Assembly: GCA_963739455.1 (NCBI GenBank)
Contig: CAVUAK010000001.1
Location: 1,856,001-1,920,000, forward strand
DNA length: 64,000 bases
Reading direction: 5' to 3'
From: an uncultured Gemmatimonadales bacterium
GTDB lineage: Bacteria > Gemmatimonadota > Gemmatimonadetes > Gemmatimonadales > GWC2-71-9
How positions within the stretch are numbered: position 1 is the first letter of the stretch; every line of letters starts with the position of its first letter. Below, in pieces: positions 1 through 64,000 of this stretch. The translations under genes were made by a program, and so were the position numbers. The notes below the pieces were generated by a model. It was not told the origin of the DNA, made no database searches, and saw only the letters and a list, made by a program, of their open reading frames with translations.

Positions 1-66
1 TCCGGCACCGGCCGGATCGACATCGATACCGGCTCGGGTGACGTGAAGCTCCTGAAGCGGCCGTGA
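1..66 (+). CDS. 3' end of a gene cut by the window edge, possibly a DUF4097-type beta-repeat protein
   Basis: Frame 1 reads SGTGRIDIDTGSGDVKLLKRP*; the I-x-T-G-S-G-D-V motif is typical of DUF4097 repeats; only 21 codons are visible. Confidence 0.45.
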   Translation, partial: SGTGRIDIDTGSGDVKLLKRP

Positions 67-70
67 GCCC

Positions 71-1372
71 TTACGGGGACTTGTAGACCGTCCCGTTCTT
101 CATCACCCACACGACCCGCTCGATGGCGCTGAAGTCATCGAGCGGGTTTCCATTTACGGCGATGATGTCGGCGAAGGCCCTGGGCTTGATGACGCCCAGC
201 TCGTTCTCGAACCCGAGCAGCCGCGCATCGTTGACGGTCGCGGCCTGCAGCACCTGCACCGGTGTGAGTCCCGCCTGGATGTAGGCGAAGAGCACGCGCT
301 TGGCGGCCGCACCCTGCGCGGTGCCGAGCGCGATGTACATGTCCGATCCTGCCGATATCGGTACTCCAGCCTTCACGGCACGCATGAGGCGCTCGCGCTC
401 CGAGTTCATGTAGGCCACGAAGCCCTGGGGCAGCGGCCCCTGCATGCCGGCCGCCTTTGCGTAGGCCACGGCTGTGAGCGTGTCGACGTCGGTCGGCGTC
501 AGGTAGACCCCCTTCTGCGCCATCATTCGGAACGTCGAGTCGGCGACCTCGTATCCGTGCTCGATCGAGTTCACGCCCGCCGCCGCGGCGCGCCATACCG
601 CGGCGTCGTCCGTCGCATGCGCCGCCACGCGCACGCCGAGGAGCTTCGCCGTGGCGACAATGGCCTCCAGCTCGGCGGATGACAGCACGCCGGGGTTTGG
701 CGTGTTGTTTGAGTAAACCTTGATGACCTGGGCACCCTGCGAGACGTTCTCCTGCACCGCGAGTGCTGCATCGGCTGGGCCACGGACGATGCGATACTCC
801 TCCTCGACGATCGACTGGTAGCCGGCCTGCACGCCGGGGAACTGTCCGCCCGGCGGTGAGAGGCCGGGACCCGAGACGATCATGCGTGGTCCGTCCACGC
901 TCCCGTCCCGGATTGCGGCGCGAAGGGCCACGTCACCGAAGCGGCCGGAGTTACCGAGGTCGCGGACCGTTGTGATCCCCGCCGCGAGGAACGTTCGAGC
1001 GCGTGCAGCCCCATGGAGAGCGCGGAGCGGCGTGCCCTCCATGGTGACTGCCTTGACCCCTTCCAGCGCACCGCCGTTCTTCGGGTCCTCGAGGTAGAGC
1101 AGGTGGGTGTGGGCGTCGATGAGGCCTGGGAGCACCGTGTATTTCGACAGGTCCACCACACGCGCACCCCTGGGCGTGGTCACCTTCGCGCCGACTTCCG
1201 CGATGCGGCCATTCACCACCAGGATCTCCTGCGGCCCCGACATCGTGCCATTCTCGCTGTCGAAGACACGCCCGGCCCGGATGACCATCGGCATCGTGTC
1301 GGGGGTGGTCTGGGCCGAAATGCTGCTTACACCGAGCAGCATGACGCTCAGCAACCCAATTGACGCTCGCAT
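71..1372 (-). CDS. Secreted metal-dependent amidohydrolase (Xaa-Pro dipeptidase-like)
   Basis: Signal peptide; PGLIDAHTH metal motif, GITTVRDLG, VAAHA, SIEHG, AGSD, ADIIAVNGNPL. Confidence 0.88.
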   Translation of the reverse strand: MRASIGLLSVMLLGVSSISAQTTPDTMPMVIRAGRVFDSENGTMSGPQEILVVNGRIAEVGAKVTTPRGARVVDLSKYTVLPGLIDAHTHLLYLEDPKNGGALEGVKAVTMEGTPLRALHGAARARTFLAAGITTVRDLGNSGRFGDVALRAAIRDGSVDGPRMIVSGPGLSPPGGQFPGVQAGYQSIVEEEYRIVRGPADAALAVQENVSQGAQVIKVYSNNTPNPGVLSSAELEAIVATAKLLGVRVAAHATDDAAVWRAAAAGVNSIEHGYEVADSTFRMMAQKGVYLTPTDVDTLTAVAYAKAAGMQGPLPQGFVAYMNSERERLMRAVKAGVPISAGSDMYIALGTAQGAAAKRVLFAYIQAGLTPVQVLQAATVNDARLLGFENELGVIKPRAFADIIAVNGNPLDDFSAIERVVWVMKNGTVYKSP

Positions 1373-1399
1373 GGTACCTCCCTTTTCCCTGTTCCCGGT

Positions 1400-3064
1400 T
1401 CACCGCCGTTCAAACACCGTCTTTCCACCCAGTACTGTCCGCATCACCCGTGCTTCGAGGATGCTCGAAGCCGGCACTGTCATGATGTCCTGGTCGAGGA
1501 TCACGAAGTCGGCATACTTGCCGACCGATAGACTCCCCACCTCGTTCTCCATGAAGGACGCATGGGCGGGCCACATCGTCATGCCGAGCAGTGCTTCCTC
1601 GCGGGTGAGCCGCTGTGCAGGGAACCAGCCGCCATCAGGATGGTTCTCCGCATCCTGCCGCGTGACAAACGCGTGGAAGGACACGAGCGGGTTGATCGAC
1701 TCCACCGGGGCATCGGAGCCGTTGGGAATGATGACGCCGGTATTTCTCAGCGAACGCCAGGCGTATGCGCCAAGCACCCGTTCCGGGCCAATCCGTGTGG
1801 TCACCCATGCCATGTCGCTCGTCTGGTGGCTGCCCTGCATTGACGGAATCACGCCAAGCTGCGCGAAACGCGGAATGTCCTCCGGGGCGAGTACCTGCGC
1901 GTGCTCCACACGCAGGCGATAGTCCGCCGCTGGCACCTGCTTCAGCGCGGCGGCATAGGTGTCCAGCACCACGCGATTCGCGCGGTCTCCAATGGCATGG
2001 ATCGCCATCTGGTAGCCGGCCCGCAGTGCGCGCAGGACCACCTGTGCCATTTGCTCCGGCGGGATGCGGTAATGGCCGGTGTTCCCCGGGTCATCGCTGT
2101 ACGGCTCGAGCAGCGCCGCCCCCCGACTGCCCAGCGCACCATCAAGCTCGATCTTCACCGCCCGGACCCAGAGGTGCCCGTCGTAGAGTCCGATGCGCGG
2201 CTTCTGCGCCAGTTGTGCCGCGAGGAAGCTGCCTGTGTCGCTCTCGGCGAGGATCATGAGATAGCTGCGAAGATTGAACCGGCCTTCTCGGGCGAGGCTT
2301 TCGTACGTCTGGAGATCCAGGGCCTCGATCCCGGGGTCGTGGATGCCGGTCAAGCCAAAGCGATTCGCCTCAGCGATGGCCGGAAGGGTCTCGGCGCGCC
2401 TCGTCTCCACGTCATCGGCAGGGATGACGCGTTCGACCAGCTGGAATGCCACGTCGATCAGCACACCAGTTGGTTCACCGTTCGCGTCGCGGACGATGCG
2501 GCCACCTGGTGGATCGGGCGTGTTCCGCGTGATGCCCGCTGCCCGCAATGCCGCCCCGTTCACCAGGGCGGCATGGCCATCGACCCGCCGGAGATACACC
2601 GGGTTCCCAGGGGTGGCCAGGGAGAGCGCAGCGTTGTTCGGGAAGTCGGTGCCCCAGAGGTTCTGGTCCCAGCCGCGTCCACGAATCCACGTTCCCGGGG
2701 CCGCATGCGTTGCCTTGGCGGCGACCAGCGTCACCAGGGAGTCGTAGGAGGGAACGCCGCGCAAGTCGAGCGTGGCAAGGATGAGGCTGAGGTTGCGGAG
2801 GTGTGCGTGAGCGTCGATGAAACCGGGGTAGAGCGGACGGCCACCGGCATCGATCCGAACGGTGGCTGGTGCAGTGAGCGCCGCCGCCCCCGCGTTCGAG
2901 CCAACGAACACGATCCGGTCACCGCGCACCGCCAGTGCCTCAGCGCGCGGCTGCGCGGAATCGGCGGTGTAGATGATGGCATTGGTGACGACGAGATCGG
3001 CTGGATGGGACTGGGCAACGAGCAGCGCGGGAAGGAGCGCTGCGGCAAAAGCGAGTCGGATCAC
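1400..3064 (-). CDS. Amidohydrolase_3 / YtcJ-like protein
   Basis: PGFIDAHAH, RVDGHAALVN, KIELDGALGSRGA, HAIGDRA, RVEHAQ, GSDAPV; GTG start chosen before the signal peptide IRLAFAAALLPALLVAQ. Confidence 0.88.
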   Translation of the reverse strand: MIRLAFAAALLPALLVAQSHPADLVVTNAIIYTADSAQPRAEALAVRGDRIVFVGSNAGAAALTAPATVRIDAGGRPLYPGFIDAHAHLRNLSLILATLDLRGVPSYDSLVTLVAAKATHAAPGTWIRGRGWDQNLWGTDFPNNAALSLATPGNPVYLRRVDGHAALVNGAALRAAGITRNTPDPPGGRIVRDANGEPTGVLIDVAFQLVERVIPADDVETRRAETLPAIAEANRFGLTGIHDPGIEALDLQTYESLAREGRFNLRSYLMILAESDTGSFLAAQLAQKPRIGLYDGHLWVRAVKIELDGALGSRGAALLEPYSDDPGNTGHYRIPPEQMAQVVLRALRAGYQMAIHAIGDRANRVVLDTYAAALKQVPAADYRLRVEHAQVLAPEDIPRFAQLGVIPSMQGSHQTSDMAWVTTRIGPERVLGAYAWRSLRNTGVIIPNGSDAPVESINPLVSFHAFVTRQDAENHPDGGWFPAQRLTREEALLGMTMWPAHASFMENEVGSLSVGKYADFVILDQDIMTVPASSILEARVMRTVLGGKTVFERR

Positions 3065-3107
3065 CTGTTCCCTGTTCCCTCTTCCCGCAGTTGTAGTTCC
3101 CGCAGGT

Positions 3108-3665
3108 TCAGGCCAGTCCCAGTGCCTCGCCGTACGCCATGCCCTGCGACATGCGGTCGTAGATCGCACCGAGGGTTTCCGGGGCGCCCGCCAGGAACCG
3201 AGCCCGCGGATCTCCCCTGGAGGGACACTCAACCTGCATCACTGCCGTGACCTGGCCTGACAGCCTGCCAAAGAACTCGGCGAGCATGCCGCAACTCACG
3301 TGGCAGGAGGGATACTCGCTGGAACCGGGTTCACCTGCCTCGGCCCACTCGATGGCGTCGAGGGCGAGCACGGCATCGCCGAGTGGGCGCGCCGTAAGCG
3401 GCCCCCAGCCGATTTCGGAGAAGAAGCGCGAAAGCACCTCGCTCAGGAACGCCTGGTCGAGGTCGCCCGGGTCGCCGAGCTGGTAAGTCTCCTTGAGCCA
3501 GGCTGCATAGGCGGCGTACAGCTCTGCACCCCCGGCAAACCCTGCTTCCTGCAGATAGGCGGCCGTCTGGACGCCCACCTCGCGATCGAGGGTGGCGCGA
3601 AGCTGCTGGAAGAAGCGGCGGCCGATGCCGACGCAGTGGCTGGAGGCGAGGAAGTTTGGATTCAT
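3108..3665 (-). CDS. Stand-alone V4R-domain protein
   Basis: GWG motif followed by SCHVSCGMLAEFF...QVECPSRGD, the V4R pattern. Confidence 0.72.
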   Translation of the reverse strand: MNPNFLASSHCVGIGRRFFQQLRATLDREVGVQTAAYLQEAGFAGGAELYAAYAAWLKETYQLGDPGDLDQAFLSEVLSRFFSEIGWGPLTARPLGDAVLALDAIEWAEAGEPGSSEYPSCHVSCGMLAEFFGRLSGQVTAVMQVECPSRGDPRARFLAGAPETLGAIYDRMSQGMAYGEALGLA

Positions 3666-3684
3666 GTTGGATTCGAGTGGGAGT

Positions 3685-6524
<2,840 letters not shown>

Positions 6525-6674
6525 ACGTAATCATGACAACGGTGTAGGGCCACGGGGACCTGTGGTCGCTTGGAGGGTTGGGAATCTGGCGGTAGGTTCA
6601 TTCAGCAAGGCCGGTTGCGCGGAGGGCGGAGACACCGTTCTCGGGCTGCGTCCGGGGCAGCAGGAGGAGGTCGC

Positions 6675-6923
6675 ATGTTCGATCGTGAAGAATCAGACGG
6701 CGGTGGCAGCTTTGCCGCGGGGTTGCTCGTTGGGGCGCTGGTCGGTGCCGGCCTGGCGCTCCTCTTCGCCCCGGAGAAGGGTGAGTCAGTGCGTCGCAAG
6801 CTCGGCAAGAAGGCCCGCCGCGTGAGCGAGTCGGCCCGTGAAGTGGTGGAAGATGCGGCGGAAGAGGTGCGGGACGAGGTGGCGCGTCGTCGTCGCGAGA
6901 TTGCCCGGAACCTGGGCGTGTGA
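6675..6923 (+). CDS. YtxH-domain protein
   Basis: FAAGLLVGALVGAGLALLFAPEKGESVRRKL signature; GGAGG RBS before ATG 6675. Confidence 0.85.
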   Translation: MFDREESDGGGSFAAGLLVGALVGAGLALLFAPEKGESVRRKLGKKARRVSESAREVVEDAAEEVRDEVARRRREIARNLGV

Positions 6924-6969
6924 AGACCAGCCGGGGCGGCAGGCGCCGTCCCGGGCCGCACCGCGCCGG

Positions 6970-7749
6970 CTACTTCTTGCCGGCGATCTTCGTCAGCATC
7001 GCGGCGGCATCCCGCTTGTACATCGGGTCGCCGACGTCCTGGACGGGCAGGGTCGCGATCATCTCGAACTGTTCCCGCGCCCCGGCGTAGTTCCCGACAT
7101 CGACGTATACCAGGCCCAGGTCCAGCCGGTGGTAGATCCAGGTCGGGTTGAGCGACACGGCGCGCTGCAGGTACTTCTGCGCGTTGTCCCAGCTGGCCTG
7201 GCTGAATGCGCTCCCACCCATGAATGACTTGGCAAAGAAGCGCTCCACGCTCGACAGGCGCATGATCTCGGCATTCCAGCGGCCCAGCACGTGATAGGCG
7301 CCGTCGTGCGACTGGTCGAGGCCGATCGCCGTCAGCGCATCCTGCTGGATCTCTACTGCACGCTTGACACGTTCCTTCCGGCTCTTGGTCAGCGCGGCAC
7401 GCCCGATGGCATTCGCGAGGACGAACCACGCATCCGCGCTCTTGGGCGCGAGAATGACGGCGCGCTGGGCCAGCACCTCGGCCCGGTCATAGAGTGAGTC
7501 GCGTTCCGGGCTGGGGACCGAATCGGGGGTGAGCTTGCCCATGTCGATCAGGGTGAGCGCGGCCTTCCAGTACGCGGTGCCGTTCATCGAGTCGGCGGCG
7601 ATGGCTGCCTTGTACGCCGCGAGCGCGGCGGGAGGGTCGAGCGCCGCGCGCGCGGCATCGCCCCGGGCAATGTCGGCGGCTTCCGTCTGGGCTGCGACAG
7701 GAGCGGCGGCGAGTACAGTGAGCAACGCCAGCAGGCCGGCAGGGCGCAT
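6970..7749 (-). CDS. Secreted TPR-like protein
   Basis: Signal peptide MRPAGLLALLTVLAAAPVAAQ; TPR-like helical repeats (A...A...L.P); 3' part of the 705-aa track ORF. Confidence 0.75.
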   Translation of the reverse strand: MRPAGLLALLTVLAAAPVAAQTEAADIARGDAARAALDPPAALAAYKAAIAADSMNGTAYWKAALTLIDMGKLTPDSVPSPERDSLYDRAEVLAQRAVILAPKSADAWFVLANAIGRAALTKSRKERVKRAVEIQQDALTAIGLDQSHDGAYHVLGRWNAEIMRLSSVERFFAKSFMGGSAFSQASWDNAQKYLQRAVSLNPTWIYHRLDLGLVYVDVGNYAGAREQFEMIATLPVQDVGDPMYKRDAAAMLTKIAGKK

Positions 7750-7797
7750 CCGAGAGATCTCCATGGGGAGGACCGCGATGGGGCTGGGCAGCACTGA

Positions 7798-9123
7798 ATG
7801 GTGATTGCGCCACTGATCGAGCGCAAGCGAGATGGTTTCGCGCTGGCCCCCGAGGAGTGGCGCGCGATCATTCATGCCTTCGCCCAGGGCGAACTTCCGG
7901 ACTACCAGATGTCGGCCCTGGCCATGGCGGTGGTATGGCGTGGGCTCGAACCGGCCGAGCTCACGGCCCTCACGGACGCCATGCTCGACTCCGGTGACCG
8001 ACTCCGCTGGGATGCCCTTCCGGTGCCGCGGGTGGACAAGCACTCGACTGGTGGCGTCGGGGACAACACGTCCCTGCTCCTGGTGCCCATGGTGGCGGCG
8101 GTGGGCGTCGCCGTGCCGATGATGTCGGGCCGGGCGCTGGGCCATACCGGCGGCACGCTCGACAAGCTCGAGGCGATCGCCGGCTTCCGCACCCGCCTGA
8201 CGCTGCGCGAAGCCGAGGCCCAGGTGCAGCGCATCGGCTGTGTCATGCTGGGCCAGACCCATGAAATCGCACCAGCTGATGGACGCCTCTACGCGCTGCG
8301 CGACGTGACCGGCACGGTCGAATCGATTCCGCTCATCGCGGCGAGCATCATGTCCAAGAAGCTGGCGGAGGGACTCTCCGGGCTGGTCCTCGACGTGAAG
8401 CGGGGCAGTGGAGCCTTCATCCCGAGGCTGGAAAGTGCGCTGGAACTCGCGCAGACGATGATCGGCCTGGGTGATGCTCATGGCTGCCACACGGTGGCAC
8501 TGCTCACGGCGATGGACAGGCCGCTCGGGTATGCGTGTGGCAACGCCCTCGAGGTAGAGGAGGCCATCGCGGGCCTGCAGGGCAGCGGGCCTGCGGACCT
8601 CATGGAGGTGACCTACGCACTGGGGGTGGAAATGCTGCTGGCGACGGGTACGGAGGTTAACCGCTCTACAGCGAACACCCGCCTGCACGGGGCGGTCAGC
8701 AGCGGCGCCGCGCTCGACAAGCTCCGTCTGATGATCGAGGCACAGGGCGGCAACCCTGCCATCGTGGATGACCCGGGTGTCCTGCCCCAGGCGCGCCACA
8801 GCGAGGTCTGGGAATCGCCGCAGGACGGCTTGGTGAGCGAGGTCGTGCCTCGCGAGATCGGCCGCGCGATCAACGCGATGGGCGGCGGGCGACAGCGGGT
8901 CACCGATCACGTCGACCCGTCGGTCGGGTTCCACATCACGGTGAAGCCAGGCCAGCGGGTGGAGCGCGGCCAGCCGCTCGCCACGATCCACGCGCGGGAC
9001 GAGCATGGCCTCGGAGTCGCTCGCGCGGCGCTCGCCAGTGCCATCCGGTTCGGCGAGACGGCAGATCCCCTGCCGCTCATCTCGCACCGCGTCACCCTGA
9101 CAGGCGTGGAGGCGTTGGCATGA
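7798..9123 (+). CDS. deoA: Thymidine / pyrimidine-nucleoside phosphorylase
   Basis: DKHSTGGVGD, MSGRALGHTGGTLDKLE, LIAASIMSKKLAEG, LDVKRGSGAF. Confidence 0.93.
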   Translation: MVIAPLIERKRDGFALAPEEWRAIIHAFAQGELPDYQMSALAMAVVWRGLEPAELTALTDAMLDSGDRLRWDALPVPRVDKHSTGGVGDNTSLLLVPMVAAVGVAVPMMSGRALGHTGGTLDKLEAIAGFRTRLTLREAEAQVQRIGCVMLGQTHEIAPADGRLYALRDVTGTVESIPLIAASIMSKKLAEGLSGLVLDVKRGSGAFIPRLESALELAQTMIGLGDAHGCHTVALLTAMDRPLGYACGNALEVEEAIAGLQGSGPADLMEVTYALGVEMLLATGTEVNRSTANTRLHGAVSSGAALDKLRLMIEAQGGNPAIVDDPGVLPQARHSEVWESPQDGLVSEVVPREIGRAINAMGGGRQRVTDHVDPSVGFHITVKPGQRVERGQPLATIHARDEHGLGVARAALASAIRFGETADPLPLISHRVTLTGVEALA

Positions 9124-9347
9124 CCATCAGCTCACCCTGGTATGGCCTCCTCGCCGGCGTTGCATTTGTGTTCTGGCTGGTACAGCGACGCCGTCGGCAC
9201 CGGGTGCCTGGCGGTCCCATCATTCATCGGGCGGAACTCGAGCAGGCGGAGCGGGAGGTGCAGGCGATGGGCGCGCAGGACAGGGTGCCGCTGGACGAGA
9301 GGGACCACTGGGGGCCCGGCGCTCCCCGGCCGCCCATCCGGCTTTGA
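9120..9347 (+). CDS. Small single-TM hypothetical protein
   Basis: ATGA overlap with the upstream stop; hydrophobic N-terminus followed by RRRRHR. Confidence 0.6.
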   Translation: MTISSPWYGLLAGVAFVFWLVQRRRRHRVPGGPIIHRAELEQAEREVQAMGAQDRVPLDERDHWGPGAPRPPIRL

Positions 9348-9348
9348 T

Positions 9349-9780
9349 CTAGGTCAGGGATACTTCCGGGCCGAAGGTCTCGATGAGGTCGTCGTCGTAC
9401 CGGTCGGCGAGGCGCGCGGTCTGGGTTACCAGTTCGAGCAGTTCCGGCTCCTCGACATCAGCGCAGAAACGGCCCGCCCCGAGCCAGACACAGTCGTTCT
9501 CGTCCACGGAGAACGCCGCGTAGTTCCCCAGGTCGTGATTGAGGCTGAGCAGGGTGCGGAGGAGGGTCTCCCGCCCGCGCTGCGGCAGCTTCACCACCCG
9601 GAACTTCACGTGCAGGAAGGGGTCGGCCTCGGGTTCAGTTGCGCCAAGGATCGCCACGTAGCCGGTCACCGAGCCGCGGTGCACCACCCATGCGTCGTCA
9701 CCGAGCGAGAGCTTGCCCGGGTCCTCACCGAGCCCGGTCAGGAGCTCGGGGATCTTCAGCCGGAGCGTGGCGACATCCAC
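9349..9780 (-). CDS. YbjN / CesT-like (T3SS-chaperone-fold) protein
   Basis: About 143 aa starting just after the gyrB stop; WVVHRGS...LLRTLLSLNH...AAFSVD...ADRYDDDL pattern. Confidence 0.65.
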   Translation of the reverse strand: MDVATLRLKIPELLTGLGEDPGKLSLGDDAWVVHRGSVTGYVAILGATEPEADPFLHVKFRVVKLPQRGRETLLRTLLSLNHDLGNYAAFSVDENDCVWLGAGRFCADVEEPELLELVTQTARLADRYDDDLIETFGPEVSLT

Positions 9781-9781
9781 C

Positions 9782-11717
<1,936 letters not shown>

Positions 11718-11725
11718 GTCTCCAG

Positions 11726-12071
11726 CTATGGTAAGGGTCTCATGCCGGGACCCGCGGCGATCCAGCGGATGCCCGCGAATCCGTCCCTGACGTCCTGCAT
11801 TGAGCCGCGCGATGATCTGTGGTGTCATGAGGCTCAGCTCGTTGGCCCACGCGGCCGTCGTTACGCGCACCCGCAGCAGGCCATCGGGTGTGATCGACTC
11901 CGCCTCCGTCACCGCCGCGATCTGCTCACCCACAAGGCGGGGCCATTCAACGATCACGGTGGCCTGCGCCACCCGCGCCCCGATACCGGTGCGACCGAGC
12001 CAGGCTGCAACCGCGTCGCCGATCGGTGCCGGCGCGCGCTTGCGGGAACCCCTCGCTTCATCGTCGCTCAT
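11726..12071 (-). CDS. DUF721 / DciA family protein (one +1 frameshift near 11773)
   Basis: W..LVGEQIA...L.V.V...AWANEL motif; recF-DUF721-gyrB synteny; removing one G restores [18 protein letters not shown]. Confidence 0.8.
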
Positions 12072-13156
12072 GCCGACTCCCCGCCACGTGTGGCCCGGCC
12101 GCCGTTCATTTCCCACCGCGGGAGCTCGAGTTGCCGCGGCAATTCATCGCTCCGCGGCGCCGTCACGAAGAGCTGCCGTGCTCCATCGCGCGTGAGCCGC
12201 ATGGCCAGCCGCCGCTGCCGTTCCGAGTCGAGCTCCGCGAATACGTCATCCATCAGCAGCGCCGGCTCCATGCCGCGGCGCTCGCGGAGCGTGCCGAGTT
12301 CCAGCAGCTTGAGCGCGATGGCGGCGCTGCGGAGCTGGCCGGTGGAGCCGTACACCCGCAGCGGCTGGCCATCGATCGCGAGCGCGACGTCATCGCGATG
12401 GGGACCAACGGTGGTAATGCCGCGCGCCCTGTCCGTCGCGAAACTGCGAGTAAAGGCATCGTGCCATGCCCCCGGCTCGGACAACTCGGGGCGACCGGCA
12501 TACTCCAGCGTCGCGTGTCCCGATTCGTTGAGCCCCGCCAGTTCGTCGGCGAATGCCCCACCTGCGCCGGCAGCCCACGCAACACGGCGCTCCACGAGCA
12601 GCGCCCCTTCCGCCGTCAGGATCGGCTCACAGGCCCGGGCGACGTCGCCCTGCTGCTGTCGCAGCGCCGCGTTCCGGCGGGACAAGGCGCCGCGATATCG
12701 CAACAGCGCCCGCAGGTACGCCGGCTCGGCCAGTGACAGCATCCGGTCGAGAAAACGTCGCCGACCGGCGGCCGGTCCCCCAGCCAGCTCCACGTCGCCG
12801 GGAAGGAACACCACCGCGAGCCAGCGGCCGATCGCGGCGGTGAGTCGTCGCTCCTCGACGTTGTCGACGGCAATCCGCTTCTTCCGGCCCGATGCCAGGA
12901 AGGTGGCGGTCAGCGATCCCGTCGCCTCACCGTCGAACACCGCCTCGACGTGGAACCCCGTTCCGTTGAACGCGACCAGTTCCGAATCGGTCGCCCCGCG
13001 AAAGGACCGGAGCAGGACCGGGTAGTACGCCGCCTCGAGGAGATTGGTCTTTCCCTGGCCGTTCTGCCCTACAAGGGCGAACCCCCCTGACGGCACTTCC
13101 AGCTCGCCGTCCGCCAGGTTGCGGAAGCCACGGATCGCGAGGCGGGAAAGCCTCAC
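12068..13156 (-). CDS. recF: DNA replication/repair protein RecF
   Basis: [46 protein letters not shown]. Confidence 0.95.
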
Positions 13157-13192
13157 AAAAATAGTCGGTTGGGGGAGGGTGTTGCAGGCCTG

Positions 13193-13976
13193 TCAGTGAC
13201 CTTCAAAGGCGGGCTTCCGCTTCTCGAGGAAAGCGCGGGTTCCCTCGCGCATGTCGTCGGTGGAGGAGAGCAAGCCGAACAGGTTGGCCTCGAGCAGGAG
13301 GGCATCCTCCTGGCTCATCTCGTAGCCGGCGTCAACCGCCTCGAGCACTGACCGCACGCGCGAGCGGGCCTTGCTCCATGATGCCCCGCACCAGTGCCTC
13401 GGCGTCACTGAGAAGCCGGTCGGCAGGCACGACTCGACTCACCAGCCCGATGCGCAGTGCCTCGGCGGCGTCGATGATCGCGCCGGTCAAGAGGAGCTCC
13501 AGGGCCCGCCCCTTTCCGACAATGCGCGGCAGTCGCACGGTGCCGCCGTATCCGGGAAGGAGGCCCAGTTTCACCTCCGGCTGGCCGAACTTGGCCGTAT
13601 CGCTCGCGATCCTGATGTGGCATGCCATCGCCAGCTCGCAGCCGCCGCCCAGGGCAAAACCATTGACCGCCGCCACCACCGGCTTGTTCAGTCGCTCGAA
13701 GGCGCGGAACACCAGTTGACCGGCGCGTGCCCGCGCCTTGCCGTCCATCGGGCCCTGGGTGGTGAGCTCGCTGATATCGGCACCGGCAACGAACGCCTTG
13801 GGCCCCGCCCCGGTGAGGATTACGGCGTGCACTGCAGTGTCGGCCGCCACTGCCGCGGCCGCATCACCCAGCTCCCGGATGACGGTGCCATTCAGGGCGT
13901 TCAGCTTGTCGGGACGGTTGATCGTGACGCGGGCCAGGCCATCGGCCACATCGTAGAGGAGGGTCTCGTAAGCCAT
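13193..13976 (-). CDS. Enoyl-CoA hydratase/isomerase (one +1 frameshift near 13350)
   Basis: INRPDKLNAL, AFVAGADI, ALGGGCELAMAC, FGQPEVKLG; C-terminus DMREGTRAFLEKRKPAF lies in the adjacent frame. Confidence 0.9.
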
Positions 13977-14021
13977 GCCCAAACTTAATCGCGCTGAGCG
14001 CCAGGCCGCCTATCTTTGGGC

Positions 14022-15029
14022 ATGACGATTCCCGTGACCGTAGCATGGACGCCCGAGGGGCTGGTGGTGCTCGACCAGGCGCGCCTTCCGGGCGAAGAGG
14101 TGTATGTGACCCTGCGGACGGTGGCCGAGGTGGCCGACGCCATCCGCACCCTGCAGGTGCGCGGCGCGCCCCTGATCGGAATTGTGGGTGCCATGGGCGT
14201 GGCACTGGCCGCGCGCGAACCTGGCGACGAGTCCGCTGCCGCCGTGCGGAAGCGGGTGGATCGTGCCGGACGACTATTGGCGGCCACCAGGCCCACGGCG
14301 GTTAATCTCCGCTGGGCGATCGACCGGATGCTCGAAGTGACCAACCGGACGATGCCGGACGCGCGCCGCCTGACCGATTCACTGGTGGCGGAGGCCAAGG
14401 CGATCCATGACGAGGATCGCGCGATGTGCGACGCGATCGGTGAGCATGGGCTCGTGGTCGTCCCCGACGGCGCCATCGTGCTGACGCATTGCAATGCCGG
14501 CTCACTGGCGACCGGTGGCATCGGCACGGCGCTGGCGCCGGTATACCGTGCGCACCAGGCGGGTCGCAAGGTCCATGTCGTCGCCGACGAGACACGACCG
14601 GTGCTTCAGGGCGGTCGCCTCACCGCCTGGGAGCTCACCCGCGCCGGCGTTCCCTGTACGCTGATCGCAGACAGCATGGCCGCGAGCCGGCTCCGCAAGG
14701 GCGACGTGACCTGCGTCATCGTTGGCGCCGATCGGATCGCGGCCAACGGCGACACGGCCAACAAGATCGGCACCTATCCGCTGGCCCTCGCGGCCAGGGC
14801 GCACAACGTGCCGTTCTACGTCGCGGCGCCGCAGTCCACCTTCGACCTTGCGACCCCCAATGGCGCCGCGATTCCCATCGAGGAACGCCACGCCGATGAG
14901 ATCACGATGATCGGTGGTCGCCGGATTGCGCCCGACGGCGTGGCGGTGTGGAATCCGGCCTTCGACGTGACGCCCGCGTCGTTGATCACCGGGTTCATTA
15001 CCGATCGCGGTCTCCTGACGCGCCCGTGA
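14022..15029 (+). CDS. mtnA: S-methyl-5-thioribose-1-phosphate isomerase
   Basis: VRGAPLIG, TRPTAVNL, LTHCNAGSLAT, DETRPVLQG, VGADRIAANGDTANKIGTY, NPAFDVTP. Confidence 0.95.
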   Translation: MTIPVTVAWTPEGLVVLDQARLPGEEVYVTLRTVAEVADAIRTLQVRGAPLIGIVGAMGVALAAREPGDESAAAVRKRVDRAGRLLAATRPTAVNLRWAIDRMLEVTNRTMPDARRLTDSLVAEAKAIHDEDRAMCDAIGEHGLVVVPDGAIVLTHCNAGSLATGGIGTALAPVYRAHQAGRKVHVVADETRPVLQGGRLTAWELTRAGVPCTLIADSMAASRLRKGDVTCVIVGADRIAANGDTANKIGTYPLALAARAHNVPFYVAAPQSTFDLATPNGAAIPIEERHADEITMIGGRRIAPDGVAVWNPAFDVTPASLITGFITDRGLLTRP

Positions 15030-16504
15030 CCGCGATCCTCGCGCTCGACCAGGGCACCACCGGCTCGACGGCGCTCGTCGTGCGCGAGGATGGCCGTATC
15101 ATCGGTCGCGGCTACCGCGAGTTCACCCAGTTCTTCCCGGAACCGGGCTGGGTCGAGCACGATCCACTTGAAATCCTGCGCGTGTCGCTCGAGGCAATGC
15201 GCGAAGCGGTAGCCCAGGCCGGCACACGACCGACGGCGCTCGGCATCACCAACCAACGGGAGACGGTGGTTCTCTGGGACCGGCGAAGCCTGGAGCCGGT
15301 GGCGCGAGCGATCGTCTGGCAGGACCGTCGCACCGCTGCGCGCTGCCGCGAGCTGCGTGAGGCCGGGCTCGAGACGATGATCCGGCGTCGCACCGGCCTC
15401 GTGTGCGATCCCTACTTTTCCGCGACAAAGCTCGAGTGGCTGCTCAGGGACCAGGCACTTCGTGCCGCCGCCGTGCGTGGTGACATTGCGGCGGGAACAG
15501 TGGAGAGCTGGCTCGTGGCGCGACTCACGGGCGGTCTCCACGTCAGCGACCACACGAACGCATCTCGCACCCTTCTCTACAACCTCGCGGCGCGGGCGTG
15601 GGACGATGAACTCCTGGCGCTCTTCTCGGTACCGCGCACGATGCTCGCCGAGATCGTACCCTCGGCCGGCGTGCTGGGTGACGTGCGCGAGGAGCACCTC
15701 GGCTTTCGTCTCCCGATCGCGGGTCTCGCGGGCGACCAGCAGTCGGCTCTCTTCGGTCAGGGTTGCACCCGTTCCGGCATGGCGAAGAACACCTACGGTA
15801 CCGGCGCGTTTCTCCTGGTCCATGCGGGAGATGCGGTGCCTGAACCGGCGCCGGGCCTGCTTGGTACCGCGGCGTGTGGCCCTGCCGGCGAGCCGGCCTA
15901 TGCCGTCGAGGGCAGCGTCTTCATCGCCGGTGCAGCGATTCAATGGCTGCGCGATGGCCTCGGAGTCATCGCGACGGCGTCCGAGACGCAGGCAATGGCC
16001 ATGAGCGTCAGCGACACCGGCGGCGTCACTTTTGTGCCGGCATTTGTCGGGCTCGGCACGCCGCACTGGGAGGCTGAAGCGCGCGGAACCATTACCGGGA
16101 TCACGCGAGGCACCACGCGGGCGCACCTGGTGCGCGCGGCGGTGGAGTCGATTGCGTTTGGAACCGCCGACCTCCTCCGCACCGTCATGGACTCGAGTGC
16201 GCTCGAGGTGCCGGTGCTGCGGGTCGATGGCGGCGCCGCCGCGAACGATTTCCTCATGCAGTTCCAGGCCGACTTGCTCGGCGTTCCGGTCGAGCGTCCG
16301 GCCATGCTGGAGACCACTGCACTCGGCGCTGCCGGCCTCGCGGGTATTGCCACTGGCGTCTGGTCGTCGGTGGAGGAGCTTCGCGGTGGCGATGCCGTGC
16401 GCCGGTTTGAGCCCGCGATCAGCGCCGCGGAGCGGGCAACGCGCCTGCGGGCATGGGAGCGCGCGGTGCACGCAGCCCTCGCCTGGGCACGCTATCAGGC
16501 CTGA
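15026..16504 (+). CDS. glpK: Glycerol kinase
   Basis: LDQGTTGS, GITNQRET, DPYFSATK, GDQQSALFGQ, KNTYGTG, RVDGG; GTGA overlap with mtnA. Confidence 0.92.
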   Translation: MTAILALDQGTTGSTALVVREDGRIIGRGYREFTQFFPEPGWVEHDPLEILRVSLEAMREAVAQAGTRPTALGITNQRETVVLWDRRSLEPVARAIVWQDRRTAARCRELREAGLETMIRRRTGLVCDPYFSATKLEWLLRDQALRAAAVRGDIAAGTVESWLVARLTGGLHVSDHTNASRTLLYNLAARAWDDELLALFSVPRTMLAEIVPSAGVLGDVREEHLGFRLPIAGLAGDQQSALFGQGCTRSGMAKNTYGTGAFLLVHAGDAVPEPAPGLLGTAACGPAGEPAYAVEGSVFIAGAAIQWLRDGLGVIATASETQAMAMSVSDTGGVTFVPAFVGLGTPHWEAEARGTITGITRGTTRAHLVRAAVESIAFGTADLLRTVMDSSALEVPVLRVDGGAAANDFLMQFQADLLGVPVERPAMLETTALGAAGLAGIATGVWSSVEELRGGDAVRRFEPAISAAERATRLRAWERAVHAALAWARYQA

Positions 16505-16510
16505 CCTCGG

Positions 16511-17972
16511 TCAGGGATTGCTGGACGGAATTCCCAGGGCGTGACAGGCGGTGCACATCTGCGGGTTCGCCTTGCGCAGTTTCTCGGCGGGGAAGTTTGG
16601 CCCATGCGGATTGAAGCGCCGCCCGCCGAACGACGAATGACACACCATGCAGTCCTTCTCACTGTGACAACTGACGCAGGTCTCGAGACCCTGTCGGGCG
16701 GCGGGCCCGTGCCCCGCCGCGAACGTGGGGTTTCCATCGTGGTAGATCGCCTGCCCGCCGATGAACCGGCCCCCTGAGGCGATGCCGTTCTGCGCGTGAC
16801 AGGTCTGGCAGAACTGGCCCGGGTTGTGGCAGTCGGAGCATGAAGCTTCACGACCATACGCTGCGACCGGGTGCCGAGTGATGAAATCGGCCGGGTGAAA
16901 TGTGCCTTGCGTGCCCGCGTTTGGGCGGTGGCATTGCAGGCATTGCTCCTGAACGTGGCATCCCGCGCATGTCTGCGGCGATGTGCCCGCCAGTTGCGCA
17001 TGGCCATCGGTGAAGTCGGTGCCGTGCGTGGCGGGGCGGGCGCGGGTCACGGTGGCACCTGCGCCGCGGCCTGGTCCCGCCACGGCGAGCACTCGCACCT
17101 GCTGGGGCGGCACCTGGTGGCACGCCTCGCAGCTGGTAGCGGTATGACACGAGCCGCATTGCTGGGTCACTTGCTGCTTCGACAGCTTGCGGCCGTGGGA
17201 GCTCGCGAACGCCGGCACCGAGTGCGATGCCGGAGCCTTCACGTCCGGCACGGCCATGGCGAGTGAACGCGCATCGGGCTGGAGCGCCTGGATCGCGGGC
17301 ACCTCGGGCGCGTTGACGTGACAGGTGATGCAGTAGTCCCGCGCGTGACAGGTCGTGCAGGAAGGTGACACGTTGTACTTCACGCCGTTCAGCACGATCG
17401 GCCCGGCGAACTTTCCATGTCCCGACTGGAAATCCGGCGAGGCATGTGAAGCAGGTGCCTTCCAGGTGGCGACTTGGGCCTCGGTGACGCCTGGTGGCAT
17501 CTCCCAGAACGGCACGTGGCAGGTGGCGCACTGCCCCGGCGGCGCGTCGAAGTGGTCGGTGCCCGCCTTGTGGCACGCCAGGCAGTTCCCGATCACGTCG
17601 CGCTGCACGTTCATCCACTTCGCGCCCGGCTCGCTGTGGCAGGACGCGCATGCCAGCCCACTGTCGCCTCGCGGCTTCGCGGCAACGACTCGCTGGTGGG
17701 CCTCGTGAGTAAACCGGAGGTTCGACGGAAGCGCCCCTGTGCGCGGTGCCCAGGTGACCGACTTCTGGATCTTGTCGTCATGGCAGGCCGCGCAGTCGGC
17801 CGGCGCGGGCCACAGCGGCTTCCGGGTCTCCGCCGCTCCTGCGTGACAAGTCTCACAGCGCACAAAGAGCGTGGCGTGCTGCGTGTGATCGAATGGAACA
17901 GCCTTCACCGCAGCGGCAGCCAGCAGGGCGCTCGCAGCGAGGGCGAGGAATCGCGAAGTGCGCGCTGGTCAT
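16511..17972 (-). CDS. Periplasmic 16-heme c-type cytochrome (+1 frameshift in the first codons)
   Basis: 16 CxxCH counted; in-frame signal peptide TSRFLALAASALLAAAAVKA lies upstream of the track ORF; ATG 17972 overlaps the porin stop and is off by 1 nt. Confidence 0.9.
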
Positions 17973-19477
17973 CGCTGGTATCCCACCGCACTCGGCATGC
18001 GCTTCACGGCGTCGGGCAAGCCGGTCCGGTCGGCGCCACCCGCGCTGAATACGTAAGTGACGTAGGCGCTGATGCGGGCCTGGTTCCAGTCGAACGCGGC
18101 CGCGTCCGGTCGCTTCCGGTTCTCGTTCACGTAGACGATGGATGCTCCGACGAGCACCTGCTGCGTGGTGCGCAGGCTCACGTCGAGCCCCGCCCAGGTG
18201 AGGTAGCTGTCATCGAATCGGTATACCAGCGGGCGCTGGCTGTACGCGCCGTAGAGGCGCAACACCATCGCGTCGAATGGATTCCAGCCGACCGAGGCGT
18301 CGCCTCCTGCGGCCACGGCACCGAAGTTCCTCTCGTACATCCAGCCGGCATCGAAGGTCCAGCGTGGCAGCGCCGTGACCGTGGCTCCGACCGCCCACAG
18401 CGTGCCCGTTGGTGCGGCGCTGCCGAGCGCCGTCTCCGCGCCGGTGTTCTCGTACTCCTGCCACTGTATGCGCCCACGCAGCTTGAGCCAGCGGGTCGCC
18501 GAGACGATCGCCGATGCCTGCACGCCGTTCCACGGCACCGGGGAGAACGCCGGCCAGATCGACCAGAGATCGAAGCGCGGCATGTACCGCTTGTAGCCCG
18601 CCGTGGCCGAGACGCGCGGGGCGGTGAAGCGCACTTCGGCATCCGCGCTGCCGACCCAGCCCTGGGCAAGGTCGTATTCCATCCAGCCAGCCACGGCCAG
18701 CCGGGGGACCGGGCGGACCACCGCGCTGCCCGAGAGGAAATCCGACATGAGGTAGTCGGTGGAGCGGTCAACCTGGCGCTGCCACTGCGCCTGCGCCTCC
18801 ACTGGGCCGCCGACAAAGCCCACGAGCACGCCACCAATGAGGTTTCGTTCACCGGGTATGAAGTCGCCGAGTGGGGCGGTGACCGGGTCGTTCACGCCTA
18901 CCGAACTGGAGCGCGCGAGTCCCAGGCCGGCATAGCCGGTGGCTTCGAGGCCGTACTTCCGGTAGCGCAATGTGGCCCGGCCGCCATCGAAGCCGGCGAA
19001 GCCGAGACGCGTTGTGATGGTTTGCCGTCCCGCGAGGACGGCGAACCAGTCGTGCTGGTAGCTGAGGTAGCCTTCCCAGAACTGGAACGCGGGCGTGGTC
19101 GCGGCGAACGCCTCGTCGCCCGCGTTGCCGTTCATGCGGAAGTTGAGGTGCGCGCTCAGTCCGGCGGTTCCCAGGCCCCATGCGGTCACGTCGGTCGTGA
19201 AGACGAGCGGGGCGTACTGCACCCTGGGGCCGGCGGCGTAGAAGTAGCACCAGTTGGGTGCGCTGCAGGCCACCGCATAGCCCGTCGCACTGTAGAGCCC
19301 GCCGCCGTCTCCCACCACCACCTCCGACCGCGGAATGCTGTCGAGCAGCCAGCCGCGAGTGGCGACGCTCTGACCGCGCAGGTCAAACGACCCGCGGAAG
19401 CCTTGTGCCGATGCCGCCGATACGCCCAGCGCGATGCCCACTGCCACCAGCGCCACAACGCGCGCGGGGTGCTTCAC
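17969..19477 (-). CDS. Putative outer-membrane beta-barrel (porin of a porin-cytochrome complex)
   Basis: Signal peptide ending ASA-Q; many alternating, aromatic-rich beta strands; last strand ISAYVTYVF; located between multiheme genes. Confidence 0.75.
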   Translation of the reverse strand: MKHPARVVALVAVGIALGVSAASAQGFRGSFDLRGQSVATRGWLLDSIPRSEVVVGDGGGLYSATGYAVACSAPNWCYFYAAGPRVQYAPLVFTTDVTAWGLGTAGLSAHLNFRMNGNAGDEAFAATTPAFQFWEGYLSYQHDWFAVLAGRQTITTRLGFAGFDGGRATLRYRKYGLEATGYAGLGLARSSSVGVNDPVTAPLGDFIPGERNLIGGVLVGFVGGPVEAQAQWQRQVDRSTDYLMSDFLSGSAVVRPVPRLAVAGWMEYDLAQGWVGSADAEVRFTAPRVSATAGYKRYMPRFDLWSIWPAFSPVPWNGVQASAIVSATRWLKLRGRIQWQEYENTGAETALGSAAPTGTLWAVGATVTALPRWTFDAGWMYERNFGAVAAGGDASVGWNPFDAMVLRLYGAYSQRPLVYRFDDSYLTWAGLDVSLRTTQQVLVGASIVYVNENRKRPDAAAFDWNQARISAYVTYVFSAGGADRTGLPDAVKRMPSAVGYQR

Positions 19478-21487
19478 CGGTCGCCCAGGAGCTGCGGACG
19501 AAACGCCGATGGCGTGGCCAGCAGGTGGCACACAGTGCACTGCGTCCCTGCCTGGTGATCCACCTTGGGATCGTGGCAGGCGAGACAGAAAGCGCGATTG
19601 GGCTCAAGCCGCGACACGGTGGTTGCCTGGTGGCAGGCGACGCAGTCCACGTGCGACTCGCGGGTGTGCGCCTCCCAGTTCGTCGTACCACGATGGCAGC
19701 CGGCACAGTCGCGCCCGGCGTCATGATGCTGGTCGTGGCACCCCTGGCACTGTGCTGCCGCGGGGGATGCGGCCAGGGTCACCGGTGTGGTGTGACAGGT
19801 GAGGCACGTGACGGCGCCGTGACCTTCATGGCTGAATGCCACCTCGCGGGCGCGATCGGGCGCCTTCGGGGCGCTCGTCTGCACGTGAATGGTCTCGCTG
19901 ACCTGCAGCTCCTGCATGCGCGATGCGTCATGGCAGGACGAGCAATCGGCCTTCGTGGGCGCCTGGTGATGGCAGATGAGGCACCCGCGCGGGGCCTTGA
20001 ACGTGACGGTGCTCGCCTTCGACTTCACGTCGTGGCAGGTGATGCAGTGGAGTTTCTTGTGGTTGCTGTGCGAGAAGGGCCGGGGCGGTGCTCCTGGTGG
20101 GACAGGGTCTGGCGGCGGATCATCGATTGGTGCGTCACCCTTCCCGTGCGGCAACGGGGGTGCGATGTCCAGCGGACCGGACGTGCGCTGCAAGGTCTTG
20201 AGCGTGTCGAAGGGCAGGGGCGGCTTGCGGCGCAGTGCCGCGCGCGCCTTCGAACTCTGGTGGCACCCGACGCAATCTGACGCGTCCACCCGTGCCGCAT
20301 GCGGTGTGTGGCAGGTCTCGCAGCGCGCCGCGATCTTGCGATGCGCTGCGCCATCATGGAAGGCCACTTTCTTCGTATCCGCATGACAGCCCGCATCGGT
20401 GCAGCTCTTGAGCGCGTCCTTCGGTTTCACGTTCTGGTGCGGATTGTGGCACATGCCGCAGGTGCCGCCGTGCGGGTCGCGCTCCGGATTGAAGTCCGCA
20501 AGCCGTTCCCGCATCGCATGGCACGAGAAACACTGTTTCGATCCCGGTCGCAAGGCACCCTTGGCGGAATCGAAGGTGGCGAGCTCCGGGACCACGCGCG
20601 TGAACCGGTGGCAGACCATGCAGTGGAGCCCCGTCTGCCCCGCCATCTTCCCCAGCCGGATGTTCACGTCTTCAGTAAGGTGACAACCCTGCTGGGAGCA
20701 GGTGCTGTCCACCGGCGCAAAGCGGTGAGCCGAGCGCGCGTGACAGGTGAGGCATTCCACCTTTCCGCGGAGCGCCGAGCTGTCCGACTCCAGGTGCGTG
20801 CGGTGGCCGGCGGTCTTCGAAATGGCCTGCCATGTCGCCTTTGCGGCGCCCAGCTTGTGGCATTTCTCGCAGACGTCCCTGGGCACCTTGCCATGCTCGG
20901 GGATTGTCGAGTCGCGGACACCCGACATCCACAGCGTCATCTTCACCGCTTCCTTGCGGAAGTCGAAGGCGTGGCAGGTGTGACAGTTCAGCGTGTCGTG
21001 CTTGCCCTCGAGCTTGTTGACCAGCGTGTAGTCGCCGCTGTCGGGGCGCTCCACCACCTGGCCACTCGGCACGAAGACGTGGCACCCGTTGCACATGCGC
21101 GGGTCGTTCATCATGAAGTCGTACGACTTCATGCCGGCCGCGACGACGCCGAGCACCGCCAGCAGCACCACAGCGCCCAGGGCCGCCTTCACCGCCGTGC
21201 TTCGGGTCGCGAGGTACTTCACCACCGCCTTGATGTGCCCCCGCAGCCACCAGAGCGCGGCGATCCCCAGCGATGGCGGCGAGGATGGCGCCGCCCCACA
21301 TCACCCACGGGGGCTTCTGGAAGATCCACTGGATGATCGGGGTGACGGTGTCCGGCAGCAGCGTGTGGTCGACGGTGGAGTCGAGCACCTCGGGGTGGCC
21401 GGGCACCCGGATGGTGGCAGTGTCCTGCCTGCCAACGGAAGCGGCCGCCACGTAGGCGGCCGCACCGTGAACCAGCCGAGTCAGCAC
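19474..21487 (-). CDS. Membrane-anchored 20-heme cytochrome with a NapC/NirT-like N-terminal module (+1 frameshift near 21265)
   Basis: 18 CxxCH + 2 CX4CH; two hydrophobic segments before heme 1; Pro-rich linker between hemes 11 and 12; start inferred by joining frames. Confidence 0.85.
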
Positions 21488-21512
21488 GGGACGCCCGCGC
21501 TCCACTGGCGGC

Positions 21513-23142
21513 TTACCGGATCGCGGTCTGCCGTGCACCGGCGGGAGGGGTGTACCGGATGCCAGGCGTGGAGAGCGCATTCCGGACCGCAGCTTCCTGG
21601 GCCGGGGAAAGCGCGTTGAGCAGGCCATACCGCGCGCGTACCGCGTCGATCGACCCGGCGATCAGTCCGCGGTAGAGCACGGGGTTGTGGATGCCCTTGG
21701 AGCCATCGTTGTGCGGATAGAGTTCCTCGCCCAGCATCCGCGCGTTGAACAACGCACCCTCGGCCACCGACAGGCTGTTGTCCTTCGCATCGGCGGTGCA
21801 GCAGAAGTACGCGGAATCGGTTGCGGGCACGGTCGTGCCCGGATGCTGGGCAAGAACCGCAGGCAGCAGGCCGCCATCGGTAGTCTCGAGCACGGTATTG
21901 TGGTTCGTGTCGATCCACAGGATGTCTACCAGCACCTTGATGCTGGCCCGCGTGCTGTTGAAGAGATTGGCTGCGTTGTTGGCATTGCCATGACAGGCGG
22001 TGCAACCAGTCCAGAATCGCGCAGTTGCCGTGTATTCGCAACTTCCCGCGGTCGGGAGGCCGTTCGCGTCCTTGCACGGGTTGGGCGAGAACAGGTGACC
22101 GACCGAGGTGAACTCCGTGCCCGTGGAGAGGTCGGTGGTCGTGAAGGTGACCACGTGGCACCCGGCGCACAGGCGCGTGTTTGCCGTCACATGCGACGTC
22201 TGCACCGGGTTGTCCGGGTCATAGACGAACCCGGGAGGCGGCCAGCCGGCGGCCTCGCCGAAGTACACCGCGCCCTGGGACGCGTGGGCACCGCGCGAGT
22301 TGATCGTGAAGGACGGCGTCGCCGACGCGCTCTTGGTATGGCAACTCGAACAGAGGTTGGCTGTCCACGTCCGGATTGTCGATCGGGGCACGGAGCTGCC
22401 CGGCGTTTGTCTTGGCGTGCGGATCGTGACAGACAGCGCAGGTGAGCGGGAATTGCGTGGTCTTCCCGATGTAGTTGGTAGGCGCGTTGCCGCTCAGCTT
22501 GGCCATCGCCTGGGCGCCGCTATGGCAGGAGACGCCGCACGAGGTCGGCGTCTCAGCCGGCCCGCCGGGTTCATTCCGCAGGTTCGCATGCGCCGATTGC
22601 GACCATTGCTCCGCGAACGGGTGATGGGCCCCCGAATGGCAGGCGACACAGGTCTGTCCCGGCGGGGTTACCAGCCCGCTCGCGAGCGGGATGTTGGTCG
22701 AGTTCGGGTTGGTGACGTGGGTGAGGCCAGGACCGTGGCAGCTTTCGCACTGAACATTGTGATAGACGGAATCGGGCACGGCATTCCAGCCACCGGGAAT
22801 CCCAGCGGCGAAATAGGTGTTCCCGTTCTGCGATACGGTATGACAGCCAAAGCACGTCGGCAGTGCGACCCCCGGCGGCAGGGACGCGAGCGTTGCGTAT
22901 GCGTCGGCGTGCCTGGTGCCGGACCATTCCGTCTGGTTGTTGACGTGGCAGTTGCCGCAGGTCGTCTGGTTGGTGTGGACGTCATACAGCCCCAGGAATC
23001 CGGCCACGCTGTCGGGCGCCGGGTTGAAGCGGGGCTGGTCCACCTCGACGATCTCGGTATTGGTGCAGGCGCTCGCGGTGAACGCGCCCGCCAGGACGAC
23101 GAGCGCGAGCAGGGTCCAGTGCGGACGAAGGTTCGTGCGCAT
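21513..23142 (-). CDS. Multiheme (9-heme) cytochrome c lipoprotein (+1 frameshift near 22365)
   Basis: Lipobox FTASA-C; 8 CxxCH + 1 CX3CH across two frames; VQCESCHGPG c554-like motif. Confidence 0.85.
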
Positions 23143-23386
23143 GCGCGTCTCGGGAAGGCGAGGAATGACCGGCAGCAGTCTGCTACACATTACCGCCCGG
23201 TAGTTGTACGGACAAGAGAGCCCTGATGATCATTCCGTGAAGTTATCTTGTTCATTCCCTTGGAGTTATGGCAAGCGCCTTCGTGATGATCTCTTCACTC
23301 GTATCGACCCCATTCCGGCGCCAGTGCGGCTCCAGTATTCTCCTGTCGCTCGTTCAGATGCCACTCACTCCGAGGCAACGCCCCTC

Positions 23387-24197
23387 GTGACAACGACATG
23401 CCCTGCCTGCGGCGCCGCAGCCAGCGGGAAGTTCTGCAGCTCATGCGGCGCAGCGTTGTCACCCCGCAACTGCGGTCAATGCGGCCGGCCGGTCGCCCCA
23501 GGCGCGCAGTTCTGCCGGGATTGCGGCGCCGCAGTCGGGAGCCAGTCCCGCCAGCGTGGGTGGTGGGGATCGAGGTGGCCGGACCGCCTGGATTGCCGCA
23601 GCCGGACTCGGTGCGGCAGTGCTCGCGGTCGTCATCGCCTTTCTCGTCAAGAACGAGCGCCGCCCCGTGCCTTCGGCTGGGCCGATGGCTGCGGCGCTAT
23701 CGGCTGAAGCACAGACTTCGGCTGGACCGGAGGGAACGCCTCCAGACATCAGCAGCATGTCTCCGAAGGAGCGGTACGACCGGCTCTACAACCGGGTCAT
23801 GCGCGCTGCTGAATCGGGTGACCAGGCCACCGTGGAGCGCTTCACTCCCATGACGGTCATGGCCTTTCAGCAGCTCGACAGCATCGACGCCGATGCGCGC
23901 TTCCACATGGCGATGTTGCTCTTGCACACCGGGCAGGTTCCCGGCGCACAGGCGGAAGCCGACAGTATCCTCAAGTTCTCGCCCGGCCACCTCTTCGGGT
24001 ACATGATCCGGGGAGCCGTCGCCCGCTGGAACAAGGACGCGGGGGCCCTCAAGAAGGCTCAGGACGAGTTCCTGGTGCGCTACGACACGGAGATGAAGGC
24101 CAAGCGGCCCGAGTATGGGGAGCATGAGCGGGCGGTGAGTGACTTCCGGGCCTCAGCGCTGGGGCAGGCTCCTCCGCCCCCGGCCGCCGGTTCCTGA
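23387..24197 (+). CDS. Double zinc ribbon + TM + TPR-like protein (+1 frameshift near 23560)
   Basis: CPAC, CSSC, CGQC, CRDC; then TM WIAAAGLGAAVLAVVIAFLV and a helical C-terminus in the next frame. Confidence 0.7.
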
Positions 24198-24281
24198 CCG
24201 ATCAGCCAGGGGTCGGCGAAGGTATATTTGAGACCGTAACCTGATTGCAGGTCGGCAGGGGTACAGGCAGGAGGAGATGAC

Positions 24282-24704
24282 ATGAAGCCGGGTACCAAGT
24301 TCCTTATCGGCGCGCTGCTGATTGTGGGCAGCGTCGGTTTCCTCATCGCCCAAGGGGTGAAGGAAACCGGGGTGTATTTCCTGACGCCCACCGAGCTCGC
24401 TGCAAAGACCACCTCGGATCCCACGTTCTTCGACGTCGGCCTCAAGCTGGGTGCCAAGGTGGTTCCGGGTTCGATCAAGCGGGATGCAGCAACCCAGCAG
24501 GTCGATTTCCTGGTGAGTGACGGTGGCCGGCAGTACCCGGTGTCCTACCGCGGTATCGTGCCGGACACATTCACCGACGCGAATGACATCGAGGTCATCG
24601 TCGAGGGGCGCCTCGGGCGCGATGGTGTCTTCCACGCCACAGAAGTGTTCGCCAAGTGTGGTTCCCGCTACGAGGCCGAACTCGACAAGGCTGCCAAGGC
24701 CTGA
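24282..24704 (+). CDS. ccmE: Cytochrome c maturation heme chaperone CcmE, CxxxY variant
   Basis: N-terminal TM, YFLTPTE, VVPGSI, YRGIVPDTF, VIVEG, AKCGSRY; GGAGG RBS. Confidence 0.92.
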   Translation: MKPGTKFLIGALLIVGSVGFLIAQGVKETGVYFLTPTELAAKTTSDPTFFDVGLKLGAKVVPGSIKRDAATQQVDFLVSDGGRQYPVSYRGIVPDTFTDANDIEVIVEGRLGRDGVFHATEVFAKCGSRYEAELDKAAKA

Positions 24705-24720
24705 TCGCACGGCTCCTGAC

Positions 24721-26775
24721 ATGACACTGCTGGGCAACTTCGCGCTTTGGGCGGCGCTCCTCTTCGGCATCTGGGGCGCCGTTCTCGCCTTCTCGAACCG
24801 CTGGCAGGGCCGCCCCGAGATCGCGCTCTCGGTGACGCGCTCGGTCTACGCCGTGTTCGCCTCGTGCGTCGTGGCGTCGGTCGCGCTGTGGAAGGGCATC
24901 ATCGCCCACGACTTCAACATCGAGTACGTCTGGGCCTATACATCGCGGAACCTCCCGTCCGGATACCTCTTCTCCGCGTTCTGGGCCGGACAGAAGGGTT
25001 CGCTGCTGTTCTGGGCAGTCGTGCTCTCACTGTTCGCGACGCTGGCCCAGGCGATGACACCCCGACGCTACGCCCCGCTCATGCCGTACGTGGCGGGAGT
25101 CACTTCGTCTGTCACCGTCTTCTTCATTGCCGTCATGCTCTTCTCCGGGGCCAATCCGTTCGAGCGGCTTCCGTTCACGCCGGCAGATGGCCGAGGGCTG
25201 AATCCGCAGCTGCAGAACCCCGGCATGATGATTCACCCTCCCATGCTGTACCTCGGCTACATCAGCATCACCATTCCCTTCGCGTTCGCCATCGCCGCAT
25301 TGCTGTCCCGGAAGCTCGATACCGGATGGATCCACGCGATGCGGCGCTGGATGCTGGTGTCGTGGCTCTTCCTGGGTGTGGGGATCACCCTCGGCATGTG
25401 GTGGGCGTACGTGGAGCTGGGCTGGGGCGGCTACTGGGCATGGGACCCGGTGGAGAACGCCAGCCTGCTCCCCTGGCTTACCATGACTGCGTTCCTGCAC
25501 TCGGTCATGATCCAGGAAAAGCGCGGCATGCTGAAGCGGTGGAACCTGTCGCTGGTGGTGGGCACGTTCCTGCTGAGCATCTTCGGGACCTTCATTACGC
25601 GCTCCGGCGTCATTGCCAGCGTGCACAGCTTCACGCAGTCGAACGTCGGCTACTACTTCCTGGCGTTCCTCTTCATCATCGCGGTGGTTTCCTACACCCT
25701 GCTCTACACCCGGTGGCCGCTTCTCGAGGCCGACGTGGAGCTGGAGTCGATGGTCAGCCGCGAGGCGGCATTCCTCTTCAACAACCTGCTGTTCGTCGGC
25801 ATCGCATTTTCGGTCCTGTGGGGTACCCTCTTTCCGATCCTTTCTGAGGCAGTGCGGGGCACCAAGATCACGGTGGGGCCGCCCTTCTTCAACAAGGTGA
25901 ATATTCCGCTTGGGCTCCTGCTGCTCGCGCTCACCGGCATCGGCCCCCTCATCGCGTGGCGGAAGGCCTCGATCCAGAATCTCCAGCGACAGTTCGCCTT
26001 CCCGGTCGGCGCCGGCGTGGTTGTGACCGCGGTGCTCATGTCCCTTGGGGTGCGCGAACTTGCCCCACTCATGACCTGGGGCCTTGCCGGGTTCGTAGCG
26101 GGGACAATTGCGCAGGAGTTCTGGCGCGGCACCCGTGCCCGCATCCGCATGCACGGTGAGACGGTGCCGGTCGCGCTGGGCCGGCTGGTGGCCCGGAACC
26201 GCCGCCGCTACGGTGGTTACATCGTGCACCTCGCCATGCTCGTGTACTTCGTGGCGTTTGCCGGCATGGCGTTCAAGGTGCAGCGCGAAGCGACGCTCAA
26301 GCCGGGTGAGTCGGTGGAACTGCGAAGCCCGTTCGGCCATACCTACACCTTTACGCACGTGGGCATCTCGCAGTTCAAGCAGCTCAATCGCTATGTGTCC
26401 GCGGCCACCGTGGAGGTGGAGCGTGATGGAAAGCCCGACGGGCGGATTGTGTCGGAGAAGCGCCAGCACTTCACCGTCAATGAGCTGGGCACCGAGGAAG
26501 CGTCGTTCGAGCCGTCCACCGAAGTCGGTATCCGGAGTGGCCTGCAGGAGGACATCTACATCGTCTTTGCCGGGGCGGTGAACGGGACCGAGGAGGCGGT
26601 GTACCGCTTCAACATCAATCCCCTGGTCTGGTGGGTGTGGGCAGGCGGGTTCATCCTGGCGTTCGGTGGGCTCATTACGATGTGGCCGGGCGGCGGAACG
26701 CCGGTGGCGTCACGTCGCAATGCGCAGCCGGGCTATGGCGTCGAGCTCGCGACAGCGCCCGTGGGCGTGGAGTAG
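24721..26775 (+). CDS. ccmF: Heme lyase CcmF
   Basis: HPPMLYLGY, WAYVELGWGGYWAWDPVENAS, TFITRSG..SVHSF, NPLVWWVWAGG. Confidence 0.96.
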   Translation: MTLLGNFALWAALLFGIWGAVLAFSNRWQGRPEIALSVTRSVYAVFASCVVASVALWKGIIAHDFNIEYVWAYTSRNLPSGYLFSAFWAGQKGSLLFWAVVLSLFATLAQAMTPRRYAPLMPYVAGVTSSVTVFFIAVMLFSGANPFERLPFTPADGRGLNPQLQNPGMMIHPPMLYLGYISITIPFAFAIAALLSRKLDTGWIHAMRRWMLVSWLFLGVGITLGMWWAYVELGWGGYWAWDPVENASLLPWLTMTAFLHSVMIQEKRGMLKRWNLSLVVGTFLLSIFGTFITRSGVIASVHSFTQSNVGYYFLAFLFIIAVVSYTLLYTRWPLLEADVELESMVSREAAFLFNNLLFVGIAFSVLWGTLFPILSEAVRGTKITVGPPFFNKVNIPLGLLLLALTGIGPLIAWRKASIQNLQRQFAFPVGAGVVVTAVLMSLGVRELAPLMTWGLAGFVAGTIAQEFWRGTRARIRMHGETVPVALGRLVARNRRRYGGYIVHLAMLVYFVAFAGMAFKVQREATLKPGESVELRSPFGHTYTFTHVGISQFKQLNRYVSAATVEVERDGKPDGRIVSEKRQHFTVNELGTEEASFEPSTEVGIRSGLQEDIYIVFAGAVNGTEEAVYRFNINPLVWWVWAGGFILAFGGLITMWPGGGTPVASRRNAQPGYGVELATAPVGVE

Positions 26776-26778
26776 CTG

Positions 26779-27348
26779 ATGCGTCGTCGCGCGTTCCTGT
26801 CGTTCGAGCAGGATACCACCCGCGCTCCAGTTGCCCCCAGCCCGCGCGCCGGCCAGGGCGATGTGGGTGAGCTGTTCAATCCCGACGTCGCGGGCCGTCC
26901 CCGCGCGCCCACCCTGGAAAGCGACAACGACGTCGTTGTCCGCAATACCGAGCTCAAGCTGCGCTGCAACTGCGGATGCACGCTCGACATCTTTACCTGC
27001 CGTACCACCGACTTCACCTGCACCTATTCGCCCGCGCTGCATCGCGAAGTCGTGGCCCTGTTCGCCGGGGGCAAGACTTCCGAGGGCGTGATCGCCGCCT
27101 TCGTTGACAAGTATGGCGAGAAGATCCTCATGGCCCCGAAGCCGGAGGGGTTCAACCTCGCGGGGTATGTGGTGCCCGGCGCCGCCATCCTGACGGTGGG
27201 TGGCATCGTGGCCTGGATCATCCGGCGGCGCATGCAGCGATCGGCGGATCAGGCGCTCGACCAGGCGCTGGCGCCGGTGCCGGTCACGGCAGTGACGGAT
27301 GCCGAGATGGAGCGCCTGAAGCGTGAATTGGCGGAGATGGAAAAATGA
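26779..27348 (+). CDS. ccmH: CcmH-like protein with an atypical Cys motif
   Basis: LRCNCGC...C...C, then FVDKYGEKILMAP followed by a TM, as in CcmH/NrfF. Confidence 0.75.
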   Translation: MRRRAFLSFEQDTTRAPVAPSPRAGQGDVGELFNPDVAGRPRAPTLESDNDVVVRNTELKLRCNCGCTLDIFTCRTTDFTCTYSPALHREVVALFAGGKTSEGVIAAFVDKYGEKILMAPKPEGFNLAGYVVPGAAILTVGGIVAWIIRRRMQRSADQALDQALAPVPVTAVTDAEMERLKRELAEMEK

Positions 27349-27857
27349 TCTGGCTCGAGGCGGTGGCGGCGGCACTCGTTGGGCTTGCATTGCTCCTGGT
27401 CGTGCTTGGGCCGCTCATCTCCCGCGAGCCTGTGCCGGCGATCGTCGACGACGAGCCGACGGACCTCGAGGAAACGCCCAAGGGCATCGCGCTGTCGGCA
27501 CTCAAGGAGATCGAGTTCGACCAGGCGACCGGAAAGCTGTCGGACGAGGACTACGCAATGCTCAAGGGGAAGTACACGGCGCAGGCACTGCAGGCGCTAC
27601 GGGCCGAGGAAGGGATGCCGGTTGCGGCCAGCGCCACGGGCATCGAGGCCGTCATTGCGGCCCGGGCCGTGGCGATCCGGGCAGAGGGACTTTCCGGGCC
27701 GGCCTGTCCACACTGTGGACCGCGACCGGAGCAGGATGCCGTGTTCTGTTCGACCTGCGGCGCAGGGATGGGCATGCGAACCTGCAACGATTGCAGTGCG
27801 ACCCTGCCACCAGGCAGCCGGTTCTGTGACCAATGCGGAAAGCGCGTGGCCGCCTGA
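27345..27857 (+). CDS. CcmI-like N-terminus fused to a double zinc ribbon
   Basis: TM ending GPL; LKEIEFDQATGKLSDEDY; CPHC, CSTC, CNDC, CDQC. Confidence 0.7.
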   Translation: MIWLEAVAAALVGLALLLVVLGPLISREPVPAIVDDEPTDLEETPKGIALSALKEIEFDQATGKLSDEDYAMLKGKYTAQALQALRAEEGMPVAASATGIEAVIAARAVAIRAEGLSGPACPHCGPRPEQDAVFCSTCGAGMGMRTCNDCSATLPPGSRFCDQCGKRVAA

Positions 27858-27864
27858 AGCTGCG

Positions 27865-30800
27865 TCAGGCCCGAGCTGCCCGCTTTCGCGGGACCGTGGT
27901 CATGCCTGTTGCGCGCTCACCAAGCACAACCTCGACTCGGTGCACTTCTCCGTCATCCACGAGCGGAATGGCGGCAGGAGGACAGGCCACGCCGTTGTGC
28001 AGGGCCGCGGCAACACCGCGGCAACGATGCTGTGGGTTGACGACGCTGATCTCATAGCGTGTACGTCCGAAGGTCCAGGTAATTGCATAGGCTGGCCACG
28101 TCGCGGGAATGCAGGGATCCAGTTCGAACGTTGCGCCGTGGCGCTTTAGGCCGAGTATGCTCTCCAGTCCGGCGCGATACATCCATCCGGCAGACCCTGT
28201 GTACCAGGTCCAGCCACCGCGCCCGATGTGGGCCGGGTGGGCGTAGACGTCACCGGCGGTGACATAGGGCTCCACCTTGTAGCGCTCCACGTCCGCGGCC
28301 GTGCGGGTGTGGTTGACGGGGTTGAGCATGTGAAAGAGCTCCATCGCCTCGTCACCGTTTCCCAGCCGCGCCACAGCCATGATCGTCCAGATCGCCGCAT
28401 GGGTGTACTGCCCACCATTCTCCCGCATGCCCGGCGGGTATCCCTTGATGTAGCCCGGGTCCTGCGCTGACTGGTCGAAGGGTGGCGTCAGCAGCAGGAC
28501 CGCGCGCGCGGCGCGACGGACGAGGTGTGTCCTGACGGCATCCATTGCTCGCTCCGCTCGCGCTGGCGCCGCGGCACCGGACAACACCGCCCACGTCTGC
28601 GCGATCGAGTCGATCTTGCATTCCTCGTTCTGCGCCGAACCAAGGGGCGATCCGTCGTCGTAGTACGCGCGCCGGTACCAGTCACCATCCCAGGCAAGTT
28701 CCAGCATGGTGGCGAGGCGAGACGCCTCGCCCTGGTATCGTGCGGCACGTGCCTGGTCGCCTGCCCGATCACAGAGCGGCGCCATCTGCTTGAGCACCGC
28801 ATACAGGAACCAGCCCAGCCAGACGCTCTCGCCCCGGCCCAGGTGGCCGACGCGGTTCATGCCGTCATTCCAGTCGCCGCTGCCGATCAGCGGAAGGCCA
28901 TGCGAACCCGACGTGAGGCTTCGCTCCACGGCCCGCACGCAGTGATCGAGCAGCGAGGCGGATTCCGCCGACGCGCCCGGCTGCATGTACGTCTCCGTCT
29001 CTCCCGGGGCGAGCGGCGCGCCCTCCAGGAACGGGACGACTTCCTCGAGGATTCCGGTGTCGCCCGTCGCGTCCACGTAGTGCGCCACGGCGTACGGCAA
29101 CCAGAGCAGGTCGTCCGAGCAACGCGTGCGGGTGCCGCGACCTGACGGTTCGTGCCACCAGTGCTGCACATCGCCCTCAACAAACTGGCGACCCGCCGCG
29201 CGGACGATATGCTCGCGAAGCAAGCCCGGCTGCGCGAAGCTCAGGGCCATCGCGTCCTGCAGCTGGTCACGGAAGCCGAACGCTCCACCCGGCTGGTAGA
29301 GGGCGGATCGTGCCCACACGCGGCAGCTCAGCACCTGGTACAGCAACCACCGGTTCATGAGCAGGTCGAATGAATCGTCGGGCGTACGCACCTGAATGGT
29401 GCCCAGCGCCCGGTCCCACGACGAGGTCACACGCGTGAGCGCCGCGTCGGCCGCGTCGACACTGCGATGACGGGCGAGCAACTCGCGCACATGGTTGTGA
29501 TCGCGGCCCTGCCCGAGGGTGAAGGCCACGCGTCGCGTCTCGCCCGGCGCGAGGTCGATGCGGACATGCAGTGCCGCACACGGATCGAGGCCGGGACCGA
29601 CGGCGCCGGACAGTGCGTGCCGCGTCATGGCAGCAGGCATGGCGAGCGACCCGTTGCGCCCGAGGAACGAGAACCGGTCGGCCGAGACCGAGTGCGGCGC
29701 CTCGCTCACGCTGGCGAATGCCACGCGGGTGGCGAACTCCTGGTTGTACGGGTTGGTGGCGAGGATGGCGGCCGACTCCCGGTCATACTCCGTCACCACG
29801 TGCAGGTGCTCGCCTGATCGTGGCGGGCCCAGCCGCCATTCGGCGTAGCCGAAGGCGCTGAGCCGCCGACGGCGGTCGGTGCGGTTTGTGACCGTCAGGA
29901 GCGAGAACTTTACCGGATCCTCAGCGTCCACGAACACGGCCAGTTCCTGCTCGATACCGTGTGACGCATGCGTGAAGCGGGATACGCCGGCCGTGTGCTG
30001 CACCACATAGCGACCGCTCTCGAGGGTCCGCGTCACAGGACCGGGCGTCGGAGCCCAGGCGTCGCCGGTGTCCTCATCGCGGAGATAGACGGCCTCGCCG
30101 GTTGGATCGCTCACGGGATCGTTCGCAAACGGGGTGAGCCGGTTCTCCCGGCTGTTGACCGCCCAGGTGTACGCCGAGCCGGAAGCTGAGACGACGGTGC
30201 CGAAATCCGGGTTGGCAATGACGTTCACCCAGGGGAGCGGCGTTTCCTGTTCACCGTCGAGGACGATGGCATAGGCCCGCCCATTGTCCGTGAAGCCTCC
30301 GGATCCATTGCCGAACGTCAGTGCCGGTGACGCGATCGCCACGCCGTCGCGTTCCGGCACTGGTACGGGTGGCGGCGCTGGCAGTTCCCGCTGCCACTGC
30401 GGCTCCGCATACGGCCGGTCCAGCTGGTTGGCGAGTTCGCCTCGCTCGCCACTGAGGATCGCGCGCGACGCCGCCGCGAGGAGGACGCGCTCGGCGTCGC
30501 TCATCCGGTCGCCACGCAGCAGGAACACCCCGCCCGGACGATGCTTCCACGCGCCCCACGGACCGGTGTCGAGCAGCGCCGCGAGTTGCACGTGCATCTC
30601 ATCCAGGTAGCTCACCGGATGCTCATTCAGGATGACGACGTCCGCGCTCAACCCCTTGAGGCGCCAGTACTCCTGTGCCTGCAGTACCTGCCGCACCAGC
30701 GGGATGTCATTCTCTTCGACGACGCGCACGAGCAGGATGGGGAGGTCGCCCGAGATGCCATGGGCCCACAGGCCCGGCTGGCCGAGCACATTGCGCGCGA

Positions 30801-33800
30801 GGACCTCCGGCGCCGCGCGAAGCGAGGCGTCGATATGCAGCACCCGCGATGCAAGCCGCTCGTAGAGCATGGCCTCGTCACTGGAGATGCCCATGTGTCG
30901 CAGCGCGCTCTGCGCCTGGGTAAAGGCCAGCGCGAACGTGCGGGCCGAGGCGCTTGGGTCATGGTACTTGTGCGCCATCGCGAGTGCCGCGTCGCGACTC
31001 GAAGCCACACCGGTGGCGAATGACATGCGCACAAAGCCGCCCGGGAGCAGGCGGATGCGCTGCCGCAGGCTGACGATCGGGTCCAGGACGGCCCCGGTGG
31101 TGCCTGACAATGCGCGCCCATCCAGCGCCGTCGGGTTCTCGGGGCCGTGTCCGCGGCCGAGGAACCGGAGGCGATCGGTTTCCCACTCGACGGGCCCCTG
31201 CATCCGCCCCTCGACGCTCAGCACATGCACCGCCCACATGCCCGCCTCGTCCGGCGCGCGCGGACGCCGGGTGCACACCAGTGCCGCGCTTTCCGGCAGG
31301 TACTCTGTCTCGATGAACAGCTTCCCGAAAGCCGGATGGGCCAGGTCGTCGGCCAGCGACGCGAGCGCCATCTCGCCATAGCTCGTGATCTCGAGCTCGC
31401 GCGGACGGTCACTCAGGTTCGTGATGGCGAGGCGCCGAACCTCGACGTCGTCTTCCGTCGAGACCGCGATGTCGAGCTGCGTCGCGATACCGTCGTCACG
31501 CCGCCGGAATACGGCACGCTCCGCCTGGAACGTGACCACATACTCCTCCGGCTCCCGGGCCGTGGGATGGTACGTCGCCGACCACACCGAGCCGCTTCGC
31601 ACATCGCGGAGATACAGGAACTGGCTGCCGAGGTCGCGCGTGGCGTCCTCGCGATGGCGGGTCACGGCGCGCCCACGACAGAGGCTGGCGCCGCCACCGG
31701 CGTTCGTGACCACGGTGACGTAGGAACCGTTCGACAGGAATTGCGCATGCGGATAGCGGGTGTGTGGCGAGCGGAAGCGCCGCACCGCCACGGCGGGCAC
31801 CGCGGCTGCCACCCGGGTCGCTTCGGCAGGGCGTGGCTGGGTGATCGGGGCGTGGCGGGGGACGCGCTCCTGCAGGAGAAGTGCGGTCGCCTGAACCCGG
31901 GCGTCGGCGTGGAAGCGATGCACCATCACGTCATCGAGGAGGGCATTCGCCAGTGCCACCAGGGTCATGCCCTGATGATGCGCAAGGAACGACCGCACCA
32001 CGGTTCCCCTGGGCGGCGAGCCCGGTGTCAACGACGCGACGCTCTCGTCGTCAGGAGCCGTCGTGTGATGCGTATAGTCGATCGATTCGTAGAAGCCATA
32101 CGACCCCTCGGCTCCCTCGCGAGCAAGGCGGCGGAAATTCTGCGCGGCACGGGTGGGATCCACCATTGCGGCGAGCGCCGTGGCGTAGGGTGCCACGACC
32201 AGTTCATCACCCAGGCCGCGCTTCAACCCGAGGCCAGGAACGCCGAAGGCCTTGTACTGGTAGTTGCCGTGGCGATCGACTGCGTTGAAGCCCGACTCCG
32301 ATATGCCCCAGGGCACACCGCGAAGCCGTCCATACTCGATTTGCCGGCGCACGGCGCTCCGGCATGACTGGTCCAGGAGAGTCTCGGGATAGCTCCGCAT
32401 CACCAGCTGCGGCATCAGGTACTCGAAGAGGGTGGCACTCCACGACAGCAGCGTGGAGGCCCCATCCACGCTGGTCAGCAGTCGCCCCAGGTGGAACCAG
32501 TGGCTGTCGGGCACATCACCCTTGGCGACCGCGACGAAGCTCGCGAGACGAGCCTCGGACGCGAGCAGGTCATAGAAGGACGGATCAAGGCGGCCCGGAC
32601 CCTCGGCGTCCGCGAGACGGAAGCCGATCGCGAAGATCTGCCGCTGACGATCATGAAGGAAGCGGAAGTTCATGCCGTCCAGGAACGCCTGTGCGCGCGC
32701 CGCCAGCGCCGCGAGGCGCTTCCCGGCGTCGGCGGACGGCGCCGGCGCCGTCAGGCCGGCGGCGAGAGCCCGCGCCCAGTAGACCGCCTCTATCCGGTCG
32801 GGTTCCGGTGGCTCGTCCGACGAGAAGACGTCGATCGCTTCCTCCAGTTCCGGGAGGAACCCGCGCGCCCGCTCGAGCTTCTCCGCCGGATCCTCGGCGC
32901 CCTCGACCGTGTTGCGGAGCGCCGTCAGCACGGCAACGAGGAGCGCCCGGTCCGAGGGCGACGTGCCGCGTGACCCCGAGAGCTGGCTCATGGAGCGGAG
33001 CGCCACCTCTGCCGTGTCGAGCAGCCCGCCACAGACCACCGAGGGCGCCTGGGCGTTCGCAGCCAGGTGGTGAAGGCCTTCGGCGGCGGCGATGAGCGCG
33101 CCAGCAAGATTGCCGCTGTCGACCGTCGACACGTACCGCGGCGCGAGCGGAGCCAGCGTGCTGGTGTCGTACCAGTTGAGCAGGTGGCCTTCGTGTCGCT
33201 CCAGCCCTTCCATCGTTCCCAGGAGCGCCTCGAGCTTCTCGAGCAGTTCCGCGGTGCCGATGTAGCCGAGGTCGTGGGCGGCCAGTGTGGACAGCAGCCC
33301 CATCGCGATGTTGGTGGGCGACGTCCGATGGGCCACAACCGGCGCGGGCACCTCCTGGAAATTATCGGGCGGGAGGCCGTGATCGGTGGCGCCCATGAAC
33401 GCCTCGAAGTAGCGCCAGGTCTTTCGGGCGACGATGCGCAGCAGGAGGCGGTCCTCGTCGCCCAGTCGCTGGCGAGCGGCTCGCACCGGCCGACTCAGCC
33501 ACGCCGCCACGATGGGGGCCACGATCCACAACGCCAGGATGGGCGCCGCGACCGGGAGTGCGCTGGGCCGCGCGCCGCCAATCAGTACGAGGACCACCAG
33601 GGCAATCAGCGGGCTCGCCGCCATCTCGCCGATGAAGAGCAGCACGTCGCTCCTGGGGCTGAGGCCCGCGGCGCGGGCTGCCGCCGCTGCCGCCGTCTCC
33701 CATTCGAGCAGCCGCCGCTGGGTGAATGCGAGTCGCATCAGCGTCAACGCGATGGCATGCACCATCTCGTAGGCGTGATACGCCAGGAAGGTCAGGTGCA

Positions 33801-36438
33801 GGATCACCTGCGCGGCGGCGGCCTGAATGTCCTCCCGCAGGATCCGGAGGAAGACCCGGAGCGGCTGCTGCGGATCGCGCCCGGCAAGGAAGCGCAGGAT
33901 GTGGGGATAGAGCGGGAAGGCGATGCTGCCGATGATCGCTGCGGTCCACACCCATGGCTTGCCCGGAAGCACCAGCCAGCCCGCGATCAGTGCCACCAGG
34001 GTGCCAGGTGCCACCAGCGTGCGCCGGAGGTTGTCGAAGATCTTCCAGCGCGAGATGAGTGGAAGCGTGTTGCGCTCGAGGCCCCGGCGCGTGGGGACTA
34101 CCGGGAACAGCCAGAAGAGGATCTGCCAGTCGCCACGAGCCCAGCGGTGCTGCCGGCGCGCATGCGTGAGCACGCTGGCCGGATAGTCATCCACTACCTC
34201 GACATCGGTGACGAGGGCAGGCCGCGCGTGCAGCCCCTCGAAGAGGTCGTGCGAAAGGAGCGCGTTCTCGGGCACGCGCCCCTCGAGTGCCGCCACGAAC
34301 GCGTCGACATCATACAGGCCCTTGCCGGCGAAGATGCCCTCGCTGAAGAGGTCCTGGTACGTGTCAGAGACAGCGGTGGTGTAGGGATCGACACCGGTGT
34401 GACCGGAGTAGACACGGGCGAACAGTGACCCGGCAGCGCTCGCCATCGTGACGCTCACGCGCGGCTGCAGGATGCCATATCCCTCGGTGACACGCCGGAG
34501 TCGCTGGTCGAAGTGCGGGCGATTGAGCGGGTGGGCAATGATGCCGATGAGCTGTCGCGCCGCGTTGCGGGGCAGGCGGGTGTCGCTGTCGAGCGTGATG
34601 ACGTAGCGAACGCCGGCGAGGAGCTCGGCGTCGCCGACATGCACCGTAAAGCTGGTATCGCGGGCGCCGCGGAGGAGCCGGTTGAACTCCTCGAGCTTGC
34701 CCCGCTTCCGTTCCCATCCGATCCAGGAGCCCTCGCCGGCGTTCCACTGTCGCACGCGGTGGAAGAGGTGAAAGGTGCCGCGGCGCGACGGGTCGGTGCG
34801 CGCATTGAGGCCCTCGACCCCTGCGGATGCCGCCGCGAGGATCGTGTCGTCGCCCGGCATCGTGGCCGCCGTCGCATCGACGAAATCGCTGAGAATGGCG
34901 AAGTGGACGTTGGGGTCGCTGTTGCCGAGCGCAAGGACCTCCAGGTGTTCCAGGAGCTCTGCGACACCGTCGACGCTCGTCAGCAGCGTCGGTATGACGA
35001 CCATCGTCCGGTGCTGTGCGGGGACGCCGTTCAGGAAGTCGACGCGGGGCAGGCGGCGGGGCGGCGACAGCCGTGCAGCGATGCGCTGCACCGTGGCTAT
35101 GGCGAGTTCCGACGCTGGAAGCAGCAACAGCAGGGTGACAACGCCCTGCCACCAGGGGTCGCCCCCCGCCCACCACGCGTAGGTGACGGCAAGCCCGAGG
35201 AGTACTGCAGTGAGCAGGGCAATCGAGCCCAGATAGACGGCCGTCGCCCGAGCGAAGAGGAATCGATGAAGCCGCCCGCCGACCGTCGGCTGGAAGGAAA
35301 CGTCAGTTTCGAGGTCAGGGCGCCCCTTGCCGATCAGGTGGTAGCCGACGTGGGCGGCGCGATCCTCGGCCGACTTCCGTTCCGCCACCTCGCGCGCGCT
35401 CTCGACGCTTCGCAGCGCCACGCGCAACTGGGCCTCACCACTCGGCTCCGCCAGCTCCTCCACTGCCTGCCGGTACCGGTCGCGGCTCTGGAAATCCATG
35501 CTCCCGTAGACCGCCGCCGGATCACGCTGCAGCACCTGCTCCACCAGGCTGACATTCTCGAAGAACAGGCTCCAGTCCAGCGATGCACAGAAACGGAGGC
35601 TGGTGATGGCATTGCCGACGGACACCTGGGCCATCGCCAGCCACTGGTGCTCGGTGCGGATCGCGTCCTCTGCCGTCATGCCCTGCGCGGCCAGCCGCTC
35701 CTCCACCTCGGCGCGAACCGGCGATACCAGCGGCCCGTACTCGCGCATGCGCTGCAGCAGCCGCACTACGTAGGCGGTCTCCAGCAGTCGCGGCAATGGG
35801 CCTGCCGTGCCGACGCCGACGATGTGGTCGAGGTACCGGTCCGCCTCCCGGCGCGACGCACGCCCTTCCATCGTCTCTTCGGCGAGCCGGCGCAGGTTTT
35901 CGATCAGGGCGAGCTTGAGCATGCTGGGCCATGCCCAGAGCTCGCCGATGGTGAGTGGAGCCACCGTCTGGTAGGCCGACATGAATCGCAGCAGCTGGCC
36001 CCGGTCGAGGCGCCCGTCGGTGTGGCGCACCACCTCCAGGGCCATCGCGTAGATCCGGGCCATCCCGGACATCTCACGTGGCGCCAGCTTCGGCAACTCG
36101 CGGTAGTAGCGCCGCGGCAGGTCGTGCTGTACGCCGCGGGTCTCGGATTCGATGAGGTGAAAGTTGTCGAGGAGCCACTCGGCGGCAGGAGAGAGGAACT
36201 CGCCGCGGTGGACGTCATCTGCGAGGATCCGGTAGGCCTCACGCAGCACCCGCGCGTTCTCGTCCACCCGGGCGAAGAACTGCTGGCCGGTGTCGTCGCG
36301 GGCCCGAGCGAGCGTGAAGCTCGCGGCGAGGCCGCGCGCGCGCTCCTCGAGACGCTCGACGCTCAGCAGCTCGGCGCGGAGGGGGCTTTCAGCACGGCGG
36401 CGCTGTCGCGGACCGAAAAGGCGACGCAACAGACTCAC
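27865..36438 (-). CDS. ndvB: Cyclic beta-1,2-glucan synthase/phosphorylase (Cgs/NdvB/ChvB type; GT84 plus GH94-like C-terminus)
   Basis: 2857 aa, intact; [85 protein letters not shown]. Confidence 0.95.
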
Positions 36439-36624
36439 CTTGAGCCCGTGCGCCTGAGCAGCGACGCTACGTCACGACCGGAAGGGGGAAGTACGCATTT
36501 CACTCATTTGATACACCGCGCCAGGGACCATGCTCCGCGCCCGACATGCACTTGGCTCCAAACGACGCTACGGTGTCGCGACACTACTGCACTTTGGCGC
36601 GCCCTGGCCTGAGCCGCACGCGGT

Positions 36625-37245
36625 CTAGAGGCCATAGCGGAGCCCTACTAACAGCTCGCGCGTCCAGGTGTTGGTTTGCACAAACAGGCCGACCTCGTCC
36701 AGGCTTGCCTGGTCGAACGGGCTCCCTGCAACGCCTACGCTGCCGGAGGTGAACAGGGCAAACCGCCGTGAAATGGGGGCCACCAGGGTGATGGCGGCAG
36801 CGGCTCCAATTCTTGCCAGCGTGCTATTGACCGCTCGGCCACTCCAGATTTGCAGCATGGGGCCCAGTCCGACCTGCAGGGTTGCTTCCGTTCCGATCCG
36901 CGCGATCTCATAGTTCACCAGCAGTCGAAGGTCGTAGAGAGTGAAGGCGGGATTCAGTCCCACCCAGGCTCCATCGCCGTCCGCATTCAGGGCGGCCTTG
37001 GCATATGAGGCATCGAGCGCCACGGCCACACGCCCGAACGAACGGACGGCACCCAGGTGGAACCGCGTCGTGGCCCCCGGCTTGTACTGGGTGATCTCGC
37101 TGAGATCATCGGTGGCGCGGGAGGCGCCGCCAAACCCGGCGGCGCCTCCCGCGACAAAGATCGACCAGGGACTTTGCGCTACGGCCGGCGAGCATGTGAT
37201 ACCGAACAGCAGAACCATGAGCGTGAGCCATCGCGCGATCTGCAT
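36625..37245 (-). CDS. Small outer-membrane beta-barrel protein
   Basis: Signal peptide ending AVA-Q; about 8 amphipathic strands; C-terminus LLVGLRYGL. Confidence 0.6.
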   Translation of the reverse strand: MQIARWLTLMVLLFGITCSPAVAQSPWSIFVAGGAAGFGGASRATDDLSEITQYKPGATTRFHLGAVRSFGRVAVALDASYAKAALNADGDGAWVGLNPAFTLYDLRLLVNYEIARIGTEATLQVGLGPMLQIWSGRAVNSTLARIGAAAAITLVAPISRRFALFTSGSVGVAGSPFDQASLDEVGLFVQTNTWTRELLVGLRYGL

Positions 37246-37280
37246 GGGACCTCCTGGTTACCTGCGTTGCAATCCATTCG

Positions 37281-38507
37281 TCACTTCATGTCGAGTTGAA
37301 TCCAGCCATTGGCACCCAACTGGTCATTCAGCATGGTCCAATTGGTGCCGGCGTGATAGCGGCCCGTCACGGCGTCGGCGACGATGATACCGATGATGTC
37401 GTCGCCACTCGTGATGAAGCTGTAGATCGCCGCGAGAAGCTTGAAGAGGGAGGCGGCGGCTTCAATTTTCCCGTCGGTTCCCTTGGCACTCTTCAATTGA
37501 CCCGTGAAGGCCCCCGCTGCCGCGAGGAGCTTGCCCGCCCGGTCGGAGTTGGTCTTGATCTGGCACGCCGTGTCGTCATCCTCGTAGGCCATGATTGTGA
37601 ACGGGACACCCTTGTGGGCAACCGCCATCGCGTCAATCTGTGCCTTGGAGAACAGCAGCTGGCTACCGGTCCACACCTGGGAGTTGGTGTCCCATGCGTA
37701 CCCGAATGGTGCATGCTCGCCGATACATTGGAACGTGATGAGGTTGTCCTTGTCCCCCTTCGATGCCGGCCCCATGATGTGAATCTCATACTCGGGGTCG
37801 CCCTTCAACCAACCCTCAAATGACCCGGTGAATTCGACCCGGCTCATGTAAAGGCCAGGAGTAGGTGGAACCACGTAACCACCTGTGCCACCACCAATTT
37901 CGCCGCATGTAGCTTCCGTGCACTTGGCCGCGGCAATCCCTCGCGGGGCATCGAAATCCAGCTCCGCCGGCTCCACCGCCAGGACGGGGGTCGAGGGCGG
38001 GGTAGCGGCGCTCAGGACGATACGACGCCCGGCCAGGTCATAGGCGACTGGTGCGTCGCCGTCGCGCTCGGCGGTAGCCACCAGGACGTTCTCGTCGCCA
38101 GTCCAGGCGGTCCGGTGGCCCGGAACAGGGAAGTACATCTCCAGCGTGCCCGCCCGGGTCACCTCACCATCCACGTCGGCCTCCACCTCACCATCACCGG
38201 CGGCAAGCACGCGGAGGCCGCGGCCGCCATTCTCCTTCAGGTAGCGCTGGAACTGCACCTTGCCCTCGGGAAAGGTCGAACGATCGAGCGCGGCCTTGAC
38301 GTCGGCGCGGAACCCGGGATCCCGTAGCGCCCGCGCGGTGCGTCGTGCGAGGCGCTCGAGCCGCGCCTGTCCGGGGCGATTGCCGAGGGCCGCCGGGTCG
38401 ACAGCAGGGGCTGACTCCTCCGGCGCCGTGGGCGCCGAGGGTCGATCGGAACAGGCGGCGAGGCCGGCGGCGATCATGAGCGCCGGCCACAGGCGATTGA
38501 ACTGCAT
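37281..38507 (-). CDS. Lipoprotein, possibly DUF3103-like
   Basis: Lipobox LAAC; EGWLKGDPEYEI and YEDDD motifs resemble DUF3103; GGAGG RBS before ATG 38507. Confidence 0.6.
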   Translation of the reverse strand: MQFNRLWPALMIAAGLAACSDRPSAPTAPEESAPAVDPAALGNRPGQARLERLARRTARALRDPGFRADVKAALDRSTFPEGKVQFQRYLKENGGRGLRVLAAGDGEVEADVDGEVTRAGTLEMYFPVPGHRTAWTGDENVLVATAERDGDAPVAYDLAGRRIVLSAATPPSTPVLAVEPAELDFDAPRGIAAAKCTEATCGEIGGGTGGYVVPPTPGLYMSRVEFTGSFEGWLKGDPEYEIHIMGPASKGDKDNLITFQCIGEHAPFGYAWDTNSQVWTGSQLLFSKAQIDAMAVAHKGVPFTIMAYEDDDTACQIKTNSDRAGKLLAAAGAFTGQLKSAKGTDGKIEAAASLFKLLAAIYSFITSGDDIIGIIVADAVTGRYHAGTNWTMLNDQLGANGWIQLDMK

Positions 38508-38610
38508 AGGCACCTCCAGGAAGTGGGCCTGCGTCGGCATGACGCAGGCGCGCACACAGTGCGGGATGGGCACGAGCCCACCGGCATCGGGGAAGTGCGG
38601 TCAGGAACGG

Positions 38611-38633
38611 AAAAACCGCCGGGGAGGCGGTTT
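38611..38633 (-). terminator. Rho-independent terminator of the TPR-to-permease operon
   Basis: Minus strand AAACCGCC-TCCCC-GGCGGTTTTT, about 28 nt after the permease stop. Confidence 0.6.
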
Positions 38634-38660
38634 GGGGTGCGACGGGAACGTCCGGCGGCA

Positions 38661-40382
38661 CTACGCGTCGATCTCGCGGATCCGCTTGAGCCCGATGCGC
38701 AGCGCGATCAGGGTGCTCGCGAGGCACAGCACCGCGGACGCCGCGAAGAAGAGTGCCATCGACAGGTCGATCTCCAGCGGGACCCCGGCCTGGTTGGCCC
38801 GCACGAACTGCAGGACAGGCCGCGCCTCGAGCGCGATGACCACGCCCAGCAGGCACACACTCGCCATCATGTACACCAATCCGCCGAAGCTCGTCGGGAT
38901 CTGGGCGGCGTTCTCGGTGTCGAACTGCGGAAAAAGGGTACCGAAGCACAGCGCGAGGGCACTCGTCGCCAGCGTGTAGAGCGTGATGGTCCCGATGCTC
39001 ACGGCCATCATGAACGGCGATGCCTGCAGCAGCACGTTGGTGACGCCGGTGATGATCAGTGCCAGGACCAGCAGCGGAATCGTGCCCGTCCAGTACTTGC
39101 TCCACATCAGCGCCTCGAGGTCGAGCGGACTCGAACAGAGCAGCCACAACTGCTTGCCCTCGAGCGACACCGACGGGAACACGAAGCGTGCTGCGATGGC
39201 GGCGAGGACGAACCCGGCGAGGGCCAGGTTCAGGAAGACCACCATCGTCACCAGCAGCACCGACACGCGCTCACCGGTGAAGAGCGGCAGCGCGCGGATG
39301 TTGAAGATGTAGACCAGGAGGAGCACGGCGAGCAGGATGAGCTGGCTCCACTGCGTCGTATCGCGGAAGAACAGCAGCACGTCCTTCACGATGAATTCGC
39401 GCTTGGCCACCGGCAGGCCGCGCAGGACCCTGGATGCGAAGCGCGGCCAGTGCTTGCCCCGCACATACTGCTCGGCGCCTTCCTGCGCCTTGGTGAAACC
39501 GTTCCGGTAGAGCCGCTTGTGCGCCAGGGCGCCGAGCACGACGAACACCCCGGCCGTGCTCCATAGCAGCACGATCGGCAGCGGATCTGCGACCCGGTTG
39601 AGCCAGTTCATGATGATGTCCGCCGTCCACTCGGTCGGCAGGAACGGGCTTGTCGGGCTCTGCAGCGCGCCCAGGAAGTCCACCAGGTTCCTGAATCCCT
39701 CGGGACGCGCCAGTCGCTCCGGCTGCAGCACGCGAAGCGTGACCACCACGATCGCCATGGCGCCAATGGCAACGAGGCTCAGCAGGTCGCGGGTGCGGCG
39801 GGCAGGAAAGACATTCACGAGCACCAGCGTGATCACCGCCCCGATGACGCCGGGCAGCAGCAGGAAGGGCACGAACGCACCGAGCGCCACCAGCCAGAAC
39901 CATGGCCCACCGTCGTACACGATGCCGTAGGCGGTGAAGATCGGGATCGCCAGCAGCGCCACCATCCATGATGAGTGCGCCACCGTCTCGCCCAGCTTTG
40001 CCAGGTAGAGCCGCAGCCAGTCGATCGGGGCTGCTATGAGCATGTCGAGGTCCTTCGCGAGGAAGAACGTCGAGAGTGCGGTGACCAGGTTGGACAGCAG
40101 GAGGATCGACGCAAAGGCGAGCAGGATGACGCCGAGCATCTTCTGCGGCAGGAAGCTGCCGATTTCCGGCGCGCTCCGGGCATACAGCAGAACCCGGTAC
40201 GCCACCGTGAACACTGCGGACCAGAACCCGGCCGCCACCAGCGCGAGCAGGAGCAGCTTGACCGGCGTCCCCGAACGCTCCTCGCGCGCGCGCGCGAGTG
40301 CGGTGCGCCACTTCGGCAGCAGCACCGTGCGGACCCCCGGATCGGGGACCGGTGCCACGAGGACTTCAGCGGTCGAGGACAT
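38661..40382 (-). CDS. ABC-2-type multi-TM permease
   Basis: More than 12 TM segments; DLDMLIAAPI...K and SLEG..LWLL.SSPL....K motifs; follows the ATPase. Confidence 0.85.
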   Translation of the reverse strand: MSSTAEVLVAPVPDPGVRTVLLPKWRTALARAREERSGTPVKLLLLALVAAGFWSAVFTVAYRVLLYARSAPEIGSFLPQKMLGVILLAFASILLLSNLVTALSTFFLAKDLDMLIAAPIDWLRLYLAKLGETVAHSSWMVALLAIPIFTAYGIVYDGGPWFWLVALGAFVPFLLLPGVIGAVITLVLVNVFPARRTRDLLSLVAIGAMAIVVVTLRVLQPERLARPEGFRNLVDFLGALQSPTSPFLPTEWTADIIMNWLNRVADPLPIVLLWSTAGVFVVLGALAHKRLYRNGFTKAQEGAEQYVRGKHWPRFASRVLRGLPVAKREFIVKDVLLFFRDTTQWSQLILLAVLLLVYIFNIRALPLFTGERVSVLLVTMVVFLNLALAGFVLAAIAARFVFPSVSLEGKQLWLLCSSPLDLEALMWSKYWTGTIPLLVLALIITGVTNVLLQASPFMMAVSIGTITLYTLATSALALCFGTLFPQFDTENAAQIPTSFGGLVYMMASVCLLGVVIALEARPVLQFVRANQAGVPLEIDLSMALFFAASAVLCLASTLIALRIGLKRIREIDA

Positions 40383-41124
40383 GACCCAGTTCAAGCGTGG
40401 AGACGCCACCGGTCAGCCGAAGGAAGAGATCCTCGAGGCTCGCGTCGCCTGCGGCAAACTGGTGCCGCAGCTCGGCCATCGTGCCGCACGCGACGATCTT
40501 GCCGCCCTGGATGATCCCGATGCGATCGCACATGTCCTCGGCCACCTCGAGCGTGTGCGTGCTCATGAGGATCGTACCGCCGCGCTGGGTGAATTCCTTG
40601 AAGAGGTCCTTCAGCAGGCGCGCGCTCTTCGGGTCGAGGCCGACCATCGGTTCGTCGACGACGATCACCTCGGGCTGGTGTATCAGCGCGCTCGAGATGA
40701 TCAGCTTCTGCCGCATGCCATGGCTGTACGACTCGGTGAGCTCGTCCTTCCACGGCGCGAGGTCGAAAAGCCTGAGCAGCTCATCCATGCGCCGCTCGAT
40801 GACCGGGCCTTCCTGCCCGTACAGTGCCGCAACGAACCGCAGGAACTCGGCGCCGGTCAGCTTGTCGTACACAAACGGGCGATCGGGGATGAAACCCATC
40901 CGCGTCTTCGCCTTGCGAGGCTTCCGTTCCAGGTCGTCCCCACCGATCTCGACCACGCCGCTCGTCGGCTTGAGGATGCCCGCGATCATCCGGAGCGTCG
41001 TCGTCTTCCCGGCGCCGTTGGGGCCGAGAAAACCGAACAGTTCGCCAGATGGCACCTCGAGATCGATGCCATCGACGGCCGTGAAACTGCCGTACCGCTT
41101 GGTCAGGTTCGTGAGACGTATCAT
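40366..41124 (-). CDS. ABC transporter ATP-binding protein
   Basis: GPNGAGKTT, YSHGMRQK, VVDEPMVGLDP, STH. Confidence 0.95.
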   Translation of the reverse strand: MIRLTNLTKRYGSFTAVDGIDLEVPSGELFGFLGPNGAGKTTTLRMIAGILKPTSGVVEIGGDDLERKPRKAKTRMGFIPDRPFVYDKLTGAEFLRFVAALYGQEGPVIERRMDELLRLFDLAPWKDELTESYSHGMRQKLIISSALIHQPEVIVVDEPMVGLDPKSARLLKDLFKEFTQRGGTILMSTHTLEVAEDMCDRIGIIQGGKIVACGTMAELRHQFAAGDASLEDLFLRLTGGVSTLELGHVLDR

Positions 41125-42635
41125 CGAGTCTTCAGCCGAGTCAGCCGTTCGGGTGCGAGCGACGCAGTGAGCGGCACGAGGTAGAGTGGGTCCGCCGGGG
41201 CGTCGGCGATCAATCTGACGTATCCCGCCCCGGCAGGGAACGTGCCGAAGGTGGGGTCGGCCGGAACCCAGCCTCCCAGCTTCACTTCCGCCCAGGCGTG
41301 GCGGGCCCAGCCGCGCTCCTGTGCCACGATCCCCGCAACAGGTCGCGCCTCCAGGCCCACGCTGCGGGCCAGTGCCACGAACAGGATGGCCCGATCGGAT
41401 ATATCACCCTTCCGGGTCCGGAGTGCACGGCGACTGTTGGGGATCGCCGGATTCGGCGCCGACTTCACTTCCGTCGCCACCCACGCCGCGAGGCGTTCCA
41501 CCCGCCGTCGCTGGTCCGGCTCTCCTGCGATGATCTGCTCCGCCTGAATGCGCACCGCGTGGTCGTTGCCCGGCACCAGCGCCTCGATGGTTCCGGCCGT
41601 GCCGATGCTGCGGCCGGTGGTGGCGGTGTCGAGCGCGGTGAAGAGGGTGTCGGTGGAGAGCCACTGACTGCCGCCGGACAGGTCGGCCCGGGCCCAACCG
41701 GCGGTGTCCTGCTGCACCCGCGCGAGTCGCACAAGCATGGATTGCATGCCGGGTGGCCTCGACGTGAGCATCGCACTGGCAGGACTTTGCGCCTCACCGC
41801 GCGCGCCATTGGCGAACGCCTGACGATAGGCATTCGTGGCGATCTCGAAGGGCTGGCGCTCGGCGACGAGGCCCGGCAGCAGTTCACCCATCACCGGGAG
41901 CCCGTCCTCGTCCACCCAGAGCGTCACCGGAGGACCGTCGCCCTGGCGGCGGATCTGCCAGGCTCGCAGCGTGTCATACCGGTTCGATTCCCAGAGTCCG
42001 GTGGCGGGGTTGATGGCCGCGCTGTCAGGCACCACCAGCGTGGAATCGGAGAGCACCGCAACGTCCACCTGGACCAGCGCGCGACGTAGTGGATCGAGCA
42101 GCTCAAGCTTGCGCAGCATGCCGGTCCTCGGCGACCGGGTTGCCACCACCAGAAGCGGCAGTGAGGAAGGTGGCGCGGCAATGCCCTGTCGCGCTCCAAC
42201 CGTGTCCGCCCGGCCCGCGCGACCTTCGGGGCCCGCCTGCCAGCTGATCGCGGAATCACCCAGCCGAGTCGCGCGGATCTCGGTGCGCTCGCCCGATTGG
42301 CTTCGCGACACCACGACGCCGAGAAGCCCGAGACTGCGATCGAAAGTTGTGCGCGTGCGCTGGACGACGCGAAGGACGGTGTCGGCATCGGGAAGCCGAA
42401 GGTCGATCTGCTCCGTCACGTCGATCGTGGAGAGGGTGGTGTCGAGCGTGAGCGACGCGAAGCCCACGGTGCTCCCGGCAACACTGAGTGTGTAGTAGGC
42501 GGCGGTGGGTGAGATCCTGGCGATGACCGGCACCGCGCGCCGGCTGGCACTTGGGAACCAGGTGCGCTGCGCAAGCCATGCGAGCGACCCGATCCAGGCC
42601 ACGAAGATGATGATCCCGACCGTCCGCCGATTCAG
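41121..42635 (-). CDS. Membrane-anchored transglutaminase-like protein lacking the catalytic Cys
   Basis: C-terminal GDISDRA.LF.ALARS.G..AR...HAWAEV...W..ADPT; start uncertain (CTG 42635 overlapping the upstream TGA gives NRRTVGIIIFVAW; alternative GTG 42602). Confidence 0.78.
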   Translation of the reverse strand: MNRRTVGIIIFVAWIGSLAWLAQRTWFPSASRRAVPVIARISPTAAYYTLSVAGSTVGFASLTLDTTLSTIDVTEQIDLRLPDADTVLRVVQRTRTTFDRSLGLLGVVVSRSQSGERTEIRATRLGDSAISWQAGPEGRAGRADTVGARQGIAAPPSSLPLLVVATRSPRTGMLRKLELLDPLRRALVQVDVAVLSDSTLVVPDSAAINPATGLWESNRYDTLRAWQIRRQGDGPPVTLWVDEDGLPVMGELLPGLVAERQPFEIATNAYRQAFANGARGEAQSPASAMLTSRPPGMQSMLVRLARVQQDTAGWARADLSGGSQWLSTDTLFTALDTATTGRSIGTAGTIEALVPGNDHAVRIQAEQIIAGEPDQRRRVERLAAWVATEVKSAPNPAIPNSRRALRTRKGDISDRAILFVALARSVGLEARPVAGIVAQERGWARHAWAEVKLGGWVPADPTFGTFPAGAGYVRLIADAPADPLYLVPLTASLAPERLTRLKTR

Positions 42636-43135
42636 GAGCGGTACTTCCTGATCGCGGCGTCCACGGTCGTGCGCTCTTCCTCACTGTCGACGACGATGCG
42701 GAGGGTGTGGGGCGCGCCGGTTGCCCCCTCCTTGCCTGGAAAGCTCTCGCCGAGCAGTTCGGCGGCGTCCTCAATGGAGAGTCGCCCGGGCCCCACACCA
42801 ATCAGTGGCGCGGCGATCCGTTCCAGTTGCCAGGCGGCTGCCTGCTGCCACGCGGTGCGGAGCGCCCGGCGTATGACGTCGAGGCCCCCCGATCCGTCAG
42901 CATCCTGGAGAACGAGGTGCACGACCAGGGGCGCGGAGAGATCCCCACCGCCCGTCACCACCACGGCCCCGGCGCCGAGCGGCGACTGCACCTGGCAGAG
43001 CGTAGCAAAGCGAGCCCCGGCCTGGAGGTCGAGGCGCTTCATCGCCGGGGTGAGTGGAGCGAGGGTATCGTCGGCCGGTCGGAGGACGGCATCAGCCTCC
43101 ACGAAGGCGAGGTCGTCGACCACCACCTCGATCAT
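42632..43135 (-). CDS. Degenerate macro-domain protein
   Basis: IEVVVDDL...ADAVLRPAD, GAVVVTGGGDL..PLVVH, IAAPLIGVG. Confidence 0.7.
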   Translation of the reverse strand: MIEVVVDDLAFVEADAVLRPADDTLAPLTPAMKRLDLQAGARFATLCQVQSPLGAGAVVVTGGGDLSAPLVVHLVLQDADGSGGLDVIRRALRTAWQQAAAWQLERIAAPLIGVGPGRLSIEDAAELLGESFPGKEGATGAPHTLRIVVDSEEERTTVDAAIRKYRS

Positions 43136-43929
43136 GGCGCGCTGAGTTCCTTGCTGCGCCGGTACATTGGCATCGCTTCGTCCGGACGTCCCATCCGGTC
43201 GAGCACCCGGCCCATCAGGTAGAAGACACGATCGTTCCGGTCATCCAGCTCGGCCGACTTCCGCAGTGCCTCCAGGGCGGCCGGCAGGTTGCCTGCCTGG
43301 TTCCGCGCTTCGCCAACGTAGAGCCAGGTCTCAGCGTCATCGGGGCGCTGTTCCACCCTGCGCATGAGGATCTGGCCGGCTTCGGCGGCGAGTCCCTTTC
43401 GCAGGAGCACCAGCCCCAGTTCCATCAGGGCATCAGGGTTGGATGGACTGGCCTTGAGCACGCGACGCACATCGGTCTCTGCCTCGGCGAGATCCTTACG
43501 CCGCCGGCGGACACCGGCGCGGGCCAGGAGCACTTCGGGGTTGTCCGGATGAAGCTTGAGTGCGGCTGCCAGCGCGTCGAGCGCGCCGGGGACATCCTGC
43601 TGTGACTCGAGCAGTGCAGCGAGGCCGAGGGCGCCGCCGACGTGGGCCGGGTCGAGGGCGAGGAGTTCACGGAACAGGGCGTCCGCTTCTGAGGCGCGGG
43701 CCTGCTCCACCGCCTCGAGGGCGCGCTGGTAGACGCGGGCTGGATCGATCGGTTCGCTGCTGGGCGCCTCGACCCGGGCATCGGGTGTGGCGCTCGCGGC
43801 GAAGGGACGGAGCGGAAAGCTGGCATCGGGCTGGCGCGGAAGCGGGTCCGCTTCGAGGCCTTCCGTGCCGAAGAATTCGTCGATGGCGTGTTCGCGACCA
43901 CTGCTGCGGCTGTGACGGGTCCGGCGCAT
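43132..43929 (-). CDS. Tetratricopeptide-repeat protein
   Basis: About six TPR units (LLALDP, LKLHPDNPE, ASPSNPDA, RPDDAE, LDDRN). Confidence 0.85.
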   Translation of the reverse strand: MRRTRHSRSSGREHAIDEFFGTEGLEADPLPRQPDASFPLRPFAASATPDARVEAPSSEPIDPARVYQRALEAVEQARASEADALFRELLALDPAHVGGALGLAALLESQQDVPGALDALAAALKLHPDNPEVLLARAGVRRRRKDLAEAETDVRRVLKASPSNPDALMELGLVLLRKGLAAEAGQILMRRVEQRPDDAETWLYVGEARNQAGNLPAALEALRKSAELDDRNDRVFYLMGRVLDRMGRPDEAMPMYRRSKELSAP

Positions 43930-44020
43930 GCGCTGATACGTGCTCCAACTGCTGGGTAGGTACTCTCCGGAATCTTAGCCGCTTGAAGCGGTTGCCGGGT
44001 TCGGGTAGCTTTCGGGGCTT

Positions 44021-46874
<2,854 letters not shown>

Positions 46875-46934
46875 GGCGCCCAGCGTTAGCCTTCCGCCGT
46901 TGTGGTTCCGTTTCCAACCCTTACAGCCCAGCCC

Positions 46935-49196
46935 GTGACCCGATTCCAGCGCATCCTCTACGCCGCCTGCACGTTGGCCCTCGTCTCCGCGCCGCTCGCC
47001 GCGCAGACAGACCCGTCACTGCTCAGTGTCCGGAGCATCTACGCATCGCCCGACTTTGCCGGCGAGCGCTTCGGCCCGACTCGCTGGCTGGAGAACGGCG
47101 CCGCATACACCACGCTCGAGAAGTCGGAGCAGGGCAAGGGCCGCGACATCGTTCGGTACGCCACCGAGTCGGCGGCGCGGACGGTGCTGGTGCCGGCGGC
47201 AGCGATCACGGCACCCGGAGACACGGCGGCCCTCGATATCGAGGACTACAGCTGGTCCCCTGATGGCACCAAGCTGCTGATCTTCACCAACTCGCAGCCG
47301 GTGTGGCGGCAGAACAACCGGGGTGACTACTGGGTGCTCGACCGCACCTCCGGGAGCCTGCGGAAGCTGGGAGGGCCCGAGGCCAAGCCGTCGACCCTCC
47401 TCTTCGCCAAGTTCTCGCCTGACGGCGGCCGCATCGGCTATGTGCGCGAGAACAACATCTACGTCGAGAACCTCACCACCGGCGCGATCACGCAGGTGAC
47501 GACGGACGGCGCGAAGATGGTCATCAACGGCACCTTTGACTGGGTGTACGAAGAGGAACTCGACCTGCGCGACGGCTGGCGCTGGAGTCCCGATGGCCAG
47601 CGGATCGCCTACTGGCAGTTGAATACTGATGGTGTGCTGAGCTTTGACATCATCAATGACACCGATTCACTCTACTCCTTCGTGACGCCGGTGCAGTACC
47701 CCAAGGCCGGTGAGACCAACTCCGCGGCGCGCGTGGGGGTGGTGGGCGCGGCAGGCGGCACCACGGTGTGGCTGCCGTTCGAGGGCGATCCACGCGAGCA
47801 CTACCCGGCCCGCATGGAGTGGGCGGACAACTCGAGCGAGCTTGTCGTGCAGCGCCTCAATCGCCTGCAGAACACGCTCGAGTTGTTCCTCGCCGACGCG
47901 TCCACCGGCCAGCTGCGCACCATCCTCACGGAGCGCGACAGTACCTGGGTGAACCTGGTGAACGACCTGACCTGGCTGAACAAGGGGCAGAGCTTCACCT
48001 GGCTCAGTGAGCGGGACGGCTGGAATCACCTGTACCTCGTGTCGCGTAACGGACAGTCGGTCAAGCTGCTCACGCCCGGCGCCTTCGATGTGCTCGACGT
48101 CGTCACCATCGATGACAAGGGTGGCTGGGCCTACTACATGGCGTCACCCGACAACCCGACGCAGCGCTACCTGTGGCGCGTGCGGCTCGACGGCAAGGGC
48201 AAGGCCGAGCAGGTGACGCCGGCTTCTCTCGCGGGCGTAAACATCTACAACATCTCGCCGGACGTGGCGCACGCGTGGCATACGTACTCCAACATGCGCA
48301 CGCCGCCCACGATCGACCTGGTCCGTCTCCCGGCTCATGTGTCGGTGCGGACTGTGGTGACCAACGAGAAGCTGAAGGCCAAGGTGGCGGCCTTGAAGCG
48401 CGGAACCCTCGAGTTCGTGAAGGTGCCGATCGACAGCGGCATCGTGCTCAACGGATACATCATGAAGCCGGCCGACTTCGACCCGTCGAAGAAGTATCCC
48501 ATCCTGTTCCAGGTATACGGGGGCCCTGGCTCGCAGACCGTGGTCGATTCCTGGCAGGGTGCCCAGTACCTGTGGCATACGATGCTCACGCAGCAGGGTT
48601 ACCTCGTCGCAAGCGTCGACAACCGTGGCACTGGTGCGCGTGGGAAGGCGTGGCGCGACGTGATCTACGGCCAGCTCGGTGTAGTCGAAACGAAGGACCA
48701 GGCTGCGGCCGCGAGGGCGGTGGGACGCTGGAGTTACGTGGACTCCACCCGCATCGGCATCTGGGGCTGGAGTTATGGCGGCTTCATGAGCCTCAATGCC
48801 CTCTTCCAGCACCCTGAGGTGTATCGCACCGCAGTGGCGGTAGCGCCGGTGACGCACTGGAAGTATTACGACAACATCTATACGGAGCGGTACAACGGGC
48901 TCCCGAAGGACAACCAGAAGGGCTACGACGCCGGATCACCGCTCTCCTATGTGGACGGCCTGAAGGGCAACCTGCTGGTGATCCATGGCAGCGGTGACGA
49001 CAACGTGCACTACCAGAACACCGAGTCGCTGGTCAACAAGCTTGTCTCGGCGAACAAGCAGTTCTCCATGATGGAGTATCCCAACCGGAATCACGGGATC
49101 TTCGGCGGCAACACGCGACAGCACCTGTTCGACCTCATGACCCGGTACCTGCAGGAGAACCTGATGGCCCCAACGGCGAAGAACTACACCTTCTGA
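46935..49196 (+). CDS. Dipeptidyl peptidase IV (S9B family)
   Basis: Signal peptide; DWVYEEE, YPKAG, GWSYGG nucleophile, DDNVH, NHG catalytic His. Confidence 0.93.
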   Translation: MTRFQRILYAACTLALVSAPLAAQTDPSLLSVRSIYASPDFAGERFGPTRWLENGAAYTTLEKSEQGKGRDIVRYATESAARTVLVPAAAITAPGDTAALDIEDYSWSPDGTKLLIFTNSQPVWRQNNRGDYWVLDRTSGSLRKLGGPEAKPSTLLFAKFSPDGGRIGYVRENNIYVENLTTGAITQVTTDGAKMVINGTFDWVYEEELDLRDGWRWSPDGQRIAYWQLNTDGVLSFDIINDTDSLYSFVTPVQYPKAGETNSAARVGVVGAAGGTTVWLPFEGDPREHYPARMEWADNSSELVVQRLNRLQNTLELFLADASTGQLRTILTERDSTWVNLVNDLTWLNKGQSFTWLSERDGWNHLYLVSRNGQSVKLLTPGAFDVLDVVTIDDKGGWAYYMASPDNPTQRYLWRVRLDGKGKAEQVTPASLAGVNIYNISPDVAHAWHTYSNMRTPPTIDLVRLPAHVSVRTVVTNEKLKAKVAALKRGTLEFVKVPIDSGIVLNGYIMKPADFDPSKKYPILFQVYGGPGSQTVVDSWQGAQYLWHTMLTQQGYLVASVDNRGTGARGKAWRDVIYGQLGVVETKDQAAAARAVGRWSYVDSTRIGIWGWSYGGFMSLNALFQHPEVYRTAVAVAPVTHWKYYDNIYTERYNGLPKDNQKGYDAGSPLSYVDGLKGNLLVIHGSGDDNVHYQNTESLVNKLVSANKQFSMMEYPNRNHGIFGGNTRQHLFDLMTRYLQENLMAPTAKNYTF

Positions 49197-49210
49197 CCAG
49201 GGGGAGTCTC

Positions 49211-49426
49211 GTGCAGTACCAGGAGATCCTCGCAGTCCTGTCCTACGCCGGAGACCACGGTCATGCGGTGCGGGTAACGACCGACGGTGCCGCCGAGGTG
49301 GTTGGGGTGCCCACCAGCGTCGACGACCACATCACGGCCCATGAGGTCTATCTCCGGCCTGCCGGGGCCGAGGATACCGAAATCTCAATCTCCCTCAGCG
49401 CCATACGGGCGGTCCAGCTGTTGTAG
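49211..49426 (+). CDS. Small hypothetical protein (71 aa)
   Basis: GGGGAG RBS before GTG; normal codon usage; beta-strand-like pattern. Confidence 0.55.
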   Translation: MQYQEILAVLSYAGDHGHAVRVTTDGAAEVVGVPTSVDDHITAHEVYLRPAGAEDTEISISLSAIRAVQLL

Positions 49427-49444
49427 CTTTCGCATGTAGCGAAC

Positions 49445-49471
49445 TGAAACATTTGAAACATGCCCCACGTA
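49445..49471 (+). promoter_or_regulatory. Candidate ECF-sigma promoter of the paralog array
   Basis: TGAAAC (49445-49450)-N17-CGTA (49468-49471), SigW/SigM-like. Confidence 0.5.
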
Positions 49472-49536
49472 TCGTGGGGGCGGACAGGACAGGTCGACCT
49501 GCCCGCGACCCGGACGCACCAGCTCAAGGCGGAACG

Positions 49537-49794
49537 ATGGAAGGCATTCTCGCCATCATCTTCATTTTCGGCGGCGGCACGATGTTCCTGCTTGCCACCA
49601 GTCCGATAGGCAAGGCCATCGCCGAGCGCATCCGGAATGCCGGACCTGCGGCGGGCGCCGACCCGGAACTGCTTGCGGACGTGGACGCCCTGCGGCACGA
49701 TGTCGCGGAACTGGCGGAGCGCCTGGACTTTGCGGAGCGCCTGCTCGCGTCGAAGCGGGAGAACATCGAGCAGCTTCCCGGGGGACAGGGTTAG
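49537..49794 (+). CDS. PspB-like small membrane protein, copy 1
   Basis: TM, PIGKAIAERI, ELAERLDFAERLL. Confidence 0.8.
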   Translation: MEGILAIIFIFGGGTMFLLATSPIGKAIAERIRNAGPAAGADPELLADVDALRHDVAELAERLDFAERLLASKRENIEQLPGGQG

Positions 49795-49800
49795 GTCGTC

Positions 49801-50085
49801 ATGGAAGACATCGTCAAGTTCGGTCTGGTCGTCGCGATGCTGCTGGCCGTCGGGACGTTTACGCTGTTCATGATCCCGGTTTTCCTCCGGAACTACCGCA
49901 AGGCTGGTATGGTGGGGCGGGAACCCGGCGAGGAGCTCGATGCGCTGCGCGCGGAAGTCGACGACCTGCGGGCCCTGGCTCCCCGCATGGCCGAGCTGGA
50001 GGAGCGCCTCGATTTCGCCGAGCGGATGTTGACGCAGCAGCGCGAGGGCGCGCACCTGACGGGAGGGCCCGATGCCGCCAGGTGA
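49801..50085 (+). CDS. PspB-like small membrane protein, copy 2
   Basis: TM, coiled coil, ELEERLDFAERML. Confidence 0.8.
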   Translation: MEDIVKFGLVVAMLLAVGTFTLFMIPVFLRNYRKAGMVGREPGEELDALRAEVDDLRALAPRMAELEERLDFAERMLTQQREGAHLTGGPDAAR

Positions 50086-50353
50086 CATGGCGCCGGTCTT
50101 CATCACGAGCCTCATTATCGTGGCTGCGGCGGCGGTACTGATCCTCCGCGGACCGCTCGGGAGGGCGCTGGCTCGGCGCCTGGAGGGTACCGCCGGTCGC
50201 GACGAGAGTGCCGCCGCGGGCCTGGCGGATCGTGTGGCCGAGCTCGAGCAGCGAGATAACCGGTTGGTCGAACTGGAAGAGCGCCTGGACTTTGCGGAGC
50301 GATTGCTCGCCCAGCGCGACCTCGATCGCCTGCCGCGTGGGAGGGACCACTGA
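50072..50353 (+). CDS. PspB-like small membrane protein, copy 3
   Basis: TM, GPLGRALARRLEG, ELEERLDFAERLL; alternative ATG at 50087. Confidence 0.8.
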   Translation: MPPGDMAPVFITSLIIVAAAAVLILRGPLGRALARRLEGTAGRDESAAAGLADRVAELEQRDNRLVELEERLDFAERLLAQRDLDRLPRGRDH

Positions 50354-50718
50354 TGTTCCAGACACCACTGCCGGCGCCGCCGGCGCCACCCATGCCGGAG
50401 GCGGTAATCGTGTCGGCCGGTGGCGGCGGTCCGACGCTCTTCGAGGCGGTCTCGATTTGCGTCGTCGCGATTTCGTTCGCATTCGTCGCGTACAAGCTGC
50501 TGATGCCGCTCGTCCGCGCCTTTGCGGCCCGGATCGAGGGTCGCGGGACCAACCCGGCGCTGGAGCAGCGGGTGAACGAATTGCAGCAGCAGCTCGCCGA
50601 CGCCGACGTATTGCAGCACCGGGTCGCGGAACTGGAGGAGCGCCTCGACTTTGCCGAGAGGCTGCTCTCCCAGCGTGAGGAACCGTCACGGTTGCCTGCG
50701 GAAGGCGGGCGGCCATGA
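50353..50718 (+). CDS. PspB-like small membrane protein, copy 4
   Basis: Pro-rich N-tail, TM, PLVRAFAARIEG, ELEERLDFAERLL. Confidence 0.8.
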   Translation: MFQTPLPAPPAPPMPEAVIVSAGGGGPTLFEAVSICVVAISFAFVAYKLLMPLVRAFAARIEGRGTNPALEQRVNELQQQLADADVLQHRVAELEERLDFAERLLSQREEPSRLPAEGGRP

Positions 50719-51098
50719 CGCTCTTCCTGCAGGGAACAACGGTGACGGTGCAGGTACCGCCAATTCCGCCAATCCCGCCGATTCCGCCGATCCCTCCCAT
50801 CCCGGAGATTCAGGTGCTGCCGCCGTGGATGATGATGCCGCCCCAGATGATCGCGCTGATCACGATCGCGGCGGTCGCGGGAGTGGCGCTGGTGCTCTAT
50901 CCCATCGCCAAGGCGCTGGCCCGGCGTCTCGAGGGAAGAAACGCGAGCCCGGAGTTGATGCAGCAGATCGACGAATTGCGTGATCGGGTCCACGATCTCG
51001 AGTCGTCGCAGCATCGCGTGGCGGAACTGGAGGAACGGCTCGACTTCACGGAACGGCTCCTGGCGCAGCGGCGCGACCTCGAACTGCCAAGGAACTGA
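50715..51098 (+). CDS. PspB-like small membrane protein, copy 5
   Basis: (PPI)5 N-tail, TM, PIAKALARRLEG, ELEERLDFTERLL. Confidence 0.8.
   Translation: MTLFLQGTTVTVQVPPIPPIPPIPPIPPIPEIQVLPPWMMMPPQMIALITIAAVAGVALVLYPIAKALARRLEGRNASPELMQQIDELRDRVHDLESSQHRVAELEERLDFTERLLAQRRDLELPRN
50757..50804 (+). repeat. 9-bp coding tandem repeat encoding (Pro-Pro-Ile)5
   Basis: ccgccaatt ccgccaatc ccgccgatt ccgccgatc cctcccatc ccg. Confidence 0.8.
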
Positions 51099-51101
51099 CC
51101 C

Positions 51102-51377
51102 ATGACTGAAGCCGGCGAGTTCGCGTCCATGCTGGCACTCGGTGCCGGGCTCCTGGGTGCCACGCTGGGGCCGATCGGTCAGGCCTGGGGGCGTCGAATC
51201 GAGGCGAAGATTGCGGGTGGCGGACCCCACTCCGAGGAACTGTCGCAGCGCGTTGCCGACCTCGAGGCATGTGCGCAGCGCGTGGCGGAGCTGGAAGAGC
51301 GAGTGGACTTCGCCGAGCGCATGCTGTCCCAGCAACGTGATGCCGAGCAATTGCCGGCGGGAGGGAAGGACACGTGA
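51102..51377 (+). CDS. PspB-like small membrane protein, copy 6
   Basis: TM, GPIGQAWGRRIE, ELEERVDFAERML. Confidence 0.8.
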   Translation: MTEAGEFASMLALGAGLLGATLGPIGQAWGRRIEAKIAGGGPHSEELSQRVADLEACAQRVAELEERVDFAERMLSQQRDAEQLPAGGKDT

Positions 51378-51711
51378 GCGGACGGATCGACAACCGGTAC
51401 CTCATCGTGGCCACGATCCTCGGCCTGGCTGCCATCGGCGCCTTACCATGATGGCGATGACAGATGGGCGAGGACTTCGCCGTCCCGGCCTCATCGCCCT
51501 CGGCGTGGTCGGGGCCGTGATCTTCAAGGGACCGGTGGGGAAGGCGCTCGGGCGTCGCCTCGAGCATGGCGCGCCCGCCGAGCCGTCGCCGGAGTTCGTG
51601 GCGGAGCTGGACGAGATGCGGAGCAGGGTGATGGAGCTGGAAGAGCGCCTGGACTTCACCGAGCGCATGCTCAGCAAGGCGCGTGAACCCGAGCGGATTG
51701 ATGTGCGCTGA
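51374..51711 (+). CDS. PspB-like small membrane protein, copy 7 (indel near 51443, or start at ATG 51448)
   Basis: GTG 51374 reads a hydrophobic segment that stops at 51451; the next frame continues TM, GPVGKALGRRLE, ELEERLDFTERML. Confidence 0.7.
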
Positions 51712-51746
51712 AAAATCCCGGGGAAACCGTCATTAGATTCATTGCA

Positions 51747-51762
51747 TGGCACGGGTAGTGCC
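51747..51762 (+). promoter_or_regulatory. Candidate sigma-54 -24/-12 site, or palindromic operator, upstream of the ybjN-like gene and pspA
   Basis: TGGCACGggtaGTGCc with GG-N10-GC spacing; also an inverted repeat GGCAC/GTGCC. Confidence 0.35.
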
Positions 51763-51782
51763 GGCTACAGGGAGGCTCGGAC

Positions 51783-52179
51783 ATGGTGACGCGCGAGGAC
51801 ATTCAGAATTGGCTGGAGCGGCTCGATGCGGGCACGCTCGAGGTGCGCGAGGTGGAGCCGGGGTTGTGGATCGCCCGTTCGCCCGGACGGCGCCGAGGTC
51901 GTGGTGAACTTCGCGACGCCGGTGGTGATCCTCCGCGTGCGCGTCATGGAACTGCCCAAGGCAGAGCCCGGTCGCAGTGAACTCTTCCGGCAGCTGCTGG
52001 AATTCAATGCACGCGACCTGGTGCACGGCTCGTACGGGCTCGAGGGTGATCACGTGGTGCTGACCGACACGCTCGAGCTGGAAAACCTCGACTACAACGA
52101 GTTCGAAGCCAGCTTCGACTCGATTACGCTGGCGCTCGCCTCGCATTACTCGGCGCTCGCGCCCTACAAGGAGGCCTGA
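51783..52179 (+). CDS. YbjN / CesT-like chaperone-fold protein (+1 frameshift near 51883)
   Basis: GGAGG RBS; MVTREDIQ..., LFRQLLEFNA.DLVHGSYGL...LELENLDYNEF. Confidence 0.78.
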
Positions 52180-52185
52180 GTCGCA

Positions 52186-52968
52186 ATGGGGATCTGGGAT
52201 CGCTTCTCCACCATGTTCCGGTCGAACCTCAACGACCTGATCAGCCGGGCCGAGAATCCTGAGAAGATGCTGAACCAGCTGATCGTCGACATGAAGACGC
52301 AGCTGGGGAAGGCCAAGCAGCAGGTGGCCTCGGCCATTGCCGACGAGAAGAAGCTCCAGGCCGACGCCGAGGCGCTGCGGAAGCAGGCCGAGGACTGGGA
52401 GCGGCGCGCCATGCTGGCGGTGCAGGAAGGGAAGGACGACCTCGCCAAGCAGGCGCTCATGCGCTACAACGAGGCGCTTCAGGGTGCCCAACAGCTGCAC
52501 GACACCTGGCTCAAGCACCGGGCCGAGACGGAGAAGCTCAAGCTGTCGCTGCGCCAGCTGAACGACAAGATCGAGGAGGCGAAGCGCAAGAAGAACATCC
52601 TGCTCGCTCGAGCCAAGCGCGCCGAGGCGCAGCAGCGCATCCAGGAAACGATGTCGGGCATGTCCGACAAGGGCGCCTTCGAGTCGTTCGAGCGGATGGC
52701 CGAGAAGATCGAGGCGCAGGAACGGAAGGCCATCGCATCCGCCGAGCTGCAGGAGGAGTTCGAGGGCGACTCGCTCATCAAGCAGTTCGAGGTGCTGGAG
52801 TACCACGGCAGCGCCGACCAGGCGCTGCTCGAGCTCAAGCGGAAGATGGGCGTGCTCCCGCCGGCTTCGGGTGAGAAGGCGAAACAGCTTGGTCGCGGCG
52901 CTGGCGACGTACACGATGCAGAGCTGGTGGATGACACCGGCCAGGCGGACGGCACCACGCACGGGTAG
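52186..52968 (+). CDS. pspA: PspA/IM30 (Vipp1, ESCRT-III-like) family protein
   Basis: MGIWDRFSTMFRSNLNDLISRAENPEKMLNQLIVDM, DDLAKQAL, FERMAEKI, long coiled coil. Confidence 0.95.
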   Translation: MGIWDRFSTMFRSNLNDLISRAENPEKMLNQLIVDMKTQLGKAKQQVASAIADEKKLQADAEALRKQAEDWERRAMLAVQEGKDDLAKQALMRYNEALQGAQQLHDTWLKHRAETEKLKLSLRQLNDKIEEAKRKKNILLARAKRAEAQQRIQETMSGMSDKGAFESFERMAEKIEAQERKAIASAELQEEFEGDSLIKQFEVLEYHGSADQALLELKRKMGVLPPASGEKAKQLGRGAGDVHDAELVDDTGQADGTTHG

Positions 52969-52971
52969 CCT

Positions 52972-53108
52972 TGGGTCGTGGGTCGTGGGTCGTGAGGGGC
53001 TTCCATCGGGAGCCCCTCATTGCTTGGCAGGACTCGAGCGTTCAGCGATATTGCCGACCCTCGACTTGTTATTGACGACCACGACTCACGACCCACGACT
53101 CACGACCC
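52972..53108. repeat. Inverted heptamer tandem arrays enclosing a hairpin
   Basis: (TGGGTCG)3 at 52972-52992 and (CACGACY)4 at 53080-53107; internal stem-loop 52993-53019. Confidence 0.75.
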
Positions 53109-53109
53109 C

Positions 53110-54186
53110 ATGGCACAGCCACGCTTCCTCATTGTCGCCGACGGAGACTTCGGGCCCATGACCTCGAAGACCGCAAACTCGGTGATCCGGTACCGCCCGC
53201 AGCAGGTCGTTGGTGTGCTCGACCGGCAGTTCGCCGGCCGCACCTCGCAGGACGTGCTGGGGTTTGGCGGCGGCATTCCCGTGGTCGCCTCCATGAAGGA
53301 CGGGCTCGCCCTGAAGCCGACGGCGATCCTGATCGGCATCGCCCCATCAGGGGGGCGGTTGCCGGAGGAATGGAAAGCCTGGCTGGGTGAGGCGCTCGAT
53401 GCCGGGTGTGAACTCTGGAGCGGGCTCCACACCTTTCTCGGTGACGATCCGGTGCTCGCCGCGAAGTCGAAGGCGAAGGGGGTCGCGATTCACGATGTGC
53501 GCCGCCCGCCCGCACACCTCCAGGTCGCGGGAGGTCTCGCGAAGGACGTCGAGGCGTACGTGGTGCTTACGGTCGGCACGGACTGCAATGTTGGCAAGAT
53601 GACGGCGCAGCTGCAGCTGGTGGACAAGCTCAACGCGCGGGGAGTGAAGACCCGGTTCGTGGCGACGGGCCAGACCGGCATCTTCATCGAGGGCTGGGGC
53701 ATTGCGGTGGATGCCGTGATCGCCGACTTCATTGCTGGTGCCGCCGAGCAGATCACGGTGCAGGGGGCAAAGGACACGGACATCGTGCTGGTCGAGGGGC
53801 AGGGGAGCATCAACCACCCCGGCTACAGCGGCGTGACGCTCGGCCTGCTGCACGGCTCCTGCCCCGATGCAATGATCCTCTGCCACCAGGCGACGCGCGA
53901 CTACATCGGCGACTACCGGCAGGCGGCGTGGCTCAAGATTCCCCCGCTCAGCGAGTACGTGAAGCTGTACGAGCAGATCGGCTCGGCGGTGCACCCGACC
54001 AAGGTGGTCGGCATCGCGCTCAACACCTACGACATGGACGATGTCGCGGCTCGTCGTGCCTGCGATGCTGCCCAGGCGGAGACGGGCCTGCCATGCACCG
54101 ACCCGGTGCGGTTCGACCCGGCGCCGCTCATCGACGGACTGCTCCAGGATCGCCAGCGCTACCTCGCCCGTCGCCGGGCCGGATGA
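53110..54186 (+). CDS. DUF1611 family P-loop protein (DgcN-like)
   Basis: SKTA, GIAPSGG, SGLH, VGTDCNVGKMT, ATGQTGI, DAVIADF.AGA.E, VEGQGS..HP.YS.VTLGLLHG. Confidence 0.88.
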   Translation: MAQPRFLIVADGDFGPMTSKTANSVIRYRPQQVVGVLDRQFAGRTSQDVLGFGGGIPVVASMKDGLALKPTAILIGIAPSGGRLPEEWKAWLGEALDAGCELWSGLHTFLGDDPVLAAKSKAKGVAIHDVRRPPAHLQVAGGLAKDVEAYVVLTVGTDCNVGKMTAQLQLVDKLNARGVKTRFVATGQTGIFIEGWGIAVDAVIADFIAGAAEQITVQGAKDTDIVLVEGQGSINHPGYSGVTLGLLHGSCPDAMILCHQATRDYIGDYRQAAWLKIPPLSEYVKLYEQIGSAVHPTKVVGIALNTYDMDDVAARRACDAAQAETGLPCTDPVRFDPAPLIDGLLQDRQRYLARRRAG

Positions 54187-54213
54187 CCCCTGCCCCTGCT
54201 GAGGGCTGACCGA

Positions 54214-55137
54214 GTGCTGCTTCTCGACATGCCCGAGTTCATCAACCGGATCGCCTCCCTGCTGCGGGTGGATCCGGAAGTAGTTGTGCGCCGCCTGCTG
54301 ACGCTGGTGATCATCTGGGCACTGGCGTGGCTCGGTGACCTGCTGGTCCGGCTCCTGGCGCGCCGCATCGAGCGCGCCGTGGACGACGGCGACGATAGCA
54401 CCATGACCATGCAGGAGAAGCAGGGACGCACCGTGGCGCAGCTGCTCCGGAGCGTGGGCCGGCTGCTGATCGTGGCCCTGGCGCTGCTGATGACGCTCAA
54501 CCAGTTCATCAACATTGCGCCGATCCTGGCCGGCGCCGGTATCCTCGGCCTGGCCTTCTCCTTCGGTGCCCAGAGCCTGGTGAAGGACGTGATCACCGGC
54601 TTCTTCATGCTGGTCGAGAACTCGATCTCGGTGGGTGACACCGTGGAGATCGCGGGCAAGACCGGAACGGTGGAGCGCGTGACGCTGCGCGTGGTGCGCC
54701 TGCGCGATGTCGACGGGACACTGCACATCATCCCGAACGGCCAGATCACGACGGTGAGCAACCAGACCCGCGGCTGGTCGCGCGCGGTGGTTGACGTCAC
54801 GGTGGCCTACGAATCCGACCTGGACCGCGCACTCGGCGTGTTCCGGGAGGAGGCCGCCCGGTTCGCCGCGGACCCCGGCTGGTCGCGCCTGCTGGATGGG
54901 CCGCCCGAGGTACTGGGTGTACAGCAACTCGCGGAACGAGGGGTGACACTGCGCACGCTGCTGCGGACCCATCCAGGGAAGCAGTGGGAAGTGGCGCGCG
55001 CGTTCCGGCTGCGCATACTCGAACGCCTGGGACGCGAGCGCATCGCCATCGCGGCACTGCCCAGCGTGTCGGCCATGGGTGGCGGCGCCATCCGCAGCGA
55101 GGCAGTTACCCCGGGCACGATGGGGAGCGACGCATGA
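54214..55137 (+). CDS. Small-conductance mechanosensitive channel (MscS family)
   Basis: GAGILGLAFSFGAQSLVKDVITGFF, VGDTVEI...GTVE, IPNG. Confidence 0.92.
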   Translation: MLLLDMPEFINRIASLLRVDPEVVVRRLLTLVIIWALAWLGDLLVRLLARRIERAVDDGDDSTMTMQEKQGRTVAQLLRSVGRLLIVALALLMTLNQFINIAPILAGAGILGLAFSFGAQSLVKDVITGFFMLVENSISVGDTVEIAGKTGTVERVTLRVVRLRDVDGTLHIIPNGQITTVSNQTRGWSRAVVDVTVAYESDLDRALGVFREEAARFAADPGWSRLLDGPPEVLGVQQLAERGVTLRTLLRTHPGKQWEVARAFRLRILERLGRERIAIAALPSVSAMGGGAIRSEAVTPGTMGSDA

Positions 55138-56625
55138 CGCTGCACCTGTTCAATACGATGACCCGGCGGGTCGAGCCCTTCGCGCCGATCGCGCCACCGC
55201 GCGTCTCGCTCTACACCTGTGGACCCACGGTGTGGAGCTACGCGCATATCGGGAACTTCCGCACCTTTCTCTTCGAGGACCTGCTCCGGCGCTGGCTCGA
55301 GGCCAGCGGGTACGAAGTGTTCCAGGTCATGAACCTGACCGACGTGGACGACCGGATCATCTCGGAGGCGGGGAAGGCGGACACCGACATCGACAGCTTT
55401 GTGGCGCCGTTCATCAAGGCGTTCAACGAGGATCGCGAATGGCTTCGCATTCGCGCTCCGCACGCGCAGCCACGGGCGACGGGCTTCGTGCCGGCCATGG
55501 TGCGCCTGGTCGAGGGGCTGCTCGAGAAGGGCGTCGCGTACAAGGGCGAGGACGGGTCGGTCTACTTCTCGATCGAGCGATTCCCGGCATACGGCCGGCT
55601 CTCACAGCTGGACAAGCGCGAGTTGCGCACCGGCGCAAGCGGCCGGGTGGCGAGCGATGAGTACGCCAAGGAAGATGCGCGTGACTTCGCCCTCTGGAAG
55701 GCGGCGCAGCCGGCGGACGAAGCCGTGGGCGCCGCGTGGGATGCGCCGTTCGGTCGCGGGCGTCCCGGCTGGCACCTCGAGTGCTCGGCGATGGCGCTGG
55801 ACCTCGTGGGCGAGCGGTTCGGCACCGATGTGCTCGACATTCACGCCGGGGGCGTCGACCTGATCTTCCCGCACCATGAAGACGAGATCGCGCAGAGCTG
55901 CGCCTATACCGGCCAGCCGGACTTCGCGCGGTTCTGGCTGCACGGGGAATTCCTGAACATTCGCGGCACCAAGATGTCGAAGCGGTTCGGGAACCTCACC
56001 ACGCCGCGCGACTTGAAGACCGATGGTGTCGATGCCGGAGCCGTGCGGTTGCTCGTCTTCCAGACGCATTACCGGCAGAAGCTCGACTTGACCGACGACG
56101 CGCTCGATGCGGCGCGCGAAGGGGCCCGCCGGCTGGGCGAGTTCGGCGACCGTCTTGCCCGCGCGCCGATGGGGGCTGGATCCGCCGCGGAAACGGACGC
56201 CGCCGCCGCACTGCGGGCGCTGGTGACCGAGGCCATGAACGACGACCTGAATGCCCCGCGAGCGGTGGCGGCGCTGTTCGACTTCGTGCGGGAGGGGAAC
56301 CGCCTGCTGGATGGGTCGAAGAGTGCGGGGCCGGAGCTCCGTGCGGTCTGGGCCTGGGCGGCTGAGGTCCTCGATGTCGCGGCGGGCCCGGCCAAGGTCC
56401 TCAACATTGGATTACAGGGCATGGAGTTGAACGTCGAGCAGGGAGACGCAGCCGTTGTTGAGTTAGGATCAGAAGAGTGGGCGGGGGTACTGGCCAGCGA
56501 ACGGGTAGAGGCCGAGAAAGGCTCGTAACTTCAAGCGCTCAGATGAGATACGTGACTGACTCAAGGCAAATGGCTGGGAGATTCGTGACACCAAGGATGG
56601 CCCTCAGGTGGTCCGGATCGGCTAG
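55134..56625 (+). CDS. cysS: Cysteine--tRNA ligase (3' end disrupted by a +1 frameshift near 56513 and an in-frame TGA at 56557)
   Basis: YTCGPTV..AHIGN, DFALWK, GRPGWHLECSAM, DIHAGGVDLIFPHHE, KMSK; tail ARKARNFKRSDEIRD*LKANGWEIRD in the next frame. Confidence 0.93.
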
Positions 56626-56785
56626 GAGCCAGGCCGGCCGGAACCGTCAAGTCCTCAAGTCCTCACGCCCTCAAGTCCGCCATACGGCGCAGGCTGGCTA
56701 TCCCCGCTCCGCCATCGCCAGTTGACCTATGCTCCAGCGCCGTTTATTCTAAGGGTCTGTTTCTTTTGGCCCCGGCGCAATTTGC

Positions 56786-56858
56786 GCTGACGTAGCTCAA
56801 TTGGCAGAGCACCGGTTTTGTAAACCGGCGGTTGTGGGTTCGATTCCCACCGTCAGCT
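56786..56858 (+). tRNA. tRNA-Thr(TGT)
   Basis: GCTGACG/CGTCAGC acceptor stem; anticodon arm CCGGT-TTTGTAA-ACCGG; TTCGA loop. Confidence 0.96.
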
Positions 56859-56923
56859 TGGAGAGCGGGGCCTCGTCGTGTGTGTCGCGTGAAAAGCGTG
56901 TCGCGGCGAAGTTGCCGACGGCC

Positions 56924-57008
56924 GGTGGGGTGGCCGAGTGGCTAATGGCAGCAGACTGTAAATCTGCCGGGCTAACGCTCTACGTAGGTTCGAATCCTAC
57001 CCCCACCA
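56924..57008 (+). tRNA. tRNA-Tyr(GTA)
   Basis: GGTGGGG/CCCCACC acceptor stem; GCAGA-CTGTAAA-TCTGC; long variable arm. Confidence 0.96.
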
Positions 57009-57057
57009 CTGGTAGGGCGGAACAAAGCAGGCTCGCAGGGCGAAGGACCGGGAGTGC

Positions 57058-57130
57058 GCGGGTGTAGCTCAGTTGGTAGAGCATCAGCCTTCCAAGCTGA
57101 GGGTCGCGGGTTCGAGTCCCGTCGCCCGCT
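57058..57130 (+). tRNA. tRNA-Gly(TCC)
   Basis: GCGGGTG/CGCCCGC acceptor stem; TCAGC-CTTCCAA-GCTGA. Confidence 0.96.
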
Positions 57131-57155
57131 TGACCGGCTCAGTTGGAGAGACATC

Positions 57156-57228
57156 GCTCGCGTAGCTCAGTTGGTAGAGCACATCCTTGGTAAGGATGAG
57201 GTCACCGGTTCAATCCCGGTCGCGAGCT
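57156..57228 (+). tRNA. tRNA-Thr(GGT)
   Basis: GCTCGCG/CGCGAGC acceptor stem; CATCC-TTGGTAA-GGATG. Confidence 0.96.
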
Positions 57229-57268
57229 CTGGGTCGAACAGTACGATCGGAACCATAGGAAGAACGCC

Positions 57269-57418
57269 ATGCGCGACAAGGTGATTCTCGAGTGCACCGA
57301 GTGCCGCAACCGCAACTTCTTCCAGACGAAGAACAAGCGGAAGCACCCGGAGCGCGTTGAACAGCGGAAGTACTGCCCCTCGTGCAACGGTCATAAGGCG
57401 CACAAGGAGTCGAAGTAA
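57269..57418 (+). CDS. rpmG: 50S ribosomal protein L33, Zn-binding form (absent from the ORF track)
   Basis: MRDKVILECTECRNRNFFQTKNKRKHPERVEQRKYCPSCNGHKAHKESK. Confidence 0.96.
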   Translation: MRDKVILECTECRNRNFFQTKNKRKHPERVEQRKYCPSCNGHKAHKESK

Positions 57419-57420
57419 GC

Positions 57421-57657
57421 ATGGACGCAGTCCAGCAGGCGCCGGTCCGCGAACCCGGCAAGTTTGCGCAGGTCCGGGAGTTCATGGAAGCGGTCCAGGC
57501 CGAGATGAAGAAGGTCACCTGGCCTTCCAAGCCGGAGCTGATCAAGGCGACACGCATGATCGTGATCGTGTCCATGGTGCTCGGCGTGCTGATCGGCCTG
57601 CTCGACTGGATGCTGCAGAAGATCCTGGTCGACGGCGTCGCCGCGCTGGCGCGGTAA
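57421..57657 (+). CDS. secE: Preprotein translocase subunit SecE
   Basis: EMKKVTWPSKPEL plus TM; synteny. Confidence 0.95.
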   Translation: MDAVQQAPVREPGKFAQVREFMEAVQAEMKKVTWPSKPELIKATRMIVIVSMVLGVLIGLLDWMLQKILVDGVAALAR

Positions 57658-57661
57658 CCGG

Positions 57662-58205
57662 ATGGAATACCGCTGGTACGCCATCCAGACGACTGCGGGC
57701 CATGAGAACAAGGTGCGTAGCCTGATCCAGAAGCGGATCGAGGACGACCCGCGGCCGGCGGAAGAGAAGCTGATCCGCCAGGCACTGGTGCCGACGCAGG
57801 ACGTGATCGAGATCAAGAACGGCAAGAAGGTCACGGTCGAGCGGAAGCTGTTTCCCGGGCTACGTGCTGGTCGACATGCAGATGGGGCAGGAAGCGCTGC
57901 ACGTCGTGAACAGCATCCAGGGCGTGATCAAGTTCGTGGGCTCGGGCAAGCTGCCGCAGCCGCTCCGCCAGGATGAAGTCAACCGCCTGCTGGGCGTGGT
58001 CGAGGCGGTGAGCGACTCGGGCGCGAAGGAAGAGATCCCGTTCCTCATCGGCCAGGTGGTCGAGATCACCGAGGGACCGTTCTCCGACTTCTCCGGCACC
58101 GTCGAAGAGGTGCTGTCCGAGAAGGGGAAGGTGAAGGTGTCGGTGAGCCTGTTCGGCCGGCCGACGAGCGTGGAGATGGACTACCTGCAGTTGAGGGGTC
58201 ACTAG
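57662..58205 (+). CDS. nusG: Transcription factor NusG (+1 frameshift near 57858)
   Basis: WYAIQTTAGHENKV, RKLFPG/YVLVDM, KOW domain GPFSDFSGTVEEV, VSLFGRPT. Confidence 0.95.
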
Positions 58206-58285
58206 GACCCTGCAGTCTTGAAGTACCCCGCCACCGCACGGGGCTAATCCTGCGGGAGATCGGCAACGATCGCAAAGGACAGTGA

Positions 58286-58711
58286 ATGGCGAAGAAGATC
58301 CAGGCAGTCGTGAAGCTTCAGTGTCCCGCAGGGGCCGCCAATCCGGCGCCGCCTGTAGGCACGGCCTTGGGTCCGCACGGCGTGAACATCATGGAGTTCT
58401 GCAAGCAGTTCAACGCCCGGACGCAGGGACAGGCGGGAATGGTGATCCCGGTTGTGGTCACCATCTTCTCGGACCGCACCTTCACCTTCATCACCAAGAC
58501 GCCCCCGGCGCCGAACCTCCTGTTGAAGGAGGCCGGCCTCGAGAAGGGCAGTGCCCAGCCGAACCGCCAGAAGGTCGGCAAGGTGACGAAGGCGCAGGTC
58601 AGGAAGATCGCTGAAATCAAGATGGCCGACTTGAACGCGTCCGACCTCGACAGCGCCATGCGCATGGTCGCGGGCACGGCGCGCTCGATGGGCGTGGAGG
58701 TCATCGACTGA
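58286..58711 (+). CDS. rplK: 50S ribosomal protein L11
   Basis: [32 protein letters not shown]. Confidence 0.98.
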
Positions 58712-59400
58712 TGGCGACCGCCGGCAAGAAGTTCCGCGCCGCGGAAGCCAACGTCGACCGCAACAAGACGTACACCATCCCGGACGCCGCGACCCTGGTC
58801 AAGAAGGCCAGCTTCGCCAAGTTCGACGAGACGGTGGACATCGCGGTCAACCTCGGCGTCGATCCGCGGCATGCCGACCAGGTGGTGCGCGGCACGGTGG
58901 TATTGCCGCACGGCACCGGCAAGTCGGTTCGGGTACTCGTCATCGCCCAGGGCGACCGGGCGAAGGATGCGGAAGCGGCAGGCGCCGATTTCGTCGGCCT
59001 CGAGTACATCCAGAAGATGAAGGAAGGCTGGCTCGAGTGTGACGTGATCGTCGCCACGCCCGATGTCATGGGCCAGCTGGGCGCGCTGGGCCGGATCCTC
59101 GGTCCCCGCGGCCTGATGCCGAACCCGAAGGCCGGTACGGTCACGCTCGATGTCGCGAAGGCGACGCGCGAGATCAAGGCCGGCAAGATCGAGTTCCGGG
59201 TCGACAAGACCGGCAACGTCCACGCCCCGATCGGCAAGGTGTCGTTCGCGGCCGACAAGCTGGCGGAGAACGCGCAGGCGTTCATGGACACCATCCTGCG
59301 CGCGAAGCCCTCGGCTGCCAAGGGGACGTATGTCCGCTCGGCCACACTGTCGAGCACCATGGGCCCGGGCGTGAAGCTCGAGACGGCGGGGTATCGATGA
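58711..59400 (+). CDS. rplA: 50S ribosomal protein L1
   Basis: [36 protein letters not shown]. Confidence 0.98.
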
Positions 59401-59906
59401 GCAGCGGCAAGGATACGCGGCAGGCAGCCGTCGACAAGCTGACCGACCAGGTGAAGGCGGCACAGACGCTCTTCGTCACCGACTTCAGCGGTCTCAGCGT
59501 GCTTCGCATGACCGAGTTCCGCCGTCGCCTCCGGGCGACCGGCGCCAAGTACGTGGTGGTGAAGAACACGCTCGCGCAGCGGGCACTCGCCGCCAACAAG
59601 ATCAGTGCCTTCGATCCGCACCTCACCGGCCCGATCGGCCTGGTGCTGGCGGGCGCCGATCCGCTGCCGTCCGCCAAGGTGGTGGGCGATTTCGCGAAGG
59701 AATTCCAGAAGCCGACCGTCAAGATCGGCCTCATCGAGGGTAAGCCCGTTGAACCCAGCTACGTCAAGCGACTCGGCGAACTGCCGCCGCGCGACGTCCT
59801 GCTGGCCCAGTTCGCTGGATGCCTCAATGGCGTCCTCTACCAGGTGGTTGCTACGCTCGAGGCGTTCCGCGACCAGCGTTTGGCTTCTAACAGTACGGAG
59901 AATTAG
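59397..59906 (+). CDS. rplJ: 50S ribosomal protein L10
   Basis: DFSGLSV, VVKNTL; synteny. Confidence 0.95.
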
Positions 59907-59909
59907 CAC

Positions 59910-60293
59910 ATGTCGACCTCAACGCTGAGCAACGAAGCAATCATCGACGCCATTGGCGCCAAGTCCGTGGTGGAGCTGGCGGACCTGATCGATGCGTTCA
60001 AGACCAAGTTCAACGTCACCGTGTCGGCGGCTGCGGCCCCGGCGGCGGGCGGCGCGGGCGCGGCGGCAGCCGTGGAAGAGAAGACGGAGTTCGCGGTCGT
60101 CCTCAAGGAGGGCGGCGCCAAGAAGATCCAGGTCATCAAGGTGGTCCGCGAGATCACCAGCCTGGGCCTGAAGGAAGCGAAGGATGCGGTCGACAACACG
60201 CCAAGCACGCTGAAGGAAGGCCTGACCAAGGCCGAGGCGGAAGAAATCAAGAAGAAGCTCGAGGACCAGGGCGCGACCGTCGAGCTGAAGTAG
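59910..60293 (+). CDS. rplL: 50S ribosomal protein L7/L12
   Basis: [26 protein letters not shown]. Confidence 0.98.
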
Positions 60294-60483
60294 CGCGAAG
60301 CGCGGTCCCGACGTCCGGCCGTGTCTGCGGCCGGACGAGGGATTCGGCGACTTCAACCTATTTCAGTGAGACGGCGCATGCGCGAAGCGAAGTTCAGTAC
60401 CTGAATCTGCTGTGCCCCAGGACCCCCCGCCCCCGGCGGGGGTTCGGTGCTGGGGCCCATTGTGTTGTGCCTGAGCGAGCCCT

Positions 60484-64000
<3,517 letters not shown>

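Follow-up and report, generated by a model that had tools for sequence, protein, structure and literature searches.

In Geobacter-type porin-cytochrome conduits (Pcc), as described in PMC4245776, a barrel of 18-22 strands is encoded beside a periplasmic cytochrome with 5-14 hemes and an outer-membrane cytochrome with 1-15 hemes; the main text of that paper makes no mention of Gemmatimonads. Other conduits extend to the inner membrane. According to the account in PMC5566968, PCC3 and PCC4 include an inner-membrane component, in PCC3 a five-helix protein with two HX13H motifs found together with an extracellular cytochrome whose median heme number is 34, while no outer cytochrome is present in MtoAB/PioAB or PCC4. 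The mto cluster of Sideroxydans is likewise described as holding a NapC/NirT protein (bioRxiv 2022.01.10.475773), and an inner-membrane component is reported for six of eight group-2 clusters (PMC13264449). OcwA and OmhA are described as cell-surface cytochromes of extracellular electron transfer (EET) (PMC6703420, PMC9250108), in which hemes 2 and 5 carry conserved His-His motifs on the distal side (PMC9250108). In Gemmatimonadota, which account for a mean of ~2% of the 16S sequences from soil as reported in PMC10581226, true MtrCAB has been reported only rarely. The phylum is mostly uncultured.

Here we analyse a four-gene operon within a 64,000-nucleotide stretch of DNA (the window) from an uncultured Gemmatimonadales bacterium (GCA_963739455.1). 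We consider it more likely than not that this operon encodes a porin-cytochrome conduit carrying electrons outwards, from the menaquinone pool to extracellular acceptors. A literature search found no published description of it.

Results

Gene order and reading frames

A six-frame scan of the window revealed 42 CXXCH motifs on the minus strand, spanning 22959 to 16555, together with one CX3CH and two CX4CH motifs in frame. These give 9 heme motifs in gene 1 (8+1), 20 in gene 2 (18+2) and 16 in gene 4, a sum of 45 (Table 1), and the operon is the sole cluster of more than eight CXXCH motifs in a genome with 344 such hits in all six frames. Gene 1 (Lip9) ends at 21513 and is followed after a short gap by gene 2 (Mem20); 4-bp stop/start overlaps then join Mem20 to the barrel gene (19477-19474) and the barrel gene to gene 4 (Per16; 17972-17969). 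This confirms the initial annotation, which had described four co-oriented genes for 9-, 20- and 16-heme proteins around a barrel of about 500 residues, the last three coupled by overlapping stop and start codons.

Using an intact relative (L002, 75-87% identical to the window genes) as the frame reference, we identified three 1-bp frame breaks, at ~22361 in gene 1, at 21257-21267 in gene 2 and near 17963, within the part of gene 4 that encodes the signal peptide. Elsewhere in the window, gyrB is broken at ~11190 and an enoyl-CoA hydratase-like gene at ~13355, although relatives have both intact, and comparison of the sequences therefore indicates that the breaks in the operon are most likely assembly errors. 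Three sequencing runs shared 5-6% of the words queried, and no RNA run was among those listed.

Table 1 Features of the operon and its upstream flank, with positions in the window.
Feature	Position	Strand	Evidence
Lip9, nonaheme lipoprotein, ~540 aa	21513..23142	-	Motif scan, relatives, AF2/fold searches
Mem20, 20-heme protein, ~670 aa, start approximate	19474..21487	-	Motif scan, profile searches
Por22, outer-membrane beta-barrel, 502 aa	17969..19477	-	AF2, family/fold searches
Per16, exported 16-heme cytochrome	16511..17972	-	Motif scan, complex prediction, relatives
Spaced inverted repeat core, ~60 bp upstream of Lip9 start	23200..23209		Pattern count in upstream regions
ccmE, ccmF, ccmH, ccmI-like (cytochrome c maturation), divergent	24282..27857	+	Pfam and NCBIfam

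A predicted heme wire inside an unnamed barrel

The third gene had been proposed to encode a large outer-membrane barrel, and its AlphaFold (AF2) model agrees, with 22 predicted strands (pLDDT 86, pTM 0.79), no plug domain and an invariant Cys71/Cys77 pair in the first outer loop. The barrel falls into no named family: the only Pfam or NCBIfam match above cut-off was Porin_4, in one of 63 members, no MtrB-named family was among the matches of these 63 at E<=0.05, the barrel profile found 0 PDB sequences at E<=10, and a cluster look-up of ten distant barrels returned no informative names. Assigning a family by fold was rejected as uninformative, the matches being generic large barrels (best Z 18.1 for FimD; 15.7 for MtrB).

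Insertion of the 16-heme protein into the porin, which the initial annotation had put forward, is predicted by modelling of the complex. The Por22-Per16 pair scored 0.84 and the best of three controls 0.00; for calibration, 116 of 157 solved complexes attain the scoring mark, as do 2 of 215 mismatched pairs. The score may partly mirror resemblance to solved MtrAB. Repeat runs had at least 64% of contacts in common, with a partner pLDDT of at least 74. In the predicted complex, barrel contacts with Per16 alternate along the strands, marking the lumen face, the lowest-error pairs link Per16 residues 360-446 to barrel loops 188-203, 242-243 and 304-316, and invariant loop residues of the barrel touch the predicted end of the wire. 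The model places the C-terminal half of Per16, with its last seven hemes, inside the barrel lumen. Per16 itself consists of a five-heme N-domain, diheme repeats and these C-terminal seven hemes. In all 13 relatives, picked to span 12 to 18 hemes, hemes 1-5 and 10-16 are kept; hemes 6-9 form a variable spacer, so that the last seven hemes occur in every length variant. Stand-alone short relatives of the C-part were mostly fragments and included no named Pcc protein.

A likely quinone-facing module at the inner membrane

Mem20 starts with two hydrophobic segments, which in L002 precede heme 1 and bear out the membrane anchor claimed for the 20-heme protein. They are followed by an NrfH-like domain, an 11-heme N-part, a 78-residue Pro-rich gap and a nine-heme C-part made of c7/PpcA-like units. 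The best of four PDB matches at E<=1 was NrfH (2J7A_C), a weak match at E 7e-4; TIGR03153 matched one of two members tested at E 1.3e-7, below its cut-off, and hhalign of the N-domain against the NapC-type 22-heme domain gave 96.8%. Mem20 of the window has no NapC/NirT Pfam match and lies below all family cut-offs. At the position of the NrfH methionine (CXXCHXM), Phe is found in 29 of 51 proteins, including that of the window, and Met in 21 of 51; in the window's clade the Met is replaced together with an insertion of ~14 residues. The following helix holds no invariant Lys or Asp of a quinol site (columns 118-133 for Lys). CymA is described as lacking the CXXCHXM methionine too (bioRxiv 2022.01.10.475773). 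From its sequence, the N-domain is likely a divergent NrfH-like, quinone-facing module; because that of the window lacks the NrfH methionine, quinol oxidation by Mem20 can only be suggested.

Relatives replace this domain by NapC-type, ImcH-like, CbcL/FdhC-like cytochrome b or Rieske/cytochrome b modules, the names ImcH-like and CbcL-like being assigned from architecture as outlined in published descriptions. Both NapC-type proteins tested match PF03264 above cut-off, and the replacing modules are of the types that Geobacter uses for outward EET.

A lipoprotein related to OcwA and OmhA

Lip9 carries its lipobox cysteine at residue 26, ahead of eight CXXCH motifs and one CX3CH motif. All 57 full-length members of the family have this cysteine, which was a condition of their selection, and the +2 residue is Thr in 51 of the 57, not the Asp of the E. 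coli lipoprotein sorting rule. An intact relative was modelled with AF2 (pLDDT 84). Foldseek matched this model to OcwA (E 5e-6) and OmhA (2.5e-4), and VIA-align gave Z 15.8 for OcwA (rmsd 3.1, 328 aa aligned, 24% identity), 14.7 for OmhA, 13.2 for NrfA and 12.5 for ONR. OcwA and OmhA also led the profile search (E 2e-19 and 2e-15), and all three methods place Lip9 on their scaffold of nine hemes of the c554+NrfA type with a C-terminal helix bundle, the fold resemblance extending along the whole protein. Language-model neighbours included an OmcB-family cluster (0.92), which serves as a lead only. In the alignment, the first His-His motif is partly kept (His146 in 49 of 57 members, His147 in 20 of 57), and the second is absent, mostly replaced by Arg-Gly. 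With eight conserved extra His for nine hemes, one or two of the hemes in Lip9 have probably stayed open. We predict that Lip9 is the terminal cytochrome on the cell surface.

Distribution and flanks

Strong barrel matches were found in 109 of 251 Gemmatimonadota genomes (~43% of those sampled), with a patchy presence within the family (81 of 114). Gene order was counted in the best 80 of 362 loci, among which kin are not independent. Wherever the flank sufficed, Per followed the barrel directly (75/75) and Lip9 was present (44/44 core and 7/7 extended loci); upstream of the barrel, 63 loci held Mem20 (51), a NapC-22-heme module (10) or other genes (2). Lip9 is duplicated in tandem in some genomes; a second copy lies off the barrel contig in G044 and G046, as do both copies in G035. 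Strong copies in bins labelled Vicinamibacterales (four copies) and Acidimicrobiaceae seem to stem from misbinning, and 150 other genomes of the former bin's phylum gave no strong and four weak barrel matches. Six genomes with weak barrel homologues (E 1e-5 to 5e-11) were examined, and in each of them the next gene after the barrel encodes a cytochrome with 5 or 12-14 hemes to which the Per16 profile aligns (E 8e-8 to 6e-39).

The inverted-repeat pattern upstream of Lip9 occurs in 21 of 52 upstream regions (shuffled mean 2.6, maximum 6), having been picked post hoc from a four-sequence alignment, and is a candidate regulator site. FNR-like boxes were found in 0 of 52 and CRP-like boxes in 1 of 52 of these regions, and a sigma-70 promoter/terminator scan gave no signal above chance. 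The divergent ccm genes likely mature the operon's cytochromes.

Discussion

In the conduit proposed here, the membrane-anchored NrfH-like domain of Mem20 would oxidise menaquinol and pass electrons through the 11-heme chain to the flexibly tethered nine-heme c7-type arm, which would span the periplasm. The last seven hemes of Per16, as modelled, would thread the 22-strand barrel to its outer loops, where Lip9 on the outer face may reduce Fe(III)/Mn oxides, humic quinones, electrodes or partner cells. The host, whose assignment to Gemmatimonadales was upheld, has futalosine-type menaquinone genes, and looks aerobic because it encodes aa3- and cbb3-type oxidases and ACIII; nosZ, NiFe hydrogenase and petB were not found in its 84% complete genome. 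The operon would serve as a low-oxygen electron outlet of an otherwise aerobic heterotroph.

Porin-cytochrome conduits are reversible, so the direction of electron flow is not readable from sequence. The donors might instead lie outside, with Fe(II), reduced humics or partner cells feeding electrons inwards to the quinone pool or the photosynthetic chain, as with MtoAB/PioAB. The host carries pufLM, pufC and bch photosynthesis genes, all six puf-positive genomes among the 61 compared hold the barrel (in G006 on the same contig as puf), Rieske/cytochrome b genes occur in extended clusters, and Fe(II)-oxidiser clusters are described as containing NapC-type proteins (bioRxiv 2022.01.10.475773). 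We nevertheless regard inward flow as unlikely: five of the six puf genomes belong to one genus, and puf went unmatched in 35 of the 41 genomes with the barrel, so a link to phototrophy was rejected as the general function of the conduit. RuBisCO was not found in the host genome at its present completeness, and Lip9 is kept and reductase-like, unlike in the systems described as lacking an outer cytochrome.

The initial annotation also recognised that the lipoprotein might face the periplasm and belong to a family of soluble-substrate enzymes. Its fold is indeed that of the NrfA/HAO/c554 superfamily, with NrfA and ONR close behind OcwA, yet its nearest relatives are in the surface EET branch. 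As a periplasmic enzyme acting on nitrite, NO, hydroxylamine or sulfur compounds, Lip9 would be fed by the NrfH-like domain as in NrfHA, and the wire would end at Per16. The lip9 gene does lie directly before that domain, the probable open hemes would suit catalysis, OcwA is described as reducing nitrite slowly (PMC6703420), and we found no type II secretion route, the sole secretin of the genome being in a pilMNOPQ-like operon. Several observations make us doubt this arrangement. All nine Lip9 heme sites end in His, with no CXXCK motif among them, and a CXXCK active-site heme is the mark of NrfA/ONR nitrite reductases. The distal-pocket positions vary, as at His147, unlike a fixed catalytic site. 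Lip9 was found in 38 of the 41 genomes with the barrel and in none of the 20 without it, and is encoded immediately ahead of the barrel in L097 and, as two copies, in L094, where the operon is embedded among uptake [NiFe]-hydrogenase genes and no NrfH-like gene is present in the 19.5 kb fetched. That the cluster is mainly a heme capacitor for short anoxia, or a decaying relic in this strain, is very improbable despite its 45 hemes per set, frame breaks and patchy presence, since the breaks hit gyrB too and storage alone would not need invariant barrel residues at the predicted wire end.

If ~43% of the genomes sampled hold such a conduit, a common phylum would join those that take part in the redox cycling of iron, manganese and humics; the phylum-wide genome surveys consulted here make no mention of it, or count just three MtrABC operons in 495 MAGs. 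Several parts of the operon lend themselves to testing: the unnamed barrel family and its defined, predicted seven-heme wire, the counterpart of OcwA in a cell with two membranes, and the fusion of a putative quinol oxidase with a periplasmic arm. Since the genome also carries a photosynthesis cluster, coupling of extracellular electron transfer to light can be tested as well. A bolder reading, which we offer as speculation with the odds against it, is that Gemmatimonadota are a major overlooked electroactive group and possess a conduit of their own, with a surface reductase of Gram-positive type at its end; in the phototrophic lineage this conduit would act as an overflow valve, passing light-driven electrons from the menaquinone pool to minerals or humics and letting the type II reaction centre of an aerobic anoxygenic phototroph work without oxygen.

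Comparison with known conduits

Shewanella MtrCAB with CymA (6R2Q), MtoAB and PioAB share with this operon, as predicted, an in-barrel wire and a lipoprotein cytochrome, and their NapC/NirT-type quinol oxidase has a putative counterpart in Mem20. They differ in having 28 predicted strands (22 here) and 10 hemes in the wire protein (16 here), and Lip9, with 9 hemes, does not have the fold of decaheme MtrC. No MtrA/MtrB family match rose above cut-off, TIGR03508 being far below it or absent, in line with the earlier remark that the heme counts are unlike the decaheme MtrA/MtrC pattern. As in NrfH, NapC and ImcH, a predicted membrane helix precedes heme 1 in Mem20, and the first three hemes are spaced alike, but the domain of Mem20 is fused to 17 further hemes. 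OcwA (Thermincola potens, 6I5B) and OmhA (Carboxydothermus ferrireducens, 6QVM) have the nine-heme scaffold and C-terminal helix bundle of Lip9; they are Gram-positive surface reductases, whereas Lip9 comes from a cell with two membranes, is a lipoprotein whose gene accompanies that of a barrel, and partly retains the first His-His pocket but lacks the second.

As in PCC3/PCC4, one cluster is predicted to reach across both membranes, with very high heme counts. However, no five-helix HX13H protein is encoded between 16511 and 23142, Por22 is smaller than most PCC3 porins, and Lip9 is not a low-complexity repeat protein. The initial annotation contrasted the encoding of every layer in one operon with conduits whose quinol oxidase is encoded elsewhere: a quinone-facing module is indeed likely, but one-operon conduits are known, an inner-membrane component being described for PCC3/PCC4, mto and most of the group-2 clusters of PMC13264449. 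The parts are non-Mtr as it proposed, but their numbers of strands and hemes lie within or close to the Geobacter-type range. Compared with Geobacter-type Pcc (OmbB-OmaB-OmcB, Ignavibacterium IALB_1837-1839), the 22 strands of Por22 lie within 18-22, and the neighbouring exported cytochrome has 16 hemes (family 12-18) against 5-14 in the periplasmic cytochrome of Pcc; the lipoprotein differs, being of the OcwA/OmhA type with a lipobox and nine hemes, and a 20-heme NrfH-c7 fusion is added. With OmbB and OmaB compared by description, the distant barrel-cytochrome pairs point to a link with the Geobacter-type Pcc superfamily. Because barrels distantly related to Por22 lie beside 5- and 12-14-heme cytochromes and tie it to Geobacter-type Pcc, we view the operon as a variant of the known porin-cytochrome conduits rather than a new kind.

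A 45-heme operon and its surroundings

A six-frame scan found 45 heme motifs in the operon, divided between a nonaheme lipoprotein, Lip9 (gene 1; eight CXXCH and one CX3CH), a membrane-anchored protein, Mem20 (gene 2; 18 CXXCH and two CX4CH, 20 in all), and an exported cytochrome, Per16 (gene 4; 16), with none in gene 3, which encodes the 502-aa barrel Por22. The last three genes are joined by 4-bp overlaps. This reproduces both the four-gene, 45-heme cluster and the overlap coupling described in the initial annotation. The operon is by far the genome's largest heme cluster, and its named relatives are Gemmatimonadales. Beyond it the genome yielded just one large multiheme gene, a stand-alone c554-like one. 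Since gyrB and a second housekeeping gene in the window are also split, which shows that the assembly contains indel errors, the three breaks within the operon are probably assembly errors too.

The inverted repeat upstream is enriched, occurring in 21 of 52 upstream regions against 2.6 expected. The gene for a double zinc-ribbon protein, possibly a maturation factor, keeps its place next to the operon in certain relatives (L058). As named from their translations, the genes in the flanks of three related loci (L007, L016, L058) include those for a universal stress protein, Hsp20, a CBS-domain protein, a NirK-like copper protein, feoB and a molybdopterin reductase, a neighbourhood of low-oxygen type.

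Coordinates of the operon and of other features (window positions unless a genome, G, or related locus, L, is named)
Feature	Position	Strand	Remark
Four-gene operon	23142 to 16511	minus	six-frame scan
Three 1-bp breaks	near 22361, 21260, 17963		comparison with intact relative
Inverted repeat	23200-23209		upstream of operon
ccmE, ccmF, ccmH, ccmI-like gene	adjoining operon	divergent	
Double zinc-ribbon, membrane-anchored helical protein	23389-24197	plus	divergent; no family; apparent frameshift near 23550
gyrB	9782-12116	minus	split by frameshift
Enoyl-CoA hydratase-like gene	13196-13982	minus	split by frameshift
2857-aa gene	27865-36438	minus	presumably cyclic beta-1,2-glucan synthase, NdvB-like
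8-heme c554-like gene	G000 (host) C1:2274029-2275678		stand-alone
Photosynthesis cluster	G000 C3:216000-230000		pufL, pufM, tetraheme pufC, puhA-like, bch genes
Second, unrelated cluster	L014:16193-21467; L032:15482-18993; L054:14653-20700		downstream
Locus L094	G039 C2:63000-82500		

The Por22 barrel and its Per16 partner

The AlphaFold2 model of Por22 (105 homologues, pLDDT 86) has 22 strands and lacks a plug, the strand number being a manual reading of a DSSP string in which the first two long strands are broken into parts; the large beta-barrel proposed earlier is supported by this model. Por22 could be placed in no named family: its fold matches are generic only, its profile retrieved nothing from PDB sequences at E<=10, and a search for a common Pfam family among its 30 atlas neighbours found none.

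The Per16 gene lies directly 3' of the barrel gene in 75/75 loci with enough flank (locus-order counts are drawn from the best 80 of 362 loci). Complex prediction for the pair scored 0.84, against 0.00 for the best control. Of 157 solved complexes 116 reached this mark, as did 2 of 215 mismatched pairs; such a passing score may echo the solved MtrAB and is not proof. Runs shared at least 64% of contacts, with a partner pLDDT of at least 74. In the predicted complex, barrel contacts cover Per16 residues 230-453 and those of Por22 alternate along strands, like lumen-facing residues, while the surest pairs fall in long barrel loops, including the conserved loop 299-315, which from topology would lie outside. 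Independent support for the prediction comes from alignment with 13 hand-picked relatives (three with 12 hemes, five with 14, four with 16 and one with 18): hemes 1-5 and 10-16 are kept in all 13 and variation is confined to the middle repeats, where it can be hard to tell which of two similar copies has been lost. The operon very probably encodes a trans-outer-membrane wire.

Mem20 and a modular inner-membrane slot

Two hydrophobic segments at the N-terminal side of Mem20 precede an NrfH-like domain, in keeping with the membrane anchor first annotated for this 20-heme protein. NrfH is the best PDB match of the domain (E 7e-4), and hhalign against the clear NapC-type domain of relatives gave 96.8%. 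Of 51 members, 21 keep the NrfH methionine, 29 (the clade of the window) carry Phe in its place and one carries Arg, and Mem20 showed no invariant Lys or Asp; CymA also lacks this methionine (bioRxiv 2022.01.10.475773, accessible text). Between hemes 11 and 12 of Mem20 there is a gap of 78 residues, the protein's final nine hemes are similar to c7/PpcA polymers, and in locus L053 this nine-heme part stands alone as a protein whose N-terminus is signal-like; together these features suggest a tethered shuttle.

The slot upstream of the barrel is modular: among 63 loci with enough flank, Mem20 occupies 51 and a longer set (Rieske, cytochrome b, 9-heme, NapC-type 22-heme, 11-heme and FdhC/CbcL-like cytochrome b) 10, with neither in 2. 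An ImcH-like gene sits at the conduit in one genome; ImcH, CbcL and CbcBA are quinol oxidases for outward extracellular electron transfer (EET) in Geobacter (bioRxiv 2023.05.03.539133, accessible text). Locus L094 lacks Mem20 but has two Lip9 genes, the barrel and Per16 as an insert with hyp maturation genes on one side and a group 1 [NiFe] uptake hydrogenase operon on the other, an arrangement for which H2-driven EET is possible.

The Lip9 lipoprotein

By profile, Foldseek and VIA-align, Lip9 (modelled on the sequence of an intact relative; pLDDT 84) best matches OcwA and OmhA, ahead of NrfA and ONR. The accessible parts of PMC6703420 and PMC9250108 present these two as cell-surface EET cytochromes of Gram-positive thermophiles. 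CXXCK is absent from Lip9, which has eight conserved extra histidines but keeps the His-His pockets of OcwA only in part. It occurs in 38/41 barrel-positive and 0/20 barrel-negative genomes. Against a surface Lip9 acting with the barrel, some copies lie off the barrel's contig (G035, G044, G046), and the sole secretin found in the host is PilQ-like. On balance we lean towards the full outward mechanism with Lip9 at the surface.

Distribution and host physiology

A Por22 match is present in 41/61 close genomes, in 81/114 genomes of the host's family and in 112/251 across the phylum (109 strong, 3 weak); the porin-cytochrome conduit is real, conserved and lineage-wide. The host has futalosine menaquinone genes and, as labelled from translations, two heme-copper oxidases (aa3, cbb3) and ACIII; a search of its 84%-complete genome turned up no RuBisCO, petB, NiFe hydrogenase or nosZ. 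Of the other 11 genomes in its genus, 4 also have the photosynthesis cluster, and its family appears to differ from the one that holds the cultured phototrophs. As puf occurs in 6/61 genomes, all six barrel-positive and five of one genus, the conduit is not phototroph-specific.

Relation to known conduits

No description of the operon was found in the openly available full texts searched. In their accessible text, PMC9426454 mentions neither multihemes nor EET, PMC10581226 does not mention EET, and PMC11495043, PMC9671151 and PMC11492766 hold nothing specific. For Gemmatimonadota, likewise from accessible text, PMC11316326 reports three MtrABC operons along with Cyc2 and DFE_461-465 homologues that are annotated widely, entries which might include the operon's genes; PMC8805035 lists one MtrCAB, and PMC6295460 one CbcL and two ImcH homologues. 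The initial annotation held that every layer was encoded in one operon: the NrfH-like domain of Mem20 is a likely quinone-facing module. Other conduits that include an inner-membrane part in one cluster are already known (PMC5566968, PMC13264449 and bioRxiv 2022.01.10.475773, as far as accessible).

PCC3 and Mtr-type identities of the conduit were rejected, the latter with no match to an MtrB-named family among 63 Por22 members scanned (a subset of the collected barrel matches), one of which passed Porin_4. The second cluster, seen in three relatives, is PCC3-like: its repeat cytochromes have 23 and 19-20 hemes, and behind them lies another barrel-like gene. Outgroup loci L107-L109 (G380, G404, G392) combine a distant barrel, a 5-heme cytochrome, a lipoprotein with 5 or 10 hemes and large decaheme proteins of MtrC/OmcA-like appearance, and are a hybrid of parts from Mtr and from the Geobacter-type porin-cytochrome conduits (Pcc).

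In Pcc conduits the porin is a barrel of 18-22 strands and its periplasmic partner carries 5-14 hemes, with Ignavibacterium IALB_1838 as the largest such partner (PMC4245776, accessible text). Six of seven weak barrel matches were examined, four belonging to the same phylum as a bin labelled Vicinamibacterales and two from other Gemmatimonadota classes; all six directly precede a 5-, 12- or 14-heme cytochrome matching the Per16 profile, after which come further multiheme genes. Given this pairing, Por22 and Per16 likely form an outlying branch of a broad Pcc-like superfamily, any link to OmbB/OmaB running indirectly through such pairs.

Follow-up and report, generated by a model that had tools for sequence, protein, structure and literature searches.

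The window, a 64,000-nt stretch of a Gemmatimonadales contig, contains seven consecutive same-strand open reading frames that share a C-terminal motif and lead into a CesT/Tir-like gene and pspA (Table 1), as the preliminary description had proposed. The predicted paralogs have 10 invariant columns and 28-53% identity to copy 3, and their junctions are +6, -14, -1, -4, +3 and -4 nt (taking the start of copy 7 as GTG 51374). The gene before pspA, previously described as YbjN/CesT-like, fits the CesT kind better, its match to PF22550 being over the cut-off and that to YbjN weaker (E = 2e-4). The pspA gene is the single match found in the whole genome, which also encodes seven further homologs of the paralogs, each single and away from pspA. 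The paralog family, for which there is no Pfam or NCBIfam model, comprises 2,910 clusters at 50% identity.

Table 1. Predicted features of the array locus, with positions in the window.
Feature	Positions	Strand	Remarks
ECF (sigmaW-type) promoter TGAAAC-N17-CGTA, predicted	49445..49471	+	motif conservation; sequence level
Paralog 1, 85 aa, most widespread subtype	49537..49794	+	subtype in 78/95 loci
Paralog 2, 94 aa, rare subtype	49801..50085	+	subtype in 7/95 loci
Paralog 3, 93 aa	50072..50353	+	absent from 2/6 same-genus arrays
Paralog 4, 121 aa, extended Pro-rich N-terminus	50353..50718	+	
Paralog 5, 127 aa, extended Pro-rich N-terminus, second core subtype	50715..51098	+	subtype in 71/95 loci
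Paralog 6, 91 aa	51102..51377	+	subtype in 31/95 loci
Paralog 7, additional hydrophobic segment at the N-terminus, frameshift near 51445	51374..51711	+	start GTG
CesT/Tir-like chaperone-fold gene, frameshift near 51886	51783..52179	+	PF22550 CesT_Tir_1, E 1e-24
pspA (PspA/IM30, ESCRT-III-like)	52186..52968	+	PF04012, E 9e-49

The extra base at 51886 in the CesT-like gene is missing in all four same-genus relatives compared, the indel in copy 7 is visible against three of the four, and same-genus relatives have copy 7 as an uninterrupted frame. Because uvrA and nusG are likewise split in the same assembly, both frameshifts likely reflect sequencing error and are probably faults of the assembly. 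Decay into a pseudogene array was ruled out by the intact relatives and by purifying selection, which acts on all seven paralogs (dN/dS among same-genus orthologs). The motif that was thought constant is under strong purifying selection: in paralog 1, dN/dS is 0.13 for the N-terminal part and 0.01 for the motif, and the motif of paralog 5 has zero amino-acid changes among six orthologs. Gene conversion as the source of this constancy was rejected (synonymous differences of 0.50 within the window versus 0.48-0.53 across genomes). Diversifying selection on the N-terminal parts was not seen by an averaged test; these parts differ from paralog to paralog and are kept among orthologs (dN/dS 0.08-0.28), and stable paralog subtypes recur across loci.

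Every paralog has a predicted transmembrane segment, in the form of a hydrophobic 19-mer (mean Kyte-Doolittle value 1.6-2.7) followed by three or four K/R residues, and copies 1-6 have zero or one K/R ahead of it. The AlphaFold2 model of copy 1 has helices at residues 2-21, 23-34 (beginning at the conserved Pro) and 43-78. Hydropathy, charge bias and the models predict a layout of the PspB type, with an N-terminal membrane helix and then a cytoplasmic helical coil in 70-130 aa. In a pattern-based heptad register, near-invariant D, F and R residues occupy outward b, c and f positions, which suggests that they face a binding partner. Fold searches were uninformative: Foldseek gave no match, and a wide structural search returned generic helices only (Z up to 5.3).

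Linkage of such arrays to pspA, predicted previously, is borne out across relatives: among the 68 loci that were selected by pspA and include sufficient DNA before it, 67 have 2 to 14 paralogs upstream, in keeping with an expanded set of variable copy number, and pspA linkage was found in 35 of 37 informative metagenome loci that were selected by the paralogs themselves. A single copy lies directly upstream of cesT-pspA in three other families (9/9, 4/4 and 1/1 genomes), so that a copy stays directly 5' of this pair across five families. Three further families have pspA without an upstream paralog in 30 of 30 loci, which indicates that the array is dispensable, and within one class the number of copies next to pspA ranges from 0 to 14. 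A single gene may have stood ancestrally before the CesT-like gene and pspA, expanding in two families and being kept single in three; it was not found at the pspA locus in the remaining three. No relative of the paralogs was found on viral contigs.

The sequence TGAAAC-N17-CGTA ahead of the array is the only match to this motif in the window (0.07 expected; 6 of 100 shuffles reach it), and its elements are those of the B. subtilis sigmaW promoter as given in PMC5758882. Of 58 bounded loci, 57 have the motif ahead of their first paralog (in 52 of these the spacer following TGAAAC is 17 nt), and both strands of 1.62 Mb contain only 68 matches in all. It is also present ahead of the single-copy paralog in 9/9 genomes of one family and, at loci without a paralog, ahead of cesT (10/13 and 5/6). 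For dispersed homologs of a divergent subfamily, it was found upstream at 8 of 17 places, downstream at one and on the opposite strand at none; it was not found within the 220 nt searched upstream of each of the seven dispersed homologs in this genome (0/7). Six genomes more distant within the same family likewise showed no such motif before their first gene. The best NCBIfam match of the candidate sigma gene (genome position C1:379837) is SigW, although its 146 bits fall short of the SigW cut-off of 209; this SigW-like sigma factor has a strong match in 18/18 genomes, and the motif lies between its gene and a likely anti-sigma gene in 16/18 loci. By its promoter elements and cognate sigma factor, the locus is a predicted sigmaW-type ECF regulon. 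Since the regulation points to an ECF sigma factor, nothing indicates a PspB/PspC-type relay to an activator of transcription, which narrows the adaptor or sensor role first suggested: the genes look like induced effectors. A sigma54 promoter before the CesT-like gene (51748-51762), a good consensus match, was rejected as present in only 2 of 74 loci, and a scan inside the unit for sigma70 promoters and terminators gave none above shuffles.

The absence of pspC and pspF, noted earlier for the window, extends to the genome (84% complete), in which PspC (PF04024) was not found and none of 13 sigma54-activator matches is over the PspF cut-off. PspC occurs in 3 of 32 relatives, on other contigs or in an array-less genome and never at an array. 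With no PspC, no PspF and no conserved sigma54 site, the locus is not a canonical pspFABC system. The paralogs were also considered as PspC and rejected (profile probability 1.6%; no TIGR02978 match in five genomes).

The best paralog in the window scores 14.8 bits against the PspB family (PF06667 / TIGR02976; cut-off 51.7), the best of 120 members of the paralog family reaches E = 5e-6, and the cut-off is reached by no paralog and in none of 32 genomes. At E ≤ 0.05, TIGR02976 finds the paralog family in 22 of 30 inspected matches from the 32 genomes, including all of the best 13, and has no matches in 13 control genomes other than E. coli. In five genomes, the paralog family accounts for 7/8 inspected matches of the PspB model, against 3/14 for GspM and 0/7 for CcmI as judged by coordinates; among the 120 members, the models matched were PspB 38, GspM 46 and CcmI 34, so that generic membrane-plus-coil models are comparable by this count. 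Direct profile comparison with PspB gave 4-35% probability with a shallow PspB alignment, its matches being mostly 82-100% identical to E. coli. A bridge through small genes of Sphingomonas gave 38-84% and 52-62%, versus less than 7% for controls that were reversed profiles and did not include an unrelated membrane-plus-coil family; the divergent subfamily has no match to these bridge families (0.6-2%). The nearest named Atlas clusters are PspB (0.78-0.79), a lead only. Thus, a PspB-like identity in the helix register proposed earlier has some support at the level of remote homology, without any curated cut-off being reached, and the paralogs are probable, though unproven, distant members of the PspB superfamily. 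This suggests a wider distribution of PspB-like proteins than is picked up by current models, and that such proteins need not be accompanied by PspC and PspF.

The components of the locus are known separately from published systems: tandem PspB arrays in Erythrobacter, CesT-PspA pairs, and sigmaW-driven pspA in Bacillus. The supplement of PMC11237479 includes a row for Erythrobacter litoralis (AOL22920.1) with six PspB-type genes and a PspC-PspB fusion beside pspA, so a tandem set as such is already in print; what remains of the proposed undescribed Psp system is the paralog family and the full combination, which were not found in the literature searched, and the web tables of PMC11237479 or the external data of PMC9239133 may list the neighbourhood. 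Three additional small genes likewise occur in the psp operon of Sphingomonas plasmid NZ_CP155749, with a coil that can be aligned to the paralog motif. These alphaproteobacterial pspF/pspABC operons share with the Gemmatimonadales locus a series of small membrane-plus-coil genes next to pspA, but they possess PspC and PspF and carry the extra genes after pspA, whereas here the array precedes the CesT-like gene and pspA behind an ECF-type promoter, and PspC and PspF were not found. Enterobacterial PspB/PspC is similar in size, in its single membrane helix and cytoplasmic coil, in the E-R-h-x-x-h-E register and in pspA linkage; PspB, however, is one copy, whereas the paralogs number 1 to 14, fall below curated cut-offs and have neither a PspC partner nor a sigma54/PspF circuit. 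A CesT-like gene directly upstream of pspA also characterizes the CesT/Tir-PspA dyad (YjfI-YjfJ type) in section 19 of PMC11237479, where larger operons of this kind add band-7, AAA+ or polyamine genes and none is given a membrane array of the present kind. The sigmaW-controlled pspA-ydjGHI operon of B. subtilis, as described in PMC8581546, is another ECF-driven PspA homolog with the same promoter elements and with co-transcribed membrane partners, which are needed for membrane localisation of PspA; LiaI is the membrane partner of LiaH (PMC7619361). The portions of these two papers drawn on here describe no paralog array, and the Pfam and NCBIfam matches listed for the paralogs include none to ydjGHI or LiaI-type partners.

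The locus is somewhat more likely than not an ECF-sigma-driven phage-shock module in which the paralogs are induced by stress and hold PspA at the membrane as its anchors or scaffolds, rather than acting as sensors for transcription. Envelope stress would free the SigW-like sigma factor from its anti-sigma factor, and the freed sigma would direct transcription of the whole unit, from the paralogs through the CesT-like gene to pspA, at the putative promoter at 49445, where the motif is present. The paralog products would be small inner-membrane proteins with the N-terminus out, each predicted to comprise a membrane helix, a short helix lying along the membrane and a coiled coil in the cytoplasm. 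Through the coil they may assemble and expose the conserved D-F-x-x-R face, which could recruit PspA to the membrane by serving as an anchor or as a site of nucleation, by analogy with E. coli PspB/PspC and B. subtilis LiaI. In an E. coli two-hybrid assay reported in PMC3068692, PspB alone did not bind PspA and the PspC leucine zipper was required, which, with no PspC here, counts against the anchor model.

There is a lesser, though appreciable, chance that the paralogs are co-regulated but independent sigmaW-type effectors, whose own oligomers stabilise the membrane or shield membrane proteins without contacting PspA. The constant motif includes the general trimer motif R-h-x-x-h-E (as defined in PMC3653964; strict form in 345 of 523 sequences versus 43 after shuffling), so that self-assembly alone could suffice. 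Some homologs occur as fusions, with a TM2-like domain or with an unknown one (among 10 read of the 19 matches to longer homologs, paralog-CesT and paralog-PspA fusions resemble frameshift read-throughs), dispersed copies retain the promoter and not the pspA linkage, and in three families pspA stands with no paralog upstream. Independent action is harder to reconcile with the copy kept directly upstream of cesT-pspA in five families, with the PspB-like genes of the same coil that also cluster in alphaproteobacterial psp operons, and with the outward D, F and R.

An unlikely elaboration of the anchor model is that the paralogs form mixed membrane-anchored coiled-coil oligomers with a common PspA docking face, the membrane helix or periplasmic end of each subtype reading a different lipid, protein or lesion. 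If so, the array would be an expandable adaptor layer upstream of bacterial ESCRT-III, and copy number (1 to at least 14) would set the kinds of site that PspA can reach. It is more doubtful still that, in line with the sensing role first proposed, each paralog responds to an envelope insult of its own, perceived by the N-terminus or by the membrane helix, and passes a signal to PspA or to a regulator (such as the anti-sigma factor or a two-component system). The paralog-specific, ortholog-conserved N-terminal parts and recurring subtypes would suit such a sensor, as would the divergent subfamily, of which one to three copies are flanked by genes for a histidine kinase and an NtrC-type regulator, and other dispersed homologs, which adjoin ECF sigma genes or PadR; but most extramembrane N-terminal parts are a few residues long, the genes lie downstream of a stress promoter like outputs, and PspC, a PspF over the cut-off and a conserved sigma54 site are all missing. 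That the CesT-like chaperone, and not PspA, has the paralogs as its clients or partners is highly improbable: the CesT-like gene is directly 3' of the array, occurs at 57 of the 58 bounded loci and has its start overlapped by the last paralog in many, but six genomes keep array and pspA with no CesT-like gene found by the query used (3/3 positive controls were found), so that the array appears independent of it, and in three families the CesT-like gene has no neighbouring paralog.

To our knowledge, the targeting of bacterial ESCRT-III proteins to damaged membrane is understood in few systems only. The locus offers a candidate partner family for this targeting, with a natural series of 0 to 14 copies beside pspA in a single class. 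It also supplies a predicted ECF stress regulon in a phylum that has received little study. Relatives of the array include two-gene versions, which make a minimal reconstitution practical.

The array locus is a real, conserved feature. Seven tandem genes that overlap or lie no more than 6 nt apart and share a C-terminal motif (EL[EA]ER[LV]DF[AT]ER[LM]L), followed by a CesT/Tir-like gene and pspA, were all confirmed where the preliminary description had placed them. In this assembly, copy 7 and the CesT-like gene each contain a frameshift; since the frames are open in relatives, and since uvrA and nusG are broken as well, which points to indel errors in the assembly, these frameshifts are probably assembly errors too. 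The genome has a single pspA, whose closest relatives are in Gemmatimonadales or Gemmatimonadota genomes, and, elsewhere, seven more homologs of the paralogs, each standing singly.

Features of the array locus and of related sites in the same genome (C1, position in the genome; other positions, window)
Feature	Position	Remark
uvrA	44021-46874	split by one frameshift
71-aa ORF	49211-49426	no Pfam or NCBIfam match
TGAAACAT	49445-49461	two occurrences, 9 nt apart
TGAAAC-N17-CGTA	49445-49471	predicted sigmaW-type promoter; only such site in the window
Copies 1-7	49537-51711 (+)	
TTAGATT-like word	51730-51740	5' of cesT
cesT	51783-52179	PF22550, E 1e-24
pspA	52186-52968	PF04012, E 9e-49
24-nt inverted repeat	52973-52996, 53085-53108	7-nt units; between pspA and next gene
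12-bp hairpin	52993-53019	inside the inverted repeat
DUF1611/DgcN-like and MscS channel genes	53110-55137	3' of pspA
nusG	57662-58205	split by one frameshift
L216 (sigma factor locus)	C1:379760-383165	
SigW-like sigma gene	C1:379837	in L216
Motif in other contexts	C1:2574344-2574715, C1:57600-57872	

The proposed linkage of such arrays to pspA held in a survey of 80 loci picked by pspA similarity: 67 of the 68 with at least 1.5 kb upstream have at least two paralogs there. Copy number ranges from 2 to 13 in the 58 arrays bounded on both sides and reaches 14 in open-ended ones; the copies counted are profile hits that may include frameshift pieces, in genomes that are kin and not independent. 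The sole pspA locus with neither array nor CesT-like gene upstream (L107), whose upstream genes do not seem to belong to the usual neighborhood, is possibly a misjoined contig. Among 80 metagenome loci picked by paralog (43 too short and left uncounted), 35 of 37 informative ones run into a CesT-like gene or pspA. Array and pspA are retained in six genomes where the CesT-like gene was not found with the query used. Other families have a single copy directly 5' of cesT-pspA (9/9, 4/4 and 1/1 genomes), and three families have none there (0/13, 0/6 and 0/11). The simplest history, drawn from family distribution without a tree, would be one ancestral gene, expansion in two families, and loss or relocation in three. 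Across the class, the DUF1611 gene is the usual downstream neighbor of pspA.

A profile of the seven paralogs matched 2,910 clusters (E<=0.001) among 1.84 billion representatives, and no Pfam or NCBIfam model matches the family above cut-off. Of 301 genomes sampled across the phylum (one of them unpublished, with no claim depending on it alone), 273 have the family, in many copies in all 125 genomes of the bacterium's own family and mostly in 1-3 copies in others. A second family has a divergent form containing the constant motif, clearly homologous by profile comparison (probability 96%). In four lineages, paralog matches are few or none (2/18 genomes) and PspA over cut-off was found in 0/10; because the sensitivity of such searches drops with distance, this joint scarcity gives weak support to the association. 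The motif also occurs in other contexts, including proteins P0280, P0286 and P0287; in one homolog it is joined to a 240-aa domain without a Pfam match, in another to a domain that we take to be TM2-like, and one homolog lies 3' of a PadR-like gene.

When the sequences were clustered on what precedes the motif, the same subtypes kept reappearing: that of copy 1 at 78 of 95 loci and that of copy 5 at 71 of 95, and the smallest arrays consist of just these two. Small clusters took up 73 of the 485 sequences. Compared with 4-6 same-genus orthologs per copy, the motif has a dN/dS of 0-0.12 and the stretch preceding it 0.08-0.28. Gene conversion among copies left no sign. Each copy is therefore kept as a protein in its own right, while the rarer types turn over.

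The predicted promoter has the same elements as B. subtilis sigmaW promoters (PMC5758882), and B. subtilis pspA-ydjGHI is described as driven by sigmaW (PMC8581546). Of the 58 bounded loci, 57 have this ECF motif 5' of their first paralog (68 matches in total across the 80 surveyed loci). It travels with the operon, lying before the single copy in 9/9 and 2/4 genomes of two families, and before cesT where the copy is absent (10/13, 5/6 and 4/11). In six distant genomes of the bacterium's own family, no such motif was found before the first gene, and the seven dispersed homologs of this genome do not show it either. Around dispersed divergent homologs (17 places for 17 of 18 matches, one sharing a locus) it is upstream in 8, downstream in 1 and on the other strand in 0. 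The strict site occurs seven times in this genome versus 0-3 times for other spacings; motif sites away from the array precede an HtrA-type protease, an efflux cluster and small membrane proteins. The candidate partner is a SigW-like sigma factor, strongly matched in 18/18 genomes, with the motif between its gene and an anti-sigma-like gene in 16/18 loci; it may be the class's master regulator of envelope stress. In L216 the anti-sigma-like gene has a zinc-finger-like start, and a third gene weakly matches bactofilin. Doubling of the -35 word, as at 49445-49461, is also seen in some of the family. The TTAGATT-like word, which stands before the CesT-like gene in many of the compared loci (L042-L121), might be another promoter of cesT-pspA, of housekeeping type. 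A site resembling a sigma54 promoter 5' of cesT, present in 2/74 loci, was rejected as a conserved promoter. The 71-aa ORF, which many relatives also have ahead of the array, probably belongs to the upstream uvrA-peptidase unit, since it lies before the promoter.

The paralogs are predicted to have an N-out membrane helix, a short helix after a conserved proline, and a cytoplasmic coil. They would form parallel, possibly mixed, oligomers exposing the D-F-x-x-R face (positions b, c and f in our own heptad register), whose columns are invariant or nearly so in the alignment, and might recruit PspA as PspB/PspC or LiaI do (PMC8581546, PMC7619361). In the genome, as noted for the window, PspC was not found, and no PspF match is above cut-off. 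Given the position of the genes behind a stress promoter and the failure to find a PspF circuit, anchors or scaffolds are favored over transcriptional sensors; against an anchoring role, PspB of E. coli did not bind PspA on its own in the work reported in PMC3068692, and three families keep pspA without a neighboring paralog.

The proposed likeness to PspB stood in part: the suggested register was recovered via bridge families from Sphingomonas, but no paralog reached curated PspB cut-offs. Direct profile comparison with the shallow PspB alignment gave 4-35%, and in per-protein scans GspM and CcmI models match the family about as often as PspB. Genome-wide, PspB scans discriminate better: of 32 matches, 30 were inspected, and 22 of these, including all of the best 13, are of the paralog family; in control genomes the model matches none except E. 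coli; and in five of the scanned genomes the family makes up 7/8 inspected PspB matches versus 3/14 for GspM and 0/7 for CcmI, with membership assigned from coordinates. In a Sphingomonas pspF/pspABC operon, three additional short genes of membrane-plus-coil type belong to families matching the paralogs at 38-84% and PspB at 52-62% profile probability (reversed controls <7%); the divergent subfamily did not match them. Part of the likeness could be convergent, as R-h-x-x-h-E (strict in 6/7 copies and 345/523 sequences) is found in short three-stranded coils generally (PMC3653964). Remote homology to PspB is, on these comparisons, somewhat the better bet.

The CesT/Tir-PspA pair and PspB duplicates are described in PMC11237479, whose supplement has an Erythrobacter row in which pspA is accompanied by six PspB-type genes as well as a PspC-PspB fusion, so that a tandem PspB-type set adjoining pspA is already published. 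The Sphingomonas extra genes are probably of the same kind, since gene order and profile comparison agree. Gemmatimonadota are unmentioned in the main text and supplement of PMC11237479 and, by term search, in the main texts of PMC9239133 and PMC3041696; a literature search on Gemmatimonadota with PspA, ESCRT-III or phage shock (titles and abstract openings, of incomplete coverage and outside papers' web tables) found no paper on the locus. The locus is a Psp-system variant built from known kinds of parts, whose combination and paralog family were not found in print. At L213-L215, L139, L140 and L142, loci of a family without a pspA-linked array, 1-3 divergent homologs are flanked by a histidine kinase gene on one side and an NtrC-type regulator gene on the other, with the ECF motif 5' of them in 2 of 3 longer stretches. 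About 450 enterobacterial plasmid records carry pspB, 80-90% identical to that of E. coli.
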